Part shown: positions 1-64,000 of the stretch, piece by piece
Layout of the letters: the number at the start of each line of letters is the position of its first letter
Numbering within the stretch: position 1 is the stretch's first letter
Source of the DNA: Bacillaceae bacterium
GTDB lineage: Bacteria; Bacillota; Bacilli; JACDOE01
NCBI GenBank assembly: GCA_017656255.1
Contig: JACDOE010000003.1
Location: 457 to 64,456, forward strand
Direction of reading: 5' to 3'
DNA: 64,000 nucleotides
Position numbers and translations under genes: made by a program
The notes under the pieces: model-generated
What the model was told of the DNA's origin: nothing
The model's database searches: none
Seen by the model: only the letters and a program-made list of their open reading frames with translations

Positions 1-3000
1 TTTAAAAAGCGCCCTCGATAATTGCCAGATTGCCCGCGGAGACTCTATTAGTTCAACCAGTGAATTGATCCCTGCGTTCACCAGTCCATTAAATAAATTA
101 TCTATCTGATACCATGCTAATTTCCCCGTCGGATCCACATAATTAACCGGATTATTATACGCATACACATACCGGTTCAAACTCAGCGGATTGGTAATAT
201 CCCCCCGCCACTCATCCAGCGACAGGAACCGCCCAATCCTCGGATTATAGTACCTCGCCTGCAGATAATAGAACTGCGTCTTCCGATCCCAGTAATAGTG
301 CGCATAGCGGTACGGATTATACTTCACCAGTTTCGTCGTTATATCTTCTTCCTCTTCGCCTTCCACACTTTCCGTTCCTGCTTCATACACATCTGCCGTG
401 ACCGTTTCCTCTGCAGACGTCGTTTCAATGGTTGTCGTATCACCACTTAACGTCGTATCTTCTTCATTCGTATCTTCAACTGTTAACGTATCACTCGTAC
501 TCTCACTGGTACGATCTTCTGACTCTTTATCCTTCTTGTTCTTCTCCCATCCTTTCGCCTTGCCTCTTCCATTACCCGGATGGAAGTCATAGTCATCATT
601 ATCATCCGTCGGTCCCAGCCGCGAACCCGGTGTCCCGTTTCCGGTGTTCAGGTCGCCGATCCAGCCGATCCCTTCCCGCACGCGTTCGCCATACCGGTTG
701 TACATGTGGGTGACCAGTCCCCACTCGTCGTACTCATAGCGGGCGGCAATGTCCCCGTTTTGATCCGTCAGAGCCACCACATCACCGTGTCCGTTATACA
801 CATACCAGAAGGTTTCCCCTTCATAGGTGATGGACAGCGGTTGTCCGCCTTCATCATAAGTATATTCCGCAATGATGTTGCCGTCCTGGTCCGTTTCTTT
901 CGTGATCTGCCAGGTGTTGCCCTTGTAGTGGTAGTTGATCACCCACTGCGGATTCCCCTGGTGGTTGAACTGGATTTTCTTCGTCCGGCGGCCCTTCGCA
1001 TCATACTCATACTTCTGACCGAAGCCGTCGGGGAACGTCACCTTCACCAGCTGGCCTTTTGCATTCCACTCATAGACACTGCGGCCGTCGGTGGTCATGT
1101 TACCGGCGTCGTCATGATCAAAATCATAGGCTTCGAAACGAATATGGTTGGTCTTGTGCACCAGTTCGTTTCGCTCGTTGTATTCCCAAGTGGTTCCCAG
1201 CACGGTGTAGCCTTTTCCGACTTCACGCACCAGCTTGAACAACTCTTCATGTTCGCCGGGCGGCAGGTTGACTTCCCCGTTGACGATCTGGTCGATCACC
1301 GCCAGGATGTTTTCCACCTGTCCGGTCATGTGTTCATTGGGACCGTCAATCAAACCCAGTTTCTTGTACAGGCCCAGTTTCTTTCCTTTTCCACGTTTGA
1401 GGGCGTTTTCGATCCCTTTTTCAGACGACTTGCCCTTTCCTTTGTTGCTGTTTCCTTTTCCGCCTCCGTTACTGCCTTTGTCTTTACTTTTTCCTCCATC
1501 GCCGGCATTTCCTTTTCCGTTTCCTCCTTTAGCCGCGAAGATCGGCATGGATTCCGGATCGGCAGACGCCAGTTTATGCGCTGACACCTCTTCCGATGTT
1601 AACCGTGCGTCGTCCGGTTGATCCAGCGATGAACTCTTATTGCCTTTTCCTTTTCCGTTACCACCTTTATTTCCTTTGTCGCGCCCTTTGCCTTTACCCT
1701 TGCCTTTTCCTTCGCCCTCACCTTCTGCTTCCAGTTCGCCTTCCTTTCCCTTGATGGCCTGCAACACCATCTCAAGAAGTTGTTCCAGTTCAATCGTTTC
1801 ATGGCGATCCAATTCTTTTCCGCCGATAATGGCGGCGCGCGATGTGCGGTTTCCCGCTCCGTCATAGGTGTAGAGGCGGATGTCTCCTTCCGGCAGGGTG
1901 ACACGGACCAGTTGCTCCCGGCTGTCATATTCATAGGCGAAATGGCGTCCGTTTTCATTGACGGCGGTCACAAAGTCCCGCTTGTTGTGCTCATATTCGT
2001 TGAAGTACAGACTTTCTCCGTTCGGTCCGGTGGTTTCTTTGGTATCGATCAGATGCCCCGGCTTATATTCATAATGTGTAGTCAGTTGATTGGGCCAGAG
2101 CAGATCCTTGATGAAACCATCGGGATCATATTTGTATTCATATTTATAATTTTTGCCGTCAATGTAGGTGGTGGTCAGCCCTCTTTTATCCCGATCATAG
2201 TCCCGGGGCTGTCCGTTGACGATCTCCAGGTCCAGATCACCGTTGTCGTCATATTTGTACTCCATTTCATCTCCGTTCGGGTAAGTGACGGTGGCCACCT
2301 GTCCGTTGTCGTAGTAAGTGTACGTCGTGGTGCCGTCCGGTGTCTTTTCCCATTTGAGAGTGCCGTCATCATAGTATTCATAATCGATCCAGCGGCCGTC
2401 CGAATGTTCTTCATAGGTCAGGCGATGCAGATAATCATAGTCATAGGCGATCCACTGTCCACCCGGTTTCGATTCGTAGACCAGATTACCCGCCGGATCG
2501 TAGTCGAATCGGAACGTGTAGGACACACCGTTTAAGTACATGATTTCCTTCGTTTTCCGGTCAGCATAGTCATACCGGTACATCGTCAATTGGCCGTTGG
2601 GATCAATCTGGGATAACCGGTTTCCATTTTTATCATAACTGTATTCGGTGATCAGCCGATCTTCGTCACCAGGTTCATCAACCCGGACCAGGTTATCACG
2701 TTCATCATAACGATAATAGGTGGTGCCGTAGACAGGCTTGTCCACCGACAACCGGTTGCCGGCGTCATCGTACGTATAGGTGTAAGTCCCTTCCCGCGGC
2801 GTAATTTTTTTCTTTAAACGGCCGGCATCATCATAGGCATACTCTATGCGGTCTCCGCGTTTGTCGGTCTCCCAGACTTTCCGGCCACCGACGTCATAAC
2901 CGAATTGATAGACGTATCCTTCTCCATCTTTTTCATAGATTTTCTGGCCGCGCAGATTATACTCCCGTTCCACATCCCGTCCCAGCGGACGGCGAATGGC

Positions 3001-6000
3001 TTTGACATAACCGGCCGGCGTGTATTCATAGCTCGTCCAGATCCCTTCCGGATCCACTTCTGTTTTCAGTTGTCCTTCTTCATCATAGGTGTAACGGGTC
3101 GTGTTGCCTCGTTCATTAGTAAACCGAATCCGCAGGCCACGGGGATCATACTCATAGCGGCGGGTGACCTTTTCACCGCCGATTCTTTTCCCTTCACGGG
3201 TTTCTTCAATAACTCGGCCTTCTTTATCATAGCCGTACACCGTGATATTTCCCAGCGGATCTTCCTGTACCACCAGGTTTCCCTGGCCGTTATAGGCCAG
3301 CTTCACTTCCGTTTTCGGTGTATCATCAGATTCATTCGCTTCTCCCAATTGTTTAAAGGACGTGACATATCCTTCCCCGTTGTAGCCAAAGATGGCGGCA
3401 TTGCCTTCCTGGTCGATTTCCAGGACACGATTGCCCGCTGTATCAAACGCCATATAACTGACACTATTATCGGGCCACTCCGTCTTGATTTTACGTCCGG
3501 AGACATCATAAACATATTCATATTCACGAATTTCCAGATCTCCGTTTCGATCATTGTATTCTTTTTTCAACGTCATCCGGCCGTGATCGTCATAATCATA
3601 GCGGATTTTCAGTCCGGAAGGCTCTTCCAATTTCTCCAGTTGTCCCAGGGCGTTAAAGTCATATTCCGTCACGGCATAATTGTTGCCGTCCAGCTGCTCA
3701 CGCACTTTTTTCTTGTTGCCCCAGGCGTCGTAATCATAGTCCACCCGCTGTGTTTTGCCATCACGGGTGACCTGTTCGATGGTATAGTCCAGTTGTTCAT
3801 ACTGGTTGTAAACATACTGTTTGGTTTTGCCTTCCTCGTTGACATGTCTGGTGATTTTACCAAACACATCGTACTCATAGGTTTCCTCTTCATTGGACGG
3901 ATGAATGGTTTTCACGACATTGCCCTGCGTATCATAGACCGTTGTCGTCTCGTGATAGACCAGCTCCCCGTCTTCATCAAAGGCAGGCGTAAGGGTCACG
4001 GTGGTCAGGCCTTCGTAGCGGTACTCGGTGGTGTACCCTTCCGCATCTGTCTCAGTCAAGATTCTTCCTCTGGCATCGTAGGTATACGAGCGAGTTCCAA
4101 GCACTTCATGACCGGGATAGATGGGATCGTCAGTGCCGGACTTCAGCTGTTCCCCGTCCCACTCCGGAATCGGGCCGCCGAAGGTTTCTGTTTGGACCTG
4201 GCCGTTTTTATCATAGGTATAACGGGTCCAGGATCCTTCCGGTGTTTTTTCTTCAATTAATTGGCCGATGGCATTATACCGGTATTCACTGACCAGAACC
4301 TGAGGCTCTGTTTCTTCCCAGTCAAAGGGAATTTCGTCATGAAGATGAACCGAGCGGTACTCCTTTTCTATGACCCGGCGATCCCACAGATCATACACAT
4401 ACTCCGTTTTTCCCCCGTCGGGGCTGGTGACGCTTTTCAGGCGCCCGTATTCATCATACTCATAGTCCGTCGTCCACTCGCCGGGATCCGTGGTTACTTT
4501 ATCCCGTTCGCCGGCCAGGTTGTACACGGTGGTGATCGTTTCTCCCACCGGATTTTTTTCCTCGATTAACAGGCCTCGGTTATCATACTTGTACTTATAG
4601 ACCAGAGGTTGTTCGGATGACCCAACCGGTTTTGATCTTTCCTCGGTCACATTCCCCATGCCATCCACTGTGTATGTGGTTTCCAGGGTTTCAGAGGTAC
4701 GGGTGATCTGGTGCCCCCCCTCATCATAGGTGTAAGCCATCGATTCCCTGCGGGTCTGGGCGCTCTTTTTGTCATACTGGACATGGGTCTGTACCTGTCC
4801 GAGTGTGTTGTAAGTCCATTCCTCAATCAGGCCATTGGGATGCTCGGCATAGATCCGCTGCCCCCGGTTGTTATACCGGTAGGTTGACGTTTTAGGCGTG
4901 CTGGAATCCGGATACAGGGTTTCCGAGATCCGGTTTCCGTTTTCATCGTACTGGTATGCATATTCCGCCTGATCCATGGCTCCGTCGCCGCTGGTATCAT
5001 AGCCATACCGGAGCAGATTTCCTTCCGCGTCATATTGATAGAGCGTGCTGTTTCCTTCACCATCCCGTTTTTCAATCAACAGTCCCCGGTCATCGTAATA
5101 TTTGGCCGTTACGATCTGGTACGGAGTGGTGCGGCCAAACGGATCACTGACATACTGTACTTTGACCATGGCCGTCAACTTTTTGCCGCTGGTGACCGGA
5201 ATATACTCCACCCGGTAGTCGTAAGGCTGTCCGCTTTCACGAATCAGATCATTATATTCGTTATACGAATAGGTCATGACGCGTCCTGCCGGGCTCCGCA
5301 TCATGGAGAGGCGATCCCGGTCATCATACTGGTACTGGGTCGTCCGCCCCAGCGGATCCGTGATTTTGACCAGGTTATTGCCGTCATAGAGATAATGGGT
5401 TTCGGCCGTTTCCAGGCCGTTTTCCGTTTCGACGACCTGTCTTTTCAGAGCGGGGCGTCCCTGTTCATCCCAGTGCCATTCATATTGGCCCAGGGGATTC
5501 ATGACGACGGCATACCCATCTTGATACCGGGCGCCGATAAATTCTTCGACCCCATCCTGGCTCCGGGTCATACTGATCCGTTCAATCCGGTTCTCACTCC
5601 CGTATTGCCAGGTGGTGGTCACCTGTCTGGCGTCAGTCACGGTATGGAGGCGGTTCAATTCATCATAGGTAAACGTGGTGGTATATCCCATCACATCGGT
5701 ATAGGTGTTGAGACGGCCCTGTTCGTCATAACCGAATCCAATTGAGCGCGTCGTTCCCGCTTCCGGACCGGGCGCTTCAATCTTTTCCAGACGCCCGGTT
5801 TCCTCATTGTAATGAAACACGATTTTATGATTTTGTGTGGTGGTGAGGATTTCCTTCAGCCGGTAATTCATGCGCAGGTATTCCGGCACTTCTTCATACT
5901 TGTAGTCGATATAATTTCCGTAACGGTCATGATGCTGCAAAATGCGGCCGTCCGGTGTAAACAGGTCGTAGGAGAGATCCTCCCAGGTGATCAGATACTG

Positions 6001-7446
6001 ATCTTTTTCATTGCGGCTTAATTGCGGATAATACTGTTGCTGTCCGCCGACATAGGTGGTATAGGACGAACCGTTTTTTTCAAACCGGTACCTGGTCCCG
6101 TCTGTGGCGATCCAGCTTACCGTACCGTCAGGCCACAGGGTGAGGGTACTGTCGAAATTAAGCGTCCATCCGTACCCCAGCCAGCCTTTGCGCCTGTTTT
6201 GATGGTTGTACACCAGTGTCGCATTCAGATCCAGTCCGATACTCGGCTGGGTAAAACCTTCAAACTCCTGCATCGCATTGCCGCTGAACAGATTGAGGGT
6301 GACATACTTGCCGGCCACCTCTCCGGACGCCTGCGGCCAGAAGGACTGATCCCCCATATGGGCCAGCACTGGATAAGCAGCGACGGTTTCCACCGTCTCA
6401 TTTCCCGCATAGTCCCGGATGGTGATAGACAGTTGCTCTTCCTGCGAACGGACGGCTGCCACCGCATGCAGCGGGTGGTCATCCATCGCGTGTTCCGACG
6501 GGCTTCCGCTTGTCTTTAACCGGTTGAGGCCGCTGACCTCATCGCGCATTTCAATCCCCAGTTGTTCACCCATATCATGGACGGCGATCAGGGCCGGAGC
6601 TTCCCGGTCCAGAATTATCTTGTTGTATTCCGGTGCATAACCGGGGGCGGTTTTGGTGACATAATCAGCCGTATCCTCTTCATCTTCCGGAGGAATTCGG
6701 AAGGTGACCGAGACGGATTCTGCTTTGAGATACCATTCATAGATGCCGTCCGGTACGTCCTGTCCGCTGACATCTTTTCCGTTCCAGGTGAAGGTGTTGG
6801 TTCCGCTGTGATTGGTCTGGGTTCCCCGAATCTGGTAAGTCGCATCGGTTCTCAAGTCATGCACATAGATGGAGACCGGGTACCCGTTTGGGGCATTCGT
6901 CGGATCTCCTTCCTGGGCATTCACCCAGCTGGACAGACGGTCATTCCAGGAAAAGGTGACCGATGTTTCACCCTGTCCCACCGGTGAAAAGGCTTCTGTA
7001 CTCTGCCCGGACACACTCAGGTAACTTCCGCCGCCTCCAGAGCGGGGCAGAAGATCCGGCATTTCTCCATCATTAAAAACCTGTACGCCGTCCAGCTCAT
7101 GGGGTTTGGGTGGTGTTTTATCCACGACCGGTTCCGGCCAGGGGGGAGCCGGTTGCTGAAGCAGTTGTTGCAGGTCGTTATCTGCTTCTGCTGTCATGGT
7201 ATTGGTTGTGTCCGTTTGCACAGTCTGCTCATCGCTTCCGCTGGTATCCGTGTCGGCGGCGACCAGCAGATTCTCCAGTTTGTCATAGGTGGTTTCCGCT
7301 GCACGGGCAGTAGATGTAAAGATGGCGAGCCAGCTGTCGGACGGAAGCAGGCCGAAGACAAGGGTGAAACTTAACACCCATGCCAGCCCGTTCCGCAGCA
7401 GGCGGCGCCATAATCGGCGTTTTTTGACATGATGATTCATGTTCAT
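1..7446 (-). CDS. Secreted RHS/YD-repeat polymorphic toxin precursor (2482 codons visible; C-terminal toxin tip runs off the left edge)
   Basis: Hand translation from ATG 7446 (SD GGAGAGGAG 8 nt upstream) gives signal peptide MNMNHHVKKRRLWRRLL..FTSTARA and an FlgD-Ig-like FTWNGKDVSGQDVPDGIYEW. Many YD repeats follow (YDxxGRL/NRL). RHS core YRYAHYYWDRKTQFYYLQARYYNPRIGRFLSLDEW..NPVNYVDPTGK lies at ~106-330. 7446 nt is exactly 2482 codons down to base 1. I translated 7446->~5200 and ~1990->1 directly. For the middle I rely on all listed minus ORFs being in another frame and on the track omitting ORFs without an in-window stop. The listed plus-strand ORFs 398-7374 look like antisense artefacts. 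Confidence 0.9.
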   Translation of the reverse strand, partial: MNMNHHVKKRRLWRRLLRNGLAWVLSFTLVFGLLPSDSWLAIFTSTARAAETTYDKLENLLVAADTDTSGSDEQTVQTDTTNTMTAEADNDLQQLLQQPAPPWPEPVVDKTPPKPHELDGVQVFNDGEMPDLLPRSGGGGSYLSVSGQSTEAFSPVGQGETSVTFSWNDRLSSWVNAQEGDPTNAPNGYPVSIYVHDLRTDATYQIRGTQTNHSGTNTFTWNGKDVSGQDVPDGIYEWYLKAESVSVTFRIPPEDEEDTADYVTKTAPGYAPEYNKIILDREAPALIAVHDMGEQLGIEMRDEVSGLNRLKTSGSPSEHAMDDHPLHAVAAVRSQEEQLSITIRDYAGNETVETVAAYPVLAHMGDQSFWPQASGEVAGKYVTLNLFSGNAMQEFEGFTQPSIGLDLNATLVYNHQNRRKGWLGYGWTLNFDSTLTLWPDGTVSWIATDGTRYRFEKNGSSYTTYVGGQQQYYPQLSRNEKDQYLITWEDLSYDLFTPDGRILQHHDRYGNYIDYKYEEVPEYLRMNYRLKEILTTTQNHKIVFHYNEETGRLEKIEAPGPEAGTTRSIGFGYDEQGRLNTYTDVMGYTTTFTYDELNRLHTVTDARQVTTTWQYGSENRIERISMTRSQDGVEEFIGARYQDGYAVVMNPLGQYEWHWDEQGRPALKRQVVETENGLETAETHYLYDGNNLVKITDPLGRTTQYQYDDRDRLSMMRSPAGRVMTYSYNEYNDLIRESGQPYDYRVEYIPVTSGKKLTAMVKVQYVSDPFGRTTPYQIVTAKYYDDRGLLIEKRDGEGNSTLYQYDAEGNLLRYGYDTSGDGAMDQAEYAYQYDENGNRISETLYPDSSTPKTSTYRYNNRGQRIYAEHPNGLIEEWTYNTLGQVQTHVQYDKKSAQTRRESMAYTYDEGGHQITRTSETLETTYTVDGMGNVTEERSKPVGSSEQPLVYKYKYDNRGLLIEEKNPVGETITTVYNLAGERDKVTTDPGEWTTDYEYDEYGRLKSVTSPDGGKTEYVYDLWDRRVIEKEYRSVHLHDEIPFDWEETEPQVLVSEYRYNAIGQLIEEKTPEGSWTRYTYDKNGQVQTETFGGPIPEWDGEQLKSGTDDPIYPGHEVLGTRSYTYDARGRILTETDAEGYTTEYRYEGLTTVTLTPAFDEDGELVYHETTTVYDTQGNVVKTIHPSNEEETYEYDVFGKITRHVNEEGKTKQYVYNQYEQLDYTIEQVTRDGKTQRVDYDYDAWGNKKKVREQLDGNNYAVTEYDFNALGQLEKLEEPSGLKIRYDYDDHGRMTLKKEYNDRNGDLEIREYEYVYDVSGRKIKTEWPDNSVSYMAFDTAGNRVLEIDQEGNAAIFGYNGEGYVTSFKQLGEANESDDTPKTEVKLAYNGQGNLVVQEDPLGNITVYGYDKEGRVIEETREGKRIGGEKVTRRYEYDPRGLRIRFTNERGNTTRYTYDEEGQLKTEVDPEGIWTSYEYTPAGYVKAIRRPLGRDVEREYNLRGQKIYEKDGEGYVYQFGYDVGGRKVWETDKRGDRIEYAYDDAGRLKKKITPREGTYTYTYDDAGNRLSVDKPVYGTTYYRYDERDNLVRVDEPGDEDRLITEYSYDKNGNRLSQIDPNGQLTMYRYDYADRKTKEIMYLNGVSYTFRFDYDPAGNLVYESKPGGQWIAYDYDYLHRLTYEEHSDGRWIDYEYYDDGTLKWEKTPDGTTTYTYYDNGQVATVTYPNGDEMEYKYDDNGDLDLEIVNGQPRDYDRDKRGLTTTYIDGKNYKYEYKYDPDGFIKDLLWPNQLTTHYEYKPGHLIDTKETTGPNGESLYFNEYEHNKRDFVTAVNENGRHFAYEYDSREQLVRVTLPEGDIRLYTYDGAGNRTSRAAIIGGKELDRHETIELEQLLEMVLQAIKGKEGELEAEGEGEGKGKGKGKGRDKGNKGGNGKGKGNKSSSLDQPDDARLTSEEVSAHKLASADPESMPIFAAKGGNGKGNAGDGGKSKDKGSNGGGKGNSNKGKGKSSEKGIENALKRGKGKKLGLYKKLGLIDGPNEHMTGQVENILAVIDQIVNGEVNLPPGEHEELFKLVREVGKGYTVLGTTWEYNERNELVHKTNHIRFEAYDFDHDDAGNMTTDGRSVYEWNAKGQLVKVTFPDGFGQKYEYDAKGRRTKKIQFNHQGNPQWVINYHYKGNTWQITKETDQDGNIIAEYTYDEGGQPLSITYEGETFWYVYNGHGDVVALTDQNGDIAARYEYDEWGLVTHMYNRYGERVREGIGWIGDLNTGNGTPGSRLGPTDDNDDYDFHPGNGRGKAKGWEKNKKDKESEDRTSESTSDTLTVEDTNEEDTTLSGDTTTIETTSAEETVTADVYEAGTESVEGEEEEDITTKLVKYNPYRYAHYYWDRKTQFYYLQARYYNPRIGRFLSLDEWRGDITNPLSLNRYVYAYNNPVNYVDPTGKLAWYQIDNLFNGLVNAGINSLVELIESPRAIWQLSRALFK

Positions 7447-7494
7447 TTTGCAATCTCCTCTCCTGATTTTGATTAATCTGAATCTCATAAGAAT

Positions 7495-7535
7495 AGAAAA
7501 AGGTCCCTGATGCCGGGAAAAAGCAATCAGGGACC
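7495..7535 (-). terminator. Intrinsic terminator inside the RHS 5' leader (possible riboswitch expression platform)
   Basis: Minus strand reads GGUCCCUGAU-N14-AUCAGGGACC followed by UUUUUCUAUUCUU. It lies ~50 nt upstream of the RHS SD/ATG. Confidence 0.6.
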
Positions 7536-7583
7536 GTGAATACAGAGATATGATGTTAACACCATGAAGTTTAGAACCTTATC

Positions 7584-7684
7584 TCCGGTACGGCAGCAGG
7601 GCAGTCATGGCCGTCGGCTGGCGGCGGCTTTAGACTCCCGGCTTTGTGTCGCCTCCTTTCGGCAGACGAAACCTTTTCTCCGGA
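7584..7684 (-). promoter_or_regulatory. Candidate c-di-GMP-I (GEMM-I) riboswitch aptamer
   Basis: Minus-strand RNA reads UCCGGAGAAAAGGUUUCGUCUGCC-GAAA-GGAGGCGACACAAAGCCGGGAGUCUAAAGCC..GACUGCCCUGCUGCCGUACCGGA. The GAAA..GACaCAAAGCC..CUAAA core resembles the Vc2 aptamer as I remember it. P1 can form as UCCGG/CCGGA. The 5' junction deviates from the GGCAAACC consensus. Confidence 0.5.
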
Positions 7685-7906
7685 ATCAACGTTCTTAGGT
7701 CTTAGGACTTTTTTCTTAATTTTTCCTTTGTATAAATTACCAGATACACTTCCATAATTCAACATTTTTCTGCAAATTTATCATTAATTTTTTAATTTAC
7801 CTGTTAAAACGTGTTATAAATGGGGATTGTTATGTTGAGCCGGTGGTGAAAGGTGATAAGTTGGAGGTTGGAGGTGAGAGGTCAAAAGCTGACGGCCGGA
7901 TTTGGG

Positions 7907-8128
7907 ATAGCGGAATTTTTTTCCGCTATTATGCGGTTTTCCTCGATTTTTTAATAAATAGGTGAGAAAATTTCCGCTATGTGCCTCAATTAAAAATTAT
8001 GCGAAGTATTCGACCCTATTAGCGGAACATTTTCCCCCTATTATTTGGAATCTCCCGCGTTTTGGAGAAATAGAGGAACAAACTTCCGTTACATATTGCG
8101 GTCCTTGATATGATTCGAGGTATTCGAC
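7907..8128. repeat. Hairpin/dyad-module array, locus L1 (4 modules)
   Basis: Modules: ATAGCGGAAtttttttCCGCTAT, AATAGGTGAGAAAATTTCCGCTAT, ATTAGCGGAACATTTTCCCCCTATT, AATAGAGGAACAAACTTCCGTTAC. Box ATTATGCGAAGTATTCGACC at 7996-8015 sits between modules 2 and 3. The same architecture recurs at 16341, 31497 and 43650. Confidence 0.85.
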
Positions 8129-8340
8129 GCACCTCCTCTTTATCATCCAGTCACTTCTAACCCTGATGCATCACCTGTAGATTCAATTACCATGTTCCCC
8201 CTGACTCTCTCTTCCGTTTTTTCATGATCACCCTAAAACAACCCTGCGGTATCCGACTCGTCTGAGCCGGTAGCAGGGCTGATGGGAAAGGTATTGGCGG
8301 GTATAATGATATGAGTCCGAAATTTCTAGAAGACCTGGGA

Positions 8341-8868
8341 TCAAAAGTCAATGCCATGGAATCCACCTAAAATCCGCGGATCATAATCAAGTTCCGCTGC
8401 AATCGTTTCCTGATGCCCGACACCATCTGAAGTTCTCCAGTGAATGATGAAATACGTGCGCTCAACAAGATCACGGACACCCAATTCATCCGGCGGATAT
8501 GAACTTCTACCCCCTGTCACAAAAGAGGCGTTGTCGTCTAAACGGTCAGCTGAGACACTATAACTGGAGTGAGGGGTGGCACCATCCTTAAAATAATCAT
8601 AGACGTCCACTTTGATTCTCCCGGTTAATTGATTGGGATCCCCTAAATACGTCACGTTTGCACTCCCCTGCATGGCTCCATGACCGGATATCCGTACAAA
8701 TTCATAGTCTGTGATATTCCAGTGTTCTCCCTGTCCCTTCATCTTAAGAAAATAACTATTGTTATGGATTGTAGTCGGGAAATAAACCTTGACGACAGTG
8801 AATGTTAGTAAATTGGTTAAGATTATAATGCCAATCATCCATTTTATATCGATTTTCATGTCCGCCAT
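8341..8868 (-). CDS. Hypothetical membrane-anchored protein (N-terminal TM helix)
   Basis: 175-aa ORF with N-terminal hydrophobic segment WMIGIIILTNLLTFTVV. AT-rich by eye. I recognise no family. Confidence 0.55.
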   Translation of the reverse strand: MADMKIDIKWMIGIIILTNLLTFTVVKVYFPTTIHNNSYFLKMKGQGEHWNITDYEFVRISGHGAMQGSANVTYLGDPNQLTGRIKVDVYDYFKDGATPHSSYSVSADRLDDNASFVTGGRSSYPPDELGVRDLVERTYFIIHWRTSDGVGHQETIAAELDYDPRILGGFHGIDF

Positions 8869-9076
8869 CCTTTTAAGCTAATTTTTCCATCATATACGGA
8901 TTGTTTTATTATATTATATTTTTGTTACCTGAATTTTGAAATGCTTGCCTCCAATCTTTAGCACCAGGGCATGGCCTTCTGTTACACCCATACCCGCGAG
9001 TATGGATGTAACAAAAACACCCCTGCGACTCGACGCAATCAGTCACAGAGGCAGACCGTAAACCCTTTCGACATCC

Positions 9077-9280
9077 TTAATTTCCCCCATCTCTCTCATC
9101 TTCCTTGATCGGCTTCACCGGAACCTCCGGACTCACAATCAATGAATCCGACGGCGTATCAAACATGGCGGAGGTGGTAATCTCCTCCGTATCTCCCACC
9201 AGCACCAACGATGCCCCACCGACCCCGCCGATCTCAACCTCTTTCACAGACAGTTTTTTATTGCGCACCGTCATTTTCAT
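9077..9280 (-). CDS. GerPD-like spore germination protein paralog (divergent from the gerP operon)
   Basis: MKMTVRNKKLSVKEVEIGGVGGASLVLVGDTEEITTSAMFDTPSDSLIV matches the GerPD pattern (..V.GVSSSS.FLIGDT..I.LSS.FDTP..). ATG 9280 lies 6 nt after SD GGAGGGAGGG. Confidence 0.6.
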   Translation of the reverse strand: MKMTVRNKKLSVKEVEIGGVGGASLVLVGDTEEITTSAMFDTPSDSLIVSPEVPVKPIKEDERDGGN

Positions 9281-9455
9281 CAGGGACCCTCCCTCCATCA
9301 TCTCAGATAAGTATATGCCAGATATATGATTTCCTGACCCATCACCGAAAAAAGTTCTCTGTCAGCCCTTTGCTCTCATATATATAGATGAACACCCAGT
9401 ATCGATCCACATACAATACATACAAGAAGTCTTTGCAAAAAGGGTGTCGTTTTTC

Positions 9456-9713
9456 ATGCCGGCTATCGTGGGAACCGTGAATATCAATACCGCCAGCGGC
9501 GTGTTTAATATTGGGGATGTTCAGATCATCGCGCCCAGAAGTTTTGACAAAACCTTCGCCGGCGGCGGTTCGTTCAACGCGGGGGAAAAGCTGCTCATCC
9601 AGAACGCCCCCAGTATCATCAACATCTATGAATCGGATGATGATCCGAATTTTTACAGCCAGTATTTGCTGGATGCCGGTCAGGATGATCTGAAAAGGGG
9701 AGGGAAACGATGA
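9456..9713 (+). CDS. gerPA: Spore germination protein GerPA
   Basis: MPAIVGTVNINTASGVFNIGDV..KTFAGGGSFNAGE is a typical GerPA/GerPF family N-terminus. The internal ATG follows AAGGGTG. First gene of a 6-gene cluster. Confidence 0.8.
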   Translation: MPAIVGTVNINTASGVFNIGDVQIIAPRSFDKTFAGGGSFNAGEKLLIQNAPSIINIYESDDDPNFYSQYLLDAGQDDLKRGGKR

Positions 9714-9931
9714 TAAACTTTTATGTTCATCAAAATATTGACATCCACACCATCAAGATTGAGGGGATTTCCAACTCGTCCGTTTTTCAAATCGGCAGCG
9801 CCGGGATCATCAAACCCTTATCCCAGTTGTTTAACACAGGCGGATTTGCCCAGCCGGCACCTCCGGCAGGGCCACAACCGTTTGCACCTGCCCCGATCCC
9901 CCTGATCCCGCTCACCGAACCGACAACGTAG
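9710..9931 (+). CDS. gerPB: Spore germination protein GerPB
   Basis: 73 aa with IKIEGISNSSVFQIGSAG and a Pro-rich tail. ATGA overlap with gerPA. Second position in the operon. Confidence 0.7.
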   Translation: MINFYVHQNIDIHTIKIEGISNSSVFQIGSAGIIKPLSQLFNTGGFAQPAPPAGPQPFAPAPIPLIPLTEPTT

Positions 9932-9985
9932 GCAAAAACCGATCCTTCGTCGCATAAGCTTATAAGAAAGCGATACTTTAGAAGG

Positions 9986-10618
9986 ATGATGTCTATGTAT
10001 CTGGGGCCGGAATTGATGCGTTATTTTCAACAGATTCAGCAGCAGCTGTATGCCCAGGACAAAAAAATCGACCAGTTGAATCGAACCATCCAGCAATTGA
10101 TGCAGGAAATCAACCATCTGAAAAACAGGCAGCCGGAACCACCGGTGATCCACAATGATTACAAATTTGATTTGCTCAAAATCGAGAGGCTGGACGGCAC
10201 ACTCAACATCGGGCTCAACCCGAACGGAGCCGGTTCATCCATCGAAGAGTTTGATGTAAACCAGTCAGTTAAGGAACCGGAAATCTCTCAGCAACACCCC
10301 GAACTTTACCAGAACATTCAAAGCCAGATCAATGATTATTTTCAACATGACATCGATCAAATTTTGAATGACATCGAGGATAAATACCAGTACAAACTGG
10401 ATATGTCCTATCGAAAGCTGATTATCGATGATGTGAGAAAACAGGTCGGCAAACGGATTCTTTATTATTTAAAACAGGTCAAGCTAGACCAGGCCAAACC
10501 GGATCAACTGGCGCAAATCCAGAAAAACACAGTGGATAAGGTAAAACGGGATGTGGAAAAAACTCTGGATGCCTATATCCGGAATTTGCCCCGTAAAAAG
10601 GAGGATGACGACGATTGA
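9986..10618 (+). CDS. gerPC: Spore germination protein GerPC
   Basis: 210 aa with coiled-coil N-terminus (QQLYAQDKKIDQLNRTIQQLMQEINHLK) followed by YKFDLLKIERLDGTLNIGLNPNG, the GerPC pattern. Confidence 0.8.
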   Translation: MMSMYLGPELMRYFQQIQQQLYAQDKKIDQLNRTIQQLMQEINHLKNRQPEPPVIHNDYKFDLLKIERLDGTLNIGLNPNGAGSSIEEFDVNQSVKEPEISQQHPELYQNIQSQINDYFQHDIDQILNDIEDKYQYKLDMSYRKLIIDDVRKQVGKRILYYLKQVKLDQAKPDQLAQIQKNTVDKVKRDVEKTLDAYIRNLPRKKEDDDD

Positions 10619-10788
10619 CATATACCGTTATCAACGAGGAGCTAAAGGTTGAGGATGCTTCCATTACTTTCATCACCACATCCTCGGTCTTTTTTGTCGG
10701 TGATATTAAGACCATATCCCTGGCTACCGCTTTTGATTCACCGCCGGAAGAGGAAATCGTGGGGGTCACCATTCCACTGCTGGAATAA
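10615..10788 (+). CDS. gerPD: Spore germination protein GerPD (not in the ORF track: 57 aa, TTG start)
   Basis: TTG 10615 overlaps the gerPC stop (gaTTGAca). Product: LTYTVINEELKVEDASITFITTSSVFFVGDIKTISLATAFDSPPEEEIVGVTIPLLE. Stop TAA at 10786-10788. Confidence 0.7.
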   Translation: MTYTVINEELKVEDASITFITTSSVFFVGDIKTISLATAFDSPPEEEIVGVTIPLLE

Positions 10789-10800
10789 AAGGAGTGTCTG

Positions 10801-11178
10801 ATGTTAAACCGTAGAATCTCTTCCGTTGACCTTCTGGACATCCTGGAGTCCGGTGACAATGCCGTGATTGAAATCGGAGATTCGAGACGGATCTCACCGG
10901 AGACCCATGTGATCGCCGTACAGCGGGAAAAAGCCATTTTTTTTGAACATGAATTTTCATTCGGTGATTACGAGATATTCTTCCGGGACATTCCCCGGCC
11001 CGTCGTGAGTGAAGATGTTGAGATCACCACCCTTCATCGATCCCCTGTGATTCAGGTGAAAAATATCGATATTTTCAGTGTCTCTACGTCAGGCGTCGTC
11101 CATATCGGATCAGGCGACAACATCCGTGCTGAAGCCCGTATTAAACACATTCGGCACCTGTTAAGAGAAGACGATTAG
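10801..11178 (+). CDS. gerPE: Spore germination protein GerPE
   Basis: 125 aa in fifth position, preceded by AAAGGAG. Contains ..VIEIGDS..IQVKNIDIFSVSTSGVVHIGSGDN.. Confidence 0.75.
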   Translation: MLNRRISSVDLLDILESGDNAVIEIGDSRRISPETHVIAVQREKAIFFEHEFSFGDYEIFFRDIPRPVVSEDVEITTLHRSPVIQVKNIDIFSVSTSGVVHIGSGDNIRAEARIKHIRHLLREDD

Positions 11179-11220
11179 TTGCGGTGATTGCCATTCATTC
11201 ATTTTGAGGAGGTATTCCCA

Positions 11221-11436
11221 TTGCCATCGATCGTAGGAGGGATCAATATAAATAGTAATGCGGGGACCGTAAATTTTGGAGACAACCTGAACATCTCCCC
11301 GGTCATAAATTCCAAGGAAATCACCGGCCAGGGGTCCGGCAATATTGGAAATGTCGTGTATACGGCTAACGGCACGAACTTAAATAACGCCGTTGATCCG
11401 GATCTGGTTGATCAGCCCAATGCGGGAAACCTGTAA
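11221..11436 (+). CDS. gerPF: Spore germination protein GerPF
   Basis: TTG 11221 lies 8 nt after GAGGAGG. LPSIVGGININSNAGTVNFGD is the GerPA/F signature. The track start at 11188 lacks an SD. Confidence 0.75.
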   Translation: MPSIVGGININSNAGTVNFGDNLNISPVINSKEITGQGSGNIGNVVYTANGTNLNNAVDPDLVDQPNAGNL

Positions 11437-11468
11437 AACAGGCGGGCACCGTTACCCTCCTGTTTTTT
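11437..11468 (+). terminator. Terminator of the gerP operon
   Basis: AACAGG-N16-CCTGTT followed by TTTTTAT, directly after the gerPF stop. Confidence 0.5.
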
Positions 11469-11564
11469 ATTGTCACATTTTTTCAACCAGAGATTATTTC
11501 TGTTTCATCCAAAACCAGACAGGCTGTATGTGAATAGGCTGATGGATGAAGGGGGGCATCCGTC

Positions 11565-12185
11565 ATGAATGATTTTCCTTCGTCCATGCGGCATTTGATG
11601 AAGTTGGCAGAAAAAATGGGTAAAATTGGTCTCCATAACCATTCATGGGATATGTTAAAGCAGATGAAAGATTTAATGGATGATGATTTCTGGTCGGAAC
11701 TGGAGAAGTTGCAACAGTTGGGTGTTCACGGTGCGGACCGGGACAGTCATGATAAAGATGACACCGTTATTCAAAAGAATAAGTCCGGCAACAAAAAACG
11801 ATCGTCAAATGTTTATAATTTGAAGTATGCGGCGGATACCCGATCAAAAGAGTATGTAAATCCTCCCGTTGATGTTTATCAAACCATCGGTAAGGTGATT
11901 GTCTGTTGTGCGTTGCCGGGGCTGGATAAGAACAGTTTAAAGATCTCGCTTACGGAAGGTCGCCTTTTGATGCTGGAAGGTAAAATCAGACAACATGATT
12001 TTGGCCGAAATCCCGAATTTGTGGTTCAGCAGGAGCGACAGCACGGTAAGTTCCTGCGCCGGATTGAACTGCCGTGCCGGGTGAAGTCTGATGATGTCAG
12101 TAAGTCGTATAAAAACGGGATTCTGGAGATGGTATTTTCCAGGGTGATCGGGGATGAGAGTGAGTATCTGGAGGTGGATTGGTGA
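11565..12185 (+). CDS. Hsp20/alpha-crystallin family protein with long N-terminal extension (spore-coat CotM/CotP-like context)
   Basis: C-terminal ~100 aa reads [58 protein letters not shown], an alpha-crystallin domain pattern. Confidence 0.8.
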   Translation: MNDFPSSMRHLMKLAEKMGKIGLHNHSWDMLKQMKDLMDDDFWSELEKLQQLGVHGADRDSHDKDDTVIQKNKSGNKKRSSNVYNLKYAADTRSKEYVNPPVDVYQTIGKVIVCCALPGLDKNSLKISLTEGRLLMLEGKIRQHDFGRNPEFVVQQERQHGKFLRRIELPCRVKSDDVSKSYKNGILEMVFSRVIGDESEYLEVDW

Positions 12186-12194
12186 CATCTATTT

Positions 12195-12938
12195 TTACAA
12201 TCCCGCTAGATATAACGCCAGCTCTCTTATCCTGTCATCCGTCTTTTTCTTTATTTCATCTCGTTTACCGTTTGATGAATAGAAGGTATCTCCTGTAATG
12301 ATGTGATCAGACAGATTAAGTATTCCTACCGCTTTTTTATTAAAACGCCTTGCTACTGCCAGTGTCGTAGCCGTTTCCATATCGACCCCGATATGGCCCT
12401 TTTCCGCCCATTTTTGGACCACATCACGGGTTTCCATCATGATGGCACTTGTTGTAAAAACCGTTCCCGTTGTATATCGATACCCCTTCTCTTCACAAAA
12501 GTTTATGGCGGCTTCGACAAGCTCACGATCAGATTTTACGATTTTTTCTTCCTTTAGATACCAGTGTGAAACACCATCCCCCATCTCAGCAGCCGTTACA
12601 ATCAGGATATCACCAAACTGAACATGACGGGACAGGCAACCAAAATATCCTGTTTGAATAAAAACATCCGTTCCCAGAGTAGCAAATTGATGAGATATGA
12701 CAGCCGCCGCTGGCCCACCAAATATATTCGCAAAACCGATTTTTCTATGATGTAAATTTCCTATCATTGAATTCCAGTGAGGTTGCCAGATGTCCTCAGA
12801 CATCATTTCCTTCCATAATGATAAGTTATGCTCATGTTCCCAGGCACCATGTAATATAAAAGATTCCGGCACCTTATCTTCTTCTATATCGAAAGCTGTC
12901 AGCCAATCTTGCTTTGTAAATTCGCCGTATAGTTTCAA
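12195..12938 (-). CDS. PNP/UDP-family nucleoside phosphorylase-like protein (cargo gene 1)
   Basis: ..GFANIFGGPAAAVISHQF.., ..ILIVTAAEMGDG.., ..GHIGVDMETATTLAVA.. resemble PNP_UDP_1 motifs. TTG start after a GGGGGG SD. Its stop lies 9 nt from the hsp20 stop. Confidence 0.7.
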   Translation of the reverse strand: MKLYGEFTKQDWLTAFDIEEDKVPESFILHGAWEHEHNLSLWKEMMSEDIWQPHWNSMIGNLHHRKIGFANIFGGPAAAVISHQFATLGTDVFIQTGYFGCLSRHVQFGDILIVTAAEMGDGVSHWYLKEEKIVKSDRELVEAAINFCEEKGYRYTTGTVFTTSAIMMETRDVVQKWAEKGHIGVDMETATTLAVARRFNKKAVGILNLSDHIITGDTFYSSNGKRDEIKKKTDDRIRELALYLAGL

Positions 12939-12997
12939 TCCTTATCCCCCCTTCTGGATGATATGGTTTCATTTCAATATATTTTTAATATATTAAC

Positions 12998-13095
12998 ACA
13001 AAAAATGGATAGCCGATCATGCTATCCATCTCAAAAACATTCACTGACAGACATCGTCAATCCCATTCAAACCTCTGCTCGCGCAAATGGGTGAG
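12998..13095 (-). pseudogene. Third remnant of a yuiH-like 3' end plus terminator hairpin
   Basis: The reverse complement of 13057-13095 reads LTHLREQRFEWD*, compared with the intact YuiH C-terminus DPWKEQRFAWD*. Hairpin ATGGATAGC-N7-GCTATCCAT plus a T-run at ~13001-13030 parallels the yuiH terminator. Confidence 0.7.
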
Positions 13096-14262
13096 TTAGA
13101 ACTGGATTTCATACGTCTTCACCTTATTGATACGATGCACATTGTCGTTGATGATTTCAAAATCTACCACATCAAATCTTAAGTCGTGATCTCCAAACTG
13201 TAAGTTGTATATAAATGTATGATCATTGATTTTGATTTGGCTGCTGATGTCATAGTGAGACTTGACAAGTGTATTTTCTTTGATTTTCCCAACCCGGATT
13301 GTTTTATCTTTAACAAAAGCAAATTCAGGTTGTGTCGGATGCCAATCCAGTTCTTCAGTCATCGTTATCTCGAAAACAGATTCTTCTACCAGATCCTGAA
13401 TAACCGTCCGGTCTTTTGTTTTATCTACATAGGAGATAAATCTTTTGTCCGGCGATACATTCAAAATATAAGCGTTTTCTTTAAACTTTATGGTCTCACC
13501 TGTGCGTTGGTCATGTGCAAGAATCACCTGTCGATGATCTTCGGTGATTCCATCAAAATAAATACGTCCATCGATCCCCCAGACACTTTTCACGAACCAT
13601 GAACCCGGTGCGTTACTTTCTTTTTCAACTCGATACACCTGCGTCCACTCTTTTTGGTGAAAGCGATAAACGTAAACGACTTTAGATGCCATTTGTTCCA
13701 TGGAGGCAACCATGAACTTCCGGCTTTGATCAATATCGACACTGTAGATATCAGAAATGTTCTCGGGGAATATGATTTCTTTCTTTTTGCCCGTCTCTAC
13801 ATGCAGGATGTAAAGATGGTCTTTCGTCAAGTCAGACAGAATGACTTCTTGTTCATTCAATATTTTGACAGCGGAAGGAGAACGGTTGTGTCGAAAATTA
13901 TAGTTTTTCCATGAATACATGATGGGATAAGAGGATATTCGATCTTCACCATAATAAATGGTCACAAATGGTATCGGCCCTACCATTGGGTCGTGGTCGT
14001 TTATCCCTTTCTTCTCAGACAGACATTTCTTACAGCTTTCTAGATCATAGAATCTCACCATTTCCTGTCCTTCTTTGATTTTGACCATACGGAATTGATG
14101 AGTGTCAGTCTCAGTTAGTTTAGCATCTTCAATCTTATTAGGTTGTTTAATGCCATTGTTCACCACCCGGGATCCAACCCCATCCTCAATCGGCTGGCAG
14201 GCATTTAGTTGTATGAAAATGAAGAAGATAATGAGAATCTGTAATAACTTTATAAACCTCAT
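13096..14262 (-). CDS. Lipoprotein, beta-rich (TolB/DPP-IV-type propeller-like), function unknown (cargo gene 2)
   Basis: Signal peptide plus lipobox (IFFIFIQLNAC). 388 aa, AT-rich by eye. RBS AAGGTGA. Confidence 0.65.
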   Translation of the reverse strand: MRFIKLLQILIIFFIFIQLNACQPIEDGVGSRVVNNGIKQPNKIEDAKLTETDTHQFRMVKIKEGQEMVRFYDLESCKKCLSEKKGINDHDPMVGPIPFVTIYYGEDRISSYPIMYSWKNYNFRHNRSPSAVKILNEQEVILSDLTKDHLYILHVETGKKKEIIFPENISDIYSVDIDQSRKFMVASMEQMASKVVYVYRFHQKEWTQVYRVEKESNAPGSWFVKSVWGIDGRIYFDGITEDHRQVILAHDQRTGETIKFKENAYILNVSPDKRFISYVDKTKDRTVIQDLVEESVFEITMTEELDWHPTQPEFAFVKDKTIRVGKIKENTLVKSHYDISSQIKINDHTFIYNLQFGDHDLRFDVVDFEIINDNVHRINKVKTYEIQF

Positions 14263-14393
14263 TGTTTCACCTTTTAATCGAATAGGTTATGACGTGATGG
14301 ATTAACTTTTTCTTGTCATCCGTATATTTCACGAAGTCATTGTCCGAGAATTGATAGACTAAATAAAAGAACAATAAATCTACTATTAGACAG

Positions 14394-14402
14394 ATTATAC
14401 CA
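14394..14402 (-). promoter_or_regulatory. Extended -10 promoter element (TGGTATAAT) for the lipoprotein gene
   Basis: Minus strand reads ..ccattataTGGTATAATctg.. ~130 nt upstream of ATG 14262. No clear -35. Confidence 0.4.
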
Positions 14403-14438
14403 TATAATGGTTTGAAGCGGTTCGGGTAAACGTATGTT

Positions 14439-14644
14439 AAAAAAATGGACAACCCCTCGGCCATGCATTTTTTATCAATAATTAAAAAAATACCATCAAT
14501 ACCATGCAAACCTCTGCTCGCACCAGGGATCGTTTCATATGTTATCCGTTCCGTTCCCAGAATCCTTCCCTGTCTTCCTTCATAGACTCTATCCCGCGCA
14601 CCCTTTTGGCACTTTTCCAGAAATACAGATGCGGCACCACGGCA
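14439..14644 (-). pseudogene. yuiH 3'-end fragment (duplicate of 15572-15778), disrupted
   Basis: Aligns base-for-base with the intact yuiH tail plus terminator. It reads [33 protein letters not shown] and then, after a frame shift, DPWCEQRFAWY*. Confidence 0.8.
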
Positions 14645-14780
14645 AATTCCTGCGCCGGATTGAACTGCCGTGCCGGTGAAGTCTGATAATGTCAGCAAGA
14701 CCTATAAAAACGGGATTCTAAAGATGGTTTTTACCAGGGTCATCGGGGATGAGAGTGAGTATCTGGAGGTGGATTGGTGA
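14637..14780 (+). pseudogene. hsp20 3'-end fragment (duplicate of 12041-12185), frameshifted
   Basis: High identity by eye (roughly nine in ten positions) to the hsp20 tail, including the identical last ~40 nt and the TGA. It has a 1-nt deletion (gtgccggTgaag vs gtgccggGTgaag) and no upstream coding part. Confidence 0.85.
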
Positions 14781-14837
14781 GTTTATATCCACGCTTCACC
14801 TGCAAAAAATTGAGTAAAGTACGGATACGTTTTCTTG

Positions 14838-14865
14838 TTTACAACAGGTGAAGATGTTATATAAT
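14838..14865 (+). promoter_or_regulatory. Sigma-A-like promoter for the NYN gene
   Basis: TTTACA (14838-14843), 16-nt spacer, TATAAT (14860-14865). Confidence 0.45.
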
Positions 14866-14926
14866 ATATATACAGAATTAATCGCTGTTGTTCACCAGTG
14901 TGTGGATGGCAGGTCAAGAGACAGCA

Positions 14927-14969
14927 GGGAGGTGCTTTAGTGCACCTCCCTCTATTATTTTAGGAGGTG
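14927..14969 (+). promoter_or_regulatory. Leader hairpin with decoy-SD/anti-SD/SD arrangement
   Basis: GGGAGGTGC-tttagt-GCACCTCCC is a perfect 9-bp stem. It is followed by TCTATTATTTTA and the true SD GGAGGTG (14963-14969). Confidence 0.45.
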
Positions 14970-14974
14970 TCTTG

Positions 14975-15532
14975 TTGGAGAATAGGACAGCTATTTTTAT
15001 TGACGGGGGATATCTGGATTCCATTCTTTTAACCAAAGGTAGAGCAAGAATTGATTACGAAAAATTGATCACCACCATGAGGGAGGATATTCCCCTTATT
15101 AGAGCTTATTATTATCATTGCCTTCCTTACCAATCTTCCAAATCTACAAAAGAAGAGTCTGATCAATTTGCACAGGCCCAACGATTTTTTAGAAGACTAA
15201 ATCGATTGGACAGCTTTACGGTTCGTCTTGGAAAACTGGCTTTTCGAGGTATAGACGATGAAGGAATTCCCATCTATGAACAAAAGAGAGTAGATGTTTA
15301 TTTGGCAACCGATCTGGTTATGCACAGTACAAAAAGAGTGATTAGTCATGCTGTTCTTTTAACAGGCGATAGTGATTTTATCCCTGCAATTGAGATAGCA
15401 AAATCCGAAGGTGTCCACATCACACTATATTATTGTAAGGATGACAGGTTAAGACCTCATGATGAATTGATTGATGCTGTTGATAATAGAAGAAAAATAA
15501 CACAAGATTTGATCGAAACCTGGAAAAGATGA
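14975..15532 (+). CDS. NYN/LabA-like (DUF88) domain protein, putative RNase (cargo gene 3)
   Basis: AIFIDGGYLDS.. and ..HAVLLTGDSDFIPAIEIAK.. are NYN/LabA motifs. TTG 14975 lies 5 nt after GGAGGTG. The track start at 14888 reads through the leader hairpin. Confidence 0.75.
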   Translation: MENRTAIFIDGGYLDSILLTKGRARIDYEKLITTMREDIPLIRAYYYHCLPYQSSKSTKEESDQFAQAQRFFRRLNRLDSFTVRLGKLAFRGIDDEGIPIYEQKRVDVYLATDLVMHSTKRVISHAVLLTGDSDFIPAIEIAKSEGVHITLYYCKDDRLRPHDELIDAVDNRRKITQDLIETWKR

Positions 15533-15571
15533 TGAATTAAGATCTAAAATGACTGCTTATGAGCAAGAAAC

Positions 15572-15601
15572 AAAAAAATGGACAGCCCCTCGGCCATCCA
15601 T
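15572..15601 (-). terminator. yuiH terminator
   Basis: Minus strand ATGGAtgGCCgaggGGCtgTCCAT plus TTTTTTT, downstream of stop 15628. Confidence 0.5.
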
Positions 15602-15627
15602 TCCTTATCATTCATTAAAAAATACTG

Positions 15628-16218
15628 TTAATCCCATGCAAACCTCTGTTCCTTCCACGGGTCGCCATACCTATGATATCCGTTCCGCTCCCAGAATCCT
15701 TCCCTGTCTTCCTTCATAAACTCTATCCCCCGCACCCATTTGGCACTCTTCCAGAAATACAGATGCGGCACCACGGCACGAAGCGGCCAGCCGTGATCCG
15801 GCGTCAACTCCTCACCATTGTGCTTGCGCGCTAGCAGGCTGGTCTCTCGCATGAAATCCTCCAGCGGAAGATTGGTAGTCCAGCCTTCCTCGGCGTGCAG
15901 CATGACATAGCGCGCTTCCGGTTTAATTTTCACATCCTTCAGGAGGTCCCGGACCAGCACCCCTTCCCAGGTATTATCCAGCTTCGACCAGCCGGTGACA
16001 CAGTGTATATCATTGTGGACCGTCGTCTGAGGCAACTGGAGAAATTCCTCCCACGTCCAGCGTTTTTCTTCTTCCACCAGGCCGAAAACACGAAGATCCC
16101 AGTTTTCCAGGTCAACCTTCGGCACATCCCCATAATGTAAAACAGGAAATCCCGTTGTGACACGCTGGTTGGGCGGTACCCGATCTCGCTTATTCCTCTC
16201 ATCGCTTCCCATCGTCAC
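15628..16218 (-). CDS. yuiH: Molybdopterin-binding oxidoreductase, sulfite-oxidase/MsrP-like (YuiH-like)
   Basis: 196 aa with ..[41 protein letters not shown].., the molybdopterin oxidoreductase domain pattern. Size and context match B. subtilis YuiH. Confidence 0.8.
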   Translation of the reverse strand: MTMGSDERNKRDRVPPNQRVTTGFPVLHYGDVPKVDLENWDLRVFGLVEEEKRWTWEEFLQLPQTTVHNDIHCVTGWSKLDNTWEGVLVRDLLKDVKIKPEARYVMLHAEEGWTTNLPLEDFMRETSLLARKHNGEELTPDHGWPLRAVVPHLYFWKSAKWVRGIEFMKEDREGFWERNGYHRYGDPWKEQRFAWD

Positions 16219-16340
16219 GTCCCTGCACCTCCGTCACAGTAGCTTCTCTTCCTATCTTACATCATACCCGGTATCTGGCAAGAGGATACAGCGCATTACC
16301 TCCTGACCGATTTATTGTCAGGTGTCGGGATCCAGGTTGA

Positions 16341-16540
16341 GTCGAAAATAATAAGGAACTTTATTTCCGCTATACCTTGAAAAAGAAGAATTTTAAATTT
16401 TTAAGTGAAAAATATTCCGCTATCCGCTTCAAATACTTCGCATAATATTGAGTTGCTTAACGGAAACCATTTCCTCTATTTTTTATAAAATGGGTAAAAC
16501 GTGGTGAAATAAAGGAAAAGATTTCCGCTATTATCCCGGT
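16341..16540. repeat. Hairpin/dyad-module array, locus L2 (4 modules, inverted relative to L1/L3)
   Basis: Modules: AATAAGGAACTTTATTTCCGCTAT, AAGTGAAAAATATTCCGCTAT, TTAACGGAAACCATTTCCTCTATT, AATAAAGGAAAAGATTTCCGCTATT. The box appears as its reverse complement, CAAATACTTCGCATAAT, at 16430-16446. Confidence 0.85.
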
Positions 16541-16643
16541 ATCCCCAAGTCCCATACCACCATCCCTATTTTCTACCATAAAGAAAAAAGCCGGCACCCG
16601 GCCGGCTTTTCCCTTTCACAAATCAAACCACAAATCAAACCAA

Positions 16644-19043
16644 CTAACCCAACTTCATCCGCTTCAACCGCAGTGAGTTGCTGACCACCGACACCGAACT
16701 GAACGCCATCGCCGCCCCGGCAATCCACGGCGCGAGAAGCCCCAGCGCCGCCACCGGAATCCCCACCGAATTATAAAACAGGGCCCAGAACAGATTCTGC
16801 CGGATATTTTTCATCGTCAGGCGGCTGACAATGATCGCTTCCGGAATCGCGCGCAGATCCCCGCGCATCAGCGTGACATCCGCCGCTTCCATGGCAATGT
16901 CCGTACCGGTTCCGATCGCCATCCCCACATCAGCCACGGCCAGGGCCGGCGCATCATTAATCCCGTCTCCGACCATCGCCACAGTGTACCCTTTTTCCTT
17001 CCACTTTTTCACTTCTTCCGCCTTGTCCTGCGGCAACACTTCCGCGCGAATCTCATCCACGCCCACCTGCTTGCCGATTGCTTCCGCTGTACGGCGGTTG
17101 TCGCCGGTCATCATCACCACTTTAATGCCCATCTGCTTCAGACGGTCGATGGCTTCCTTCGAACTATCCTTCACCGTATCGGCCACGGCGACCAGTCCGG
17201 CCAGTTCGCCGTCAACGGCTGCCAGCATCGCCGTCTTCCCTTCTTCTTCCAGACGTTCCTGTTCTGACAGAATGGCATCAACAGCAATGCCCTGCTGTTC
17301 CATCAGGCGCCGGGTGCCCACCAGTACCTTTTTGCCGTCTACTTCCCCTTCCACACCGTAACCGGGAATGGCATTGAAGGAAGACGGTTGTTCCGGTCGC
17401 AACCCTTTAGCCTCCGCCCCTTTCACAATCGCATGGGCCAGCGGGTGCTCCGACCCTTTTTCCAGGGAGGCCACCCACGTGAGCAATGCTCCCTCATCAA
17501 ATCCATCCAGGGTAATCACATCGGTTAATTCCGGCTCCCCTTTCGTGATCGTGCCAGTTTTGTCCAGAACAACAAGGTCAATCTCCCGGGTGTGCTCCAG
17601 ATGTTCACCACCCTTGAACAGCACCCCGTTTTCGGCTCCTTTACCTGTTCCCACCATGATCGAGGTCGGGGTGGCCAGTCCCAGGGCGCACGGGCAGGCT
17701 ATTACCAGCACAGCCGTAAAATTGATGAGCGCATGGGCAAAATTGCCGGGATCGACGATGAAATACCAAATGAGGAACGTCACCACCGCAATCGCGACCA
17801 CAATCGGGACGAAAATACCGGAGATTTTATCAGCCATGCGCTGGATCGGTGCCTTGGATCCCTGAGCTTCTTCCACCACTTTCACGATTTGCGCAAGGGC
17901 CGTTTCCTTGCCCACCCGGGTCGCTTCCATTTTCAGTGTGCCGTTTTTATTGATCGTCGCTCCGATCACCGTATCGCCCGGCTTTTTATCTACGGGGATA
18001 CTTTCCCCGGTCAGCATCGATTCATCAACGGCGGAGTTACCTTCCAGCACTTTGCCGTCTACGGGAATTTTTTCACCGGGGCGAACCAGAATCGTATCGC
18101 CGATCTGTACATCTTCCACCGGGATTTCCTGTTCCTTTCCGTCCCGGATTACCAGTGCCGTTTTGGCCTGCAGGCCCATCAGTTTTTTAATCGCTTCCGA
18201 CGTGCGACCCTTGGCACGGGCTTCCAGCAGTTTACCGAGCAGAATCAATGTAATTAAAATGGCACTGGTTTCGAAGTACAGCTGGTGATACTGCCCACGA
18301 AAGATCTGAACCAGACTGAAGAAATAGGCGGCTGAGGTTCCCATCGCCACCAGCACATCCATGTTGGCGGATCCGTTTTTCAAATTTTTATAGGCACCGC
18401 GGTAGAATTGCCAGCCGATCACGAACTGGATCGGGGTGGCCAGAACAAACTGAAACCACGGGTCCAGAAACAGCGCCGGTACCCACTCTTCTGTGAAAAA
18501 ATGGGCCAGCATCGTCCAGAGCAACGGAATGGACAATATCGCGGAAATGATAAACTTGTTGCGCTGCCGTTCGATTTCTTTACTTTTCCGGTCCGCCTGG
18601 TCCCCGTTGTCGTCGGAAACCGTGCGGGCGTCATATCCCAGGTCCTTGATTTTTCGAATGACATCGTCAACGGATACTACGGCCGGGTTATATTCTACCG
18701 TTCCTTTTTCCGTGGCCAGATTAACGGTGGCATTTGAAACGCCGGCCATCCGGTTCAACCCTTTTTCAATACGGGCCGAACAGGCCGCGCAGGTCATGCC
18801 CTGAATCTCCAGTTCCGCTTTTTCATGGACCACACCGTAGCCCAGATCTTCAATTTTTTGTTCAATATCAGACAGCTTGACCTTGTCTTCATCAAAGGTG
18901 ACTGTGGCCTTTTCCATCGTCAGATTGACATTGGCTTCCTGAACTCCGTCCATTTTGGACAGGACCTTCTCAATCCGCGTGGAGCAGGCTGCACAGGTCA
19001 TTCCTTCAATTTGCAGGGTCTGTTTGCTTGCCATGAGCCTCAC
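16644..19043 (-). CDS. copA: Copper-translocating P1B-type ATPase CopA
   Basis: Two N-terminal HMA domains ([26 protein letters not shown]), CPC in a TM helix, [13 protein letters not shown]. Confidence 0.95.
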
Positions 19044-19090
19044 ACTCCTTTTATATAGCCAATTGCAGCAGACTGGTGTCAGAACCGGTT

Positions 19091-19113
19091 ACATACCCTT
19101 ATGGGGTATATGT
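19091..19113. promoter_or_regulatory. CsoR-type operator-like palindrome between copZ and copA
   Basis: ACATACCC-TTAT-GGGGTATATGT is a near-perfect dyad with a C/G tract, resembling known CsoR operators as I remember them. Confidence 0.5.
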
Positions 19114-19188
19114 CAGGATGAAAGAAGGGAGTGGCCTTCTTAACCACTCCTCTCCCTTTTCCCTGATGTTTGCCGCCAATCATGCTGC

Positions 19189-19395
19189 TTACTTGACGTC
19201 ATATCCCTGTTCTTCAATAGCTTCCTTCATCTGGTCGACGCCGACCTTGCTGTCATCATATTCGACGGTGACATTGTTTTCTTCCAGGCTCACTTTCGCA
19301 CTGGAAACACCGTCAAGCTTGTTCAGTGCTCCTTCAACAGCCTTGACACAGTGTCCACAGCTCATCCCTTCTACCTGAAGCGTGATGTTTTTCAT
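19189..19395 (-). CDS. copZ: Copper chaperone CopZ
   Basis: 68 aa with VEGMSCGHCVKAVE, an HMA fold motif. Confidence 0.9.
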   Translation of the reverse strand: MKNITLQVEGMSCGHCVKAVEGALNKLDGVSSAKVSLEENNVTVEYDDSKVGVDQMKEAIEEQGYDVK

Positions 19396-19414
19396 AAATG
19401 GATCACTCCTTTAT

Positions 19415-19771
19415 TTATTTCATCAGTTTTTTTAACGTTGCCATCACTTCATCAATCACTTCATCTTCGCCGGCCTGAATGCGTTCCTTTACACAGCTTT
19501 TCATATGATTTTCCAGCAGAAGCCGGCCGACAGAGTGTAACGCTGACTGAATCGCCGCCAGCTGGTTCAACACATCATCACAATAAGTATCCCTTTCAAT
19601 CATGCCTTTTACTCCCCGGATCTGGCCTTCGATCCGGTTAAGACGGTGGGTGAGATCCCGTTTCACTTTATCCGAATGGTGACTTTTTCGGCCGCTGAGA
19701 TGACAGGCCGGTACTCCCGTTTCTATAACCGATGTTTCCTGCTCGGTCGGTGTGACTTTAGGGTCTTCCAC
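19415..19771 (-). CDS. csoR: Copper-sensing repressor CsoR
   Basis: ..LNRIEGQIRGVKGMIERDTYCDDVLNQLAAIQSALHSVGRLLLENHMKSC.. shows the CsoR/RcnR family C-H-C pattern. Confidence 0.9.
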   Translation of the reverse strand: MEDPKVTPTEQETSVIETGVPACHLSGRKSHHSDKVKRDLTHRLNRIEGQIRGVKGMIERDTYCDDVLNQLAAIQSALHSVGRLLLENHMKSCVKERIQAGEDEVIDEVMATLKKLMK

Positions 19772-19797
19772 TGGAATCGACTCCTTTCAATAGGCAA

Positions 19798-19820
19798 TAT
19801 ACCATACCCCTCTACCGTAT
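19798..19820. promoter_or_regulatory. Second, imperfect CsoR-box-like dyad upstream of csoR
   Basis: TATACCATACCCCTCTACCGTAT has ATAC..GTAT arms and a C-rich centre. It starts 27 nt upstream of the csoR start codon. Confidence 0.35.
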
Positions 19821-19955
19821 GTAAATGGGTAAAGTGTCAAAACTATTCTCTATCATCACCTGATTACGATCATAATATGTTATCGGGTCATAATTTGATT
19901 TTAATATCACAGACTACAGATAACCACCCAAACCAATCCGGAGGAGGTATCAAAC

Positions 19956-20111
19956 GTGCGGCGTAAACCCCTGCAAAACAGTGTTGAAGCAACTCGAAAA
20001 GAAATCATGGAGGAATTCGGAACCGACAATCCGGATCTGATTGAAAAAATCCTGGATGCCGATGAAGAAGGAAGAAAACCCGTAAAAAAAGATCGTCCCG
20101 GACCCTCATAA
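19956..20111 (+). CDS. Small hypothetical protein (51 aa, GTG start; not in the ORF track)
   Basis: GGAGGAGG lies 7 nt before GTG 19956. Product: VRRKPLQNSVEATRKEIMEEFGTDNPDLIEKILDADEEGRKPVKKDRPGPS. A strong terminator follows immediately. Confidence 0.4.
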   Translation: MRRKPLQNSVEATRKEIMEEFGTDNPDLIEKILDADEEGRKPVKKDRPGPS

Positions 20112-20166
20112 GCAAAAAACAACATCCCGTCCCCACCCGAAAGTGGTCGGGATGTTGTTCTTTTTC
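20112..20166. terminator. Bidirectional terminator (small ORF / pepA)
   Basis: AACAACATCCCG-N18-CGGGATGTTGTT is flanked by an A-run and a T-run. Confidence 0.7.
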
Positions 20167-20184
20167 CCCTTTTAAAGAAGATCT

Positions 20185-21687
20185 TTAAGCCTCATCGGCA
20201 CAATTCTCCGCCAGCCGGGCCAGTGTCCGAACCATGACGCCGGTGCCTCCTGCCGGGGAGAGATCATTATCCCCCTCCTGCCAGGACGTTCCGGCGATAT
20301 CCAGGTGCACCCAGGGGGTATCTTCGGCAAATTCGCCGAGGAACATTCCGGCGGTAATACTGCCGGCATAACGTCCACCCGAGTTTTTCAGATCGGCTAC
20401 CCGGCCTTTATACTGTTTCTTATACACATCAAAGGTGGGAAGCCGCCACGCCAGTTCACCGGCATCTGCCGCCGCCTCCAGTACTTCTTCCACCCATTCC
20501 TCGTCATTGGCCATCACCCCGGTGGTCTGCGTGCCCAGCGCCACCAGCACGGCACCGGTCAGCGTCGCCAGGTCTACGATGAAATCGACGCCCTGCTGTC
20601 TGGCGTAGGTAATGGCGTCGGCCAGAATTAATCGGCCTTCGGCATCGGTGGTCAGAATTTCAATGGTTTTTCCACTCATGGACGTAATGACATCCCCGGG
20701 ACGATAAGCTTTACCGTCCGGCATGTTCTCAGCCATCGGGATCACGGCCATAATATTGACAGCCGGCTTCAGACGGCCGATCACATCCATCGCTCCAATT
20801 ACCGCGGCAGCACCGCCCATATCACCGACCATTTCTTCCATGCCTTTGACAGGTTTCAGGGAAATACCTCCCGTATCAAAGGTGATCCCCTTTCCGACAA
20901 AGCCGATCACGTTATCCCAGGTCCCGCGCCCCTGATACTTGATCACCACCATCCGCGGCGGCTGTTCACTTCCCTGGGCGACGGCTAGCAGGGCCCCCAT
21001 TTTTAATTTCTTCATATCGTTTTCATTCAGCACTTCCACTTCCATGCCGTGCTTTTTCGCTACTTCCACCGCATGCTCGGCAAGCACGGAAGGAGGGAGC
21101 AGATTACCGGGTGTATTAACCAGATCCCGGGCCAGGTTGGTTCCCCTGCCGAAAGCCGCTCCGGACCGAATCCCTTTTTCCACCTCATCCTGCCGGTCCG
21201 ATGACGCCACCACCAGCAGTTCATCCAGTTCTTTCAATTCATCCTGTTTCTGTTTATATCCGTTAAAACGGTACTGAGACAGGTAAGCCCCTTCTACAAC
21301 GGCGTGAGCCGACAGATAAGGAGTGACCGCATCCTGAACCGTTTCCGGTACCGCAAACACAACGTGGCGCACCCGGTTCTGAAGGGCGGTTTTCACCGCA
21401 CGGGCCGCCGCATCACGTACTATTTCGAAATCAACTTGCTCTTTTTTACCCAGTCCGACAAGAAGGACCGCCCGGGCTTCAATCCGTCCGAATGTATGTA
21501 TGAAAGCGGTCTCTTTTGCTTTACCCGAGAAGTCCCCCCGACGGATGCCGTCTGTCAGATAGCCGTCGAGAGCAGGCCCCAATCCACTCAAAATGGTCCG
21601 ATTCTCCTCTTCTTCTTCCACAATACCTACGATTAAACAATCCGTCTTAATTTTGGACAGGTCCTGAAGGATCAAACCTGTTTTCAT
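20185..21687 (-). CDS. pepA: Leucyl aminopeptidase (M17), YuiE/PepA
   Basis: 500 aa with ..VGKGITFDTGGISLKP.. and ..TTDAEGRLILADA.., the M17 signature. Confidence 0.9.
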   Translation of the reverse strand: MKTGLILQDLSKIKTDCLIVGIVEEEEENRTILSGLGPALDGYLTDGIRRGDFSGKAKETAFIHTFGRIEARAVLLVGLGKKEQVDFEIVRDAAARAVKTALQNRVRHVVFAVPETVQDAVTPYLSAHAVVEGAYLSQYRFNGYKQKQDELKELDELLVVASSDRQDEVEKGIRSGAAFGRGTNLARDLVNTPGNLLPPSVLAEHAVEVAKKHGMEVEVLNENDMKKLKMGALLAVAQGSEQPPRMVVIKYQGRGTWDNVIGFVGKGITFDTGGISLKPVKGMEEMVGDMGGAAAVIGAMDVIGRLKPAVNIMAVIPMAENMPDGKAYRPGDVITSMSGKTIEILTTDAEGRLILADAITYARQQGVDFIVDLATLTGAVLVALGTQTTGVMANDEEWVEEVLEAAADAGELAWRLPTFDVYKKQYKGRVADLKNSGGRYAGSITAGMFLGEFAEDTPWVHLDIAGTSWQEGDNDLSPAGGTGVMVRTLARLAENCADEA

Positions 21688-21867
21688 ATTTCACACCTCC
21701 GCATTTTTTTCACCTGTTTTATCATAACAATCTTGATTCATCGAGAAAAGAAAGAAAAGCGCACTCTTTAAATTTCTAACCGAGACTGTAAAAACAGGGT
21801 TTGTTTCTGGTACAATAGAAATACATTTTTTATCGCAAATTGTTGATTCACGGAAAGGAAGACATAC

Positions 21868-22338
21868 ATGTCCAAGCTACTCGCCAATGACCCACTGATC
21901 GCGGCCCTGATTGGTGTTGTGGTCGCTCAAGTCATCAAAATTCCCATTGATTTTGCAACATCCCGCAAATGGAACTGGAGTCTGATGTTCAGCACCGGCG
22001 GAATGCCCAGTTCCCACTCCGCGGCCGTATCGGCCCTGGCCACGGCAGTTGCGATTGAACATGGCCTGGATTCTACCTCTTTTGCCATCAGCACCGTTTT
22101 TGCCATCATCGTGATGTATGATGCTGCCGGGATCCGCCGACATGCCGGACAGCATGCCGCCCTGCTCAATCAGTTGATGGAAGATTTACAGCATATTATT
22201 TCCGATGTCAAAGAGTTGAGAGTCCGCCCCAAAGAAGAAAAACGCGAAAAACTGAAGGAACTGCTGGGGCACAAGCCGGCAGAGGTTTTGATCGGGAGTT
22301 TGCTCGGCATTATCATCGCCTTATCCATTTATACGTAA
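21868..22338 (+). CDS. yuiD: Divergent PAP2 family membrane protein (YuiD-like)
   Basis: ..TGGMPSSHSAAVSALATAVA..YDAAGIRRHAG.. is the DUF212/acid-phosphatase-related pattern. Confidence 0.8.
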   Translation: MSKLLANDPLIAALIGVVVAQVIKIPIDFATSRKWNWSLMFSTGGMPSSHSAAVSALATAVAIEHGLDSTSFAISTVFAIIVMYDAAGIRRHAGQHAALLNQLMEDLQHIISDVKELRVRPKEEKREKLKELLGHKPAEVLIGSLLGIIIALSIYT

Positions 22339-22411
22339 TTACGTCATATAGAAAACGGGCACGCTTTTATGAAAAACGTGCCCGTTCGTTATGATACCTG
22401 TCCATTTGGTC

Positions 22412-23071
22412 TTATTCCGCCGTTCCAACCTGCGTCAGTCTGGTTTCATTCAATTGATCCAACATCGCTTCCGTGACCTGTCCGTTTCCTCTTTTAATCA
22501 CAAAGACATCCACTGATTTTTTTCCCCATTGATCGTAGACATCCTGTTTGGTTTCAAAATACAGATCGATGATGTGCCCTTTAATGGCTGATCCGGTATC
22601 CGCCACCACCCCGTAGCCGTAACCCGGGATATAGAGAATGGTTCCCAGTGGAAAAACGTTCGGATCCGCTGCAACGGTCGAATAGAAGTCACGTCGGACT
22701 TTCACCCCGGAATAGGTGATGCCGTAAAGCGGATGGGACGGGGTTTTACCCGTTGATTCCACCCCGGCATAATAACCCGTTGCCGTGACGCGAACCGACG
22801 GATAGCTTGCCAGATCGTGGTGAGGTGCCGCTTTGTCTACGGGTTCAGCCGCTTGTTCGGATTGTGATGGCGCTTCTGACAGGTCAGGTTCGATGGATGG
22901 AGGTGGCTCACTGGATTCAACCTTCGTAGATTTTGAATCATTCGGGTTCAATGTTTGTCCGTTCATCAAATACGTGTCGTAGGTGATACCGATAATCATG
23001 GCCGTACAGACCAGGATCGCCGCCGTGTAAAGGATCATCGGGCCGTTTTTTCTCATTCGGGGATCTATCAA
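22412..23071 (-). CDS. yuiC: 3D-domain cell-wall protein (stationary-phase survival YuiC-like)
   Basis: C-terminus [58 protein letters not shown] is a 3D domain. I prefer TTG 23071, 8 nt after AGAGGAGGTG. The track start at 23164 has no SD. Confidence 0.8.
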
Positions 23072-23166
23072 ATGAACGACACCTCCTCTGGATTCTATTA
23101 CTCTCCAGAAAAGGTGTTTTTTATGCATCTTTTTTCCTGTTATCAGGTTTGTGATCGCAATCATTG

Positions 23167-23239
23167 AAAAAAAGTGGCGAATCTCCCCTGGGGGAGGCCA
23201 GTTGCCAAAGATCGGATGCTGGTTGAAATAGGTTTCGCC
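23167..23239 (-). promoter_or_regulatory. Structured element plus U-tract in the yuiC leader
   Basis: P1 GGCGAA/UUCGCC encloses CCAG..CUGG and CUCCC-CCAG-GGGAG, then UUUUUUU. It lies between the yuiB terminator and the yuiC SD. Confidence 0.35.
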
Positions 23240-23251
23240 TGTTCTTTGAAT

Positions 23252-23286
23252 AAAAAAAAATCTCTTTTCCCTGTGAGAAAAGAGAT
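23252..23286 (-). terminator. yuiB terminator
   Basis: Minus strand AATCTCTTTTC-tcacagg-GAAAAGAGATT plus a run of nine U. Confidence 0.7.
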
Positions 23287-23316
23287 TCGTTCTACCAAAA
23301 CGCTATCATGTCGTGA

Positions 23317-23574
23317 CTAAAACATCCGATATCCCCTGTTACGCAATGTCTTGATGGTCCAGCCGCTCAACACTGCGCCGATCAGGCCCGACCCCAGTAC
23401 GATATAATCGATCAGTTTCATTCCCATTTGCATATATACATAGACCAGAAGGCCGATATAGATCACCAGCGGAAACCAGGTGGTTTTAACCAGCATATTG
23501 ATAATGAATCCGATGCCAAATGCCAGAAACATAAATAAAGGAATCGATATGATTAACTGCGCGATATTGTTCAT
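23317..23574 (-). CDS. yuiB: Small integral membrane protein (YuiB-like)
   Basis: 85 aa with three hydrophobic helices, positioned next to yuiC as in B. subtilis. Confidence 0.55.
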   Translation of the reverse strand: MNNIAQLIISIPLFMFLAFGIGFIINMLVKTTWFPLVIYIGLLVYVYMQMGMKLIDYIVLGSGLIGAVLSGWTIKTLRNRGYRMF

Positions 23575-23656
23575 CCTCTTGACACGCTCCTTCTAATGTC
23601 ATCGTTCCCAGTTTACTCGATTCCCGCAGGACGGTCAATCCTTGCCGGCCGTACCG

Positions 23657-24343
23657 TCATGATTGCTCATCCTGAACCAGTGGTTCGATACATTCAGGAA
23701 CATCATGACGGGGAGAATTGACCCGGGTGGTGACCGGATAAGCTTCCATCCGATTCTCGTCATAGGGGACAAGCAGCTCCCGGAGCAGGTCCGGATCTTC
23801 TATGGAGCGGTCCAGCCATATTTTTTCCGATTCTGGCGTCAGGATGACGGGCATCCGGTCATGAATCGGATTCATAAACGAATTGGCCCGTGTGGTGATA
23901 ATGGTGCAGGAGTGAATCTCTTCACCTTCCGGGGATGTCCAGCGATCCCACAGACCTGCCATGGCAAAAGGTTCCCCGTTTTTTAACCGGATGCGCAGCG
24001 GCTGTTTACGGTCGCCCTCTTTTTTCCATTCATAAAAACTGTCGGCCGGAATGAGGCATCGTCTCCGGTGGATCAACCTTTTAAAGCTGGGTTTTTCATG
24101 GACCGTTTCCCCGCGGGCATTGATCATTTTATGGCCGATGGCCGGATCCTTTGCCCAGGACGGGATCAGTCCCCAGCGCAAAAAACCTCCCCGGTTCCCC
24201 TGACCATCATGAATCACAGCGAGAATCGGCTGTGAAGGAGCGATATTGTACCGGGGACCAAAGTCAAGCGGGAGTTCATTTTGAATCTCAAACCGGTCGA
24301 TGATATTCTTCGGTTCGGTAACCAGCGTAAAACGGCCGCACAT
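23657..24343 (-). CDS. SOS-response-associated peptidase (SRAP/YedK family, abasic-site processing)
   Basis: N-terminal MCGRF catalytic Cys2, with ..SFYEW.. and the ..HDRMPVIL.. motif. Confidence 0.9.
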   Translation of the reverse strand: MCGRFTLVTEPKNIIDRFEIQNELPLDFGPRYNIAPSQPILAVIHDGQGNRGGFLRWGLIPSWAKDPAIGHKMINARGETVHEKPSFKRLIHRRRCLIPADSFYEWKKEGDRKQPLRIRLKNGEPFAMAGLWDRWTSPEGEEIHSCTIITTRANSFMNPIHDRMPVILTPESEKIWLDRSIEDPDLLRELLVPYDENRMEAYPVTTRVNSPRHDVPECIEPLVQDEQS

Positions 24344-24439
24344 GGATGGATTCCCCCTTTTATTCTTATCTTAACATATAAAAAGAGCCCGTCCCCATTT
24401 CACTGAGAAGTCAGGCTCCCTGCAAATGCTCATTTGATG

Positions 24440-25252
24440 TTATTGCGGCATTGGGGGATTTGGACCACCGAAAGTATCCGAATCAGGATCGCCGCTGAAC
24501 GGTCCGGATATCACCCTGGCATCAGGGGAGAGCTTGAATTGGTCTGCACCCGGTCCACCTTTAGAAAGATCCGGGTACATTTTTGAGTATTCTTTGTCAC
24601 CGAAAGAGGCCTCGGGTTGCATGTCCTGCACTCTTTCAATAGCCTCCTCAAACAAAGAGGCATGCGCCTCTTCACGCTGGATCAAGAAGTCGAACATTTC
24701 TCTGGCCCCGGGATCAGCAATGTGCCGGTGCAGTTCTTCATAAACTTTGCGGGCGCGTAACTCCGCAGCCAGATTAGACTGTAAATTGGATAACAGATCA
24801 CCTACCGAATTGATGAAATTACCGGAAAACGGGCTACCGGATGAATCCGTCAATAACGGTCCATGACCTCCCAGGATCACGCTTTTTTGCAATGTTGAAT
24901 TACTGTTGATCATTTGATTGATCGAATTCTCCGCCTGTGAAAGGGTCATCGCTTCCGAGGCCATTTCCACATCCTGTCCTCCCATCAGACTGGGGTCGGG
25001 ATCAGGAGGCCCCATAAATTGCGTAATACATTCCCCTACCATTTCCAGATGGGAGATCTCTTCAGTGGAAATATCAAGAAGTAGATCTTTTATCGCCGGA
25101 TCCGGTGTGGCAAAACTCTGGACAAAATACTGCAGACAGGCTTTCAACTCGCCATTGGCCCCGCCAAACTGTTCCAGAACCGCTGCTGCATAAGAAGGGT
25201 TCTGATTGCGGACCTGAACTGGAAATAACAATTGTTTCTGATGAATATACAT
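24440..25252 (-). CDS. Manganese catalase family protein
   Basis: ..LEQFGGANGELKACLQYFVQSF..EEISHLEMV.. is the di-Mn ferritin-like catalase pattern. 270 aa. Confidence 0.85.
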   Translation of the reverse strand: MYIHQKQLLFPVQVRNQNPSYAAAVLEQFGGANGELKACLQYFVQSFATPDPAIKDLLLDISTEEISHLEMVGECITQFMGPPDPDPSLMGGQDVEMASEAMTLSQAENSINQMINSNSTLQKSVILGGHGPLLTDSSGSPFSGNFINSVGDLLSNLQSNLAAELRARKVYEELHRHIADPGAREMFDFLIQREEAHASLFEEAIERVQDMQPEASFGDKEYSKMYPDLSKGGPGADQFKLSPDARVISGPFSGDPDSDTFGGPNPPMPQ

Positions 25253-25418
25253 TACCTGTCAACCTCCCTTCTTCATTGTCATTATCATGTGATTCCTAAA
25301 AGGGTATTATGTAACCTTTAACATTTACTATGTTTAGTAACTTTACTTTTGTAAGTAATAGGCGTATAATCACTAATGTAAAGTAATTAAATAAAATTAA
25401 GATAGAGGAGGAAGAGAT

Positions 25419-25619
25419 ATGGCGGATGTCACAATCAAAAAAATGGACAACGGCCCGTTACAGGTAAAAGGAGAAGTTCGGCTCGAAGACGGAAAGGGAA
25501 ATACCTATGACGTCAAGGACACTTTCTTTCTGTGCCGCTGCGGCCATTCGGCTAACAAACCATTCTGCGACGGTGCCCACAAAGCAAAGGGATTTGAAGA
25601 CGATTCCACAGCCAAATAA
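25419..25619 (+). CDS. CDGSH iron-sulfur domain protein
   Basis: CRCGHSANKPFCDGAH is the CDGSH motif. Confidence 0.85.
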   Translation: MADVTIKKMDNGPLQVKGEVRLEDGKGNTYDVKDTFFLCRCGHSANKPFCDGAHKAKGFEDDSTAK

Positions 25620-25666
25620 TGAAAAAACGGACCCCCGGTTTCTTCCGAAAGGGTCCGTTTTTTTTT

Positions 25667-26188
25667 TTAGCTCAAGGCATCACGCAAATCTTTCAGCTCC
25701 CGGTAAATCCGGACCACCTCATCCATTTTCATTCGGACCAGTCCGCTCGATGACGGCGCAACAAATTCCACCACACCGGCTACAACCGGCTCTTCCTGCT
25801 TCCCCCACGCGACGTTACGGCGCCCGCTGTACGGCTGATAGACGCCTTTCCCTACAAAGCACACAATGGCGGGGCGATAGCGTTTGATTTTGTCCATCAG
25901 AATTTTTCGGCCTTCCCGATACTCCTCCGTGCTGATTTCATCGGCAGAACGAGTCGGCCGTGCCACGATGTTGGTCAAACCGTAATCCAGTTCCGGCAAT
26001 TTAACATCTTCTTCCGGTCTGTATTTTCGTTCGGTAAGACCCGCTCTATGCAGAATGGTCCAGAAACGGTTGTTCGGATTGGCGTAATGATGGCCGGTTT
26101 CACCCGAACGGATGCTGGGGTTAAACCCGACGAACAGGATATCCAGGTTTTCTCGAATACGATCGGGGATCGGACCCATGGGGATCAC
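25667..26188 (-). CDS. Mismatch-specific uracil/thymine DNA glycosylase (Mug/TDG family)
   Basis: ..LDILFVGFNPSIRS..YANPNNRFW.. shows UDG family-2-like motifs. Confidence 0.75.
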   Translation of the reverse strand: MIPMGPIPDRIRENLDILFVGFNPSIRSGETGHHYANPNNRFWTILHRAGLTERKYRPEEDVKLPELDYGLTNIVARPTRSADEISTEEYREGRKILMDKIKRYRPAIVCFVGKGVYQPYSGRRNVAWGKQEEPVVAGVVEFVAPSSSGLVRMKMDEVVRIYRELKDLRDALS

Positions 26189-26228
26189 CTCGCCCCCATC
26201 ATACCGGTCGCAACATGGAAAATCAACT

Positions 26229-26702
26229 CTATCCCTGCGACCACAGCTGCCGGATACGATGGACCATAAACAAGCTGAAGGTAACCCAGATCCAGCTGTA
26301 AATGAACGAAAAACCCATTACCAGTATCATCACGCGATAATCGAATCGGACAGGAACCTGCGGACCCAGCACCGGAAAATGTAATCCCCATAAAATGAGA
26401 AGGATTCCGGCGGCCAAACACCCGCCTGAAAAGAGGACGATTGTAATTTTTCTGTTGAACCAGTGCATGGCCATCCCAATTCCCAGTCCCAACCAACCTG
26501 TCGTCATGGTAAAAATGATGATTTCCGCAGGTTGAATCAACAGCAACAGAACAGTTGTCAGCCCATAACACATGACGCCATACCGTATGGATAACCGGGA
26601 ACTGATCACAACCGGAAGCGTCGCCAGAGGACTGATCACATAGCCGATTCCAGGGAAAAAGCCACCGGCTGATTGCAACAGGGCCGCCAGTGTACTCATC
26701 AT
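26229..26702 (-). CDS. Hypothetical polytopic membrane protein
   Basis: 157 aa with 4-5 hydrophobic helices. No clear SD. The overlapping 26185..26796 frame has implausible composition. Confidence 0.45.
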   Translation of the reverse strand: MMSTLAALLQSAGGFFPGIGYVISPLATLPVVISSRLSIRYGVMCYGLTTVLLLLIQPAEIIIFTMTTGWLGLGIGMAMHWFNRKITIVLFSGGCLAAGILLILWGLHFPVLGPQVPVRFDYRVMILVMGFSFIYSWIWVTFSLFMVHRIRQLWSQG

Positions 26703-26999
26703 CGCGACAAATAGGCGTTTCTGTAGCCTTGAATAACCGGGAAACAGAGACAGGTTCCGCTGCTGTGACAGGAAGGAACACCTCCCGAGTCTTCATGAGC
26801 CCATGTTTTATACGTGTTTAATATTTTTAAAAATATTCGGCGAGGTACCCATTTATGCATATGACTATCCTCTCTACCATAATTCTGAGTTATGAAACAA
26901 TAGAAACTCAAATGGCCAGTGTGACAAAGCAAATCTCACCACGTTTTCTCTATGATAAAATGACAGGGATGGGATTAAACGGAATCAGGAGGACCGAAA

Positions 27000-27410
27000 A
27001 TGTATATGAGGAAATTTTATGGTTTTTTGATCACTTCCATACTTTCGACAACGATTCTTACACTATTAATGTTAACGGACGGGGAGTATGAATTTTTTGA
27101 GACGTTTGGTTTCATAAGCCTGGTTGCAACCCCGGTTATCCTCGTCTATGGCGTTCCTGTATCACTTCTGTCCGACTATGTAACAAAACCGTACCACAAC
27201 CGAAAAAGAGCTACGCTCGCTTTCATTATCCATCTGGGGTTCGGGTTGGGATTTGTGTTTATAATCGGTATGATCCTCGATTTCGAAACCTTATTGAATA
27301 ACTTTGCTTTCTTCTGGTCAAACGCCGAATTTTACTTTATTGCCTCTACGACAGCTTCTTTTCTATTCTGGCTGTCAGATGAAATACTCCGTAAAATCAT
27401 GAGGCGATAA
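27000..27410 (+). CDS. Hypothetical membrane protein
   Basis: AGGAGG lies 7 nt upstream. 136 aa with four hydrophobic helices. Confidence 0.6.
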   Translation: MYMRKFYGFLITSILSTTILTLLMLTDGEYEFFETFGFISLVATPVILVYGVPVSLLSDYVTKPYHNRKRATLAFIIHLGFGLGFVFIIGMILDFETLLNNFAFFWSNAEFYFIASTTASFLFWLSDEILRKIMRR

Positions 27411-27413
27411 AAC

Positions 27414-27444
27414 AAAAAATCCGCTTAATACCGGCGGATTTTCC
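27414..27444. terminator. Bidirectional terminator
   Basis: AAAAAATCCGC-ttaataccg-GCGGATTTT. Confidence 0.6.
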
Positions 27445-27543
27445 ATATACTCTGTTACAAACATACTCACGAGTCTAGTTGTAACAGGTCTATCTGTTCC
27501 TGACGTCTTCAATGTCCTGTTCAAAACAACACCTGTCCCATTA

Positions 27544-27831
27544 TCACACATCATGAAGCGGTTTCTCCGCCACCACTCTGGCAGCGTTTACAATTTCCCT
27601 GACCACATCCGTATAAAACTGTTCTTTGAGAAACTGGATCCGGGTGTACAAATCTCCACGGTGCGTCACGGCATATCGGGGCGGAAGCGCATTCAAAGTC
27701 AGGGCAAAAACATCGGATTTACAAACATCACAGGAACAGGGCATGTTCAAATCCTCCCAGTTTCGCTCAATCACATCATGGACAAAACTTTCCATCATAT
27801 TGACAGCCTTCATCCATCTTTTCCTCCTCAA
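27544..27831 (-). CDS. ComFB-like late competence development protein
   Basis: ..MPCSCDVCKSDVFALTLNALPPRY.. is the ComFB Cys motif. Confidence 0.7.
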   Translation of the reverse strand: MRRKRWMKAVNMMESFVHDVIERNWEDLNMPCSCDVCKSDVFALTLNALPPRYAVTHRGDLYTRIQFLKEQFYTDVVREIVNAARVVAEKPLHDV

Positions 27832-28023
27832 TCTGTATGTAAAAACCGTATCCTGTTTGATTTCCTACATTTACCCATAAAATCAGATGACTGGTTACTT
27901 CAACCATACCATATAATCGCGATGGATAGAATACCTTCTGTTCCATAACGGCGGGAAAAATGCGATTTTATTAAAAATATCAGAAAAAGGAATGGCCCAT
28001 TCGGTGCCGAACAGGCCTCTCCT

Positions 28024-29625
28024 TCATTCGTCCATCCATTCCTCTATCTTCTGACGCACTTCTAAATATCGTCCCCTGTTAAAATAGGCATCTCCAGTCC
28101 GTCGGACCAAAAAATCATCCGGCAATACCGCCATTTCATGCTCCATGGCATACTTCAGTTCCGCACGTAATACGGCTTTCTCCGAGTCTTCATATCCCTC
28201 TTTCTTCAACACGTCCAGATAAGCGGCCAACCGGTCAACCTGACTGCCATAACGTTTGACCAGCCTTTCTGCCTGCATCTGTTCCAGCCCGTATCGTCCG
28301 GCCAATTGGTCTTTCATTTCCGTCACAAAAGCCGGCCAGTTTTCAGGCCCTCCGATATCGCCTCCGGATAAGACCTGTTTTTCCGTCCGACAGGGAGAGA
28401 ATCGCTTGCCCTGACCCATTCCCCTCTGAAACTGTGCCACTAACCGATCCACGACCCGCTCCGCCATTTTGCGGTACCCGGTCAGCTTCCCCCCTGCTAT
28501 CGTGATAAGGCCCGTATGTGAAACAAAAATTTCATCCCGTCGCGACAGTTCCGAAGGGGGTCTTCCGGGTTGATGAATCAGCGGTCTCAAACCCGCCCAT
28601 TCCGACTCAATATCTTCATTGTTCAAACGAACGGATGGAAACCTGTCCTCCACCGCCCGAAGCAGATAGTTTCGGTCTTCTTCCGTAACAGCCGGATTCT
28701 CCAGATTTCCGTCATAATCGGTATCCGTTGTACCCACATAGGTTTTGTCATCTCTCGGAATGGCAAAAACCATCCGTCCGTCAAAAACATCAAAATATAC
28801 CGCCTGACGCAGGGGAAAGCGGCTTCTGTCCACGACAATATGAACCCCTTTGGACAACCGGATCCGTTTGCCGGAGAGGGACCCGTCCTGTTGCCGCAGG
28901 ATATCCACCCAGGGTCCGGTGGCATTGACCACGGCCCCGGCCTTAATGCGGTATTCCCGGCCGTTGATCTGATCTCGAACCTGTGCCCCCGTTATTGTTC
29001 CATCCTGGTAAATAAAATCAGTTACCCTGGCATGATTCACGGCCAGTGCTCCCTTCGAAACCGCGGTTTTCACCACTTCAAGAGTCAGCCGGGCATCGTC
29101 AGTCCGGTATTCGTGATACCATCCGCTTCCGATGAGCCCGTCCTTTTTGAGTAACGGCTCTCTGTTGAGGGTTTCCTCACGGGACAGCATCACGCGCCGT
29201 TCCGCTTTTTCCACTCCGGCAAGACGGTCATAAAGCCACAGCCCGAGGGACGTCATGAATTTCCCGTAAGTTCCTCCCTCAATCAACGGCAGCAGCAACG
29301 GTTCGGGACGGACCAGATGAGGGGCGTTACGATAAACCACCGCCCGTTCCCGACCCACTTCCCGGACCAGTTTGATTTCTCCCTGTTTCAAATATCGCAG
29401 GCCGCCGTGAATCAATTTGGTGGATCGGCTGCTGGTACCAAATGCAAAATCACGCATTTCCACGAGCCCGGTTCTAAACCCTCTCATCGCCGCATCCAGT
29501 GCGATTCCGCATCCGGTTATCCCGCCTCCGATCACCAGGACATCAAGGGGGTGTGTGGCCATATTTTCCAGAAAAGCGGTACGGTTGCGTGCTGCAAAAT
29601 GTTGTGGATGATCATCAGTTCGCAT
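28024..29625 (-). CDS. glpD: Aerobic glycerol-3-phosphate dehydrogenase/oxidase
   Basis: DVLVIGGGITGCGIALDAA is an FAD fold. 533 aa, immediately downstream of glpK. Confidence 0.9.
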   Translation of the reverse strand: MRTDDHPQHFAARNRTAFLENMATHPLDVLVIGGGITGCGIALDAAMRGFRTGLVEMRDFAFGTSSRSTKLIHGGLRYLKQGEIKLVREVGRERAVVYRNAPHLVRPEPLLLPLIEGGTYGKFMTSLGLWLYDRLAGVEKAERRVMLSREETLNREPLLKKDGLIGSGWYHEYRTDDARLTLEVVKTAVSKGALAVNHARVTDFIYQDGTITGAQVRDQINGREYRIKAGAVVNATGPWVDILRQQDGSLSGKRIRLSKGVHIVVDRSRFPLRQAVYFDVFDGRMVFAIPRDDKTYVGTTDTDYDGNLENPAVTEEDRNYLLRAVEDRFPSVRLNNEDIESEWAGLRPLIHQPGRPPSELSRRDEIFVSHTGLITIAGGKLTGYRKMAERVVDRLVAQFQRGMGQGKRFSPCRTEKQVLSGGDIGGPENWPAFVTEMKDQLAGRYGLEQMQAERLVKRYGSQVDRLAAYLDVLKKEGYEDSEKAVLRAELKYAMEHEMAVLPDDFLVRRTGDAYFNRGRYLEVRQKIEEWMDE

Positions 29626-29626
29626 A

Positions 29627-31126
<1,500 letters not shown>

Positions 31127-31496
31127 TTATAACCTCCTCGTCACATAAAACGTCTTTTTCTTATCATATCAGACAATGGACTGAAAAATTTTGAAAATTC
31201 CTTTTTTGAGGGAAAAGCAGGTTATATGGAGTGACTGGTTAAGTAAAAAGAGGAAAATATTTTATAGTACCGAATTAATACCAACAATAAAAATTTGACA
31301 GGGCACAGATCCGGATGGCTATTACTGGGAAGTCGCTAATTGGAAATTTGATGACCATGATATGTTAATGATCAAAAAAGGCAGGAACGCCTGAAACAGA
31401 AACGAACAATGTCACGAATCGGTAGCAACTGCTGTTGCCCAATCACTTTACCCTGCTCAGTTGATGCTGAGGCGGAAGAAGACAGTCCCGCCTTCT

Positions 31497-31762
31497 AATA
31501 GCGGAAATTTTTTCCGCTATCCTTCCATTTCGCCGGTTTTGAAAAAAATAACGGAAAAGGTTTCCGTTAATCAGACCATTTCCTATTATGCGAAGTATTC
31601 AACCGGTAGTAACGGAAATCTTTTCCCCTATTTTTTATAGATCACCCCGTTATCATAAAATAGCGGAAAAGATTTCACCTATTTTCCCTGGCTAGTATTC
31701 AAAATAAAATAAACCAATCAATCATCCTTTGTCGGTAACGGTAACTCTTTTTTCCGCTATCG
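31497..31762. repeat. Hairpin/dyad-module array, locus L3 (5 modules)
   Basis: Modules: AATAGCGGAAATTTTTTCCGCTAT, AATAACGGAAAAGGTTTCCGTTAA, AGTAACGGAAATCTTTTCCCCTATT, AATAGCGGAAAAGATTTCACCTATT, GGTAACGGTAACTCTTTTTTCCGCTAT. Box ATTATGCGAAGTATTCAACC at 31585-31604. Confidence 0.85.
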
Positions 31763-31886
31763 ATCAAAAAAAGGAGATTCTTAAATCTGAATTATATCAA
31801 AAACTCACACGATACCTCCCCTCCCAGCCCGGTACACCTTCCCTTCAATACCACAAAACGGGCAGGATATACACCTGCCCGAAAAC

Positions 31887-32873
31887 TTAACGCGACCGGA
31901 TCTCCTGGCGCATAAACCACACATAAGAGATGGCAAAGCAAATCATCGTTGCCGCAATCAACCCGGTCCAGTGCGGCCATATCAGTATCAGGCTCTGCCC
32001 AAGCGGAAGTGGACTCGGGATCGCCCCGTAAATCTGCTCCATGGTGAGCGGTCCCAGTGTCCGCACAGATGGCGTCAGTAAAGTCGTGGTCGCTTCACTG
32101 AACAGTTGACTGGGAGAAAAACGGAACAGTACCTGGATAAACTTTTGATAGCTTAATATCTCCCCGGCCGTGGTGGCCTGTGCCGGGTACATCGCCTTCG
32201 CAATCACCCTTACGATCATACTGTAGAACACACTGAAAAACAGCCAGACCGCGATACTGGCCAGCGCTGATGTGGCCGGCTGGCGAAACCGGACGGAAAA
32301 CAGAATGGCCAGATTAAGCCAGAATGCAATATAAAAGATACTGAGTATAAGGAAAAAGAGAATCCGCAAAAATTCTTCCGGTGTCGGCGGAATACCGATC
32401 GCCAGAAGGCCCATCCCCATCACCAGAAAACCGAGAGCAAAAATACTGATGCTGATTACGATCAACAGCGCCGTAAATTTGGCATTGATCACATAATCGC
32501 GGTGAATCGGCTGGGCCATGATCCGGCTGAGCGTCCCCCTGTTGCGTTCCGAATTGACGGCGTCAAAACCCAGCCCGATTCCAAGCAGCGGGCCGAGAAA
32601 CCCAATGAACGTAATAAATGGAGGCAGTGTTCCTTCGGGATCAGATACGGTAAATAACTTCAGAAATACAAACGATTTCAGGGTTTCATCGGTGGCGACC
32701 GCGTCTCGGATACTCATCATCGCCGTATAAAGAGAGCCGATGCAGGTCAGGACGACAATACCGAGAAGGATCAGATACCGCCAGCTCCGGATCTGATCCG
32801 ATATCTCTTTTTGCACCATAACCCAGAACGGATGAATGGGGCGTTGATCCCGGCGATCAAACAGATTTTTCAT
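31887..32873 (-). CDS. ABC-2 type exporter permease
   Basis: Six or more TM helices. ATG 32873 lies 1 nt after the ATPase stop, with a GAAGGGGGTG SD. The track start at 32912 overlaps the ATPase gene. Confidence 0.75.
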   Translation of the reverse strand: MKNLFDRRDQRPIHPFWVMVQKEISDQIRSWRYLILLGIVVLTCIGSLYTAMMSIRDAVATDETLKSFVFLKLFTVSDPEGTLPPFITFIGFLGPLLGIGLGFDAVNSERNRGTLSRIMAQPIHRDYVINAKFTALLIVISISIFALGFLVMGMGLLAIGIPPTPEEFLRILFFLILSIFYIAFWLNLAILFSVRFRQPATSALASIAVWLFFSVFYSMIVRVIAKAMYPAQATTAGEILSYQKFIQVLFRFSPSQLFSEATTTLLTPSVRTLGPLTMEQIYGAIPSPLPLGQSLILIWPHWTGLIAATMICFAISYVWFMRQEIRSR

Positions 32874-32874
32874 C

Positions 32875-33813
32875 TCATGCACCCCCTTCAAAATAACGAT
32901 GATAGATTTCATCCAGACCGTACTGTTTCTGTGTCAGATGATGCAGATCCACACCCGATTCCACTACAATCCGTGAGATGTCAGCGGTCAGATCACGTGC
33001 GCAGCGAATGTCCAGCATATCTTTTTCACAAGCCACCTGCTTGACCCCATCCAGTTGCTTCAGCCTGTCTATCAGGCCATCCGTCATGTCGGAAACCCGG
33101 GCCTGAATGGCGTAAGGTTCTTCTTTAAACAACTGTTGCGACAGTTGATCAATATCCCCTTCCGCCAGCAGGCGTCCTTTCACAAACAAACCGACCCGGT
33201 CGCAGATCTGCTGAACCTGGTGGAGATGATGGGAGGACAGAAGGACAGTAATGCCTTCATCGCAGCTCAATTGCTGAATCAGATCCAGCAGTTCCCGCAC
33301 CCCTTCCGGGTCAATGCCCAGAGTCGGCTCATCCAGAATAATAACCTCCGGGTTTTTAATCAAAACATCAGCCAGACCCAACCGCTGCCGCATCCCGCGG
33401 GAATAAGTCCCTGCCTTCTGTTCGGCTGCCTGTCCCAGCCCGACACGTTTTAAAAGGGACATGGCCCGGTCATAGGCTTCCTGTCCGGAAATCCGATTCA
33501 AGAAAGCTGTGTATAACAGATTTTCCAGACCGGTCAGATCCTCGTAAAAACCGATATCATCCGGCAGGTAGCCCACTTTCTTTTTCACGGCGATCGGCTG
33601 GCGGGTGGAATCGATGCCGCAGACGCGGACGGTGCCGGAAGTCGGTTCGGTCAGCCCCAGCATCATCAGGATCGTCGTTGATTTGCCGGCACCGTTAGGC
33701 CCCAATAGTCCGAATATTTCTCCCTGATAAACGGTCAGGTTTAACCCGTCCACTGCTTTTAATTCGCCGTAACTTTTCGTCAGGTCTTCCAGCTGAATGA
33801 TCGGATTGGCCAT
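32875..33813 (-). CDS. ABC transporter ATP-binding protein
   Basis: Walker [10 protein letters not shown], signature YSRGMRQRL, Walker B IILDEPT. Confidence 0.9.
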
Positions 33814-33816
33814 CGC

Positions 33817-34968
33817 TTATCTCCTCCCGTAGGTGCGGAACAGATAATAGACACCGCCGATCACGGCCAGAATGATCAGGATACCAAACCATCCCCACAA
33901 GAGTGAGGTCTCAACGGTGACACGGAACTGAGCGTCGGAAGACGCTTCCGGCGTCGTGGCGGACATGTTGACCACATAATCGCCTGCTATTGCCTCACCA
34001 TCTGCTTTAATCGTTGCGGTCACTTCGGTGGAATTTCCGGCAGCCAGTTTGTTAATTGTTTTTGGTTCAAAGGTCACTTCCCAGTTGACCGGTGTGTCTG
34101 CACGCAGTTGAATATCTCTTAGATCCGCTGAACCTGTGTTGCGAACTTCGAGCGTCAGATTTTTTTCACCCCCGGCGGTGATGTCCGTACTTAACAGGCC
34201 GTTCGGCGTGGTCAATTCAAGATCATACGTACCGGTGATCACCACTTCCAGCGTGGTCTCCGCCGAGGTTGAACTGGTGCTGGCCGTAATCGGAATTTGA
34301 TATGTTCCTTTCTTCACCTGTTCCGGCGGGGTGATTTCAACATCAATGTCCTTGTCGGCGTTGGCTTCGACTTTAACCGAGGTGACGGTCTTGCCGTCGG
34401 CCTCAAATCGGACATCCCAGCCGCGGGGGGCTTCCGCTCTCAGGGCATAAAGTTGCTCGTCCGCCGTCCGGTTTTTGATCGTCGCTTCATAATTAAAAGA
34501 AGAGTCGGCGTGACCTTCCATATTGGGCTGTTCCGTCGTTAACTCTGTTTTATAGGTCCCCTGTTCCGTCACCCTGACGGTCAGAGGAAGTACTGCAGAA
34601 CCCGCTGTGACACGGAATGAATAAGTTCCCCGGTCTACCTTTAAGGGGACTTCAACATCCAGTGACACCGAACGGGATTCGTCCGGCAGGACGGAGATTT
34701 CCTTAATACTCCAGCCCCCGGAAGTCAGCTGATATTCCCAGCCTTCAGGGAGTCCTTCCACTGAAAGCTCAGGACTTTGAACATCGGTACTGTTGTTAAT
34801 CACGTCGATCGAATAATGAATGGATTCACCGGGCGTCACTGCAATGTTTGTATAAGGTGTGTAAAGGGATAATGGCCCGGCTGCCCGGACAAATGACGGG
34901 CTGAGTACCGTCATTCCCAGAATCAACGCAAGCATGAGTGCCATCCTTTTTTTTCGCATCATATTCAC
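33817..34968 (-). CDS. Secreted NEW3/CARDB-like repeat protein with C-terminal TM anchor
   Basis: Signal peptide, then repeated ..GTY.. beta-sandwich modules (DVEVPLKVDRGTYSF; DVEITPPEQVKKGTYQI; IKADGEAIAGDYVV). C-terminal helix LLWGWFGILIILAVIGGVYYLF. Confidence 0.6.
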   Translation of the reverse strand: MNMMRKKRMALMLALILGMTVLSPSFVRAAGPLSLYTPYTNIAVTPGESIHYSIDVINNSTDVQSPELSVEGLPEGWEYQLTSGGWSIKEISVLPDESRSVSLDVEVPLKVDRGTYSFRVTAGSAVLPLTVRVTEQGTYKTELTTEQPNMEGHADSSFNYEATIKNRTADEQLYALRAEAPRGWDVRFEADGKTVTSVKVEANADKDIDVEITPPEQVKKGTYQIPITASTSSTSAETTLEVVITGTYDLELTTPNGLLSTDITAGGEKNLTLEVRNTGSADLRDIQLRADTPVNWEVTFEPKTINKLAAGNSTEVTATIKADGEAIAGDYVVNMSATTPEASSDAQFRVTVETSLLWGWFGILIILAVIGGVYYLFRTYGRR

Positions 34969-35156
34969 GTTAATCCCCTCCCAGTGATTGGCATTTTTTT
35001 GTTTTCATAAGGAATACGATGCCGGGGACAGACTGGATTTATTTCTTGAACAATTTTTTTCATCAACGGAATCTGCCTGTTTAAAAGAGGTTTAACACCC
35101 CGAGCCAGAAATATAATGTCATTGAATATGCGTTTTTTTTAAGGGGGGAATGATAC

Positions 35157-35645
35157 ATGATCCATGATGTTGGGGAATATGCGACGTTTTTGGATGGGTT
35201 ACGCAAACGGACCATGCCGTATGTTCAGGTTGTGCCAGATTCGATCCTGGAATGGAGACCGGCTGAAAACAAGTTATCAACGGGAGATTTGCTGCGACAC
35301 CTGGGTTCCACGCAACTGATGTTCTTGCACGTATTTGAACGGGGAAAATGGGTCTATCCCGGCCATGAAAAGCGTAAAGGGGAAACCATAGAGGAAATCT
35401 CGCGTTATCTGGAATCCTGCCATGCCAGATTTATAGAGGGGATATCGGTGCTGGGTAACGACCTGCTTAATAAAAGGGTTCCCTCGCTGCAGGGATATGA
35501 CGTCAGTTCATGGCGGATGCTGATGGCCATGGCCGAGCATGAGATTCACCACCGCGGTCAACTTTCAACCTATCTGCAAATGAACCGGATCGATCCGCCA
35601 CAAATTTTCGGCAACAAAATCGAACAGGTTGAAAAAGAATCCTAG
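35157..35645 (+). CDS. DinB family protein
   Basis: The ..LRHLGSTQL.. and ..HEIHHRGQLSTYL.. histidines are typical of the DinB four-helix bundle. Confidence 0.8.
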   Translation: MIHDVGEYATFLDGLRKRTMPYVQVVPDSILEWRPAENKLSTGDLLRHLGSTQLMFLHVFERGKWVYPGHEKRKGETIEEISRYLESCHARFIEGISVLGNDLLNKRVPSLQGYDVSSWRMLMAMAEHEIHHRGQLSTYLQMNRIDPPQIFGNKIEQVEKES

Positions 35646-35781
35646 AGAAGACCATACTCCGTTCCCACTTTTAAAAAATAAAATTTTCCAGATAACACTC
35701 TAAACGACTTTTCAATCCCGTGAAAACATGTTATTCATAAAATAGATGATCGATTTCACACGGGAATTGGAGTGAGTCCTC

Positions 35782-36375
35782 ATGTCCAATTTTCATGATG
35801 AGATTCATCATTTGCTTGAGCAGATCAAGCAAGGCGCCCCCGCAGCCTTTGAGCAGTTCTACGACCGTTACATCCCTCTGGTGTACCACATTGCGCTGAA
35901 AATGGTTCAAGACCGGATGGAAGCGGAAGATATCTGTCAGGAGGTTTTTCTGGAAGCCCTCAGAAAGCTGGATCGGTTTGACCCTGCCCGGGGTAGCATG
36001 GAATCCTGGCTGGCGGTGATGACCCGGAGCCGCTGTGTCGATCACCTGCGCAAAAAACAGCGACAATCCGCCGCCGTGCTTGAAGACTCTGTTACTGGAG
36101 AACATCCGGCAGAGAATGAGACGGAAGTTCAGGTGGTACAAAACCTGGAAATAGAAGCCGTCCGCCGTGCACTGGATCAGATCCCGGCTGCCCAGCGGGA
36201 AGCCGTCCTGGGCATGTACTTCCGATCGCGAACCCAGCGTGAGCTGGCTGAAGAGATGAATCGTCCGCTGGGTACGGTGAAATCCCTGATCCGTTACGGT
36301 ATTACCAATATTAAAAAGCAATTGAACCAGTTCGGCTGGATGGAGCCTTCCGGAGGTGCAAAAAAGCATGAATAA
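35782..36375 (+). CDS. ECF (group IV) sigma-70 factor
   Basis: Region 2 (FEQFYDRYIPLVYHIALKMV..AEDICQEVFL) and region 4 (REAVLGMYFRSRTQRELAEEMNRPLGTVKSLIRYG). Confidence 0.9.
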   Translation: MSNFHDEIHHLLEQIKQGAPAAFEQFYDRYIPLVYHIALKMVQDRMEAEDICQEVFLEALRKLDRFDPARGSMESWLAVMTRSRCVDHLRKKQRQSAAVLEDSVTGEHPAENETEVQVVQNLEIEAVRRALDQIPAAQREAVLGMYFRSRTQRELAEEMNRPLGTVKSLIRYGITNIKKQLNQFGWMEPSGGAKKHE

Positions 36376-37102
36376 ACAGCCCTGCACCTGGTCCGAACAG
36401 GACATCATCGATTTTATTCTGAGGAAGCTGCCTGCCGACCGGTTTCGTCAGCTTGAAACACATTTGCCCGAATGTGACGTCTGCCGTGAGCGCCACCAGG
36501 AATGGTTGACGATGCTTCAACCGGCTGAAGAGATAGCCATGCCTTCGCCACGATTGAAGCGAAAATTGAAAAGACGGTTTCTTTTGCAAAAATGGTTCAG
36601 CCACTGGCGACGTCCATCTTTTATCATTCCAGCCGTATCCCTGGCTGTGATTGTATTGATCATGCCTGTTCTGAAACCGTTTCAACCAGAGCCGGACAGG
36701 CCACTGGCCTCTTTTCAAAATGGCGAGGTCCTGCAGGATAACATGACCCTGGTGATGGATCCGCATACCGTCCAGTATGAAGTGATGACCCTGGATACAC
36801 CGGAAGCAAGGGGATATGTCTGGGTCAATCCGGAAACGGGTGAACTCCTGTTCCTCGTCAAAGGGATTAATCCGCCTGTGGAAAAGGACTATCAGGTCTG
36901 GTTTATCACCGATGACCACCGTAACATTCGGGCCAATGCCGGACTGCTGAACACAACGAATGATATGGCCCACCTTTACTTCCGTGGAACTGAGGTCAGC
37001 CGGGCCGTTCATATCGCCGTCAGTCTGGAACCGAAAGGCGGCAGCGATTATCCGACCGGGCCGGATACCATGTTTGTCCCTTTGACATCACCATCCCGTT
37101 AG
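36368..37102 (+). CDS. Anti-sigma factor (zf-HC2 N-terminus, TM, RskA-like C-terminal domain)
   Basis: HLPECDVCRERHQEW (H-x3-C-x2-C), a TM helix and ..YQVWFITDD..VSLEPKGGS... ATG 36368 overlaps the sigma gene end by 8 nt. Confidence 0.75.
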   Translation: MNKQPCTWSEQDIIDFILRKLPADRFRQLETHLPECDVCRERHQEWLTMLQPAEEIAMPSPRLKRKLKRRFLLQKWFSHWRRPSFIIPAVSLAVIVLIMPVLKPFQPEPDRPLASFQNGEVLQDNMTLVMDPHTVQYEVMTLDTPEARGYVWVNPETGELLFLVKGINPPVEKDYQVWFITDDHRNIRANAGLLNTTNDMAHLYFRGTEVSRAVHIAVSLEPKGGSDYPTGPDTMFVPLTSPSR

Positions 37103-37258
37103 GACAGGAGCGGCTTTCGCCGATTCAAATGCCATTCCTACCTGTCATTCTCTCAGGCATCTCAAATGATCATTTCAATAAGACACAAAACAACCTGCTG
37201 CCAGGATGCAGCAGGTTGTTTACGTAGCCGGTCGCTCCCACCTCAATCTCCAGGCCTT

Positions 37259-37504
37259 TTACCTGTCCTCCTCCGTCTGAATATCCGCTTTTCGAATTTC
37301 CGCCAGAATCGCCCGCACTTCTTCCGCATGTTGTTCAGGTGCCTGAACGACGCCCCATCCCTTCTGAAACTGAAACAGTCCGCCGTAGGCATCATCAAAA
37401 TGGGATTGAATCAAGTGCGGAATGTTTCGTTCCCGCAAAACCTCTTCAAGAATCTGGGCTTCCATCTGATTTTCCAGGGAAGCCACTCGGGAAAAACGTT
37501 CCAT
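37259..37504 (-). CDS. Small DUF2007-like (putative signal-transducing) protein
   Basis: 81 aa with ..LENQMEAQILEEVLRERNIPHLIQSH... Weak recollection of the family. Confidence 0.45.
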   Translation of the reverse strand: MERFSRVASLENQMEAQILEEVLRERNIPHLIQSHFDDAYGGLFQFQKGWGVVQAPEQHAEEVRAILAEIRKADIQTEEDR

Positions 37505-37520
37505 CGCAATGCCTCCTGAA

Positions 37521-38249
37521 TTAAGATTTTCCCCTTTTTTTCTTCGTAATCCGGTGTAACTGGGGCCGTATCGTCATTTCCGTCAGCACCGTGCCTTCCC
37601 GCTGATTCAGTACGGTTTCCACGGCATCTGCCACACATTGAGCGGTGATATAGCTGTCCGGTTCTTCCCCTTCTTTAAAGTCCAGGTGATCATAAAACGG
37701 GGTCTGAACGATATCGGGATGAAGGGTGACCACTTTTGCCCCGGTTTTGCGGATTTCATCGAACAAACTGATGCCGAAGTGTGTCAAACCGGCTTTAGTA
37801 GCGGCATAGGCACAGCCGTGCGTCGCTGACTTCTGTGCCGTAATGGAAGAAATATTGATGATCCATCCCCGGTTACGCTTAATATCATTTAAAAGGAGCC
37901 GGGTCAGGATCAAGGGTGCCTGCAAATTTGTTGCCACCATCGCTTCAATCTCTTCCGGCTTCAGGGTCTCGTGAGGCCCGAAATACCCGATACCCGCATT
38001 ATTGACCAGAACATGAATCTCTTTCTGTTCCTGCCGGATTTTACGGACCGTGCTGCTCAGCTCCCGGGTACAACTCACATCACAAACCATTTTATGAAAA
38101 TGGGGATGGTCCCATTCCGTTTTTGTAAAATTTCGCGCCAGTCCGTAAACCCGGTAGCCCCTGTCAATCAGTTTTTGACAAATGGCGAGACCGATTCCCG
38201 AAGAGGTCCCCGTTACTATGGCTGTTTTCACCTTCAACCATCCTTTCAT
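37521..38249 (-). CDS. Short-chain dehydrogenase/reductase (SDR)
   Basis: TGTSSGIGLA (TGxxxGxG), NNAG and YAATKAG (YxxxK). Confidence 0.9.
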   Translation of the reverse strand: MKGWLKVKTAIVTGTSSGIGLAICQKLIDRGYRVYGLARNFTKTEWDHPHFHKMVCDVSCTRELSSTVRKIRQEQKEIHVLVNNAGIGYFGPHETLKPEEIEAMVATNLQAPLILTRLLLNDIKRNRGWIINISSITAQKSATHGCAYAATKAGLTHFGISLFDEIRKTGAKVVTLHPDIVQTPFYDHLDFKEGEEPDSYITAQCVADAVETVLNQREGTVLTEMTIRPQLHRITKKKRGKS

Positions 38250-38250
38250 A

Positions 38251-39291
38251 TCAGAGATAGATGTTTTCCGGATGGATATACTGCTCCACTTCTCCCCTTA
38301 CAAAACGGATCATCTGCTCCGCCAGCTCCTCCGGATAACTGTAAACGCCATCCCGGCATTCAAAGGGATAATAGATCAGATCCGATTGACTCCCGGTGCG
38401 GCGGATGTTTTTAAGATAATCCCGGGCCATGCGGAACACCCCGATACTGACATCCTCGATTTTATCGGCCGGCAGGGTGGAAAACGTCCGTGCCACGCAT
38501 GCCTTATATTGAGCCTGCCAGTCATGGATATAGAGTATCGGATCAAAAGAAACCCGCACGCGCCACCCGTCATCCATCGCCTGTTTCATACTCTTCAGCC
38601 GCATATCCAGGGAAGGTGTCAGCGGTTCATACCGCCGGATCACCTCATCGGGGGAAAGCGTCCAGGCCAGAACCACATTTTCTGCCGGTTGAAAATGGCG
38701 AATCGCCGCGTAATTCACGCTTTTGGTCCTCAGTTCAATCGTAAGTGTCTCTCTTTCCCGCGCAAATTCAATCCAGCGGGACGCGAACGGCGCGATACGC
38801 TCAAAGGCCAGCAGATCCGTGTCGTAGGAAATGGCCAGATAGACGGGATGCCGGGCCAGCAGCGCATCCACCTCCTGAAAAAAATCTTCCTGGTTGACGA
38901 ACATAACGATGTTGGAGGAGGGAAACATCCCCTGCAGGTAACAGTAGCTACAGTTATAAATACAATTCAAAATGGAAGAAGTGTAATAGAAATGCTCATG
39001 GCCGAAATCCTGGCTCACGTCGGCTCCCGGGTACACCTTTTCGCCCGTTTTTTCTGCCAGAATCAGTTTCTGGGATTGTTTCTGCACGGGAAATTGCTGC
39101 CGGGACCGATTGAACACATCTTTATAGTGGTCGATCTCCACCCGGACCGCCTCCGGAAACCGCTTCAGAATGTCCCGGGTCATCGGGTGATCGATCACAT
39201 TTTTTTCAATATAAATATGGGAAAAATCACGTATGAAGAAGTCGCTCTTTAATTTGCTCAAAACAGATCTTCCCCTCGTGTTTGGATTCAA
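38251..39291 (-). CDS. Spore-photoproduct-lyase-family radical SAM protein (SPL-like)
   Basis: CIYNCSYCYLQG is a CxxxCxxC cluster in an SPL-like context. The start is uncertain: TTG 39291 or TTG 39261, the latter after a GAGGGGA SD. Either start overlaps the upstream gene. Confidence 0.7.
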   Translation of the reverse strand: MNPNTRGRSVLSKLKSDFFIRDFSHIYIEKNVIDHPMTRDILKRFPEAVRVEIDHYKDVFNRSRQQFPVQKQSQKLILAEKTGEKVYPGADVSQDFGHEHFYYTSSILNCIYNCSYCYLQGMFPSSNIVMFVNQEDFFQEVDALLARHPVYLAISYDTDLLAFERIAPFASRWIEFARERETLTIELRTKSVNYAAIRHFQPAENVVLAWTLSPDEVIRRYEPLTPSLDMRLKSMKQAMDDGWRVRVSFDPILYIHDWQAQYKACVARTFSTLPADKIEDVSIGVFRMARDYLKNIRRTGSQSDLIYYPFECRDGVYSYPEELAEQMIRFVRGEVEQYIHPENIYL

Positions 39292-40069
39292 TTACCAGTT
39301 CCGTGTAATCGTCGAGAAGGCCGGTTAGCGGTTTGCCGGTTCGCAGCCTGTATTGTTTGGCCAGTTGCGTTAACTGATGGGACAGGGTCTGTGACAGTTT
39401 CAGGTTCCCGGCAAGTTGCTTCAACAGACGGTGATCTTCCTCCGTCAGTACGTCCCGGTGAATGGCGGTAATCCCCCGCGCCACTTCTATCAAATCCTCC
39501 AGCTCGGAGAGAGTCCTTGCCACCAGCCGGGTAACCTTCTGCGGTGAAACGGCGGAAGGCTCCAGAAAATCTGATACGATCTTAACGCAATAAATCTGGT
39601 GCGGAGACAAAAAAGAAGAGGCCGCTTCATAAAAACCCGCCCCCTCCATGTCCACCAGGTCTGCTGAAACATCGGACCTCACTGCCTCCCCGACCGGATA
39701 GGCGAAGGTTTCAACTGATCCCTCTTTCATTCGGTGTTCGGCCAGAATATCCGGATAATAGGCCCGTCCGTTATCATGGTGCACAATTTTATGACACAGC
39801 ACCGGATCCCCTTCCTGGTACGGCCCCTCCTTTTGAACGGCACCGGCAATGCCGATATTCAGGATGTTGCTGGTTTCATCGTGACCGAACCGGGTCAGAA
39901 CATAGGTCGTGGCCACCGCGCTCTGAAAGGCTCCGCTGCCACTCACCACCAGGACCATATCATCGTGCCTGAACACCTGAAACTTCGAAGTATGGGGCAC
40001 TTTTTTCAATTGATAGTGATCGATGAAAGGCTTTGCTTCATTGTAGAGTGCCGTAACCAGATATAACAT
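39227..40069 (-). CDS. MTA/SAH-nucleosidase-like (PNP_UDP_1 family) protein
   Basis: MLYLVTALYNEAKPF..MVLVVSGSGAFQSAVATTYVL..DMEGAGFYEAA is the nucleosidase fold pattern. ATG 40069 lies 9 nt after GAAGGAG. Confidence 0.6.
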   Translation of the reverse strand: MLYLVTALYNEAKPFIDHYQLKKVPHTSKFQVFRHDDMVLVVSGSGAFQSAVATTYVLTRFGHDETSNILNIGIAGAVQKEGPYQEGDPVLCHKIVHHDNGRAYYPDILAEHRMKEGSVETFAYPVGEAVRSDVSADLVDMEGAGFYEAASSFLSPHQIYCVKIVSDFLEPSAVSPQKVTRLVARTLSELEDLIEVARGITAIHRDVLTEEDHRLLKQLAGNLKLSQTLSHQLTQLAKQYRLRTGKPLTGLLDDYTELVIESKHEGKICFEQIKERLLHT

Positions 40070-40235
40070 CGATGGCTGATCTCCTTCTCTATAGGAATCG
40101 TTCGTCTTTAACATGTCTTATTATACCTTTTTTTCATCCGGTTGAAAAAAATGAATATTAGCCATCCTTTTATCCCAATTTCTGTGTTATCATGTTGACA
40201 TATGATTTTTAATTCTGAAAAAGAAGGTATGCATC

Positions 40236-40991
40236 ATGGAACTCGTACATATCCTGCTGATTCTTGCTGCTGGTACGGCCGGCGGTTTTTTAAATACCGT
40301 TGCCGGGGGCGGGTCCCTGCTGACGCTTCCGGTATTGATTTTTATGGGACTTCCGTCTGCCGTGGCCAACGGAACCAATCGGATTGCGCTGATGGTACAG
40401 AATATTGTCGCCGTGGCCAGTTTTCGGCAAAAAGGATACTTCGACTGGAAATTCAGTATCTTACTGGGCATTCCCGCGATTCTCGGGTCCATTGTCGGGG
40501 CCAATCTGGCGATTTCGTTACCCGATGAGATCTTTAATAAAATTCTGGCTGTGATCATGATCATGGTTCTGATTTTGATTCTGTGGCAGCCGGAAAAGAA
40601 ATTTTTGCAAAGTGAACAGGAAAACCTCAGTAAAGGCCGCCGGATCGCGGCTGCTATTGCTTTTTTCTTCGTCGGCGTTTACGGTGGTTTTATTCAGGCC
40701 GGCGTCGGCTTTATCATTATTGCCGCCCTCACCCTGATTACCGGGATGTCACTGGTTCGTATCAACAGCATTAAAGTATTTGTGGTCGGCATCTATATGC
40801 TGGCTTCCTTGATCGTGTTTATCTGGAATGACCAGGTCAACTGGGTGCTGGGGTTGACCCTGGCGGTGGGAAACGGCTTCGGCGCATGGCTGGGCAGTCT
40901 TTTTTCCGTCTCAGGGGGCGACAAGTGGATTCGGTTCATTCTGGCGGTGGCGATTATCATGATGGCAGTGAAACTGTTGCTCGGGTTTTAA
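40236..40991 (+). CDS. TauE/SafE family sulfite/anion exporter
   Basis: ..GGFLNTVAGGGSLLTLPVLIFMG.. and a duplicated 4-TM pattern. 251 aa. Confidence 0.85.
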   Translation: MELVHILLILAAGTAGGFLNTVAGGGSLLTLPVLIFMGLPSAVANGTNRIALMVQNIVAVASFRQKGYFDWKFSILLGIPAILGSIVGANLAISLPDEIFNKILAVIMIMVLILILWQPEKKFLQSEQENLSKGRRIAAAIAFFFVGVYGGFIQAGVGFIIIAALTLITGMSLVRINSIKVFVVGIYMLASLIVFIWNDQVNWVLGLTLAVGNGFGAWLGSLFSVSGGDKWIRFILAVAIIMMAVKLLLGF

Positions 40992-41029
40992 ATGATGATG
41001 TGAAAAAAGAAGGAGTTTACAAGATTTCC

Positions 41030-41057
41030 AACCCGGTTGAACGGCCGGGTTTTTTTA
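41030..41057 (+). terminator. Terminator after the tauE-like gene
   Basis: AACCCGG-ttgaacgg-CCGGGTT plus TTTTT. Confidence 0.6.
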
Positions 41058-41070
41058 GTGATTGTAAAGG

Positions 41071-42645
41071 TTGTCTTTTGGTATCGAGTACGTGGTAAGT
41101 ATGATAAAATTAATCTGTTATTTTCTCTATAACATAATGGATGTGAGCCCTATGTATTTACCGGATAAACAAAAGTTTCTGGAGTGGCAAACCTGTTATT
41201 CACGGATCCCCGTCATAAAGAAAATTAACATCTCGATTTCCGACTTTTCATATTTGTATCGGGCATTAAACCATAACGGTAACTATGGCGTCTTACTTGA
41301 AAGCGGTTTATCGGGAAACTTCTCTTATATCGGGGTAGAACCCGAGATGGAAATCACCGCAAAGAACGGCCAGGTGAAGATTCGAGATTTCGGACAGGGT
41401 ACAACGCAGAAGAAGGAAGGAAATCCCCTTGATATTTTAGGAGATTTGATGCGGCGTTATCGAAGTCCCCATGTTGAAGATGGACCCGACTGGCAGGGAG
41501 GAGCAGCAGGGTACTTCAGTTACGATATGGTTCATTATTTTGAAAAAATCCCGCAACTTGCCCGTGATGATCTGGAATTGCCTGATCTGTACTTCCTGGT
41601 GTACCGACACATCCTGGCCTATCATCATCAGGAAGAAACCCTTTTTCTCACTACGTCCTGTGATCCTGAAAAAGATGAAGATTATGAAGAGGGGATAGCC
41701 CGCCTGAACATCATGGAGAAAAAAATCCGATCTCTTCTCGAACATGTTCCCGGGCCCACCCCTGCAAGACAGGAAAACGAAGTGTCAGCCGTGCCGCGAC
41801 GTACGTTCCCGGAAACCACATTTTCCAGAGCATCCTTCGTGGAGGCTGTGAAAAAAGTTCAGGATTATATCCGGGCAGGCGATGTGTTTCAGGTTAACTT
41901 GTCTGTTCGCCAGCAGACTCCACTGGGAACCGACCCCTGGAACCTGTATCAGGAATTGCGCCGGTTGAATCCTTCTCCTTATATGGGTTATCTCGATTTT
42001 CCCGAATTCCGACTGGTGTCGGGATCTCCGGAACAACTGGTCAAAGTCAAAAACCAACAAGTCAGCACCCGACCCATAGCGGGAACACGTCCCCGTGGAA
42101 CGAACCCGCAGGAAGACGAGGCATTGGCACGAGAATTAATTAATCATGAGAAAGAGCGAGCCGAACATATTATGCTCGTAGATCTGGAACGAAATGACCT
42201 GGGCCGGGTTTGCCGTTACGGTACAGTAAAAGTAGATGAGTTGATGGTCATCGAAAAATACTCCCACGTCATGCATATCGTGTCCAATGTCACAGGTGAG
42301 CTGCGTGAGAACTGCAACGTTTTTGATGTTGTACGCGCAGTGTTTCCCGGTGGCACGATCACCGGCGCGCCCAAAATCAGAACCATGGAGATTATTGAAG
42401 AACTTGAACCTGTCCGAAGAGGCCCCTATACCGGTTCGATCGGTTGGATCGGTTTTGATGGGGACATGGAACTGAATATTGTCATCCGAACCCTCCTCGA
42501 AAAGGAAGGTATGGCTTACGTGCAGGCCGGTGCAGGAATTGTGATTGACTCGATTCCTGACCGAGAATATGATGAATGTCTGAAAAAAGCCGAGGCGCTC
42601 TGGGCAGCGATGGAACTGGGGATGAAACGGGAAGCGCGTGATTGA
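41071..42645 (+). CDS. pabB: Aminodeoxychorismate synthase component I (chorismate-binding enzyme)
   Basis: ..FPGGTITGAPKIRTMEIIEELE..RGPYTGSIGW.. with pabC immediately downstream. The true start is probably an internal ATG (e.g. MYLPDKQ at ~41152). Confidence 0.8.
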   Translation: MSFGIEYVVSMIKLICYFLYNIMDVSPMYLPDKQKFLEWQTCYSRIPVIKKINISISDFSYLYRALNHNGNYGVLLESGLSGNFSYIGVEPEMEITAKNGQVKIRDFGQGTTQKKEGNPLDILGDLMRRYRSPHVEDGPDWQGGAAGYFSYDMVHYFEKIPQLARDDLELPDLYFLVYRHILAYHHQEETLFLTTSCDPEKDEDYEEGIARLNIMEKKIRSLLEHVPGPTPARQENEVSAVPRRTFPETTFSRASFVEAVKKVQDYIRAGDVFQVNLSVRQQTPLGTDPWNLYQELRRLNPSPYMGYLDFPEFRLVSGSPEQLVKVKNQQVSTRPIAGTRPRGTNPQEDEALARELINHEKERAEHIMLVDLERNDLGRVCRYGTVKVDELMVIEKYSHVMHIVSNVTGELRENCNVFDVVRAVFPGGTITGAPKIRTMEIIEELEPVRRGPYTGSIGWIGFDGDMELNIVIRTLLEKEGMAYVQAGAGIVIDSIPDREYDECLKKAEALWAAMELGMKREARD

Positions 42646-42722
42646 GATATGGCCTGATCTGTGATTTTCATAATGGACAATCATTTTTTGATAGAAAAGA
42701 TTAAATTGGCGGTGTATCTCTC

Positions 42723-43610
42723 ATGAAAGTATATGTGAACGGAAAACTGGCGGACGAAAATTCAGCTGTGATATCCGTGAACGATCATGGATTCCTATAT
42801 GGAGCCGGGTTGTTTGAAACGTTGCGTGCTTACCAGGGACATCTCTTTCTGTTTGATGATCATTATCAACGGTTGATGAAGTCTGCTGCCGTGCTGGGGA
42901 TTAAAGTGGATTACAGCAAACAGGATCTTTATGAAGCGGTCATATCTACCCTGAAAGCCAATCAGTTAACCGATGCCTACATTCGCATCACCCTTTCCGC
43001 CGGCACATATGGTGTTGGGCTGTCAAGTGACCCCTATCATAATCCCTCATGGGTCATCCATACCCGTCCATTGCCGGCTTTTCCTGCTGACCTGTATGAA
43101 AGGGGTAAAAAACTGGTTCCGCTTCGAACCGTGTCCCGTCATCCTGCCGGAACCGGCTCATATAAATCATTAAATTTTCTTCCTTCCGTGCTGGGAAAAA
43201 AGGAGCTGGGCCCGCAGCAGGAACTGGAGGGAATATTCTTGACCTCGGACGGATATGTTGCGGAAGGAATTGTGAGTAATCTGTTTTTTGTACAAAATCA
43301 AACGGTTTTTACGCCTTCACTGAAAACAGGTATTCTTCCCGGTATTGCCCGAAAACTGGTCATCCAGCTTGCCCGCCGTCAGGGACTGCAAGTAGAGGAA
43401 GGGTTTTATCCTCTTCACCTCTGGAAAAAGGCGGATGAAGTCTTTTTATCAAATTCGGTTCAGGAACTGGTACCGGTTCGGGAAGTAGACGGCGTGATAA
43501 TTGGTACTGGCAGGATTGGACTGATCACGAGCGGATTGCTTCAGGATTATCGGTCTCATGTTACTGAACTGATGTCTGTGGAGGCACTGGATATTAGTGA
43601 AGAGAAATAA
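42723..43610 (+). CDS. pabC: Aminodeoxychorismate lyase (class IV aminotransferase fold)
   Basis: ..DHGFLYGAGLFETLR.. and ..EGIVSNLFFV.. are class IV PLP-enzyme motifs. It follows pabB. Confidence 0.75.
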   Translation: MKVYVNGKLADENSAVISVNDHGFLYGAGLFETLRAYQGHLFLFDDHYQRLMKSAAVLGIKVDYSKQDLYEAVISTLKANQLTDAYIRITLSAGTYGVGLSSDPYHNPSWVIHTRPLPAFPADLYERGKKLVPLRTVSRHPAGTGSYKSLNFLPSVLGKKELGPQQELEGIFLTSDGYVAEGIVSNLFFVQNQTVFTPSLKTGILPGIARKLVIQLARRQGLQVEEGFYPLHLWKKADEVFLSNSVQELVPVREVDGVIIGTGRIGLITSGLLQDYRSHVTELMSVEALDISEEK

Positions 43611-43649
43611 TCTCCGTGATGTCGGGGGCAGGATTGCGGTTCGATATAA

Positions 43650-43765
43650 AAAGAGCGGAAATTTTTCCGCTATTATTTTTGATTTCCACCATTCTTATAA
43701 TAGAAGAAAAAAGTTCCGCTATTTTTTGCATTTGATATTATGGATATTATGGAAAGTGTACGATT
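43650..43765. repeat. Hairpin/dyad-module array, locus L4 (truncated, 2 modules plus degenerate box)
   Basis: Modules: AAGAGCGGAAATTTTTCCGCTATT, AATAGAAGAAAAAAGTTCCGCTATT. Degenerate box ATTATGGAAAGTGTACGA at 43746-43763. Confidence 0.75.
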
Positions 43766-43938
43766 ACACGCTCCTGTTTCCTGTCATCTAATCATCGCTG
43801 ATTCCATCACATCCCTGTCATTTCTCGTCCCATCAATATCCGGGTATCTCATACGATAATGTCCCAACCACAGAAAAAACCCCCTTGTTCTGTTACGACC
43901 AAAGGGGCAGTGGTATTCCTGAGACCACAAAGATCAAT

Positions 43939-44076
43939 TTACCGATCCGTTCCTTTCTTTTTCCCGCTTCCCTGACAGGACGGGCAGGTCTCCGATCCCC
44001 CCAGCAACAGCTGGTAGTACCCCTGTCCGTTGCAGTACTCACAAACCTCTTTTTCCGTCAACACCGTTGTTTGCAT
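43939..44076 (-). CDS. yuiA: Small zinc-ribbon protein, YuiA-like (45 aa; not in the ORF track)
   Basis: GGAGGG lies 9 nt before ATG 44076. Product: MQTTVLTEKEVCEYCNGQGYYQLLLGGSETCPSCQGSGKKKGTDR (CxxC..CxxC). Positioned next to yumB as in B. subtilis. Confidence 0.6.
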   Translation of the reverse strand: MQTTVLTEKEVCEYCNGQGYYQLLLGGSETCPSCQGSGKKKGTDR

Positions 44077-44290
44077 ACATCCGTTCCCTCCTTTTCTCCA
44101 CTCCAGTCGGAATTGTTTATATTTTCAGAATAATATATCAGACAATTCAGAATAAAGAAAGAACCTCTTTATCCCGTTACAGCTTAAAATGGCTGATGTA
44201 AGCGGATACAACTTAAGTTTTCTCCTTTTTTCGTAACATCTCATGATTTTTACGACTATAATATAGAATGGCCGAAATGCAGTATATATG

Positions 44291-44326
44291 AAAAAAAGAG
44301 GTATCCCCGTCAAATCAGGATACCTC
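44291..44326 (-). terminator. ndh terminator
   Basis: Minus strand GAGGTATCC-N11-GGATACCTC plus TTTTTTT. Confidence 0.65.
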
Positions 44327-44351
44327 TCTCTTGTCTCCAACTCTCTCTATC

Positions 44352-45554
44352 TTAAAATTTGGCTTTTTTCAGAGCCAGTGAAATACCGCCAAGGATAAAC
44401 AGATAACGAAGATCACTCAGTTTCTTCATTATAGCGGCACTGCTGCCCAGCAGTTTCTTGTTACCTATAACACCGATCGCTTCACCGCGTCCCAGAGAAG
44501 CCAGTGTACCTTTCAACTCCGGTTTAAACGGCTTCAACTCGCCACCACGAATCAGGGCAATCAGATTTTCAGCGCAGTTAAATCCCTGTTGTGTGGCAAT
44601 TTGAGCCGTCGGCGGATACGGCCGATCTGTTTCTTCATTAATAATAAGCGAACAGTCACCGACGACAAAAATGTCCTCATATCCGGGTGCACGCAGATAC
44701 TCATCTACTTTTACCCGGCCTCTCATCACGTCAATGCCGGATTCTTCCACGATATGATTTCCACGCACACCACCGGTCCAGATTACCGTGCCGGCTTTGA
44801 TTTCCTCACCATTGGCAAGTATAACCCCATCCGGCGTACACTCCTTGATCGGGGTGTTGATCAAAAATTCTACACCTTTTCGCTTTAATACATCCATCGC
44901 ATATTCAACAAGCTCTGGATCAAATCCCGGCAATGCGGTCGGTGCTGCTTCAATATTAATGATGCGCACCAGGTTCGGATCGACGTCAAATTCCCGGCAC
45001 AATTCCGGAATACGGTCGGCCAGTTCTCCGACAAACTCGATTCCGGTAAATCCGGCTCCACCGACGACGAATGTCAGATAATCCCTGCGATCCGGTTCGT
45101 TATTAAAGCGGGAGAACATATACTCAATGTGTTCTTTAATCATGCGTACGCTGTCAATGGTTCGAATGCTGAACGCATGTTCTTTCAAACCCTCAATGCC
45201 GAATGTTTCCGGTTCACTGCCGAGTCCGATGACCAGATAATCAAACGCCAGCTCGGTACCATCTTCCAGTTTCACTTTTTTGTTATCGGGTTCAATCGAT
45301 TCGACCGTTCCCTGAACAAAATTAATTTTCTTCGTATCCAGTACCTCGTTAAGATCCACCTTGGCCCGTTCATGATGGCTTGTGCCTGCTGCCGGTTCAT
45401 GCAACCATGTGGTAAGGTAATGATAATCATACTTATTGACCAGTGTCACTTCTGCTTCATTGTAGTTAAGTCCCTTCTGCAAACGCGTCGCGGTCACCAG
45501 TCCCCCATAACCGGCACCCAGAATCAGAATTCTTGATGTACTCAATTCGATCAC
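44352..45554 (-). CDS. Type II NADH dehydrogenase (YumB/Ndh-like)
   Basis: ILILGAGYGGLVTA and VVGGAGFTGIEF are two Rossmann motifs. 400 aa. Confidence 0.9.
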   Translation of the reverse strand: MIELSTSRILILGAGYGGLVTATRLQKGLNYNEAEVTLVNKYDYHYLTTWLHEPAAGTSHHERAKVDLNEVLDTKKINFVQGTVESIEPDNKKVKLEDGTELAFDYLVIGLGSEPETFGIEGLKEHAFSIRTIDSVRMIKEHIEYMFSRFNNEPDRRDYLTFVVGGAGFTGIEFVGELADRIPELCREFDVDPNLVRIINIEAAPTALPGFDPELVEYAMDVLKRKGVEFLINTPIKECTPDGVILANGEEIKAGTVIWTGGVRGNHIVEESGIDVMRGRVKVDEYLRAPGYEDIFVVGDCSLIINEETDRPYPPTAQIATQQGFNCAENLIALIRGGELKPFKPELKGTLASLGRGEAIGVIGNKKLLGSSAAIMKKLSDLRYLFILGGISLALKKAKF

Positions 45555-45933
45555 CCGTTTTTCCTATTTTTTTGCCTTCAAGTTTTTAAAAGTTTGTTCT
45601 TTTTTTCACTTAGTCTGCCCAAAAAATAAAATAAATCAAATACGGGATAAAGACTCACATGCAAAACCTGAAAGGCTATAGTATTTTCTATCATTATCAT
45701 AATGATGCACCACGCTTTTTGCAAGTGAAAATATGCACAAAGTTTTAAAAATGTGCGGAAGCCCATACAGGCGGCTTATACAAGAAAAAGAACCACCCCT
45801 AGACTGGGCCCGTTTTTCTTCGACACTTTTTTTAAATTATTTTGAGAAATTTTTCACTAATGCTTTTCTTCCCTGTTTGAGAAAGCTATAATGTAACTAG
45901 TTTGTGTTAAAACCTACCGGAGGTGTAGTGTGT

Positions 45934-46932
45934 ATGAGTCTGAAACGTGACGAGAAGGTCTACGACATTACCATTATCGGAGGAGGTCCGGCCGGGCTTT
46001 TCACTGCCTTCTACGGAGGAATGCGTCAGTGTTCGGTTAAAATTATTGAGAGCATGCCTCAACTCGGCGGGCAATTATCCGCTCTATATCCTGAAAAATA
46101 CATTTATGACGTGGCCGGATTTCCCAAAATTCGTGCCCAGGAGCTCATTGATCGTCTGAAAGAACAGATGCAAATGTTTGAACCGGCCATATGCTGCGGC
46201 GAGCGGGTTGAAGATGTCGAACAAAAGGATGGCATCTTTGAGTTAACCACCGACCAGGGTGTTCATCTTTCCAAATCAGTTATTATTACGGCCGGTGTGG
46301 GTGCTTTTGAACCCCGCAAGCTAGACCTTCCCAACGCCGAAGAATTTGAAGGGAAGAATCTTCACTACTTCGTAAACGATTTAAATGCCTTTGAAGGAAA
46401 ACGGGTCGCTGTTTTCGGAGGTGGAGATTCCGCCGTAGACTGGGCTCTGATGCTGGAACCGATCGCAGAGAAAGTCTGGATCATTCACCGCCGCGATAAG
46501 TTCCGTGCCCATGAACACAGTGTAGAAAACCTGATGAATTCCAAAGTTGAGGTTCTGACTCCATACAAGGCCAAGGCCCTGGAAGGTTCGGACAAAATTG
46601 AGTCCGTCATCATCGAAGGTAAAGATGGCGATGAAAAGAAACTGGATGTTGATGACGTTATTGTCAACTTTGGCTTTATTTCCTCCCTCGGACCGATTAA
46701 AGACTGGGGACTGGAGTTTGATAAAGGATCCATCGTGGTCAATTCCAAAATGGAAACCAATATTCCCGGTATCTATGCTGCAGGGGATATCGCCACTTAC
46801 CCCGGCAAAGTCAAACTGATTGCCGTCGGTTTCGGGGAAGCACCTACGGCTGTCAACAATGCAAAAGGCTTTATTGATCCGGATGCCAAACTGCAGCCCG
46901 GACACAGCAGCAGCATGAGTTTTAACAAGTAA
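45934..46932 (+). CDS. yumC: Ferredoxin-NADP+ reductase, TrxR-type (YumC)
   Basis: [20 protein letters not shown] and [15 protein letters not shown] 45934 lies 8 nt after GGAGGTG. Confidence 0.9.
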
Positions 46933-47077
46933 ACCGCAGTCCATTTATGACTTGAAAAACACTCTTTTTCGGGTTTCAAACCGTAAACCTGAATCAGAGT
47001 GTTTTTTTAATGGCGTATAAAGCAACGCCTCCTGTCAAAAATTAAAGGTACCATCAACGATTGAAGGAGGTTACAGA

Positions 47078-47281
47078 ATGTCCCGTTCTGAACAAATGCG
47101 AACCAACGCAATCTATATTATTTTTCTCATTGCCGCCACCATCGGGATTCCATTGTTGATCGTTCTGGGTACCATCGGGACGAATGTATTTATGGAAGGA
47201 ATCTTTGCTGCTGTTCTCTCCTTCATTATTATGGGCAGTTATGTCCTCTATACCATTTTGCTGGGAAAACGAAATAGTTAG
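47078..47281 (+). CDS. Small two-TM membrane protein
   Basis: GAAGGAGG SD. 67 aa with two hydrophobic helices. Confidence 0.55.
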   Translation: MSRSEQMRTNAIYIIFLIAATIGIPLLIVLGTIGTNVFMEGIFAAVLSFIIMGSYVLYTILLGKRNS

Positions 47282-47292
47282 GGTGATGCCCC

Positions 47293-47544
47293 ATGTCCTT
47301 TCAATGCCCGGTCTGTAACGGTTACGCTCCCCTGAACGCGTCCTGCCCCGAATGCGGTTCGGAGATGATTGATCAGGGAATCTGGCAGAATTATTTTGAT
47401 GATTACAGTCCCTATCTGGATATTGACGGAATGAAACAGGTCAATGGCTTTCCGGATCTACGCGAACACCAGTGTATTCATTACGCAACCTGTGCAACCT
47501 GCCAGCATGAACAGTTAATCGCCGTGCAGGAAATCAATGTCTAA
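47293..47544 (+). CDS. Small zinc-ribbon protein
   Basis: CPVCNG..CPECGS and ..CATCQH Cys pairs. 83 aa. Confidence 0.5.
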   Translation: MSFQCPVCNGYAPLNASCPECGSEMIDQGIWQNYFDDYSPYLDIDGMKQVNGFPDLREHQCIHYATCATCQHEQLIAVQEINV

Positions 47545-47557
47545 TCCATATCCCCGT

Positions 47558-48019
47558 TCAAATCGGAGGCAACAGAAACATCCAGGGGGCGGTGATGATT
47601 CCCATGGCCAATCCCACCCGCTTTGCGATGTCCGGGGAGAGCCCCAGTTTTTTTCCGAACCAGCTATTGAACCAGAAAATAAGCAATCCAGCTAGCCCGA
47701 TTCCGAACAGATAAAGCCATAAAGACATCAGATGTTCGTATAGCGGATGTCGAACCCACTCCAACTCCGCTTCAACCATAAATAAATACACGGCTCCTAT
47801 AATATCGGCAAAAAATCCAAATCCCCATGCTGAAATGACAAAAATCAATTCCCGTTTCCATGCCAGTTTTACACGACTTAATCGCAGGGTGATCAGGATG
47901 ACAAGCGCATCAATCAACAGATTTCCACCCAGCACCAGCCAGAGATAGGGAGGCATAAAAACCGTCATCCACAAGGGAAAAATAACATTGTACATCCGGA
48001 TATCCTTCACACTGTGCAC
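47558..48019 (-). CDS. Hypothetical membrane protein
   Basis: 153 aa with four TM helices. It starts 3 nt after the upstream dehydrogenase stop, so the two are probably an operon. Confidence 0.5.
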   Translation of the reverse strand: MHSVKDIRMYNVIFPLWMTVFMPPYLWLVLGGNLLIDALVILITLRLSRVKLAWKRELIFVISAWGFGFFADIIGAVYLFMVEAELEWVRHPLYEHLMSLWLYLFGIGLAGLLIFWFNSWFGKKLGLSPDIAKRVGLAMGIITAPWMFLLPPI

Positions 48020-48021
48020 CT

Positions 48022-49272
48022 CTATTCTTTACTTTCATCACGTTTCGGGATCAGCCGGATCAATCGGTCATCCCCGTTCAGCTCCCGTCCACGCCCGTCC
48101 CGGTTATTGGTCACAAAATAAAGGGACCCATCCGCTCCCTCCATCACCGTGCGAATACGCCCAAACCGGTTACGAAACAGAGATTCAACCTGTTTCACTT
48201 CATTTCTCGACGAAGGATCAAGTGTCACCTTTAAAATTTGTTGGCCTCGTAAATTGGCGATTAAAAGCTGGTTTTTCCAGGGACCGCGGGTGACAAAAGT
48301 CATGCCGGACGGGGCCCATGTGGTACCACCGCTGTGCAGAACCGGACGCTGAAGCGGTTTTGTCACATTGACACCATCGACGACCGACACTGCCGGTTCC
48401 GATGATTGCTGATCCCCTTCAATCACTGGCCATCCGTAATTGGCCCCGGCTTCAAGCCGGTTCAATTCATCATGCGCCGACTGTCCGTGCTCGGAACTGA
48501 ACAGTTGTTGTATCTCGGGATGCCAGGACAGTCCCTGCGGATTGCGGTGTCCCCAGCTGTAGACCGGAGATCCGGCAAACGGATTATCATCTGGAATGGT
48601 CCCATCCGGACGGATCCTGAGAATCTTCCCCGCCAGTGAGTTCAAATCCTGAGCCAAATTCGGATCCAGGGCATCTCCCGCCGTGATATACAGGTAACCA
48701 TCCGGGCCGAACTTTAACCTCCCTCCATTATGAAACACATTGCCGGGAATCCCGTCCAAAAGAATACTGTCGACAAATAACCTGTTTTCACGTTCCACAA
48801 GTCGAATCACCCGATTTTTGACGTTTCCTGCTTCCTGATAGGAATGATACACATACAGATAATGATTCCTTGAGAACTCTGGGTCCAATACAAGGCCTAA
48901 CAGCCCTCCCTCTCCCTTACTGACAAAAGGTGCCGGAAAAGAAATCAGGGGTTCTTCCCGCAGTTTGCCATCCTGAATCACTCGGACCTGGCCCGGGCGT
49001 TCTGTCAAAAAGATGCGCCCGTCTTCCGCGATATCCAGCGCCCAGGGGATATGTAAATGCTCCGCCACCACTTCAATGGTATAAGGGATTTCCTCTTCCC
49101 TGACGGGGACAGCTTCCATCGCTAACGAATCAGATGTATCCCGTTGCTCGGATCGTGACGGTGTTTCCGGTTGACTGGTATCCAGGACAGGCTCAGTTGT
49201 TGGTCTACACCCGGCAAGTAACAGAAGTATAATTCCCGTCAGAAGAATGAACGCACGATTCATATTTACCAA
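48022..49272 (-). CDS. PQQ-dependent sugar (glucose/sorbosone) dehydrogenase-type beta-propeller lipoprotein
   Basis: Lipobox LLLLAGC. ..HNGGRLKFGPDGYLY.. and ..WGHRNPQGLSWHP.. are motifs of soluble aldose dehydrogenases. Confidence 0.8.
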   Translation of the reverse strand: MVNMNRAFILLTGIILLLLAGCRPTTEPVLDTSQPETPSRSEQRDTSDSLAMEAVPVREEEIPYTIEVVAEHLHIPWALDIAEDGRIFLTERPGQVRVIQDGKLREEPLISFPAPFVSKGEGGLLGLVLDPEFSRNHYLYVYHSYQEAGNVKNRVIRLVERENRLFVDSILLDGIPGNVFHNGGRLKFGPDGYLYITAGDALDPNLAQDLNSLAGKILRIRPDGTIPDDNPFAGSPVYSWGHRNPQGLSWHPEIQQLFSSEHGQSAHDELNRLEAGANYGWPVIEGDQQSSEPAVSVVDGVNVTKPLQRPVLHSGGTTWAPSGMTFVTRGPWKNQLLIANLRGQQILKVTLDPSSRNEVKQVESLFRNRFGRIRTVMEGADGSLYFVTNNRDGRGRELNGDDRLIRLIPKRDESKE

Positions 49273-49296
49273 ATCCCCCTTTTTATCCTTGATGAC

Positions 49297-49337
49297 GAAA
49301 AAAGCTGTGAAGGCCCGCTCAGGTGCCGTTCACAGCT
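49297..49337 (-). terminator. Terminator after the hesB/iscA-like gene
   Basis: Minus strand AGCTGTGAA-N17-TTCACAGCT plus TTTTTTC. Confidence 0.6.
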
Positions 49338-49366
49338 TGCTCTCATCTTTTAGTTGTTTGTCAGAC

Positions 49367-49720
49367 TTAACACTCACTCGGCTGTCCGGCATCATCCGCC
49401 GTACGGAAAGAACTTCCGCACCCACAGGATGACACGGCATTGGGATTGTGGATCGAGAATCCGCCACCCATCATATTCTCTTTGTAGTCGATTTCGGCCC
49501 CTTTCAAATACGGAGCGCTACCGGCATCCACCACAACCTTGATGCCATGCTGTTCAAATTCCTGATCATGTTCATGGATCGTATCATCAAAACCCATTCC
49601 GTATGAGAAACCGCTGCAACCGCCCGGTTTAACGCCAACACGCAAAAACAACTGATCGTTATCCTCTTCGGCGAGAAGCTCCTTGATTTTCTGTCCCGCA
49701 CTTTCCGTTATCGTAATCAT
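49367..49720 (-). CDS. Iron-sulfur cluster insertion protein (HesB/IscA family, YutM/SufA-like)
   Basis: ..GVKPGGCSGFSY.. and the C-terminal SCGCGSSF motif. Confidence 0.9.
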   Translation of the reverse strand: MITITESAGQKIKELLAEEDNDQLFLRVGVKPGGCSGFSYGMGFDDTIHEHDQEFEQHGIKVVVDAGSAPYLKGAEIDYKENMMGGGFSIHNPNAVSSCGCGSSFRTADDAGQPSEC

Positions 49721-49862
49721 TGAGTGACCTCCTTGTTGGAACTATATTTTGTATAGCTCCCTTTAACTCTAAGTATACAGGGTCGTGTTCCAATTCTCAA
49801 GTTCTGATGATGCTTCCCATGACACGACTTTTTTTCAGCAGATTACGCCATATCCCTGACGT

Positions 49863-50096
49863 TTACAAAGCTTGTCCACTGAAACGGATCGCACGGGGCT
49901 TGTATTTTTTCACAAATAAATAACTTTTGACAGTATTTCTCTTCCTTGTGCGATCTATATAGAGCAGGACATTGTGAAGCGAATCAATTTCCATGCTATA
50001 TTTAAGAACAATAGGATGTTTCAAACCAAATTTTTTGCCGGCTTCTACCATCTTACTGCGTAGATCTTCAATCTCCTGTTCGATAAACTCCTCCAT
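49863..50096 (-). CDS. Spo0E-like aspartyl-phosphate phosphatase
   Basis: IEDLRSKMVEAGKKFGLKHPIVLKYSMEIDSLHNV is the Spo0E family helix-hairpin pattern. Confidence 0.6.
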   Translation of the reverse strand: MEEFIEQEIEDLRSKMVEAGKKFGLKHPIVLKYSMEIDSLHNVLLYIDRTRKRNTVKSYLFVKKYKPRAIRFSGQAL

Positions 50097-50343
50097 TTTC
50101 TAGTCTCCTTCCCCCCATGGAAATTATCAACATTTAACATTGTATTCCAACTCAATCGGTTTTGCACCATAAAACATTGTCTAATGCATAGAACCTTTGC
50201 TGATTCGTGTCGAGTACCGTTTGACAAACATCTCCGTGTCTCGAATGCTTGCCCTATTCAAGACTTTCAAACTATAATAAAATCATATGATCGTTTGATG
50301 AAATGATCGTGCAACCCTTTTATGGGAAAGGAGACATCAGTCC

Positions 50344-51453
50344 ATGTCCTTATCGACTCAGAAGGATTCCCTCGAGGACATCCAGGAGAAAGTAGAAAAT
50401 GGGGAACGTTTATCGTTTGAAGACGGGGTCCGGTTAATGAAATCGGACGATCTCCTCACCATTGGACGGATGGCGGATTACGTCAGGAAAAAGAAAAACG
50501 GAGATCGTGTCTATTTTATCGTCAATACCCACCTGAACTATACCAACGTCTGTTATCTGGACTGCAAACTGTGTGCATTCGGTTTGAAACCGGATGATCC
50601 GCGTTCCTACTCACTTTCACTGGAACAAATTGAAGATAAGTATAAACAGATGATCGGAAAAGGTTTTACCGAACTTCATATCGTTGGCGGCGTCAACCCG
50701 AAACTTCCCTTTGAATATTATGAGGACATGATCCGCCTTGCCAAAAAACATCTTCCGGATATCCATGTCCAGGCTTTTACCGCTGTCGAGATTGATTATA
50801 TCGCCCGGGTGGCGAAACTCGACATCGAAGAAGCGATTACCCGCCTGAAAAATGCGGGACTGGGATCCATACTCGGAGGTGGCGCTGAAATTTTTGATCC
50901 GGAAGTGAGAAAAATCATCTCCGGCCATAAAACCTCGGCGGACCGCTGGTTTCAGATTCATGAAATTTGTCACAACCTCGGCATGAAATCCAACGCTTCC
51001 ATCCTCTACGGCCACATTGAAAAAGAGGAAGATGTGATCGACCACTTTATTCGGTTGCGTGAACTGCAGGATAAAACTGGAGGTTTCAACGCCTTCTTCC
51101 CCTTTGCCTTCCATCCGGATAACACAAAACTGGCCGAAGAGTACGACATTAAAGACGAAACAACGGGAATCCATGACCTGAAAATCCTTGCCGTCGCCCG
51201 GCTGATGCTGGATAATTTCCCACATATCAGAGCCTTCTGGATGATGATCGGTCTAAAACTTGCCCAGGTCAGCCTCCATTTCGGTGTGGATGATCTGGAT
51301 GGCACGGTAATGGAAGAGCAGATCGTCCATGCGGCAGGATCCCAATCTTCCCAGATGACACCGAAACAGGCGTTTATCGAGATGATCAAAGAAGCGGGAC
51401 GTATCCCTGTCGAGCGGGATACCCTTTATAACGAACTGCGCAGGTATGAATAA
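50344..51453 (+). CDS. Futalosine-pathway radical SAM enzyme (MqnC/MqnE family), paralog 1
   Basis: VENGERLSFEDG.. then NYTNVCYLDCKLCAF (CxxxCxxC). 369 aa, CofH/ThiH-like fold. Confidence 0.75.
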   Translation: MSLSTQKDSLEDIQEKVENGERLSFEDGVRLMKSDDLLTIGRMADYVRKKKNGDRVYFIVNTHLNYTNVCYLDCKLCAFGLKPDDPRSYSLSLEQIEDKYKQMIGKGFTELHIVGGVNPKLPFEYYEDMIRLAKKHLPDIHVQAFTAVEIDYIARVAKLDIEEAITRLKNAGLGSILGGGAEIFDPEVRKIISGHKTSADRWFQIHEICHNLGMKSNASILYGHIEKEEDVIDHFIRLRELQDKTGGFNAFFPFAFHPDNTKLAEEYDIKDETTGIHDLKILAVARLMLDNFPHIRAFWMMIGLKLAQVSLHFGVDDLDGTVMEEQIVHAAGSQSSQMTPKQAFIEMIKEAGRIPVERDTLYNELRRYE

Positions 51454-51483
51454 TTAACGGGAGCAGGAAAGGAAGGATAATCA

Positions 51484-52590
51484 ATGAAGAGCGACACCAT
51501 TCATGAACCGCTGGACAAAAAACTGATTCCCATCATTGAAAAGGTGGAAAACGGGGAACGGTTAACACTTGAAGACGGACTCATTCTTTACGAAACACCG
51601 GACATCCTGACCGTCGGACAGCTGGCCAACCGGGTCAACCAGCAACGTAACGGCGATTATGTCTATTTTATTCAAAACATGTACATCAACCCGACCAACG
51701 TTTGTGAGGCACACTGCAAATTCTGCGGTTTTCGTCGGGATCCCGGTGAAGAAGGTGCCTATACCATGAGCACCGATGATCTGCTCAAATACGTAGACGA
51801 AAATATGAATGAAAACATTCGCGAATTTCATATCGTCGGCGGCCACAATCACACCGTATCGTTCGATTACTATCTGGACACCGTCCGGACACTGAAGGAA
51901 CATTATCCGGACGTGACCATCAAGGCCTACACCGGAGCTGAAATTGTTTTCTTTAGCAAAATCTCCGGCCTTTCCATCGAAGAAGTGCTGAAACAATTGA
52001 TCGACGCCGGTCTTGAATCGCTGACCGGAGGCGGAGCGGAAATCCTGACGGAAGAATACCGGGCCAAAATGAGTCCCGAGAAAGCAAGCACGGATGAATG
52101 GCTGGAGGCACACCGCACCGCGCATAACCTTGGGCTTAAAACCCATTCCACCATGCTATATGGCTCCATTGAAAGTTATGAGGAACGGCTGATTCACATG
52201 ATCCGCCTGCGGGAACTCCAGGATGAAACCGGCGGATTCCTGGTATTTATCCCGCTGGCCGTACAGCCAAAAAAAGCAACAGCTTCCATCAAACGGCGCA
52301 CTTCCGCTTATGATGATATGCGGACCGTAGCGATCAGCCGATTAATGCTGGACAACTTCCCGCATATCAAAGCTTACTGGATCAATATCGGCACGCAGCT
52401 CACCCAGCTGTCACTCAGTTTCGGATCTTCCGATATTCACGGGACACTGGTAGAAGAAAGAATCAGCCACGCTGCCGGTGCCCTGACCCAGACCGCCCTG
52501 ACCCGGGACGAACTGATCTGGTTGATTAAAGGAGCCGGACGGACGCCGGTTGAACGGGATACGTTCTATAACATTATCAAAAAATATTAA
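51484..52590 (+). CDS. Futalosine-pathway radical SAM enzyme (MqnC/MqnE family), paralog 2 (possibly aminofutalosine synthase MqnE)
   Basis: VENGERLTLEDG.. then NPTNVCEAHCKFCGFRRDPGEEGAY (CxxxCxxC). 368 aa. Confidence 0.75.
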   Translation: MKSDTIHEPLDKKLIPIIEKVENGERLTLEDGLILYETPDILTVGQLANRVNQQRNGDYVYFIQNMYINPTNVCEAHCKFCGFRRDPGEEGAYTMSTDDLLKYVDENMNENIREFHIVGGHNHTVSFDYYLDTVRTLKEHYPDVTIKAYTGAEIVFFSKISGLSIEEVLKQLIDAGLESLTGGGAEILTEEYRAKMSPEKASTDEWLEAHRTAHNLGLKTHSTMLYGSIESYEERLIHMIRLRELQDETGGFLVFIPLAVQPKKATASIKRRTSAYDDMRTVAISRLMLDNFPHIKAYWINIGTQLTQLSLSFGSSDIHGTLVEERISHAAGALTQTALTRDELIWLIKGAGRTPVERDTFYNIIKKY

Positions 52591-52640
52591 CAGATTTACA
52601 AAAAAACCGATCCGGTCTTATTTCGATCCGGATCGGTTTT

Positions 52641-52922
52641 TTAATCATCCAGATATTTTAATAGTTCATCCAGTTGCTTCTGTTCGTCTTGCTTTTTTGC
52701 CAGATGTTTTTTTATATTTTCGTACAGATCGTCCGCATCTTCTCCTGACACAATCTCCCCATCAACCATCGCATAGAGGTTGATGAAACATTCACCACAA
52801 TTGCCGAGACACCCGTAATCCAGGGTTTCAATATCCAGGTCAGGGTCTTTTTCCAGACGTTTTCTTGTTTCTTCCGCACCGGCCGCCAGGTTACTCTGGC
52901 AGAACTCAATCATCACTTTCAT
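52641..52922 (-). CDS. yuzB: YuzB family protein (DUF1450)
   Basis: MKVMIEFCQSNL..YGCLGNCGECF.. is the DUF1450 Cys pattern. ATG 52922 lies 6 nt after AAGAGGTG. Confidence 0.7.
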   Translation of the reverse strand: MKVMIEFCQSNLAAGAEETRKRLEKDPDLDIETLDYGCLGNCGECFINLYAMVDGEIVSGEDADDLYENIKKHLAKKQDEQKQLDELLKYLDD

Positions 52923-53037
52923 CTGGTTCACCTCTTTTATTACCATGACAATTTTTAATCTTTTCGTCAAGGGCAGGAAATTATATAATAATAAGTTGTG
53001 ACAAAATGATGACTTTTAGATAGAAAGGATCAGGAGT

Positions 53038-54102
53038 ATGAGACATCTTGTTATTTTAGGCGGCGGTTACGGTGGCATGCGCATTGCGGGGAAACTGCTG
53101 TCGCAGGACTTCCCTGACGATATTCGCATCACCATCGTTGACCGGCTACCCTATCATGTTTTAAAAACAGAATTTTATGCGCTGGCCGCCGGAACAGCAT
53201 CCGACTACAAGTTACGTGTATCTTTTCCTGCTGATGAACGGGTCAACACAGTCTTCGGAGAAGTTTCCCGAATCGATCTGGAGCAAAAACAGGTTCATTT
53301 TGCCGACGAGAATACCCTGACCTACAACTGGCTGGTCATCGGACTGGGCTGTGAAGACAAATATCACGGGATTCCGGGAGCTTCCGAACACGCCCACAGC
53401 ATCCAGACGATCTCAGCCACCCGCAAAACTTATGAATCATTGAACAATGTGAAACCTTACGGACAAATTACCATTGTCGGCGGCGGATTAAGCGGGGTTG
53501 AACTGGCCGCCGAACTTCGTGAAAGCCGTGCTGATCTCAATATCCGTATTCTGGATCGCGGGGACTGTATCCTTAGTCCTTACCCCAGAAAACTGCAAAA
53601 ATACGTGAGCCAGTGGTTTCGCGAACATGATGTGGAGCTGGTTTCCCATGCCTGTGTTGAGCGAGTAGAACCTCAGGCCGTGATCAACAGCGGCCAGGAA
53701 CTACCGAGTGATTCCATCGTGTGGACGGCCGGTATACAGCCCAACCGCATCGTCAGGGATATGGATCTGGCAAAGGACAAATACGGACGGATTCTGTTAA
53801 ATGAATTTCACCAGGTCCCGGATCATCCGGACGTTTATGTGGTCGGAGATTGTGCCAGCCTTGAATTCGCTCCGAGCGCCCAGCTGGCAGAAGCACAGGG
53901 GGAACAAATCGTCGATGTCCTTCAGGCCACCTGGAAAAATGAAACACCTGACCCTCTTCCCCGTATCAAATTAAAAGGAGTGCTCGGATCCCTCGGGAAA
54001 AAGGAAGGTTTCGGTGTTATGGGTAACAAAACACTAATCGGGCGTGTACCCCGCGTTCTGAAATCCGGTGTCCTGTGGATGTACCGATATCACAACGGTT
54101 GA
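53038..54102 (+). CDS. yutJ: NADH dehydrogenase-like FAD/NAD(P) oxidoreductase (YutJ-like)
   Basis: LVILGGGYGGMRIA and IVGGGLSGVELAAEL. Confidence 0.85.
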   Translation: MRHLVILGGGYGGMRIAGKLLSQDFPDDIRITIVDRLPYHVLKTEFYALAAGTASDYKLRVSFPADERVNTVFGEVSRIDLEQKQVHFADENTLTYNWLVIGLGCEDKYHGIPGASEHAHSIQTISATRKTYESLNNVKPYGQITIVGGGLSGVELAAELRESRADLNIRILDRGDCILSPYPRKLQKYVSQWFREHDVELVSHACVERVEPQAVINSGQELPSDSIVWTAGIQPNRIVRDMDLAKDKYGRILLNEFHQVPDHPDVYVVGDCASLEFAPSAQLAEAQGEQIVDVLQATWKNETPDPLPRIKLKGVLGSLGKKEGFGVMGNKTLIGRVPRVLKSGVLWMYRYHNG

Positions 54103-54192
54103 TGGATATCCCTCAACTTCAGATATGACACATTGAGGATGGATTTGTGGGGAACAAACATATATAATATAAATTAGAAAGGGGTGTGCCAC

Positions 54193-54414
54193 ATGCGTGA
54201 ACAAGTACAGGAAATCCTGGATAAATTACGTCCTTTCCTTCAACGTGACGGTGGTGACGTTGAGTTAGTAGATGTTGAAGACGGCGTTGTCAAGCTTCGT
54301 TTGATGGGAGCCTGCGGCAGTTGCCCGAGTTCAACCATTACGTTAAAAGCAGGTATTGAACGTGCCTTAATGGAAGAGATTCCTGAAGTTAAAGAAGTTC
54401 AGCAAGTGTTCTAA
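54193..54414 (+). CDS. yutI: NifU C-terminal-domain Fe-S scaffold/carrier (YutI-like)
   Basis: ..[41 protein letters not shown]... Confidence 0.9.
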
Positions 54415-54429
54415 AACCTGAATCGGAAT

Positions 54430-54476
54430 AAAAAAAGGCTTTTGCCCTGTCCCGGACAAGGCGAAAGCCTTTTTTG
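54430..54476. terminator. Bidirectional terminator
   Basis: AAGGCTTTTGCC-N13-GGCGAAAGCCTT, flanked by an A-run and a T-run. Confidence 0.7.
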
Positions 54477-54491
54477 TGATCTATAAACCAC

Positions 54492-55529
54492 TTATAACCA
54501 TGAAACCCGCGGAATACGAATTCCGGTCGCCTGCTCTGTAATGTCGGGAAAGCTTCGAAGCATCTGCTCTTGCAAAAAAAGTTCATGCTCAAGGCCGGAA
54601 GTGTCATCGGCAGGATGCGCACCTGAACGTTGTTGAAAGACATATTCCACTTTTCTAATAAAGCGTCCCGGCATCATCAAAACGCTGTATATTATCATCA
54701 TGTCCTCCCGACTGAGCGGATGATGCTGATGGTAAGCCGCCAAAAATCGGCCGGCCTGTTCATCATCCCAGTCCTGTTCAAAAATACCGTTTTTCATACA
54801 CTGGCCGAGATCCCTGGCACGGATGTCGATTAACCAGTCAAACGGACGTAACAGAATCACATTCTCATCTTTCAACCCGATCACGTGTTGCCGGGGGTGA
54901 AATCCGCGGTAACTGACCTTCCCCTGTTGCCCGTTAAGTCTGCATACACGATGATAGTCAGCCTGTTCAAGATATTGAATCGCTGTTTCTCCCAGACGGC
55001 AAAGGTACGTGTAATGGGGCAGCAAAAACACAGACAATGGATGGTTAACGTCCCATTCCCTTGCAATATGGTCACGGTACTTCTCCAGTTGATCCAGACG
55101 GGCATTCCACTGTTGTGGCCAGCTTCCCAGTACGCGGACACCCCGGGGAAACCCGGAAAGATTGAGCCTACACGTCGCCCGGTGAAAAGCAGACAGACAA
55201 CGAGCAATCCACTCTCCATCCGGCACCGGATTCCCCTGTATCGATACCCAGTCAGGAATTTCTGTCAGATAATATTTCTGTTTTCCCCATTGAAAGGTGG
55301 CTTTCTCCTTTTGTGCCAGACGTATCGGCGTTACCCGGGAAAACTGTTGTTTCTTCAGTGATGCGTATACCCTTTGGATAAAAGGGAGTTTTCTTGCGGC
55401 GGCAGGCGGTGCGGGCATGAGCAGATAAAACCCCTGATCTGTTTCCATGACGTACCCTTCATTATATCGAGCCGCGTGATACACACGGAGTCCATACATC
55501 TGATTTATTTTTTCATACCACTCCGCCAT
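54492..55529 (-). CDS. yutH: CotS-family kinase-like spore coat protein (YutH-like)
   Basis: ~345 aa phosphotransferase-like protein in the yutH position. ATG 55529 lies 6 nt after GAGGGAGGGG. Confidence 0.7.
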   Translation of the reverse strand: MAEWYEKINQMYGLRVYHAARYNEGYVMETDQGFYLLMPAPPAAARKLPFIQRVYASLKKQQFSRVTPIRLAQKEKATFQWGKQKYYLTEIPDWVSIQGNPVPDGEWIARCLSAFHRATCRLNLSGFPRGVRVLGSWPQQWNARLDQLEKYRDHIAREWDVNHPLSVFLLPHYTYLCRLGETAIQYLEQADYHRVCRLNGQQGKVSYRGFHPRQHVIGLKDENVILLRPFDWLIDIRARDLGQCMKNGIFEQDWDDEQAGRFLAAYHQHHPLSREDMMIIYSVLMMPGRFIRKVEYVFQQRSGAHPADDTSGLEHELFLQEQMLRSFPDITEQATGIRIPRVSWL

Positions 55530-55606
55530 GCAAGACCCCTCCCTCACCGGAAAAACCGGCAGCCATTTTTAAGCCCCCCTGCCTATTCAGGGGGGTTATC
55601 ACCAGT

Positions 55607-56125
55607 TTATGCATGCTTTTCAGGATAATTGCCTACTTCATAAAAATAGCGCCAATCTTTGGATACCACATAGCTTCGGGTATATTCAAATACAGGATCT
55701 TTGACAAAAGGACTGAATGCGGGGCCTTCCACATCGACAGAGAGAGGAAAAAGATGGTAACCTCTGGTTTCATATCCCTGTGGAAGAGGTTCAAAGTGAT
55801 GAACATACCCCAAAAACACTGCTTTAATCAGCGGCTCCTCATGCTCTGCGCAAATCCGGTATTCACCGATTCGCAGTAATCCGTCCAGAACCGCTCCCGT
55901 CTCTTCCCACATTTCCCTTGAGGCCGCCGATATCAAAGATTCATTCTGTTCCACTTTTCCCCCGGGAAGTTCGATCCCTCTGTCATGGTGCTCCGTCATC
56001 ACAATTTGATCCCGGTACAGAGGGAAAATAAGAACATGCCTCGGGGTCGCTGAAAATTGGCCTGGATCGAAAGTTAATTCGATATCATTACCAGCCAGAT
56101 CTTTAAATTGATACGTTGACGTCAC
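55607..56125 (-). CDS. NUDIX hydrolase
   Basis: Nudix box GGKVEQNESLISAASREMWEETG. Confidence 0.8.
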   Translation of the reverse strand: MTSTYQFKDLAGNDIELTFDPGQFSATPRHVLIFPLYRDQIVMTEHHDRGIELPGGKVEQNESLISAASREMWEETGAVLDGLLRIGEYRICAEHEEPLIKAVFLGYVHHFEPLPQGYETRGYHLFPLSVDVEGPAFSPFVKDPVFEYTRSYVVSKDWRYFYEVGNYPEKHA

Positions 56126-57075
56126 TGATCTTTTCCTCCTGACTGAAGGGTGAGTGCAATCGACTTGGCTGCCACCATCCCCTGTCCCACACTGTTGGCA
56201 ATACTGGAAAAGGAAGGAGAGGTCGCCACATCGCCTGCTGCATAAATGCGGGGATGAGACGTTCGACCATACCGGTCTGTTACCACCCGACCTTCATTCG
56301 TTTGTTTCACATAATCTTTTACCAGATGGCTGTTGGGCGCCACCCCGATCCGGATCAGGACCACATCGATCTCCATGTCCTTGACTTCCCCGGATCGATG
56401 ATCACGGTACCGGACCCCCGTGACCCGGTCTTTTCCATGTATCTTTTTTAATTCACAAAATGTCATCAGCGTAATGTTCGGCTGCGAACGGACAGGACGA
56501 ACTAACGCCTCCCTTGCCCTGAAGCGGTCACTCCGATGAAACAGAAAAACCTCTTTTGCGACGCGGGAAGCATTCAATGCCCCCTCAAAGGCGCGGTCTC
56601 CTCCCCCAACTACAGCGATTCGCCTGCCACGCAACCGGTCCAGATGATTGGATGTTGAATAGGTCTCATTTCTTGCAATCATTTCCTGTTCGCCAGGAAT
56701 CCCCAATTGCCGTTCACGGGCACCGGTGGCTACAATGAGGTAATCAAACGAAATCCGCCCGCATGTCGAATCGATTACAGCACTCTCAGGGTTAACCCGC
56801 AGAACTTCACATTCCGTTCGATACTCACAATTCAGTTGGTGCACATGCTGTTGAAAGAGAGACGCCAGATGCCTTCCGTCAGCCCTCTTTTCCCCGGCCA
56901 ACAAACCGGGATAATCGATAATTTCATTGTATATGCGATGAAGCTGGCCTCCCAGCTCCCTTGATTTTTCCAGCAGAATACTGGTGAGTCCCAGACGCCT
57001 GCACCAAATTAACGCGGAAAGTCCGGCAGGCCCGCTTCCGATAACGACAACCTGATAATGATTCATTTTCATCAT
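56122..57075 (-). CDS. Thioredoxin-reductase-like flavoprotein lacking an obvious CxxC redox motif
   Basis: VVIGSGPAGLSA and VVGGGDRAFEGA. I saw no CATC-type disulfide. 4-nt overlap with the NUDIX gene. Confidence 0.8.
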   Translation of the reverse strand: MMKMNHYQVVVIGSGPAGLSALIWCRRLGLTSILLEKSRELGGQLHRIYNEIIDYPGLLAGEKRADGRHLASLFQQHVHQLNCEYRTECEVLRVNPESAVIDSTCGRISFDYLIVATGARERQLGIPGEQEMIARNETYSTSNHLDRLRGRRIAVVGGGDRAFEGALNASRVAKEVFLFHRSDRFRAREALVRPVRSQPNITLMTFCELKKIHGKDRVTGVRYRDHRSGEVKDMEIDVVLIRIGVAPNSHLVKDYVKQTNEGRVVTDRYGRTSHPRIYAAGDVATSPSFSSIANSVGQGMVAAKSIALTLQSGGKDQ

Positions 57076-57144
57076 CCCTACGTATTATGTGTAGTCGGCA
57101 CGGGCAACATGAAAAAAGATAACGATGAAAAAGGAGTATCGTTT

Positions 57145-57654
57145 ATGCCCAGAATCAAAAAATTGTTCAACTTTAGAGAAAGTGAATTAAAGAAAAAAGC
57201 ACTGGAACTGCTTGTAGAAAGAGGCGTTACCATGGATGACCTGATCGAGCTGGTATTATTTCTGCAAAAAGATTATTACCCCCATATTTCCAGGGAAATG
57301 TGCCTTCATAATATTGAACGGGTTTTGGATAAAAGGGAGATCCAGAATGCCATTATCACCGGTATCCAACTGGATATGCTCGCTGAACAGAAAAAACTGA
57401 TGTCACCTTTGCAACAAATTATTGAAACCGATGAAGGTCTATACGGCATCGATGAAGTGCTCGCCCTTTCCATCGTAAATGTGTACGGAAGTATCGGATT
57501 TACCAACTACGGTTATATAGACAAGACAAAACCCGGTATTCTTGAGAAACTGAACGATAAAGAGAGTGACGAAACCCATACCTTTCTGGATGACATCGTC
57601 GGCGCGATTGCAGCGGCCGCATCCAGCCGGCTCGCACATTCCCAGGGAAAATAG
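57145..57654 (+). CDS. yutG: Phosphatidylglycerophosphatase A-like protein (YutG-like)
   Basis: ..THTFLDDIVGAIAAAASS.. is a PgpA-type C-terminal motif. ATG 57145 follows AAAGGAG. Confidence 0.7.
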   Translation: MPRIKKLFNFRESELKKKALELLVERGVTMDDLIELVLFLQKDYYPHISREMCLHNIERVLDKREIQNAIITGIQLDMLAEQKKLMSPLQQIIETDEGLYGIDEVLALSIVNVYGSIGFTNYGYIDKTKPGILEKLNDKESDETHTFLDDIVGAIAAAASSRLAHSQGK

Positions 57655-57706
57655 GACGGGGACACGCCGAAAAGCCCCCGTTTAGAAGGGGGCATCGATC
57701 ACAGCT

Positions 57707-58342
57707 TTATTTTTCACGGATGGTGTACTTGCACTTTTCTCCACCCTTGGCCATACACTCATTCTGAATCACTTCCGCATCGGGAAGAACTTTCTGGAAG
57801 AGAGACAGTTCACAGTTACAGGCATGTGTAAATTCCTTGGCCACATCAGAAATCGGACAATTTTTCTCTACAAAAATGTACGCTCCGGTTTCCGGATCTT
57901 TTTTCAACTCTACCATATACCCTTTTTCGTTTTGAATTTCAGCCAGTTCCTCAAGTCTCTGATCGATCGATTTCCCTTCCATCTGCTGGCTGTAAAGGTC
58001 ATACAGTCTCTTTTCTCTCCGTCTGAAAAGGTGCAGAACCTTTTCTTCCCCTTCCATCTCCCGAATATCCTGTAAAAAATCCAGGGCGATATCCTGATAA
58101 CTCTTGGGAAAGAACTGTTCCGCTTTTTCTGAAAGGGAATAAACGTGAGTCGGGCGTCCCATCGCCTGACGCTGCAGGGTTGACTGAATGAGATTATCCC
58201 TCTCCAATGTATTAAGATGCCGGCGGACGGCCATTTCAGTTATCTCCAGTTGTTTGGCAATTTCACTGACTGTCATCGCGCCTTCCATTTTCAACATATG
58301 AATAATTTGATCCCGGGTAGATTTCCCCTGATCTTTCGGCAT
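57707..58342 (-). CDS. Winged-HTH regulator with Cys-rich C-terminal domain (SufR-like?)
   Basis: N-terminal HTH (MTVSEIAKQLEITEMAVRRHLNTLE). C-terminal Cys cluster CPISDVAKEFTHACNC..NECMAKGGEKC. Confidence 0.7.
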   Translation of the reverse strand: MPKDQGKSTRDQIIHMLKMEGAMTVSEIAKQLEITEMAVRRHLNTLERDNLIQSTLQRQAMGRPTHVYSLSEKAEQFFPKSYQDIALDFLQDIREMEGEEKVLHLFRRREKRLYDLYSQQMEGKSIDQRLEELAEIQNEKGYMVELKKDPETGAYIFVEKNCPISDVAKEFTHACNCELSLFQKVLPDAEVIQNECMAKGGEKCKYTIREK

Positions 58343-58430
58343 AATTTCACCGCCTTCCCTTTCTTCTTTATTTTACATGATTCCCATAGATAAGTAAATT
58401 TCTAAATATTTTTGTTTATTATTTGAAAGT

Positions 58431-58868
58431 TTAAAATAGTTCCTTTTTGACATATTCCCTGACCATCGGTGAAAAGCGGTTCAACGATCCGTAACTCTTC
58501 TCGATAACATCGAGCAGATCATCATAGTGAACATCAGGGTAGTGGTGAACCAGGGTCTTTCGGTATTGAATGGCCTGTTTGATGCCGGCAGCCACATCAT
58601 CCGTCACAACCTGTTCATCTCTCAGTATCTCCACAATATCCTCATAACTGCCGGGGTCTCGCATAATAAACCCGTCAATAAGCATGTTGCCCACATCCGC
58701 CACCACTTCAATACAAATATGGAGACAGCGTTCCGCTGCATATTGGTGATATTCACTTCGTTGATCTTCCGACAAGCCTTTAAGTTCTTTCAACGTTTCT
58801 AGGGCTTTCTCCATCGACGTAAGATAGTGATTCAGTTTGTTCTGATCTATATCGTACATTGGTTTCAC
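58431..58868 (-). CDS. yutE: DUF86 (UPF0331) protein, YutE-like
   Basis: ..AERCLHICIEVVADVGNMLID.. and ..RKTLVHHY.. show a HepT-like fold and an RxxxH-type motif. Positioned next to yutD. Confidence 0.7.
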   Translation of the reverse strand: MKPMYDIDQNKLNHYLTSMEKALETLKELKGLSEDQRSEYHQYAAERCLHICIEVVADVGNMLIDGFIMRDPGSYEDIVEILRDEQVVTDDVAAGIKQAIQYRKTLVHHYPDVHYDDLLDVIEKSYGSLNRFSPMVREYVKKELF

Positions 58869-58871
58869 TCC

Positions 58872-59060
58872 TTATCTTTTTTTCGCCAGCCAGATTACAA
58901 CCACAAAGGTCAGGACAAGAATGATAAGAAATGTAAGGCTTTGCATGACATACATCATAATTTTGACCACCTTTTCATCCTGTTCTCCCGGGCTCCATTT
59001 CTTTTCAGTATACCACGAGTCCATCCCCTGTTTTTTCATTTTCGCAACAAGTTTACCCAC
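58872..59060 (-). CDS. Small membrane protein (hypothetical)
   Basis: 62 aa with a C-terminal TM helix LTFLIILVLTFVVVIWL. Confidence 0.35.
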   Translation of the reverse strand: MGKLVAKMKKQGMDSWYTEKKWSPGEQDEKVVKIMMYVMQSLTFLIILVLTFVVVIWLAKKR

Positions 59061-59100
59061 TGATCCGTCATATATAAAAAATCAAAGGGGGAATCATCGT

Positions 59101-60084
59101 ATGATCCATTATGTTGTTCGGCATTTTCGTCCGGTTTTCCTGTTTTTCGTCATCGTTATTCTGACTTTGACCGGTTGCAGCAGCGGTCAACAATCGGCAC
59201 CTACAGCAAATGACCAGGGAGCGGTTTCGTCAGATTATGCTGTAAAAGGGCACGATGAGGCTGTTGAAGAAGGCACAGCCAGTTCTTCCGGCAATACCAA
59301 TGCCGTAACCGGGGTGGGCATCGGATCGCCGCAGGACCGGATGGTCATCTACACAGCCCGGATAACGGCGGAAGTTTTAGATTATGAACAGTCCCGCAAT
59401 CAAATTGAAGAACTCCTCAATCAATACGGCGGTTACATTGTAAACTCCTCTGAATATCAAAATGAACACGAACGGGGCGGAAATTTGACATTCCGCATTC
59501 CGCAGGGTGGGTTTGAGTCGTTCATGGGCAAAGTCAAAGAAATGAGCCTTTCCTTTAACAGTACAACTGACGGGCAGGATGTCACCGAAGAATATGTGGA
59601 TCTTGAGTCCCGCCTCAAAGCAAAACAGGCCGTTGAGTCCCGCCTGCTCGAATTTATGAATCAGGCGGAGAAAGTGGAGGATCTGTTAAAGATTTCGGAA
59701 AATCTGGGACGGGTACAGGAAGAGATTGAGCAGATTAAGGGAAGGATGCAATACCTGGAAAACCACAGTGCCTATTCGACGATCCACATCCAGTTGATTG
59801 AAAAAGAAACGAAGGTGGAAGCACCGGACAGCGGTACCCTTCAATCGGCCTGGTACGCCTTCATCCGTTCCACCGACACGCTCATTTCTTTCTTAACGGG
59901 GGCCTTTGTACTTCTGATCGGAAGCCTTCCTTATCTCATCTTTTTTGCCATCATCGCTCCCATTTTTTGGTTTATCATGCGTAAACTGAAGAGAAAACGT
60001 TATTCCCCTGACCCGTTTGACACAGTAAACAACCGCAAACACATCCGGGATAGCGAATCAGACGATGAGAACAATCCGTCCTGA
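59101..60084 (+). CDS. DUF4349-like lipoprotein with C-terminal TM helices
   Basis: ATG 59101 follows AAAGGGGG. Lipobox LTLTGCSS, a coiled-coil middle, and a C-terminal hydrophobic pair. Confidence 0.65.
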   Translation: MIHYVVRHFRPVFLFFVIVILTLTGCSSGQQSAPTANDQGAVSSDYAVKGHDEAVEEGTASSSGNTNAVTGVGIGSPQDRMVIYTARITAEVLDYEQSRNQIEELLNQYGGYIVNSSEYQNEHERGGNLTFRIPQGGFESFMGKVKEMSLSFNSTTDGQDVTEEYVDLESRLKAKQAVESRLLEFMNQAEKVEDLLKISENLGRVQEEIEQIKGRMQYLENHSAYSTIHIQLIEKETKVEAPDSGTLQSAWYAFIRSTDTLISFLTGAFVLLIGSLPYLIFFAIIAPIFWFIMRKLKRKRYSPDPFDTVNNRKHIRDSESDDENNPS

Positions 60085-60166
60085 CCGACATGTTCTGTTC
60101 TTCAATACAGAAGTAAATATGTTAAAATATGAACGTACATTTTAATCCCATTAGGAGTGAAAACAT

Positions 60167-61135
60167 TTGGATCGAGAACTTGCACTGGAAGTGGTACGGG
60201 TAACGGAAGCGGCCGCACTGGCATCTGCACGGTGGCTGGGACGCGGCAAAAAAAATGAAGCCGACAATGCCGCCACCAGCGCCATGCGTGCCATGTTTGA
60301 CAGTGTTGCCATCAATGGAACCGTCGTGATCGGAGAAGGAGAACTGGACGAAGCTCCCATGCTCTACATTGGAGAAAAACTGGGGAACGCCGATAAACCG
60401 GAAGTGGATGTCGCCGTTGATCCCCTGGAAGGCACAACCATTGTCGCCAAAGGGCATAATAATGCCATGGCCGTTTTAGCCATCGCGGATCGTGGAAACC
60501 TGCTTCACGCCCCGGATATGTATATGGAAAAATTAGTTGTCGGCCCACGGGCAGCGGGAAAAGTACACCTGGATGATCCCCTTGAAAAAGTGATTGAAGT
60601 GGTGGCAGATGCGAATAACAAACGCATATCGGACGTCACGGTCATCATTCAGGAACGGGAAAGACATGAGCATTTGATTGAAGCGGCCCGCAACATGGGC
60701 GCCAGAGTCAAACTGTTCGGCGACGGTGACGTCGGAGCAGCAATCACTGCCGCCATGCCGGAATCCGGTATCGACATTTTTGTTGGGATCGGAGGCGCCC
60801 CCGAAGGGGTGATTTCAGCAGCAGCCGTCAAATGCCTGGGCGGTGACATGCAGGCACGCCTCAAACCTTATACAGACGAAGAACGTGAACGGTGCAAAAA
60901 AATGGGGATCACGGATCTGGATCAAGTGTTAATGCTGGATGATCTGGTAAAAGGGGATGATGCCATCTTCGCTGCCACCGGCGTCTCCGATGGAGAATTA
61001 CTGCGCGGGGTTCGTTTTCTCGCCGATGATGTGGCAGAAACCGATTCCCTAGTCATGAGAAGCAAAACCGGCACCGTTCGTAAAATCAATGCGCGACACA
61101 ACATCCCGAATAAACCGCACCTGGTCATGGAATAA
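60167..61135 (+). CDS. glpX: Class II fructose-1,6-bisphosphatase
   Basis: ..[23 protein letters not shown].., ..VDPLEGTT.. and ..GIGGAPEGV... 322 aa. Confidence 0.95.
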
Positions 61136-61153
61136 AAGGGGGGAAAGGGTAAC

Positions 61154-61420
61154 TTGGAAGATTTCGACTTTCTTTATAATGATGTGGAAGAAACACGTAC
61201 CCGATACGTGTGCTTTATCGGAAAAACGAACCGGTTCGACCTGGCCATTACAACCACCGATCGTTTTTACGGAAAAAAACTGGTCTTTAACATACAGACA
61301 GGCAGAGCCCAGATTATCGGAACGGATGACCTTGATGAGCCCGGTTATATTGCTTACGCACTGGGCATTTCAGAAGAAGAGGAAGAAGAACTGAAACAAT
61401 TTCTATACACGGTTATCTAA
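61154..61420 (+). CDS. Small conserved protein (DUF3055-like by recollection)
   Basis: 88 aa with ..TRYVCFIGKTNRFDLAITTTDRFYGKKLVFN... TTG start after AAGGGGGG. Confidence 0.45.
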   Translation: MEDFDFLYNDVEETRTRYVCFIGKTNRFDLAITTTDRFYGKKLVFNIQTGRAQIIGTDDLDEPGYIAYALGISEEEEEELKQFLYTVI

Positions 61421-61431
61421 ACCGGCAAATG

Positions 61432-61461
61432 AAAAAAGCAGCGGATCAGCTGCTTTTTTTA
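61432..61461. terminator. Bidirectional terminator
   Basis: AAAAAAGCAGC-ggatca-GCTGCTTTTTTT. The yutD stop lies in the loop. Confidence 0.65.
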
Positions 61462-61769
61462 TTGCGATGCCGATTGTTTTTGACCCTTTTTAATACAAAA
61501 AAGGAACAGCCGAAATTGCAGTATTCCTGGATATATTCATCCAGGGCACCGATTCGGGCATCAAATGGCGCACGGCGGTTGCTGTCCTCATAAAACCCCT
61601 TGAGTCGAAGCTGTCCGTACCCCCAGTCTCCCACAATATAGTCATATTTGTTCAAAATGTCATTGTATCGTTCACGAAAGGATTCCGCATTCCATCCATT
61701 GCGATGATCTTCAATCAATTCGAACGTTTTTCCCTGAATATGAATCATACCTGAACCAACCTCACTCAA
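61446..61769 (-). CDS. yutD: YutD family protein (DUF1027)
   Basis: ..FELIEDHRNGWNAESFRERYNDILNKYDYIVGDWGYGQLRLKGFY... Confidence 0.75.
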   Translation of the reverse strand: MSEVGSGMIHIQGKTFELIEDHRNGWNAESFRERYNDILNKYDYIVGDWGYGQLRLKGFYEDSNRRAPFDARIGALDEYIQEYCNFGCSFFVLKRVKNNRHRNKKSS

Positions 61770-61876
61770 TCAGTTGCTTAGACTTATCACTATTTTACCA
61801 CATTTGACGGGCTGACACACAATATTACCAGGAAAACAAAGTCTTGAGCGGGGAAAGCTATGCTCAGGGAGGTGTC

Positions 61877-62716
61877 ATGATGAAAAAAGTTTTAACATGG
61901 GTAGCTGTCTTCAGTCTTGTTTTAGTTGCGGCAGCCTGTAATAATGCCGCCGCGCCGGATAACACCAATGGCAACGTAACTCCTTACGGAGCCAATAACG
62001 GTCTCTACGACCAGGACAACATGGCGAATAATTACGCCAATCGTTATGGAGTAAACAACCCGACCGGTACCCGATACGGGACTTATACACCGTATGGTAA
62101 CCGTGCCGCTGATTACCCGATCAACCAGTACAACACTGGAAATATGGTCGGTGACAGATATGGCGTGAACAACAATTCCCTGTACAAACCCGATAATGCA
62201 CGCGGAAATCAGGGTCAGGCCAACAGCCAGATCGGTCGTGCCCGGGTTAACGCCAACAATATACAACGGGGAATGGGCATCCGGAATACCGCTATATATG
62301 TTGACCGTAACCTGCTGGCTCAATTGGTCAGTAACGTTGTCGCTTCCACTGCCGGTGCGGGAACCGTAACCACCGTGGTAACGGATGAAGAAATTTTTGT
62401 CGCCATTAACAATAATCGCAACATGATGAACAACAACAATGGCAACCGGGCAAACAACCAGAATCAAAACAACCAGAATCAAAATAACCTTGTCCGTTCA
62501 GCCAAAATGGCGGCAGCCAGTGTAAGCCCGGCTTATTACAAGGTCTATGTCACAACCGATAACCGTCTGTTTACCCGAATCAACCGTCTGGGTAACATGA
62601 ATAATACGGGTCTGAATCAGTTGAATGATGAAATCGATCGCCTCATCAGAGACATGGGTGGAGAAACCGACGATAAGGAAAAAATCGGTAAGACCTATGT
62701 ACCGGATGAACGATAA
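61877..62716 (+). CDS. yutC: YhcN/YlaJ-family sporulation lipoprotein (YutC-like) with Asn-rich low-complexity region
   Basis: ATG 61877 follows GGGAGGTG. Lipobox LVAAAC. C-terminal ..PAYYKVYVTTDNRLF.. pattern. Confidence 0.7.
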   Translation: MMKKVLTWVAVFSLVLVAAACNNAAAPDNTNGNVTPYGANNGLYDQDNMANNYANRYGVNNPTGTRYGTYTPYGNRAADYPINQYNTGNMVGDRYGVNNNSLYKPDNARGNQGQANSQIGRARVNANNIQRGMGIRNTAIYVDRNLLAQLVSNVVASTAGAGTVTTVVTDEEIFVAINNNRNMMNNNNGNRANNQNQNNQNQNNLVRSAKMAAASVSPAYYKVYVTTDNRLFTRINRLGNMNNTGLNQLNDEIDRLIRDMGGETDDKEKIGKTYVPDER

Positions 62717-62726
62717 ACAAGCATGT

Positions 62727-62757
62727 AAAAAACACCCGGCATTCCGGGTGTTTTCTT
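62727..62757. terminator. Bidirectional terminator (yutC / lipA)
   Basis: ACACCCGG-catt-CCGGGTGT plus TTTTC. Confidence 0.65.
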
Positions 62758-63635
62758 TATGCATTCCCGGACATACTTTTATGGGCTGAATTCACCTGTT
62801 CGTGTGCATGGTAGGAACTGCGAACCAGAGGACCGGATTCCACATGTTTGAAACCCCGTTTTAACCCTTCTTCTTTCAGACGATCAAATTCATCCGGGTG
62901 GTAATACTTCTCAATTTTTAAATGTTTTTTCGTCGGTTGCAGGTACTGTCCGATGGTCAGGATGTCACAATCGATGGAACGAAGATCATCCATGGCTTGC
63001 AGGATCTCATCCCATTCTTCCCCAACTCCAACCATAATGCTGGATTTGGTCGGAATATCCGGCTGCATCTCTTTGGCCCGTTTGAGGAGTTCCAGGGACC
63101 GGTCATATTTTGCTTTGGAACGAACCCGATCAGACAGTCGCCGGACCGTTTCGATGTTGTGGTTTAATATATCGGGGCGGGCATCCATGACTGTCTGCAG
63201 CGCTTCCCAATTCCCCTGAAAATCCGGTATCAACACTTCCACACTGCACAGAGGATTTTTACGACGCACAGCTTTGATCGTTTCCGCAAAAATAGTTGCT
63301 CCCCCGTCATTCAAATCATCACGGGCCACGGATGTAATCACCGCATGTTGAAGCCCCATCTGCTCTACCGCATCAGCAACGCGCTCCGGTTCCTGCCAGT
63401 CAAGCTCAGTGGGAAGACCCGTCTTGACCGCACAAAAGCGGCAGGCCCGGGTACAAATATCCCCCAGAATCATAAACGTCGCCGTCCGGTTTGCCCAGCA
63501 TTCGTAGATGTTGGGACATCTCGCTTCCTCACAGACCGTATGAAGGGTTTTATTACGCATCATTTTTTTCAGATCATTGAAATTTTCTCCGGTGACCAGA
63601 CGTATCTTCAACCATTCGGGTTTACGTTCCGCCAT
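62757..63635 (-). CDS. lipA: Lipoyl synthase
   Basis: [13 protein letters not shown] and [10 protein letters not shown], the two [4Fe-4S] motifs. Confidence 0.95.
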
Positions 63636-63875
63636 TGTATTATCACTCCAATTATCGCTTGCTATTTGATCCTGCCTCTACACATATTGTAATGAATAAT
63701 AAAATAAGTTGCCAGTAGAGATGTGTCTTTATTTAGTAACCCTCACACCTGGTTATCTTATACACGTATTCTCAAATCTTTCCGTTATGAACATAAAAGT
63801 ACTTAAGCATTGGCATATTTTCTGTTCACGTTTTATACTTAACATCAGATGGTTCCTGTAAAAGGAGAGATTGAC

Positions 63876-64000
63876 ATGAAGGAACATACCGCACGGGATA
63901 AGGATCAAAAGCTGGGCCGTATCCTGAATGAGATGGGAAGTGCCCTGATTGCCTTTTCCGGAGGTGTCGACAGTACTTTTTTACTGGCAAGAGCCTATCA
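63876..64000 (+). CDS. PP-loop ATPase, LarE-like sulfur transferase (5' part only)
   Basis: AAAGGAGAG SD. MKEHTARDKDQKLGRILNEMGSALIAFSGGVDSTFLLARAY contains an SGGxDS PP-loop. The frame runs off the right edge. Confidence 0.65.
   Translation, partial: MKEHTARDKDQKLGRILNEMGSALIAFSGGVDSTFLLARAY

Follow-up and report, generated by a model that had tools for sequence, protein, structure and literature searches.

Does the leader of the giant RHS gene at the left end of this stretch of DNA carry a riboswitch for cyclic di-GMP (c-di-GMP) and, if so, would the second messenger turn the toxin gene on or off? The question arises from an original prediction, made from the letters of the DNA, that a c-di-GMP-I aptamer and an intrinsic terminator precede and control this gene. 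In what follows, the window is the whole 64-kb stretch that was analysed (64,000 nucleotides); all positions refer to it unless another contig is named, and the features collected in Table 1 lie on its minus strand and are read from higher to lower numbers. The explanation that we favour is a c-di-GMP riboswitch in the leader of the RHS toxin, most likely a transcriptional OFF switch; taken as a whole, we regard this explanation as probable and well short of certain.

Table 1. Coordinates of the RHS gene and of the elements of its leader in the window
Feature	Position	Strand	Remarks
RHS/YD-repeat polymorphic-toxin gene, 3' end incomplete	1..7446	-	at least 2482 aa
Shine-Dalgarno sequence, AGGAGAGGAG	7455..7464	-	8 nt before the ATG; read from the sequence
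Intrinsic terminator: 13-bp stem 7535-7502 (one bulged U, 7-nt loop), U-rich tail 7501-7492	7492..7535	-	
Linker/switching strand, AUCAUAUCUCUG...ACGGU	7533..7554	-	can pair with 7594-7576, freeing the P1 5' strand
Extended P1 3' strand, CCGGAG-A-UAA-G-GUUCU	7573..7588	-	MFE folds
c-di-GMP-I aptamer: P2 hairpin with GAAA, GACACAAAG junction, P3	7589..7683	-	RF01051 match
Extended P1 5' strand and A-rich junction, AGAAC-G-UUG-A-UUCCGG-AGAAAAGGU	7671..7695	-	MFE folds
Candidate sigma-A promoter	7734..7762	-	-35 TTGAAT 7762-7757, -10 TAATTT 7739-7734

The RHS gene and the aptamer in its leader

The open reading frame begins at the ATG at 7446 and runs past the left end of the window, and its at least 2482 codons bear out the giant RHS gene that had been announced from this start. 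It contains 13 stretches matching RHS_repeat (PF05593; E = 4.5e-105), YD repeats (TIGR01643; E = 5.6e-94) and, at residues 2371-2441, an RHS-associated core (TIGR03696) that scores 65 bits (cut-off 32.5) and whose last residues, ..NPVNYVDPTGK, include the DPxG motif. In the N-terminal region we found DUF6531 (residues 385-455) together with a weak FlgD_ig match, and the first 49 residues (MNMNHHVKKRRLWRRLLRNGLAWVLSFTLVFGLL...TARA-AE) resemble, by eye, a Sec signal peptide. Of the variable C-terminal domain some 40 residues fall inside the window, the toxin tip and the immunity gene lying beyond its left end. By its architecture the gene product is a WapA-like RHS/YD-repeat toxin, putatively Sec-exported. 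WapA of Bacillus subtilis is a Sec-exported RHS toxin of Gram-positive bacteria with a role in contact-dependent inhibition. The two proteins share a large YD/RHS shell and a core with a DPxG end, and the present one would likewise begin with a putative Sec signal and finish in a variable C-terminal toxin; they differ in that WapA has wall-binding repeats, whereas the protein described here has the FlgD_ig-like and DUF6531 N-terminal region.

The neighbourhood in the window is chromosomal and that of an endospore former, with genes for GerPC, a copper ATPase and a Mn catalase; glycerol kinase and glycerol-3-phosphate oxidase are also encoded there. No GGDEF or EAL domains were found among the 22 ORFs of the window that were scanned against Pfam.

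The minus-strand leader of the RHS gene reads exactly as quoted in the original prediction, which had placed a c-di-GMP-I aptamer there and named an Infernal comparison with RF01051 as the way to check it. When the 64-kb window was submitted to cmscan with all 4227 Rfam families, RF01051 (c-di-GMP-I) matched at 7683-7589 on the minus strand with 43.1 bits, some 8 bits above its gathering score of 35, and over the complete model (positions 1-87 of 87). The E-value was 4.3e-5 for the 64 kb, both strands and all families, and 5.3e-7 when an 801-nt region was searched. This was the sole Rfam match at or above the gathering threshold within the 64-kb window. The aptamer is on the same strand as the gene, in its 5' leader, and its 3' end lies 143 nt upstream of the ATG with the terminator between them.

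The anatomy of the RNA was read from the model alignment and from the MFE folds, in which both P1 and P3 form, as had been anticipated. The inner helix of P1 pairs UUCCGG (7685-7680) with CCGGAG (7588-7583) and is continued outward by UUG/UAA and then AGAAC/GUUCU across two 1x1 loops, giving P1 a total of 14 bp. An extended P1 of this length is unusually stable for a ligand-dependent helix. P2 consists of GUCU-g-CC and GG-AGGC, closed by the GAAA tetraloop. P3, AGC-C-GGG-AGUC ... GACU-G-CCC-U-GCU, is a helix of 10 bp interrupted by a single C/U mismatch and a bulged G; its internal loop (CUAA../..AUG) is tetraloop-receptor-like, with GUCUAAAG.../...CAUGAC aligned to the consensus CUAA/AuG. The functional sites (G20/A47/C92, C44 and G83) are numbered as in the Vc2 crystal structures. 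The ligand-contact positions G20, A47 and C92 are all present in the model alignment, where they are read from AAAAG-G.. (G20), GACAC-A-AAG (A47) and CUG-C-CG (C92). The positions of the C44 and G83 tertiary pair are present as well, GAC and UG-C being aligned to the consensus GAC and AG-C. Two other assignments were tried for the aptamer and rejected, namely c-di-GMP-I-GGC (RF03167), since position 47 is A and not G and the best match within the clan is RF01051, and the 3'3'-cGAMP riboswitch (GEMM-Ib), since position 20 is G. The cGAMP-selective GEMM-I RNAs (GEMM-Ib) carry A at position 20. As marks of RF03167 we used G47 (GACGCGAAG) and a short P3 lacking the canonical receptor; the "GGC" of its name presumably stands for positions 20/47/92.

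The one departure lies at the 5' junction, where the original prediction had correctly cautioned that the window reads GGUUUCG; the conserved form is GGCAAAC. G21-C46 is retained. At the next pair, C22-G45 is replaced by U22-A45, which is a compensatory change. A pattern search of metagenomes (AAGGU..GAAA..GACACAAAGC) returned 121 matches, of which 52 distinct ones are clear c-di-GMP-I aptamers of the form GGUAAAC...GACACAAAG, and since all 52 carry U22-A45, this pair is judged from its occurrence to be a common natural variant. Positions 23-25 are another matter, being UUC in the window instead of the highly conserved AAA. Among about 60 genuine-looking U22/A45 aptamers from metagenomes, AAA was found in 52, AUA in 5, UAA in 2 and UUC in none, by which count the UUC junction is rare. 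U24-A43 and C25-G42 can form Watson-Crick pairs, and the folds contain the corresponding helix (7669-7661 with 7656-7649). Such pairing would close the internal loop, with C44 remaining unpaired and facing U23. Because these two pairs are possible, the UUC junction looks like a structurally compensated variant and not a random change, although it could lower the affinity for the ligand. The leader RNA fits RF01051 in every feature examined, the AAA bulge excepted, and on this evidence the segment 7695-7492 of the minus strand is very probably a class I c-di-GMP riboswitch (GEMM-I, RF01051).

Expression platform and predicted folding

A terminator had been expected just ahead of the Shine-Dalgarno sequence, and the 13-bp hairpin found there, GGUCCCUGAU-U-GCU / GGC-AUCAGGGACC (7535-7502), has a calculated energy of -21.5 kcal/mol and is followed by the U-run UUUUUCUAUUC. 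A stable, G+C-rich hairpin directly before a U-run is what the sequence of a rho-independent terminator is predicted to give. The element starts approximately 37 nt past P1 (7535 as compared with 7573) and does not overlap the aptamer. A simple terminator pattern scan of the window did not pick up the hairpin at 7535-7502, probably because it accepted loops of 3-8 nt, whereas the loop is 9 nt when the stem is read as the longest perfect one.

Upstream of the aptamer, the candidate sigma-A promoter, read from the sequence, has a 17-nt spacer that includes TG at 7742-7741. If this TTGAAT-17-TAATTT promoter is used, transcription would start near 7727. A consensus promoter scan gave another candidate, TTAACA-16-AATGAT, at 7807-7780. 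Among public RNA runs none contained this sequence, and a soil-metagenome run sharing 12% of its words does not cover the leader.

In the predicted folds, the aptamer and the terminator use different parts of the RNA and coexist, whether in the MFE fold or in one in which the aptamer is enforced; this holds for the window and for the leader of a homologous gene on metagenome contig L001, described below. The terminator is also complete in both leaders when the pairing of the aptamer or of P1 is imposed. The best window structure that lacks the terminator contains an 18-bp antiterminator helix and a 16-bp helper helix. In the former, the P1 5' strand and A-rich junction (7691-7671) pair with the loop and 3' arm of the terminator (7524-7505); the duplex energy of this 18-bp pairing is -22.2 kcal/mol, a value equalled by 1 of 2000 shuffled sequences and by 5 of 768 genomic 26-mers. 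In the latter, seen in constrained folds, the linker (7554-7533) takes up 7594-7576, a segment made of the aptamer tail and the P1 3' strand, through 11 + 5 bp, with a duplex energy of -16.3 kcal/mol that 20 of 2000 shuffles matched or bettered. It is atypical for an antiterminator to draw on the P1 5' strand. An antiterminator drawn from the linker only, of the kind that would support an ON switch, was looked for in the folds and gave no convincing pairing.

At full length the terminator fold is favoured, at -74.1 kcal/mol (-70.3 kcal/mol with P1 blocked) as compared with -68.3 kcal/mol, so that it is better by 2-6 kcal/mol, and the pair probability of the terminator is 0.88-0.94. Since this preference holds even without ligand, the modelling implies that the switch in the window has to be kinetic. 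Because equilibrium folding predicts no switch, the terminator being favoured with or without P1, we relied upon a scan over transcript length. In that scan the antiterminator becomes the MFE structure for transcripts ending at 7514-7505 and for no others; there it is ahead of the P1-enforced fold by 1-8 kcal/mol, and the MFE reverts after the terminator arm is complete. As the last nucleotides of the nascent RNA sit inside the polymerase, the range 7514-7505 would correspond approximately to the window of the termination decision at the U-run. In the leader on L001, the antiterminator pairs the aptamer 3' strand (206-220 of that contig) with the terminator 5' arm (251-265) over 13 bp; its fold lies 1.7 kcal/mol above the MFE and is part of the MFE structure while the 3' end is at 265-281.

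A homologous locus and the extent of the linkage

The sole close homologue of the RHS N-terminus found in public data is the protein P0001 on contig L001, which shows 50% identity to the RHS protein of the window by protein search and 47-56% by tblastn. The L001 ORF aligns with that of the window from residue 1, and the order of elements is the same: aptamer, terminator, Shine-Dalgarno sequence, ATG (at 342 of the contig) and RHS gene. Its aptamer (136-222) scores best with RF03167 (68.7 bits against 59; E = 4e-15), probably on account of the shape of its short P3. As in the window it possesses G20, A47 and C92, with the junction GACGCAAAG. The terminator (255-287; -19.8 kcal/mol) is followed by U6. 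Little similarity remains between the two leaders beyond the aptamer core, and the comparison suggests that it is the arrangement, rather than sequence alone, that has been conserved between them. Codon 18 of the RHS gene on L001 is an in-frame TGA, and the reading frame shifts near L001:2455, as might be seen in a pseudogene or a poor assembly.

A search seeded with P0001 returned RHS proteins at 22-30% identity only, and none of the four loci that were fetched from among them gave an Rfam match. Nor was an RHS gene found in the flanks of about 60 other metagenomic c-di-GMP-I loci. The linkage of riboswitch and RHS gene is real but narrow and, since the distant RHS loci had no Rfam match, seems to be limited to this RHS subfamily. 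Further relatives were sought in several ways. A scan of species-representative genomes, using an alignment of both N-termini and FlgD_ig patterns, yielded unrelated Ig-domain proteins and one match with 30% identity in Paenibacillus curdlanolyticus, the latter having no Rfam match. A protein-pattern scan of metagenomes with the DUF6531 region and a tblastn search of the PLSDB plasmids revealed no homologues, and a protein search with residues 100-420 gave zero matches, P0001 included.

Direction of control and known systems

A guide to the direction of control is the Cd1 OFF riboswitch, whose aptamer and terminator folds can form side by side and are both in competition with an antiterminator made from aptamer strands (PMC9262584). 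There the RNA ends, thermodynamically, in the terminator fold, and the antiterminator has only transient stability, while in the ON switch of pilM the aptamer and terminator folds are mutually exclusive (PMC9262584). Because the coexistence of aptamer and terminator in the window, as opposed to the antiterminator, matches the Cd1 OFF design, we infer from the folds that binding of c-di-GMP would lead to termination, and we lean with some confidence towards this direction. In the mechanism that we propose, c-di-GMP bound at the three-helix junction would lock the long P1 (7695-7680 with 7588-7573), upon which the hairpin at 7535-7502 and its U-run would form and transcription would stop before the Shine-Dalgarno sequence and ATG. 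When the ligand is absent, the linker (7554-7533) would capture the P1 3' strand and the aptamer tail (7594-7576); the P1 5' strand (7691-7671), thus freed, would pair with the loop and 3' arm of the terminator (7524-7505) as these emerge, the terminator would be unable to close and the RHS gene would be transcribed. The net result would be a toxin made at low c-di-GMP and switched off at high c-di-GMP.

The opposite direction, in which c-di-GMP prevents termination and the RHS toxin is induced in the sessile or biofilm state of high c-di-GMP, deserves to be weighed, since ON as well as OFF examples are known among class I c-di-GMP riboswitches (PMC9262584), contact-dependent toxins are plausible in dense biofilms, and the nearest-neighbour model predicts termination without ligand, so that the default could be the terminated state. 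We nevertheless think it unlikely: enforcing the aptamer or P1 leaves the terminator complete in both leaders, folding as far as the terminator's T5 gave no linker-derived antiterminator compatible with a folded aptamer, and the overlap of aptamer and terminator that is the hallmark of the pilM ON design (PMC9262584) is lacking here, where P1 ends at 7573 and the terminator begins at 7535. A further reading, to which we assign a small probability, is that the UUC junction has cut ligand binding and the decayed or weakened aptamer has left behind a constitutive or otherwise regulated attenuator. The absence of UUC at positions 23-25 from about 60 natural U22/A45 aptamers speaks for it, as do a score merely 8 bits above the gathering score of 35 (43.1 bits) and the stability of both the long P1 and the strong terminator without ligand. 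Set against these are the intact state of all known ligand-contact and tertiary-contact bases, the U24-A43 and C25-G42 pairs with C44 unpaired, which give the change a compensated and not a random look, and the way in which the alternative pairings for the two P1 strands match, for which a defunct switch would have no use.

It is very improbable that the RNA responds to another ligand, such as 3'3'-cGAMP, or belongs to the variant class c-di-GMP-I-GGC. The idea draws on the best match of the L001 leader to the variant model RF03167, on the atypical junction of the window aptamer, and on the description of position 20 as a selectivity factor, and not a hard filter (PMC9262584); yet both aptamers have G at position 20, A at 47 (where the RF03167 consensus, GACGCGAAG, has G, as compared with GACACAAAG in the window and GACGCAAAG on L001) and C at 92, and the best clan member for the window is RF01051. 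To a chance match of the covariance model, one bearing no riboswitch function, we give hardly any credence. Such a match would fit the moderate score and the lack of the conserved CAAA, but the E-value of 4.3e-5 already covers the whole window and all families, the match falls on the correct strand and at the correct position upstream of a gene with a terminator next to it, and an aptamer of the same clan occupies the same place in the sole close homologous locus, on L001.

The OFF switch that we favour resembles Cd1, from the flgB leader of Clostridioides difficile, in its class I aptamer, its intrinsic terminator and the same behaviour in the length scan of the window. It differs in its target, which is a flagellar operon in Cd1 and an RHS toxin here, and in the junction, which is UUC and not AAA. 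The antiterminator differs too. Usually the aptamer 3' strand pairs with the terminator 5' arm, as in the leader on L001, whereas in the window the P1 5' strand would pair with the terminator loop and 3' arm and a second helix would capture the P1 3' strand.

As with Vc2 of Vibrio cholerae, which lies upstream of tfoY, the window has an aptamer of the same class, the ligand triad G20/A47/C92 and a predicted link between c-di-GMP and interbacterial killing. Vc2 belongs to a Gram-negative, T6SS-bearing bacterium and reaches the weapon by way of a regulator protein, and its expression platform is different; in the present case, a Gram-positive spore former, the mRNA of the toxin itself carries the riboswitch. 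Riboswitches of class I also act through terminators elsewhere in Bacillales, as Bc1 and Bc2 of the Bacillus cereus group do. The genes downstream of these two code for a chemotaxis-type protein and a collagen adhesion protein. They differ from the present case in those genes and in that Bc1 has two terminators, as compared with one in the leader studied here. For Bc1 and Bc2, rho-independent terminators in long expression platforms are described (PMC11218506). In Vibrio, low c-di-GMP induces TfoY and the T6SS (PMC6618264). If the OFF direction is true, a spore-forming Firmicute would couple the messenger of the transition from motile to sessile life directly to its use of a contact-dependent or secreted toxin, a parallel to Vibrio, where Vc2 acts on the T6SS indirectly, via TfoY.

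The RNA class itself is not new. The c-di-GMP-I RNAs are among the most abundant and best-studied riboswitch classes, and they control a very wide range of genes for surface, motility and secreted proteins. It is the RHS target gene that is the uncommon, and modestly new, part: a search of full-text literature, an incomplete collection, turned up no report of a c-di-GMP riboswitch on a wapA, RHS, YD-repeat or polymorphic-toxin gene. Tentatively, and with less confidence than we have in the OFF direction, we put forward the full picture of a Gram-positive, Sec-exported RHS/WapA-type toxin against other bacteria that would be controlled directly by c-di-GMP through its own mRNA and deployed at low c-di-GMP, by way of a four-strand exchange in which the P1 5' strand sequesters the terminator loop and 3' arm, and with an aptamer that tolerates UUC. 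Two features of the predicted RNA may be counted as minor structural curiosities, namely the P1 5' strand as an antiterminator and the UUC junction, the latter offering a natural test of the weight of the AAA bulge in ligand binding.

A dispersed palindromic repeat and the neighbouring genes

The 23-nt palindrome ATAGCGGAAAAnnTTTCCGCTAT recurs across the window. A window scan allowing up to three mismatches returned 12 strand matches at eight sites, against 0 expected. The copies sit in intergenic DNA, grouped three to four per cluster, and one cluster lies immediately upstream of the promoter region of the giant RHS/YD-repeat polymorphic-toxin gene. Contigs of the source run end at the repeat, where word depth rises to as much as about 800 versus 85, and the element is therefore multi-copy in the genome. 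The repeat is either a REP- or MITE-like element or a set of regulator binding sites.

The gerP-type operon (see table) includes GerPC (9986-10618, E = 3e-51), and the source is therefore an endospore-forming Bacillales bacterium. For the 175-aa ORF at 8341-8868, Pfam gave no match and the protein records contain no identical sequence; the ORF may be spurious.

Features in and around the RHS gene (window coordinates)
Feature	Position	Strand	Location or residues
Lys/Gly-rich low-complexity inserts, RHS protein	1414-1722	-	aa 1909-1937, 1971-2011
Long acidic Ser/Thr/Glu-rich stretch, RHS protein	340-528	-	aa 2307-2369
12-codon ORF (MVLTSYLCIHGP, then stop)	7527-7565	-	linker, aptamer to terminator
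175-aa ORF	8341-8868	-	upstream of RHS leader
gerP-type spore germination operon	9400-11450	+	
23-nt palindromic repeat	7907-8042, 16509-16531, 31498-31682, 43700-43722		dispersed

The RHS leader and its counterpart in L001

The 12-codon ORF in the linker has a UGA stop that falls within the 5' arm of the terminator, and its only possible Shine-Dalgarno sequence is a weak AAGG located 11 nt upstream. Were this ORF translated, the terminator would be disturbed, but it is probably a chance occurrence.

In L001, the metagenome contig carrying the only close homologue of the RHS gene, the top-scoring model for the aptamer at 136-222 was the variant RF03167 (c-di-GMP-I-GGC). The L001 aptamer has an A (GACGCAAAG) at the position where the RF03167 consensus has a G (GACGCGAAG), and the match probably reflects a P3 that is short and lacks the canonical tetraloop receptor, rather than membership in the variant class. 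At codon 18, which encodes Arg in the window protein, the homologous gene itself (L001 342-2480) has an in-frame TGA, and its frame shifts near L001:2455, between the two tblastn segments. The TGA and the change of frame could indicate a pseudogene, assembly errors in a contig derived from a single run, or recoding.

Lys/Gly-rich and acidic stretches in the RHS protein

The Lys/Gly-rich and acidic stretches are unusual as insertions within the RHS shell. The acidic stretch stops where the match to the RHS-associated core domain starts (aa 2371).

Follow-up and report, generated by a model that had tools for sequence, protein, structure and literature searches.

The four open reading frame (ORF)-free regions singled out in the window, meaning the whole stretch of 64,000 nucleotides analysed here, are homologous copies of a single composite element of ∼190–220 bp, and their assignment to the interspersed mosaic repeats of the REP/BIME or NIME type is well supported. 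The full reading preferred here, in which a REP/BIME- or NIME-like mosaic element presents its palindromic units as sites for a putative sequence-specific protein on DNA, is given about an even chance of being correct.

When the whole 64-kb window was scanned for the dyad ATAGCGGAA-N5-TTCCGCTAT with up to three mismatches, 11 matches were obtained against 0.04 expected from shuffled sequence, and all 11 fell within the four regions. The 10-mer TTTCCGCTAT (up to one mismatch) was found 22 times against 4.3 expected, and the box ATTATGCGAAGTATTCGAC (up to three mismatches) four times against 0.01 expected. Alignment of the four regions revealed the order unit, spacer, unit, box, unit, spacer, unit, with locus 2 inverted relative to the other three copies. 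The first-pass annotation had proposed one architecture common to the four regions, and this is borne out by an alignment that yields one composite and by a dyad and a box that both lie far above chance. The composite contains four 23-bp palindromic units with the core TAGCGGAA-N5-TTCCGCTA, separated by gaps of ∼28, 38–39 and 28 bp, and the box, which is genome-specific, sits in the long spacer. Units in the window are 22–26 bp long and none lies inside an ORF of 80 or more amino acids; no such ORF overlaps any of the four regions, in agreement with their description as ORF-free. The features are listed below.

7907–8128, plus strand: array 1, complete quartet with second box (dyad scan, alignment)
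7907–7929, unstranded: array 1 H1, perfect, ATAGCGGAA-TTTTT-TTCCGCTAT
7958–7980, unstranded: array 1 H2, left arm degenerate, ATAGGTGAG-AAAAT-TTCCGCTAT
7996–8014, plus strand: array 1 box in the long spacer, ATTATGCGAAGTATTCGAC
8019–8041, unstranded: array 1 H3, TTAGCGGAA-CATTT-TCCCCCTAT
8070–8092, unstranded: array 1 H4, ATAGAGGAA-CAAAC-TTCCGTTAC
8110–8128, plus strand: array 1 second box, weaker, 3 mismatches
16349–16531, minus strand: array 2, inverted quartet (alignment)
16349–16373, unstranded: array 2 H4, degenerate, one shortened arm
16399–16423, unstranded: array 2 H3, degenerate
16428–16446, minus strand: array 2 box, 2 mismatches
16457–16479, unstranded: array 2 H2, TTAACGGAA-ACCAT-TTCCTCTAT
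16509–16531, unstranded: array 2 H1, ATAAAGGAA-AAGAT-TTCCGCTAT
31498–31760, plus strand: array 3, quartet with a fifth unit (alignment)
31498–31520, unstranded: array 3 H1, perfect
31548–31570, unstranded: array 3 H2, A-variant, both arms changed at the matching stem position, ATAACGGAA..TTCCGTTAA
31585–31603, plus strand: array 3 box, 1 mismatch
31609–31631, unstranded: array 3 H3, GTAACGGAA-ATCTT-TTCCCCTAT
31660–31682, unstranded: array 3 H4, ATAGCGGAA-AAGAT-TTCACCTAT
31735–31760, unstranded: array 3 extra fifth unit, GTAACGGTA-N8-TTCCGCTAT
43652–43755, plus strand: array 4, half element of two units with an ATTATG..TAT box remnant
43652–43673, unstranded: array 4 H1, AGAGCGGAA-ATTT-TTCCGCTAT
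43700–43722, unstranded: array 4 H2, ATAGAAGAA-AAAAG-TTCCGCTAT

A recount again gave 15 modules (4 + 4 + 5 + 2), two of the four at locus 2 being badly degenerate, and the compensatory double change described previously is present in the unit at 31548–31570. The box had been reported at every locus; it is found at 7996, at 16428 (minus strand) and at 31585, but locus 4 retains only the remnant. The second, weaker box at 8110, beside that at 7996, shows array 1 to consist of two tandem unit-spacerA-unit-spacerB repeats. Two dimensions given in the first-pass annotation require replacement: the half-site, put at 10–11 bp, has a conserved arm of 8–9 bp (T-A-R-C-G-G-A-A) with additional A/T peculiar to the window, and the loose spacing of ∼50–60 bp resolves into two sharp start-to-start classes of 50–51 and 61 bp. 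The fifth unit of array 3 lies 75 bp past H4, a distance that matches the third spacing class (72–75 bp) of other genomes.

Array 1 is flanked by the 3′ end of the ORF at 8341–8868 (minus strand) and, on its other side, by a c-di-GMP riboswitch and an RHS toxin gene; array 2 by the copA terminator (16589–16603) and the promoter region of the molybdopterin oxidoreductase gene at 15628–16218 (minus strand); array 3 by the terminator of an ABC-2 permease gene (31859–31881) and glpK-glpD; and array 4 by convergent genes at 42723–43610 (plus strand) and 44352–45554 (minus strand). The placing of all copies downstream of gene 3′ ends holds, but for three of the four arrays the flanking genes are co-directional, which also puts these arrays upstream of the following gene. 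Arrays occupy inter-operon gaps and avoid divergent promoter regions: classified by their flanks, 62 arrays comprise 35 between co-directional, 20 between convergent and 7 between divergent genes.

That the family is common to many Paenibacillaceae and to some other Bacillales is well supported. Loci with this unit and quartet layout number at least 64 and come from Paenibacillus, Cohnella, Gordoniibacillus, Ammoniphilus, Solibacillus and Alicyclobacillus. A genome scan with the perfect unit recovered at least 117 stretches, the multi-unit arrays among the matches listed being mostly from Paenibacillaceae, and a relaxed scan recovered at least 307 array units in 64 loci, those of Solibacillus and Alicyclobacillus among them. 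In the relaxed scan, start-to-start spacing fell into sharp classes of 51–53 bp (161 cases), 61–64 bp (52) and 71–75 bp (14). Four units was the most frequent array size (33 of 68 arrays), and a single loop length (5, 6 or 7) was kept by all four units in every one of 46 quartets. Spacers alternate between 27–28 and 38–39 bp independently of loop length, such that the edge-to-edge spacer is steadier than the centre-to-centre period as loop length varies. Spacer and loop sequences differ between genomes while their lengths are kept, the spacer sequences being unrelated across genomes; those of the P. foliorum copies are conserved within that genome. Tandem arrays reach nine units, and loop-6 and loop-7 quartets adjoin in either order. 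The recurrence of unit and layout in many genomes, with no catalogued match, bears out a dispersed family as opposed to local regulatory DNA. The window's own genome was the source of none of the loci listed from the genome scan, and the closest relatives of the window organism show 64–66% identity at the spore photoproduct lyase protein. Some large scaffolds contributed one match each among the matches listed, and a metagenome scan for the box together with an arm returned none.

Comparison of six orthologous array pairs from sister species revealed that the palindrome arms change 3–5 times more slowly than loops and spacers. Differences were counted at 28 of 468 arm positions, 35 of 146 loop positions and 185 of 619 spacer positions; indel bases numbered zero in loops and four in spacers. 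With units perfect in either species left out, no more than 23 of 216 arm positions differed (p = 3e-9 versus spacers). These rates suggest that the quartet layout and arms are under purifying selection, an estimate that leans toward conserved arrays because the loci were found via perfect units. A layout conserved by evolution is, in turn, probably read by a putative protein. Three things had escaped the first-pass annotation: that the quartet is strict, with spacers and loops of fixed length, that it is conserved across genera, and that there is evidence for purifying selection.

Arrays are, at the same time, gained and lost between relatives. A relative collinear with the window across arrays 3 and 4 (L127; 56–88% amino-acid identity) contains no units in 21 kb, and none is present in 21 kb of another relative, Microaerobacter geothermalis (L128). 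Deep positional conservation was consequently rejected, given the collinear relative that lacks the arrays and a coincidence at the glp operon that was the sole case found. Spacers are shared among the copies of one genome (in the window, the box), so that those copies arose by duplication or mobilisation inside the lineage.

The consensus of the unit is T-A-R-C-G-G-A-A, 5–7 free bases and T-T-C-C-G-Y-T-A, with a symmetric foot, ATAG...CTAT, in which position 1 is A in ∼67% and G in ∼4% of units. At stem position 4, the base on one arm of a unit covaries with that on the other (odds ratio 6.3, p = 1e-7); no positive association was detected across spacers, and inter-unit pairing in REPIN-like doublets was rejected. 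An A-C or G-T mismatch occupies stem position 4 in a quarter of quartet units. In a Cohnella variant with a 52-bp period, TAGCG-ATG..CAT-CGTTA, three inner pairs are swapped on both arms and the outer ATAGCG foot is unchanged. Extended stems, 8–17 bp long and differing in sequence, are found in some units; over six flanking pairs, covariation was not above shuffled controls in 91 loop-6 units and was weakly above them when all units were pooled. No consistent internal asymmetry was found, and because the units are nearly perfect palindromes, an alternating orientation cannot be defined.

As the first-pass annotation had stated, no RAYT or transposase is present in the window: none was found by Pfam searches of ∼55 ORFs or by tblastn with E. 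coli RayT. The same tblastn query had no match in the 117 loci listed. RAYT genes are typically flanked by REPs; they are usually single-copy, so that absence from 117 loci is weak evidence. Among 1180 clustered ORFs from 63 array-bearing loci there was no recurrent neighbour gene; the clusters recovered were common Paenibacillus families (AraC-type response regulators, histidine kinases and sugar ABC permeases), and array-adjacent genes in genomes with few matches were housekeeping genes. No candidate reader protein emerged from neighbourhood clustering, tblastn or Pfam. One stretch between two arrays (L104) contains a ketoacyl synthase gene and ORFs with no Pfam match.

The element also matches nothing in Rfam or the literature, in keeping with the earlier statement that it is not a described repeat. 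Searches against Rfam 15 families gave no match for the whole window at gathering thresholds or for two arrays by E-value, the best E-values being 0.2 or above and far sub-threshold. The literature on the exact motif and on Paenibacillus, Cohnella or Bacillales repeats held nothing relevant, and neither Paenibacillus nor Firmicutes is mentioned in the REP surveys consulted. A 190-bp element repeated about 10 times is reportedly described in the B. subtilis genome paper. Interspersed palindromes of Proteobacteria are well studied (REP/RAYT, BIME, NIME), and none was found described for Paenibacillaceae.

Of the three likenesses offered by the first-pass annotation, that to REP/BIME is the best, on account of regularly spaced palindromic units that lie outside genes, are joined by alternating linkers and serve as targets of IS110. 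The REPs and BIMEs of Enterobacteria and Pseudomonas are likewise extragenic palindromes in regular arrays with alternating short and long linkers at the 3′ ends of genes. The REP of 20–40 bp resembles the 22–26-bp unit in being a short imperfect palindrome outside genes, and the regularly spaced units and alternating linker types of BIMEs have their counterpart in the 27–28/38–39-bp alternation. REP/BIME sequences occur in many copies per genome, more than 100 in the case of REPs; here 15 units lie in 64 kb. By contrast with REPs, the GTAG/CGTC tag is missing, the unit is almost perfectly symmetric and no RAYT accompanies it in the window or the 117 loci listed; exactly four units are preferred, spacer and loop lengths are fixed across genera, and the hosts are Bacillales. 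In the NIMEs of Neisseria, dRS3 dyads (ATTCCC-N8-GGGAAT) flank RS spacers, and the reader proposed is a site-specific DNA-binding recombinase (PMC1797815). These share with the present family a dyad of ∼20 bp, conserved terminal arms with a free centre, arrays and genome-specific spacer families. They differ in spacers of 19–214 bp and free array size, as against 27–28 and 38–39 bp and four favoured units here, in phylum, and in sequence, since TAGCGGAA-N5-7-TTCCGCTA is not dRS3. Like CRISPR arrays, the composites alternate short, partly palindromic repeats with spacers of fixed length, but the spacers are homologous among the four loci, are point-substituted in orthologues and alternate in length (28/39 bp). 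Neither cas domains (Pfam, window) nor a significant match to an Rfam CRISPR repeat was found.

A strict REP/REPIN system, in which single-stranded DNA hairpins would be bound and mobilised by a single-copy HUH/Y1 RAYT-like transposase encoded elsewhere, is a doubtful alternative. Short extragenic palindromes in regular arrays, targeted by IS110 as REPs are (PMC1525189), would fit it, as would covarying arms, a Cohnella variant whose kept foot and swapped inner stem recall the REP foot with variable upper stems, the extended stems of some units and the patchy occurrence among lineages. Set against these are the lack of a GTAG/CGTC tag, the symmetric foot in which G is rare at position 1 and, more weakly, the failure to find a RAYT. 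Old copies whose intact arms appear to be under purifying selection are, moreover, not what decaying non-autonomous copies would show. Strictly uniform loop length and fixed spacers are not known from REPs.

A MITE, that is, a non-autonomous deletion derivative with transposase sites in units 1–2 at the left and 3–4 at the right and moving by cut-and-paste or copy-and-paste, is improbable. The fixed size of ∼190 bp with four binding-site-like units, the spacers shared within a genome (the window box and the P. foliorum spacers) and the array-free collinear relative L127 would all suit such an element. However, alignment of the window and P. foliorum copies disclosed no target-site duplication and no termini beyond the units, a transposase gene is flanked by unit pairs at none of the loci, tandems of up to nine units and loop-6/loop-7 neighbours in either order misfit a fixed transposon, and the orthologous copies appear selectively constrained. 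A classical MITE, one of the earlier suggestions, is accordingly unlikely, there being no terminal inverted repeats other than the units. The MITEs of Firmicutes (bcr1 of the Bacillus cereus group; RUP and BOX of pneumococcus) are similarly non-coding, intergenic, dispersed stem-loop elements of ∼100–300 bp, but theirs have defined ends or modules (boxA, boxB, boxC) and sequence conserved throughout, whereas here only arms and lengths are conserved between genomes.

Function at the RNA level, with hairpins in transcripts serving as 3′-end stabilisers, bidirectional terminators or a multi-hairpin small RNA, is hardly probable as the main explanation. Arrays do lie at gene 3′ ends, and in L011, L067, L105 and L073 they span the entire gap between convergent stop codons. 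The terminator pattern, a G+C-rich stem with a T run after it, is fitted by window units at 43654–43671 (array 4 H1), 31549–31569 on the minus strand (array 3 H2) and 31498–31520 (array 3 H1), of which array 4 H1 is also bidirectional terminator-like in shape and lies 42 bp past the stop codon at 43610. Stems extended by A runs and T runs are found in inner units of about 12–15 of the 46 quartets, roughly a quarter, so that part of the element may serve as a terminator; termination as a general role was rejected, as A and T runs occur in a minority of units only. Folding of array regions is much more favourable than that of shuffled sequence (z = −8.0 and −4.5), although these scores are uninformative because any palindrome array gives a low folding energy. 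A hairpin required only to fold needs no conserved stem with a free loop, yet here stem sequence is kept across families. Mismatches on the sense strand are balanced (37 G-U versus 33 A-C), with none of the strand bias or G-U excess of an RNA; window copies point either way with respect to co-directional flanking genes, and two window arrays are located past separate intrinsic terminators. Orientation, mismatch balance and the lack of an Rfam family together make the structured small RNA envisaged by the first-pass annotation unlikely.

Local cis-regulatory operator arrays for a transcription factor of adjacent genes, such as the glp operon, are very improbable: although dyad sites with fixed half-site spacing are operator-like, and window array 3 lies upstream of glpK-glpD as one Cohnella array lies upstream of glpP-glpK-glpD, neighbours are functionally unrelated across 62 arrays, convergent gaps are enriched and divergent ones depleted, window arrays are 120–370 bp from the nearest start codons, and copies share spacers. 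Clusters of recombination hotspot (Chi) sites are scarcely credible: AGCGG, the Chi of B. subtilis though perhaps not of these taxa, occurs on both strands of each perfect unit and arrays 3 and 4 edge gene blocks peculiar to the window relative to L127, but AACGG at the variable position abolishes AGCGG in a quarter of half-sites, and conservation of T2, A8 and A9, dyad symmetry and fixed lengths would go unexplained.

Under the preferred reading of a mosaic element with protein-binding units, each unit would be a recognition site for a putative sequence-specific DNA-acting protein, most plausibly bound as dimers on duplex dyads; recognition of hairpins or single strands, as by RAYT/HUH proteins with REPs, would be the alternative. 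A required hairpin is disfavoured by the position-4 mismatches in a quarter of quartet units and by flanks whose covariation does not exceed that of shuffles. The four units, ∼5, 6 and 5 helical turns apart, would leave room for one nucleoprotein complex of ∼190 bp, although strict helical phasing is disfavoured because the edge-to-edge spacer, and not the centre-to-centre period, is the most constant quantity. Some units may double as terminator hairpins at 3′ ends in operon gaps. A further, tentative proposal, possible rather than probable, is that quartets are a host-maintained chromosomal element of Bacillales, a phased four-dyad set that would form a nucleoprotein complex with a putative conserved protein at operon boundaries. 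If so, the quartet could be, for example, an insulator, a topological barrier or a recombination-docking site, and would correspond in function to BIMEs and NIMEs, served by a reader protein of its own, as opposed to being decaying selfish DNA. With arm sequence, loop length and spacer length kept across genera while the rest drifts, the hunt for a reader protein is well-posed. In practice, the arrays may break short-read assemblies, and annotation can mistake them for CRISPR arrays or small-RNA genes.

The units are also safe insertion targets for an IS110-family element; the unit is a multi-copy target of this IS110 element (bridge-RNA type) and would offer a ready target-and-guide pair in Gram-positive bacteria. 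REPs are similarly described as insertion targets of IS110/IS1111-family elements (PMC2817692; PMC1525189). Here the inserted element, whose protein carries the IS110 domains PF01548 and PF02371, interrupts a unit at the identical position in two genera, the junction AATAG|TTATAATGAACGAAACCGACA being the same in Cohnella luojiensis and Paenibacillus sp. YN15.

The dyad ATAGCGGAA-N5-TTCCGCTAT, searched at up to three mismatches, matched the 64-kb window 11 times against 0.04 expected from shuffles, and every match fell inside the four intergenic regions that the first-pass annotation had described as sharing one architecture. The 10-nucleotide arm alone (≤1 mismatch) gave 22 window matches against 4.3 expected. 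End-to-end alignment of the four regions yielded a single composite throughout: H1, spacer A, H2, spacer B with a 19-nt box, H3, spacer A′ and H4, where H1-H4 are ~23-bp palindromic units with two conserved arms and a free loop. Our recount agreed with the 15 modules originally reported; two units, both at locus 2, are degenerate. Locus 2 lies in the opposite orientation to the other three, and locus 4 is a half element. The box is enriched (4 window matches against 0.01 expected), but only a remnant of it is present at locus 4, so the earlier statement that all loci carry the same box is overstated. Spacers A and A′ are alike and a second, weaker box follows H4 at locus 1, indicating that the quartet is a tandem dimer of a ~112-bp unit-A-unit-B block. 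No open reading frame of ≥80 amino acids overlaps any of the arrays, as had been claimed. Their positions are as follows.

Array 1, 7907-8128: flanked by an ORF at 8341-8868 (-) and a c-di-GMP-I riboswitch at 7589-7683 (-) that precedes a giant RHS/YD-repeat toxin gene
Array 2, 16349-16531: past the copA terminator, ahead of the next gene
Array 3, 31498-31760: past the terminator of an ABC-2 permease gene, 374 bp ahead of glpK
Array 4, 43652-43755: flanked by convergent genes, its first unit having the shape of a bidirectional terminator

The window is ordinary chromosome of a spore-forming member of Bacilli; its genes include the gerP operon, csoR-copZ-copA, glpK-glpD, an ECF sigma and anti-sigma pair, a spore-photoproduct-lyase-like gene, pabB/pabC and menaquinone radical-SAM genes. 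Relative to their co-directional neighbours, arrays 1 and 3 are antisense and array 2 is sense; orientation is thus not tied to transcription. The riboswitch near array 1 scores 43.1 bits (gathering score 35) and sits immediately upstream of the polymorphic-toxin gene (1-7449 (-), >2480 amino acids, running off the window start); with this arrangement, a contact-dependent toxin would be controlled by c-di-GMP. Separately, stretches of 50-107 bp with 88-94% identity are repeated at 12030-12185, 14439-14780 and 15572-15778 (also 13046-13093), surrounding the 3′ ends of an Hsp20 gene, ORF 14267-14698 and a molybdopterin-oxidoreductase gene, and could reflect partial gene duplications arranged as a local mosaic. 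The sole public contig with the window's leucyl aminopeptidase gene (Logan SRR13776092; window 14751-31404) terminates within that region at 14751 and, at its other end, stops 93 bp short of array 3, where the palindromic repeat may have broken the assembly.

A scan for the perfect unit, with each species represented by one genome, returned at least 117 stretches, and among the matches listed the multi-unit arrays were nearly all from Paenibacillaceae (Paenibacillus, Cohnella, Gordoniibacillus, Ammoniphilus and related MAGs). With a relaxed matcher, 307 array units were recovered at 64 loci, among them a textbook quartet from Solibacillus faecavium and a tandem array of three units from Alicyclobacillus ferrooxydans. 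Start-to-start distances clustered tightly in three classes, 51-53 bp (161 cases), 61-64 bp (52) and 71-75 bp (14), and four units was the commonest array size (33 of 68 arrays). In all 46 quartets, defined by successive spacings of 48-54, 59-66 and 48-54 bp, a single loop length of 5, 6 or 7 was common to the four units, and spacers measured 27-28 and 38-39 bp independently of loop length. Some genomes carry a loop-6 quartet adjoining a loop-7 quartet, in either order, and Cohnella species have homogeneous arrays in which as many as nine units follow in tandem at a 51-52-bp period. Spacer sequences from different genomes are unrelated, the window's box being specific to its genome; within a genome they are conserved in the window organism and P. 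foliorum and fully diverged in Paenibacillus sp. YN15 and P. mesotrionivorans.

A variant unit, ATAGCGATG-N5-CATCGTTAT, forms its own array in Cohnella ginsengisoli (locus L017, 3489-3615 and about 3937) and occurs also at locus L082; it keeps a 51-52-bp period and directly adjoins standard units. A standard quartet was also found in a "Magnetospirillum sp." MAG (L095, contig c43, 1.25 Mb). The sequence on either side of it matches a Bacillota MAG (L039) at 82-87% identity; mislabelling or contamination of this contig, or of the entire MAG, is probable. A contig catalogued as viral (IMGVR_UViG_3300048925_000549) has two units at 2744-2820, spaced by 52 bp, and may represent either a prophage with host flank or a phage that bears the element.

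Taken as a whole, the arrays very probably constitute a dispersed family of palindromic-unit mosaics, nearest in kind to the enterobacterial BIMEs and neisserial NIMEs. They work like those elements but differ in their preferred size of four units, in spacer and loop lengths that are fixed across genera, and in a host range of Bacillales. No description of the family was found in the searchable literature, and the arrays fail CRISPR tests. Neighbouring genes could be called for 62 arrays, of which 35 lie between co-directional, 20 between convergent and only 7 between divergent genes, several filling the whole gap between convergent stop codons; REPs and MITEs likewise avoid promoter regions. 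The first-pass annotation had proposed REP/BIME- or MITE-like elements, of which the BIME kinship stands. A strict REP/RAYT hairpin system is unlikely: the units lack a GTAG or CGTC tag, and Pfam scans of ~55 window ORFs revealed no transposase, recombinase or RAYT, in line with the earlier remark on RAYT and transposases. MITEs are an improbable identity, as neither target-site duplications nor defined ends were seen.

Selection on the arrays was assessed in six orthologous pairs from sister species with flanks 83-96% identical.

Differences between orthologous arrays
Palindrome arms: 28/468 (6%), 0 indel bases
Loops: 35/146 (24%), 0 indel bases
Spacers: 185/619 (30%), 4 indel bases

When units perfect in either species were dropped to reduce ascertainment bias, arms still showed only 23/216 differences (p = 3e-9 against spacers). 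Purifying selection therefore acts in place on arm sequence and on loop and spacer length, but not on loop or spacer sequence. Such selection is unexpected for decaying selfish copies. The pattern is the signature of a fixed-geometry site, as would be read by a putative sequence-specific factor.

The palindrome itself also appears to be maintained. At stem position 4 (G:C or A:T), the sole variable one, arms of the same unit covary (odds ratio 6.3, p = 1e-7), with no such covariation across spacers; one orthologous unit has switched both arms; in the Cohnella variant three inner pairs are exchanged on both arms (GAA/TTC to ATG/CAT), with the ATAGCG foot and 52-bp period retained; and some units carry extended stems (8-17 bp) that are unrelated in sequence. 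A strict pairing requirement is nevertheless argued against by A-C or G-T at position 4 in a quarter of quartet units and by covariation at the six flanking pairs no higher than in shuffled controls. The three spacing classes approximate 5, 6 and 7 helical turns, a hint of duplex binding on one helical face, and a free loop sequence of fixed length likewise resembles the centre of a dimer operator. Strict helical phasing is not proven by these data, since changes in loop length leave the edge-to-edge spacer more constant than the centre-to-centre period. We conclude that recognition takes place at the DNA level, and lean towards duplex dyads over hairpins. The chances seem to us about even that the units are recognition sites: a putative sequence-specific DNA-binding or DNA-processing protein would recognise each unit, and the quartet would assemble a defined multi-protein complex at operon boundaries. 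Such a reader protein and the function of the arrays are now directly testable.

The structured small RNA family suggested earlier found little support, and an element acting as RNA is improbable. The very low folding energies of the arrays are uninformative, being automatic for repeated palindromes. Sense-strand G-U and A-C mismatches are balanced (37 vs 33) in arrays between co-directional genes, copies occur in either orientation with respect to the genes beside them, two of the window arrays are located past separate terminators, and an Rfam search matched no family. Conserved arm sequence and lengths are, moreover, unexpected for a hairpin merely required to fold.

The window organism has no close database relative (spore-photoproduct-lyase homologues reach ≤66% identity). 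The best available, L127 (GCA_041686735.1), shows collinearity with 20-54 kb of the window (amino-acid identity 56-88%); no units were found in its 21 kb or in 21 kb of Microaerobacter geothermalis (L128). Arrays 3 and 4 each lie at one edge of a gene block present in the window and absent from L127; in L127, no more than 72 bp separate the adh_short gene from glpK. These blocks span 31.5-37.5 and 40.2-44.3 kb; one holds the ECF sigma/anti-sigma pair, DinB, a surface protein and an ABC transporter, the other tauE, pabB and pabC. At four further indels within the collinear region there is no array. The arrays are thus gained or lost along with neighbouring DNA, not conserved in place, which bears out the earlier reading as a repeat family. 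A local operator array is highly improbable, and a cluster of Chi sites more improbable still. Both glpK-glpD in the window and glpP-glpK-glpD in a Cohnella species have an array upstream (array 3 and L013, 1013-1294, respectively); the genera are distant, the upstream neighbours differ, and this is the sole standout cross-genus coincidence.

An IS110-family element (PF01548 and PF02371) was found inserted at the identical point of the unit in two genera.

L015 (Cohnella luojiensis), 2904-4620: IS110 element
L052 (Paenibacillus sp. YN15), 3649 onwards: IS110 element

The left junction reads AATAG/TTATAATGAACGAAACCGACA and the right ...GGTTTCGTTCAT/ATCAGCGGAA. Pseudomonas REPs are targets of IS110/IS1111-family elements (PMC1525189), and neisserial dRS3 dyads are integration sites used by a transposase/recombinase that a phage encodes (PMC1797815). 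An RNA guides IS110 elements to their targets (PMC11208160, PMC11187229), and the guide RNA of this element is presumably programmed for the palindromic repeat.

Follow-up and report, generated by a model that had tools for sequence, protein, structure and literature searches.

What does a 342-nt piece of DNA (14439-14780), in which the 3' end of one core gene abuts the 3' end of another, record about the history of the locus that contains it? In the window, by which we mean the whole 64-kb stretch of DNA analysed, this piece lies within 11.5-16.3 kb, where the gene order is hsp20, a PNP-like gene, a lipoprotein gene, the 342-nt piece, an NYN gene, yuiH and copA. The piece is best explained as a recombination scar without a function of its own, and the argument for this reading draws on the layout of the locus, the repeats and their joint, the pattern of decay, and the fate of the same gene end in related genomes.

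Read in the direction of yuiH, the locus comprises yuiH with its terminator T1, the NYN gene (inverted), the hsp20 fragment joined to a yuiH fragment with terminator T2, the lipoprotein gene, a further yuiH tail with terminator T3, the PNP-like gene, and finally the convergent hsp20. The right core gene, yuiH, encodes a sulfite-oxidase-like molybdopterin oxidoreductase (Pfam Oxidored_molyb, E 4.7e-47); together with T1 (15573-15606) it occupies 15572-16218 on the minus strand, the gene itself spanning 15628-16218, and it is the parent of both yuiH remnants. The left core gene, hsp20 (11565-12185, plus strand), is intact and encodes a 206-aa protein of the alpha-crystallin family (Pfam HSP20, E 3.9e-11); the parental sequence of the hsp20 fragment is its final 151 nt. 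Cargo gene 1 (12195-12938, minus strand), which is oriented like yuiH and directly follows the third and presumably oldest yuiH tail and T3, codes for a 247-aa divergent member of the nucleoside phosphorylase / AMP-nucleosidase superfamily (Pfam PNP_UDP_1, E 3e-22), every match in NCBIfam falling below the cut-off. Cargo gene 2 (13096-14262, minus strand) encodes a predicted lipoprotein of 388 aa, with the signal ..FIQLNAC, that belongs to a very rare family: 16 relatives were found among 1.84 billion representatives and none in metagenome contigs, and searches of Pfam, PADLOC and NCBIfam returned no significant match. Since the alignments with these 16 relatives reach to about 3 residues from the end, the gene is judged complete at its C-terminus.

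The third cargo, a module at 14838-15532 (plus strand), consists of a promoter (TTTACA-16-TATAAT, 14838-14865), a conserved leader (14866-14974) with a hairpin and a terminator-like stem, and an NYN/LabA-like gene of 185 aa with a TTG start at 14975. Promoter and leader are also conserved upstream of NYN homologues in very different genomic contexts, and this cargo (cargo B) is a self-contained module. Comparison of the leader with Rfam gave nothing at the gathering threshold or at E <= 10, and a PADLOC search of the cargo for defence systems gave weak NYN matches only. The GC content of the cargo is 0.35-0.41, compared with 0.45-0.58 in the flanks.

Within the 342-nt piece, the second yuiH remnant (14439-14644, minus strand) contains T2 and a spacer (14439-14495) followed by the last 50 codons of the gene (14496-14644), while the hsp20 3' fragment (14638-14780, plus strand; 14631-14780 in the alignment) covers the last 48 codons, one nucleotide of which is deleted. 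The yuiH fragment is identical to 15572-15778 at 180 of 208 positions (86.5%, 3 gap columns) and the hsp20 fragment to 12035-12185 at 137 of 151 (90.7%, 1 gap), with exact runs of 28 and 39 nt, respectively. These repeats are the strongest self-matches in the window (blastn E 3e-64 and 2e-53), and their local-alignment z-scores against shuffles are 111 for the yuiH fragment and 91 for the hsp20 fragment. Homology breaks off exactly at the core-gene boundaries, on one side the hsp20 stop codon and on the other the point where the yuiH terminator ends.

An earlier sequence-only reading had placed both duplicated fragments at these coordinates, had estimated that the flanks of the units differ at about one position in ten, and had described a head-to-tail (b/a) joint with microhomology between two units carrying completely different cargo. 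The alignments agree with the coordinates and with the estimate (9-13% divergence), and the joint can be read directly: GCGGCACCACGGCA abuts AATTCCTGCGCC, and the parental strings are present as CACGGCACGAAG at 15772-15783 in yuiH and CACGGTAAGTTCC at 12042-12054 in hsp20. The yuiH 3' fragment meets the hsp20 3' fragment at CACGGCA (14638-14644), a string common to both parents. Microhomology with the resident hsp20 amounts to 5 nt (CACGG), or to 7 nt if the donor hsp20 allele had GGC, and CACGGCA sits in a 19-nt patch in which yuiH and hsp20 agree at 14 positions. This geometry is the one expected of a tandem duplication, but the two units do not have the same internal content. The cargo of unit A (12186-14438: PNP-like gene, yuiH tail and lipoprotein gene) and that of unit B (14781-15571: the NYN module) show no similarity and belong to different families, and self-comparison reveals only the flank fragments in common.

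The joint is real in the sequencing data. Independent Logan contigs from run X1, the only public run in which the organism was found (with three different probes), carry it inside a single 2616-nt contig (12156-14771) at a depth of 91, the flanking contigs having depths of 85 and 83. Because the two parents have no 30-mer in common at the joint, it cannot be a chimera of the assembly graph.

Both fragments carry lesions, although not quite those first described. Each had been thought to be inactivated by a 1-nt indel, which is correct for hsp20 (a 1-nt deletion, GGG to GG, near 14675) and incorrect for yuiH, whose fragment has no 1-nt indel in its coding part. That part is truncated, lacks 2 nt and has acquired an in-frame stop (TAT to TAA), while a 1-nt insertion lies in the spacer, outside the coding sequence. 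The yuiH fragment also has substitutions (W>R, F>S, K>C, D>Y) at positions whose conservation across 119 homologues is strong or complete. At one site it keeps an M found in 113 of the 119 homologues, where the intact yuiH of the window has R; with this ancestral residue retained, the fragment is not a decayed copy of the present intact gene. The hsp20 fragment differs from its intact counterpart by 11 substitutions, seven at third, four at first and none at second codon positions. When the coding parts of both fragments are combined, 25 substitutions give pS = 0.23 and pN = 0.054, a ratio of 0.23 that departs from neutrality (binomial P = 0.0003) and lies below the ~0.55 expected for an in-place duplication with one copy a pseudogene throughout (P = 0.02), the test resting on a small count, these 25 differences, and ceasing to be significant at a synonymous mutation rate ~1.5 times that of other sites. 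The synonymous excess and the retained M favour a fragment that would have accumulated its differences while still functional in another lineage, its decay setting in only once it had been truncated. The synonymous bias thus favours the joining of two diverged alleles over a simple recent duplication, and neutral decay of both truncated fragments after joining would be the most likely route to their present state.

A third yuiH tail, overlooked in the earlier reading, is found at 12995-13092 (minus strand) and comprises the last ~12 codons (stop at 13057-13059), a spacer and T3 (13002-13032). It adjoins the lipoprotein gene directly at the stop codon and reads ..PF(+1 nt)REQRFEWD-stop, matching the second fragment at 24 of 26 nt, with z = 15.6 against the full copy. 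The intact gene ends in ..KEQRFAWD-stop followed by T1, and each of the three tails in the window has the chromosomal ..EQR.. form and is accompanied by a terminator homologous to the others. Predicted folding energies are -19.8 kcal/mol for T1, -10.7 kcal/mol for T2 (z = -1.8) and -15.4 kcal/mol for T3 (z = -4.5). T3 is homologous to T1, its stem differences converting two wobble pairs into Watson-Crick pairs, and it now probably serves as the terminator of the lipoprotein gene; T2 is weakened, and only a pseudogene fragment precedes it. The presence of a third tail indicates that the locus was hit more than once, and this tail may record an earlier, similar event that would have placed the lipoprotein gene between yuiH and the PNP-like gene.

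Comparison with public data brought up neither a close relative nor a second strain. Exact look-ups of the yuiH and hsp20 proteins of the window found nothing, no hsp20 relative besides the protein itself was found among 5.8 billion proteins, and the hsp20 flank was seen in no other genome examined. When yuiH loci in genome contigs were profiled, the best protein identity was 72%, and hsp20 or cargo genes were near yuiH in none of 80 loci, barring weak PNP matches. The two closest yuiH proteins (77-78% identical) occur in other contexts, the closest not being syntenic on its downstream side; the copA-yuiH adjacency is common to the window and one other locus (L081). The slot downstream of yuiH was different in every relative examined, being occupied by HD, NYN, TetR, DinB, RCC1-like, Spo0M, PNP or PGA_cap genes. 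A PNP_UDP_1 gene directly follows yuiH in loci of several Paenibacillus species (weak tblastn matches in L017, L019, L021, L030 and L080, confirmed with Pfam in L017 and L080), and this recurrence suggests that yuiH-PNP may be the older arrangement and the lipoprotein gene a later arrival.

Orphan tails were sought by means of the yuiH C-terminal motif in six-frame translations of all fetched loci. In Brevibacillus panacihumi, an 84-nt repeat of tail plus terminator, 92% identical, surrounds a 2.4-kb island encoding a secreted protein, and extra orphan tails occur in Paenibacillus sedimenti and Cohnella silvisoli. In B. borstelensis an orphan tail directly follows an NYN gene, and in P. naphthalenovorans and one metagenome contig orphan tails likewise adjoin NYN genes. 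Three more were detected in viral contigs with a degenerate DNA pattern. In one Brevibacillus-like provirus, yuiH stands at one end together with a lysogeny module and a convergent large serine recombinase (LSR), and 51.8 kb separate it from an orphan 13-codon tail at the other; the corresponding arrangement in P. naphthalenovorans, from yuiH and recombinase to NYN and orphan tail, measures ~11.7 kb. An LSR fragment lies directly 3' of yuiH in locus L082 and in the MAG carrying the closest yuiH. Tails carried by elements have ..SQR.. or ..NQR.. in their sequence and continue into the gene for the recombinase. Judged from these arrangements, elements with a serine recombinase use the yuiH 3' end, ~39 nt before the stop, as their attachment site in related genera and supply the gene with a substitute tail.

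We consider it reasonably probable, if well short of secure, that a diverged second allele of the hsp20-cargo-yuiH locus was added to the resident one instead of replacing it. The cell would have taken up linear DNA of a related strain or species that reached from within hsp20 to within yuiH; its ends would have been joined at the CACGGCA microhomology, creating the joint between the 3' ends of yuiH and hsp20; and the resulting circle would have integrated by a single homologous crossover in the 150-nt hsp20 or the 206-nt yuiH homology. The product would read hsp20, cargo A, yuiH fragment joined to hsp20 fragment, cargo B (NYN), yuiH. The same product could arise in one step from a homologous anchor in one core gene combined with an illegitimate joint at the microhomology (homology-facilitated illegitimate recombination, HFIR). 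On either route one unit would be of foreign origin, and on the first it would have passed through a circular intermediate. The synonymous excess, the low GC of the cargo and the retained M all point towards such an origin; identity tracts and composition did not separate the incoming from the resident unit, so that any naming of the incoming one would be conjectural. That two divergent alleles stand side by side, as the sequence-only reading had proposed, agrees with the synonymous bias, the b/a geometry and the unrelated cargo, but no donor-type, single-cargo allele of the hsp20-yuiH interval was found in relatives or in public sequencing data; the interpretation is the best available, yet unproven.

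HFIR is said to have been described by de Vries and Wackernagel in 2002, by Prudhomme et al. in the same year, and by Meier and Wackernagel in 2003. The locus has the ingredients of such an import, namely homologous segments (150 nt at 90.7% and 206 nt at 86.5%) and a microhomology of 5-7 nt, within the range of 3-10 bp. Strict HFIR, in which insertion is coupled with deletion, does not describe it, because recipient sequence was duplicated and none was deleted. Duplication instead of deletion fits recircularisation followed by a single crossover, and this circular route has to be assumed given that classical HFIR, in the summary offered by one source, is insertion plus deletion with a 3-10-bp microhomology at the illegitimate joint (PMC3240628). 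A recircularised molecule that integrates by a single crossover leaves duplicated homologous segments as its mark, and in Escherichia coli 56 of 60 recombinants expected to result from HFIR were instead duplications of 109-950 bp (PMC3240628). In Bacillus subtilis, HFIR was undescribed as of PMC6382021.

Three other explanations have to be weighed against the addition of an allele, and the one that would dissolve the question altogether is very improbable. In it, the chromosome would simply be hsp20-NYN-yuiH, and the 2.6 kb at 12186-14780 would be a separate circle, or belong to another strain, threaded in via a 39-nt repeat. The Logan contigs do break at this exact repeat, and only there (12147-12185 = 14742-14780, depth 199); since the repeat breaks the graph, the short-read contigs alone fit both the tandem order and a chromosome plus a 2595-bp circle. 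The segment is also slightly deeper than its neighbours (91 vs 83-85), and the run resembles a mixed sample (58 Mb of contigs). However, the joint stands at full depth without a shared parental 30-mer and is no k-mer chimera, the three pieces lie within 10% of one another in depth with the repeat at twice that value, no replication gene is present in the segment, and a search for variant contigs at 80% likeness in runs X1-X3 gave short spurious matches only. Since the two copies diverge immediately beyond the repeat, reads longer than 39 nt would moreover have bridged it in the original assembly. A separate circle is therefore unlikely, given the equal depth, the absence of a replication gene and the differences beside the 39-mer. 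Duplication in place deserves more attention and is nonetheless unlikely: unequal exchange between sister chromosomes at CACGG would have doubled the interval from hsp20(3') through the cargo to yuiH(3'), with later divergence and replacement or deletion of one cargo, or a larger duplication would afterwards have been trimmed by a microhomology deletion. A b/a joint with short microhomology is the exact product of RecA-independent tandem duplication, and the differences at codon positions 1, 2 and 3 (7, 4 and 15) also fit one constrained and one neutral lineage. Yet at least two further precise events, ending exactly at the hsp20 stop codon and the terminator end, would be needed to give the units different cargos; short pseudogene fragments would have to survive a synonymous divergence of ~0.23 in situ; and the synonymous excess speaks against the model (P = 0.02). 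Even then, replacing the cargo of one unit would still call for an imported foreign allele. Parsimony is a stronger argument here than the substitution test, because in-place duplication needs both extra precise replacements and an imported allele to account for the cargo and for the 9-13% divergence of the flanks.

The remaining explanation, which we regard as improbable, though somewhat less so than an assembly error, is site-specific: the stacked yuiH tails would be attL/attR relics of LSR elements, the cargo decayed element remains, and the hsp20 piece something carried in with them. Its appeal lies in the relatives, where the yuiH 3' end serves as such a site (the provirus, P. naphthalenovorans and L082) and where orphan tails of similar length occur (L001, L006, L009, L083 and L097), and in the NYN genes that adjoin yuiH tails in four lineages. 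Within the window, the third tail is near the same length (36 vs 39 nt), and a weak element-arm match was detected between T1 and the NYN gene, a hint only, obtained in one of six comparisons (z = 3.5, P ~0.008 before correction). The joint itself fits poorly, however, lying 150 nt instead of ~39 nt before the yuiH stop and being fused to hsp20 and not to an element arm, and no such arm lies beside tail 2 or tail 3. No recombinase was found in the window by tblastn with the provirus LSR or by a domain search of the locus genes, the three tails are of the EQR type with chromosomal terminators whereas those of the elements are SQR or NQR, and hsp20, a lineage-specific gene, was in none of the elements examined. 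The hotspot would thus explain the variability of the slot, and perhaps the origin of the NYN gene, but it does not explain the joint.

If a second allele was indeed added, an accessory-gene slot can grow by addition of alleles and not only by their replacement. Illegitimate or one-sided recombination has been much studied in the laboratory and is seldom caught in genomes; the scar described here would be a natural case of gene acquisition, from a spore-forming member of the Bacillales, in which the illegitimate joint survives together with the duplicated homology. Recombination between the direct repeats, one pair spaced 2595 nt and the other 1133 nt, could reduce the tandem to one or the other single-cargo allele. 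Considered with the attachment site of its relatives, the yuiH 3' end would be a place where accessory genes have entered repeatedly in Brevibacillus, Paenibacillus and related lineages. A bolder and rather doubtful idea is that the duplicated yuiH tail with its terminator acts as a portable homology arm, so that the conserved end of a gene would host a cassette system that needs no recombinase. Cargo lying between the yuiH body and an orphan tail with terminator would then move by homologous recombination into any yuiH-bearing genome, irrespective of what follows the gene there; the window, with its two stacked tails, Brevibacillus panacihumi and Paenibacillus sedimenti would be instances of the system, and the tandem in the window a resolvable two-allele intermediate. 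As it stands, the locus reveals no new mechanism or functional system: it is a known kind of scar, to which the stacked tails and the hotspot context add interest, and an unremarkable, if well-kept, record of incoming DNA at a site that is also an integration hotspot in related bacteria.

Among known systems, HFIR and Campbell-type single-crossover integration come closest in their products, sharing with the window one-sided homology, a GC-rich microhomology of 5-7 nt, the addition of ~1-2.6 kb and a homologous segment duplicated around the insert. The event in the window differs in being natural, old and deduced from sequence alone, and its insert is an alternative allele of the same locus. 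Displacement of 3' ends was reportedly described at Rhs loci by Jackson et al. in 2009. The window has the form of such a displacement array, with yuiH followed by tail 2 and the lipoprotein gene, and then by tail 3 and the PNP-like gene. An intact gene followed by orphaned 3' ends, each with its own downstream gene, is likewise found in the Rhs and Vibrio cholerae T6SS arrays, for which HFIR-type serial displacement has been proposed (PMC5361080). Unlike those arrays, the tails in the window encode the same conserved C-terminus and not alternative toxin domains, the cargo does not consist of immunity genes (a search of it for toxin, immunity and defence functions gave nothing but weak NYN matches), and one of the orphans is joined to a piece of the gene that bounds the locus on its far side.

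LSR prophages and elements, as seen in Paenibacillus, in the Brevibacillus-like provirus and in a Bacillaceae MAG, involve the same host gene and region and have orphan yuiH tails with cargo between them that includes NYN genes; the window differs in having neither recombinase nor element arm, in a joint that lies off the crossover position, and in tails that are chromosomal and accompanied by terminators. An integron-like cassette array was also considered and rejected, there being no integrase and the repeats being gene 3' ends with terminators, not attC sites. The minimal mobile elements of Neisseria, in which cassettes are swapped between conserved flanking genes by transformation, resemble the window in their unrelated alternative cargo between conserved genes, in homology that ends at core-gene boundaries and in the absence of mobility genes (PMC3787668, PMC1797815). 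Where those elements undergo a clean swap, the window keeps two alternatives in tandem, held together by an illegitimate joint.

Large-serine-recombinase prophages and elements use the 3' end of yuiH-like genes as an attachment site, with cases in Paenibacillus, in a Brevibacillus-like host and in a Bacillaceae MAG (locus L171, 36-1936, with L168, 12406-12444; L172, 10001-12045, with L084, 6594-6632; and L082 of the MAG, 10571-11093). The element supplies a replacement 13-codon yuiH tail that overlaps the end of the recombinase gene, reading ..W[QK]SQR.. where that gene is complete (two cases) and ..WKNQR.. in the Bacillaceae MAG. The original tail (..KEQR..) remains, orphaned, at the opposite end, beside a conserved element arm (AGTWAC-N13-AY|GG).

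At the joint between the yuiH and hsp20 fragments of the window, a 46-aa ORF (14539-14679, forward strand) runs antisense to the yuiH fragment and passes in frame into the hsp20 fragment, its sole interruption being a 1-nt deletion in the latter. Until the deletion arose, the joint would have coded for a chimeric protein with the hsp20 C-terminus as its last part.

Upstream of the NYN/LabA-like gene lies a conserved leader region (14838-14974), which was also detected in other loci (L083, ~5880-6000; L084, ~5870-6000; L086; and L089-L096). Downstream of the -10 box, it comprises a hairpin of 9-10 bp (CGCUACUGUUC ... GGAUGGUAGG) followed by CAAGA, after which come a sequence-variable terminator-like stem, a U-run and an option for anti-SD/SD pairing. 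One pair of the hairpin covaries, being A-U in seven sequences and G-C in four, and is broken in none. Across the 1.8 Mb of DNA retrieved, there are 14 occurrences of the core motif, each directly 5' of an NYN homologue (at least 61% identity), and the leader has no match in Rfam. The leader is a candidate new cis-regulatory RNA that would act as an attenuator or through protein binding.

Intergenic regions of the window also carry repeats (7907-8086, 16409-16533, 31496-31676 and 43654-43722) built from a 22-bp palindromic box (ATAGCGGAAA-N2-4-TTTCCGCTAT), with two to four boxes per region and one set located between yuiH and copA; the boxes resemble operators for a regulator. A c-di-GMP-I riboswitch aptamer was identified at 7589-7683 on the reverse strand (Rfam RF01051; its 43.1 bits exceed the gathering score).

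The 388-aa product of the lipoprotein gene (13096-14262, reverse strand) is a member of a very rare family: a set of 1.84 billion representative proteins holds 16 relatives. The recorded gene call starts 32 codons later and would be devoid of the lipoprotein signal peptide. Pfam returned nothing significant, only sub-threshold matches, one of them to an SGL (SMP-30/gluconolactonase-like) region. In Brevibacillus panacihumi W25, an 84-nt direct repeat (L001, 10541-10623 and 13035-13118; 77/84 identical), consisting of the last 14 yuiH codons and the terminator, flanks a 2.4-kb island that contains no mobility gene and codes for a secreted protein of 485 aa, unmatched in Pfam, and a membrane protein of 97 aa. 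This repeat-flanked island has the same architecture as the lipoprotein gene and third yuiH tail of the window.
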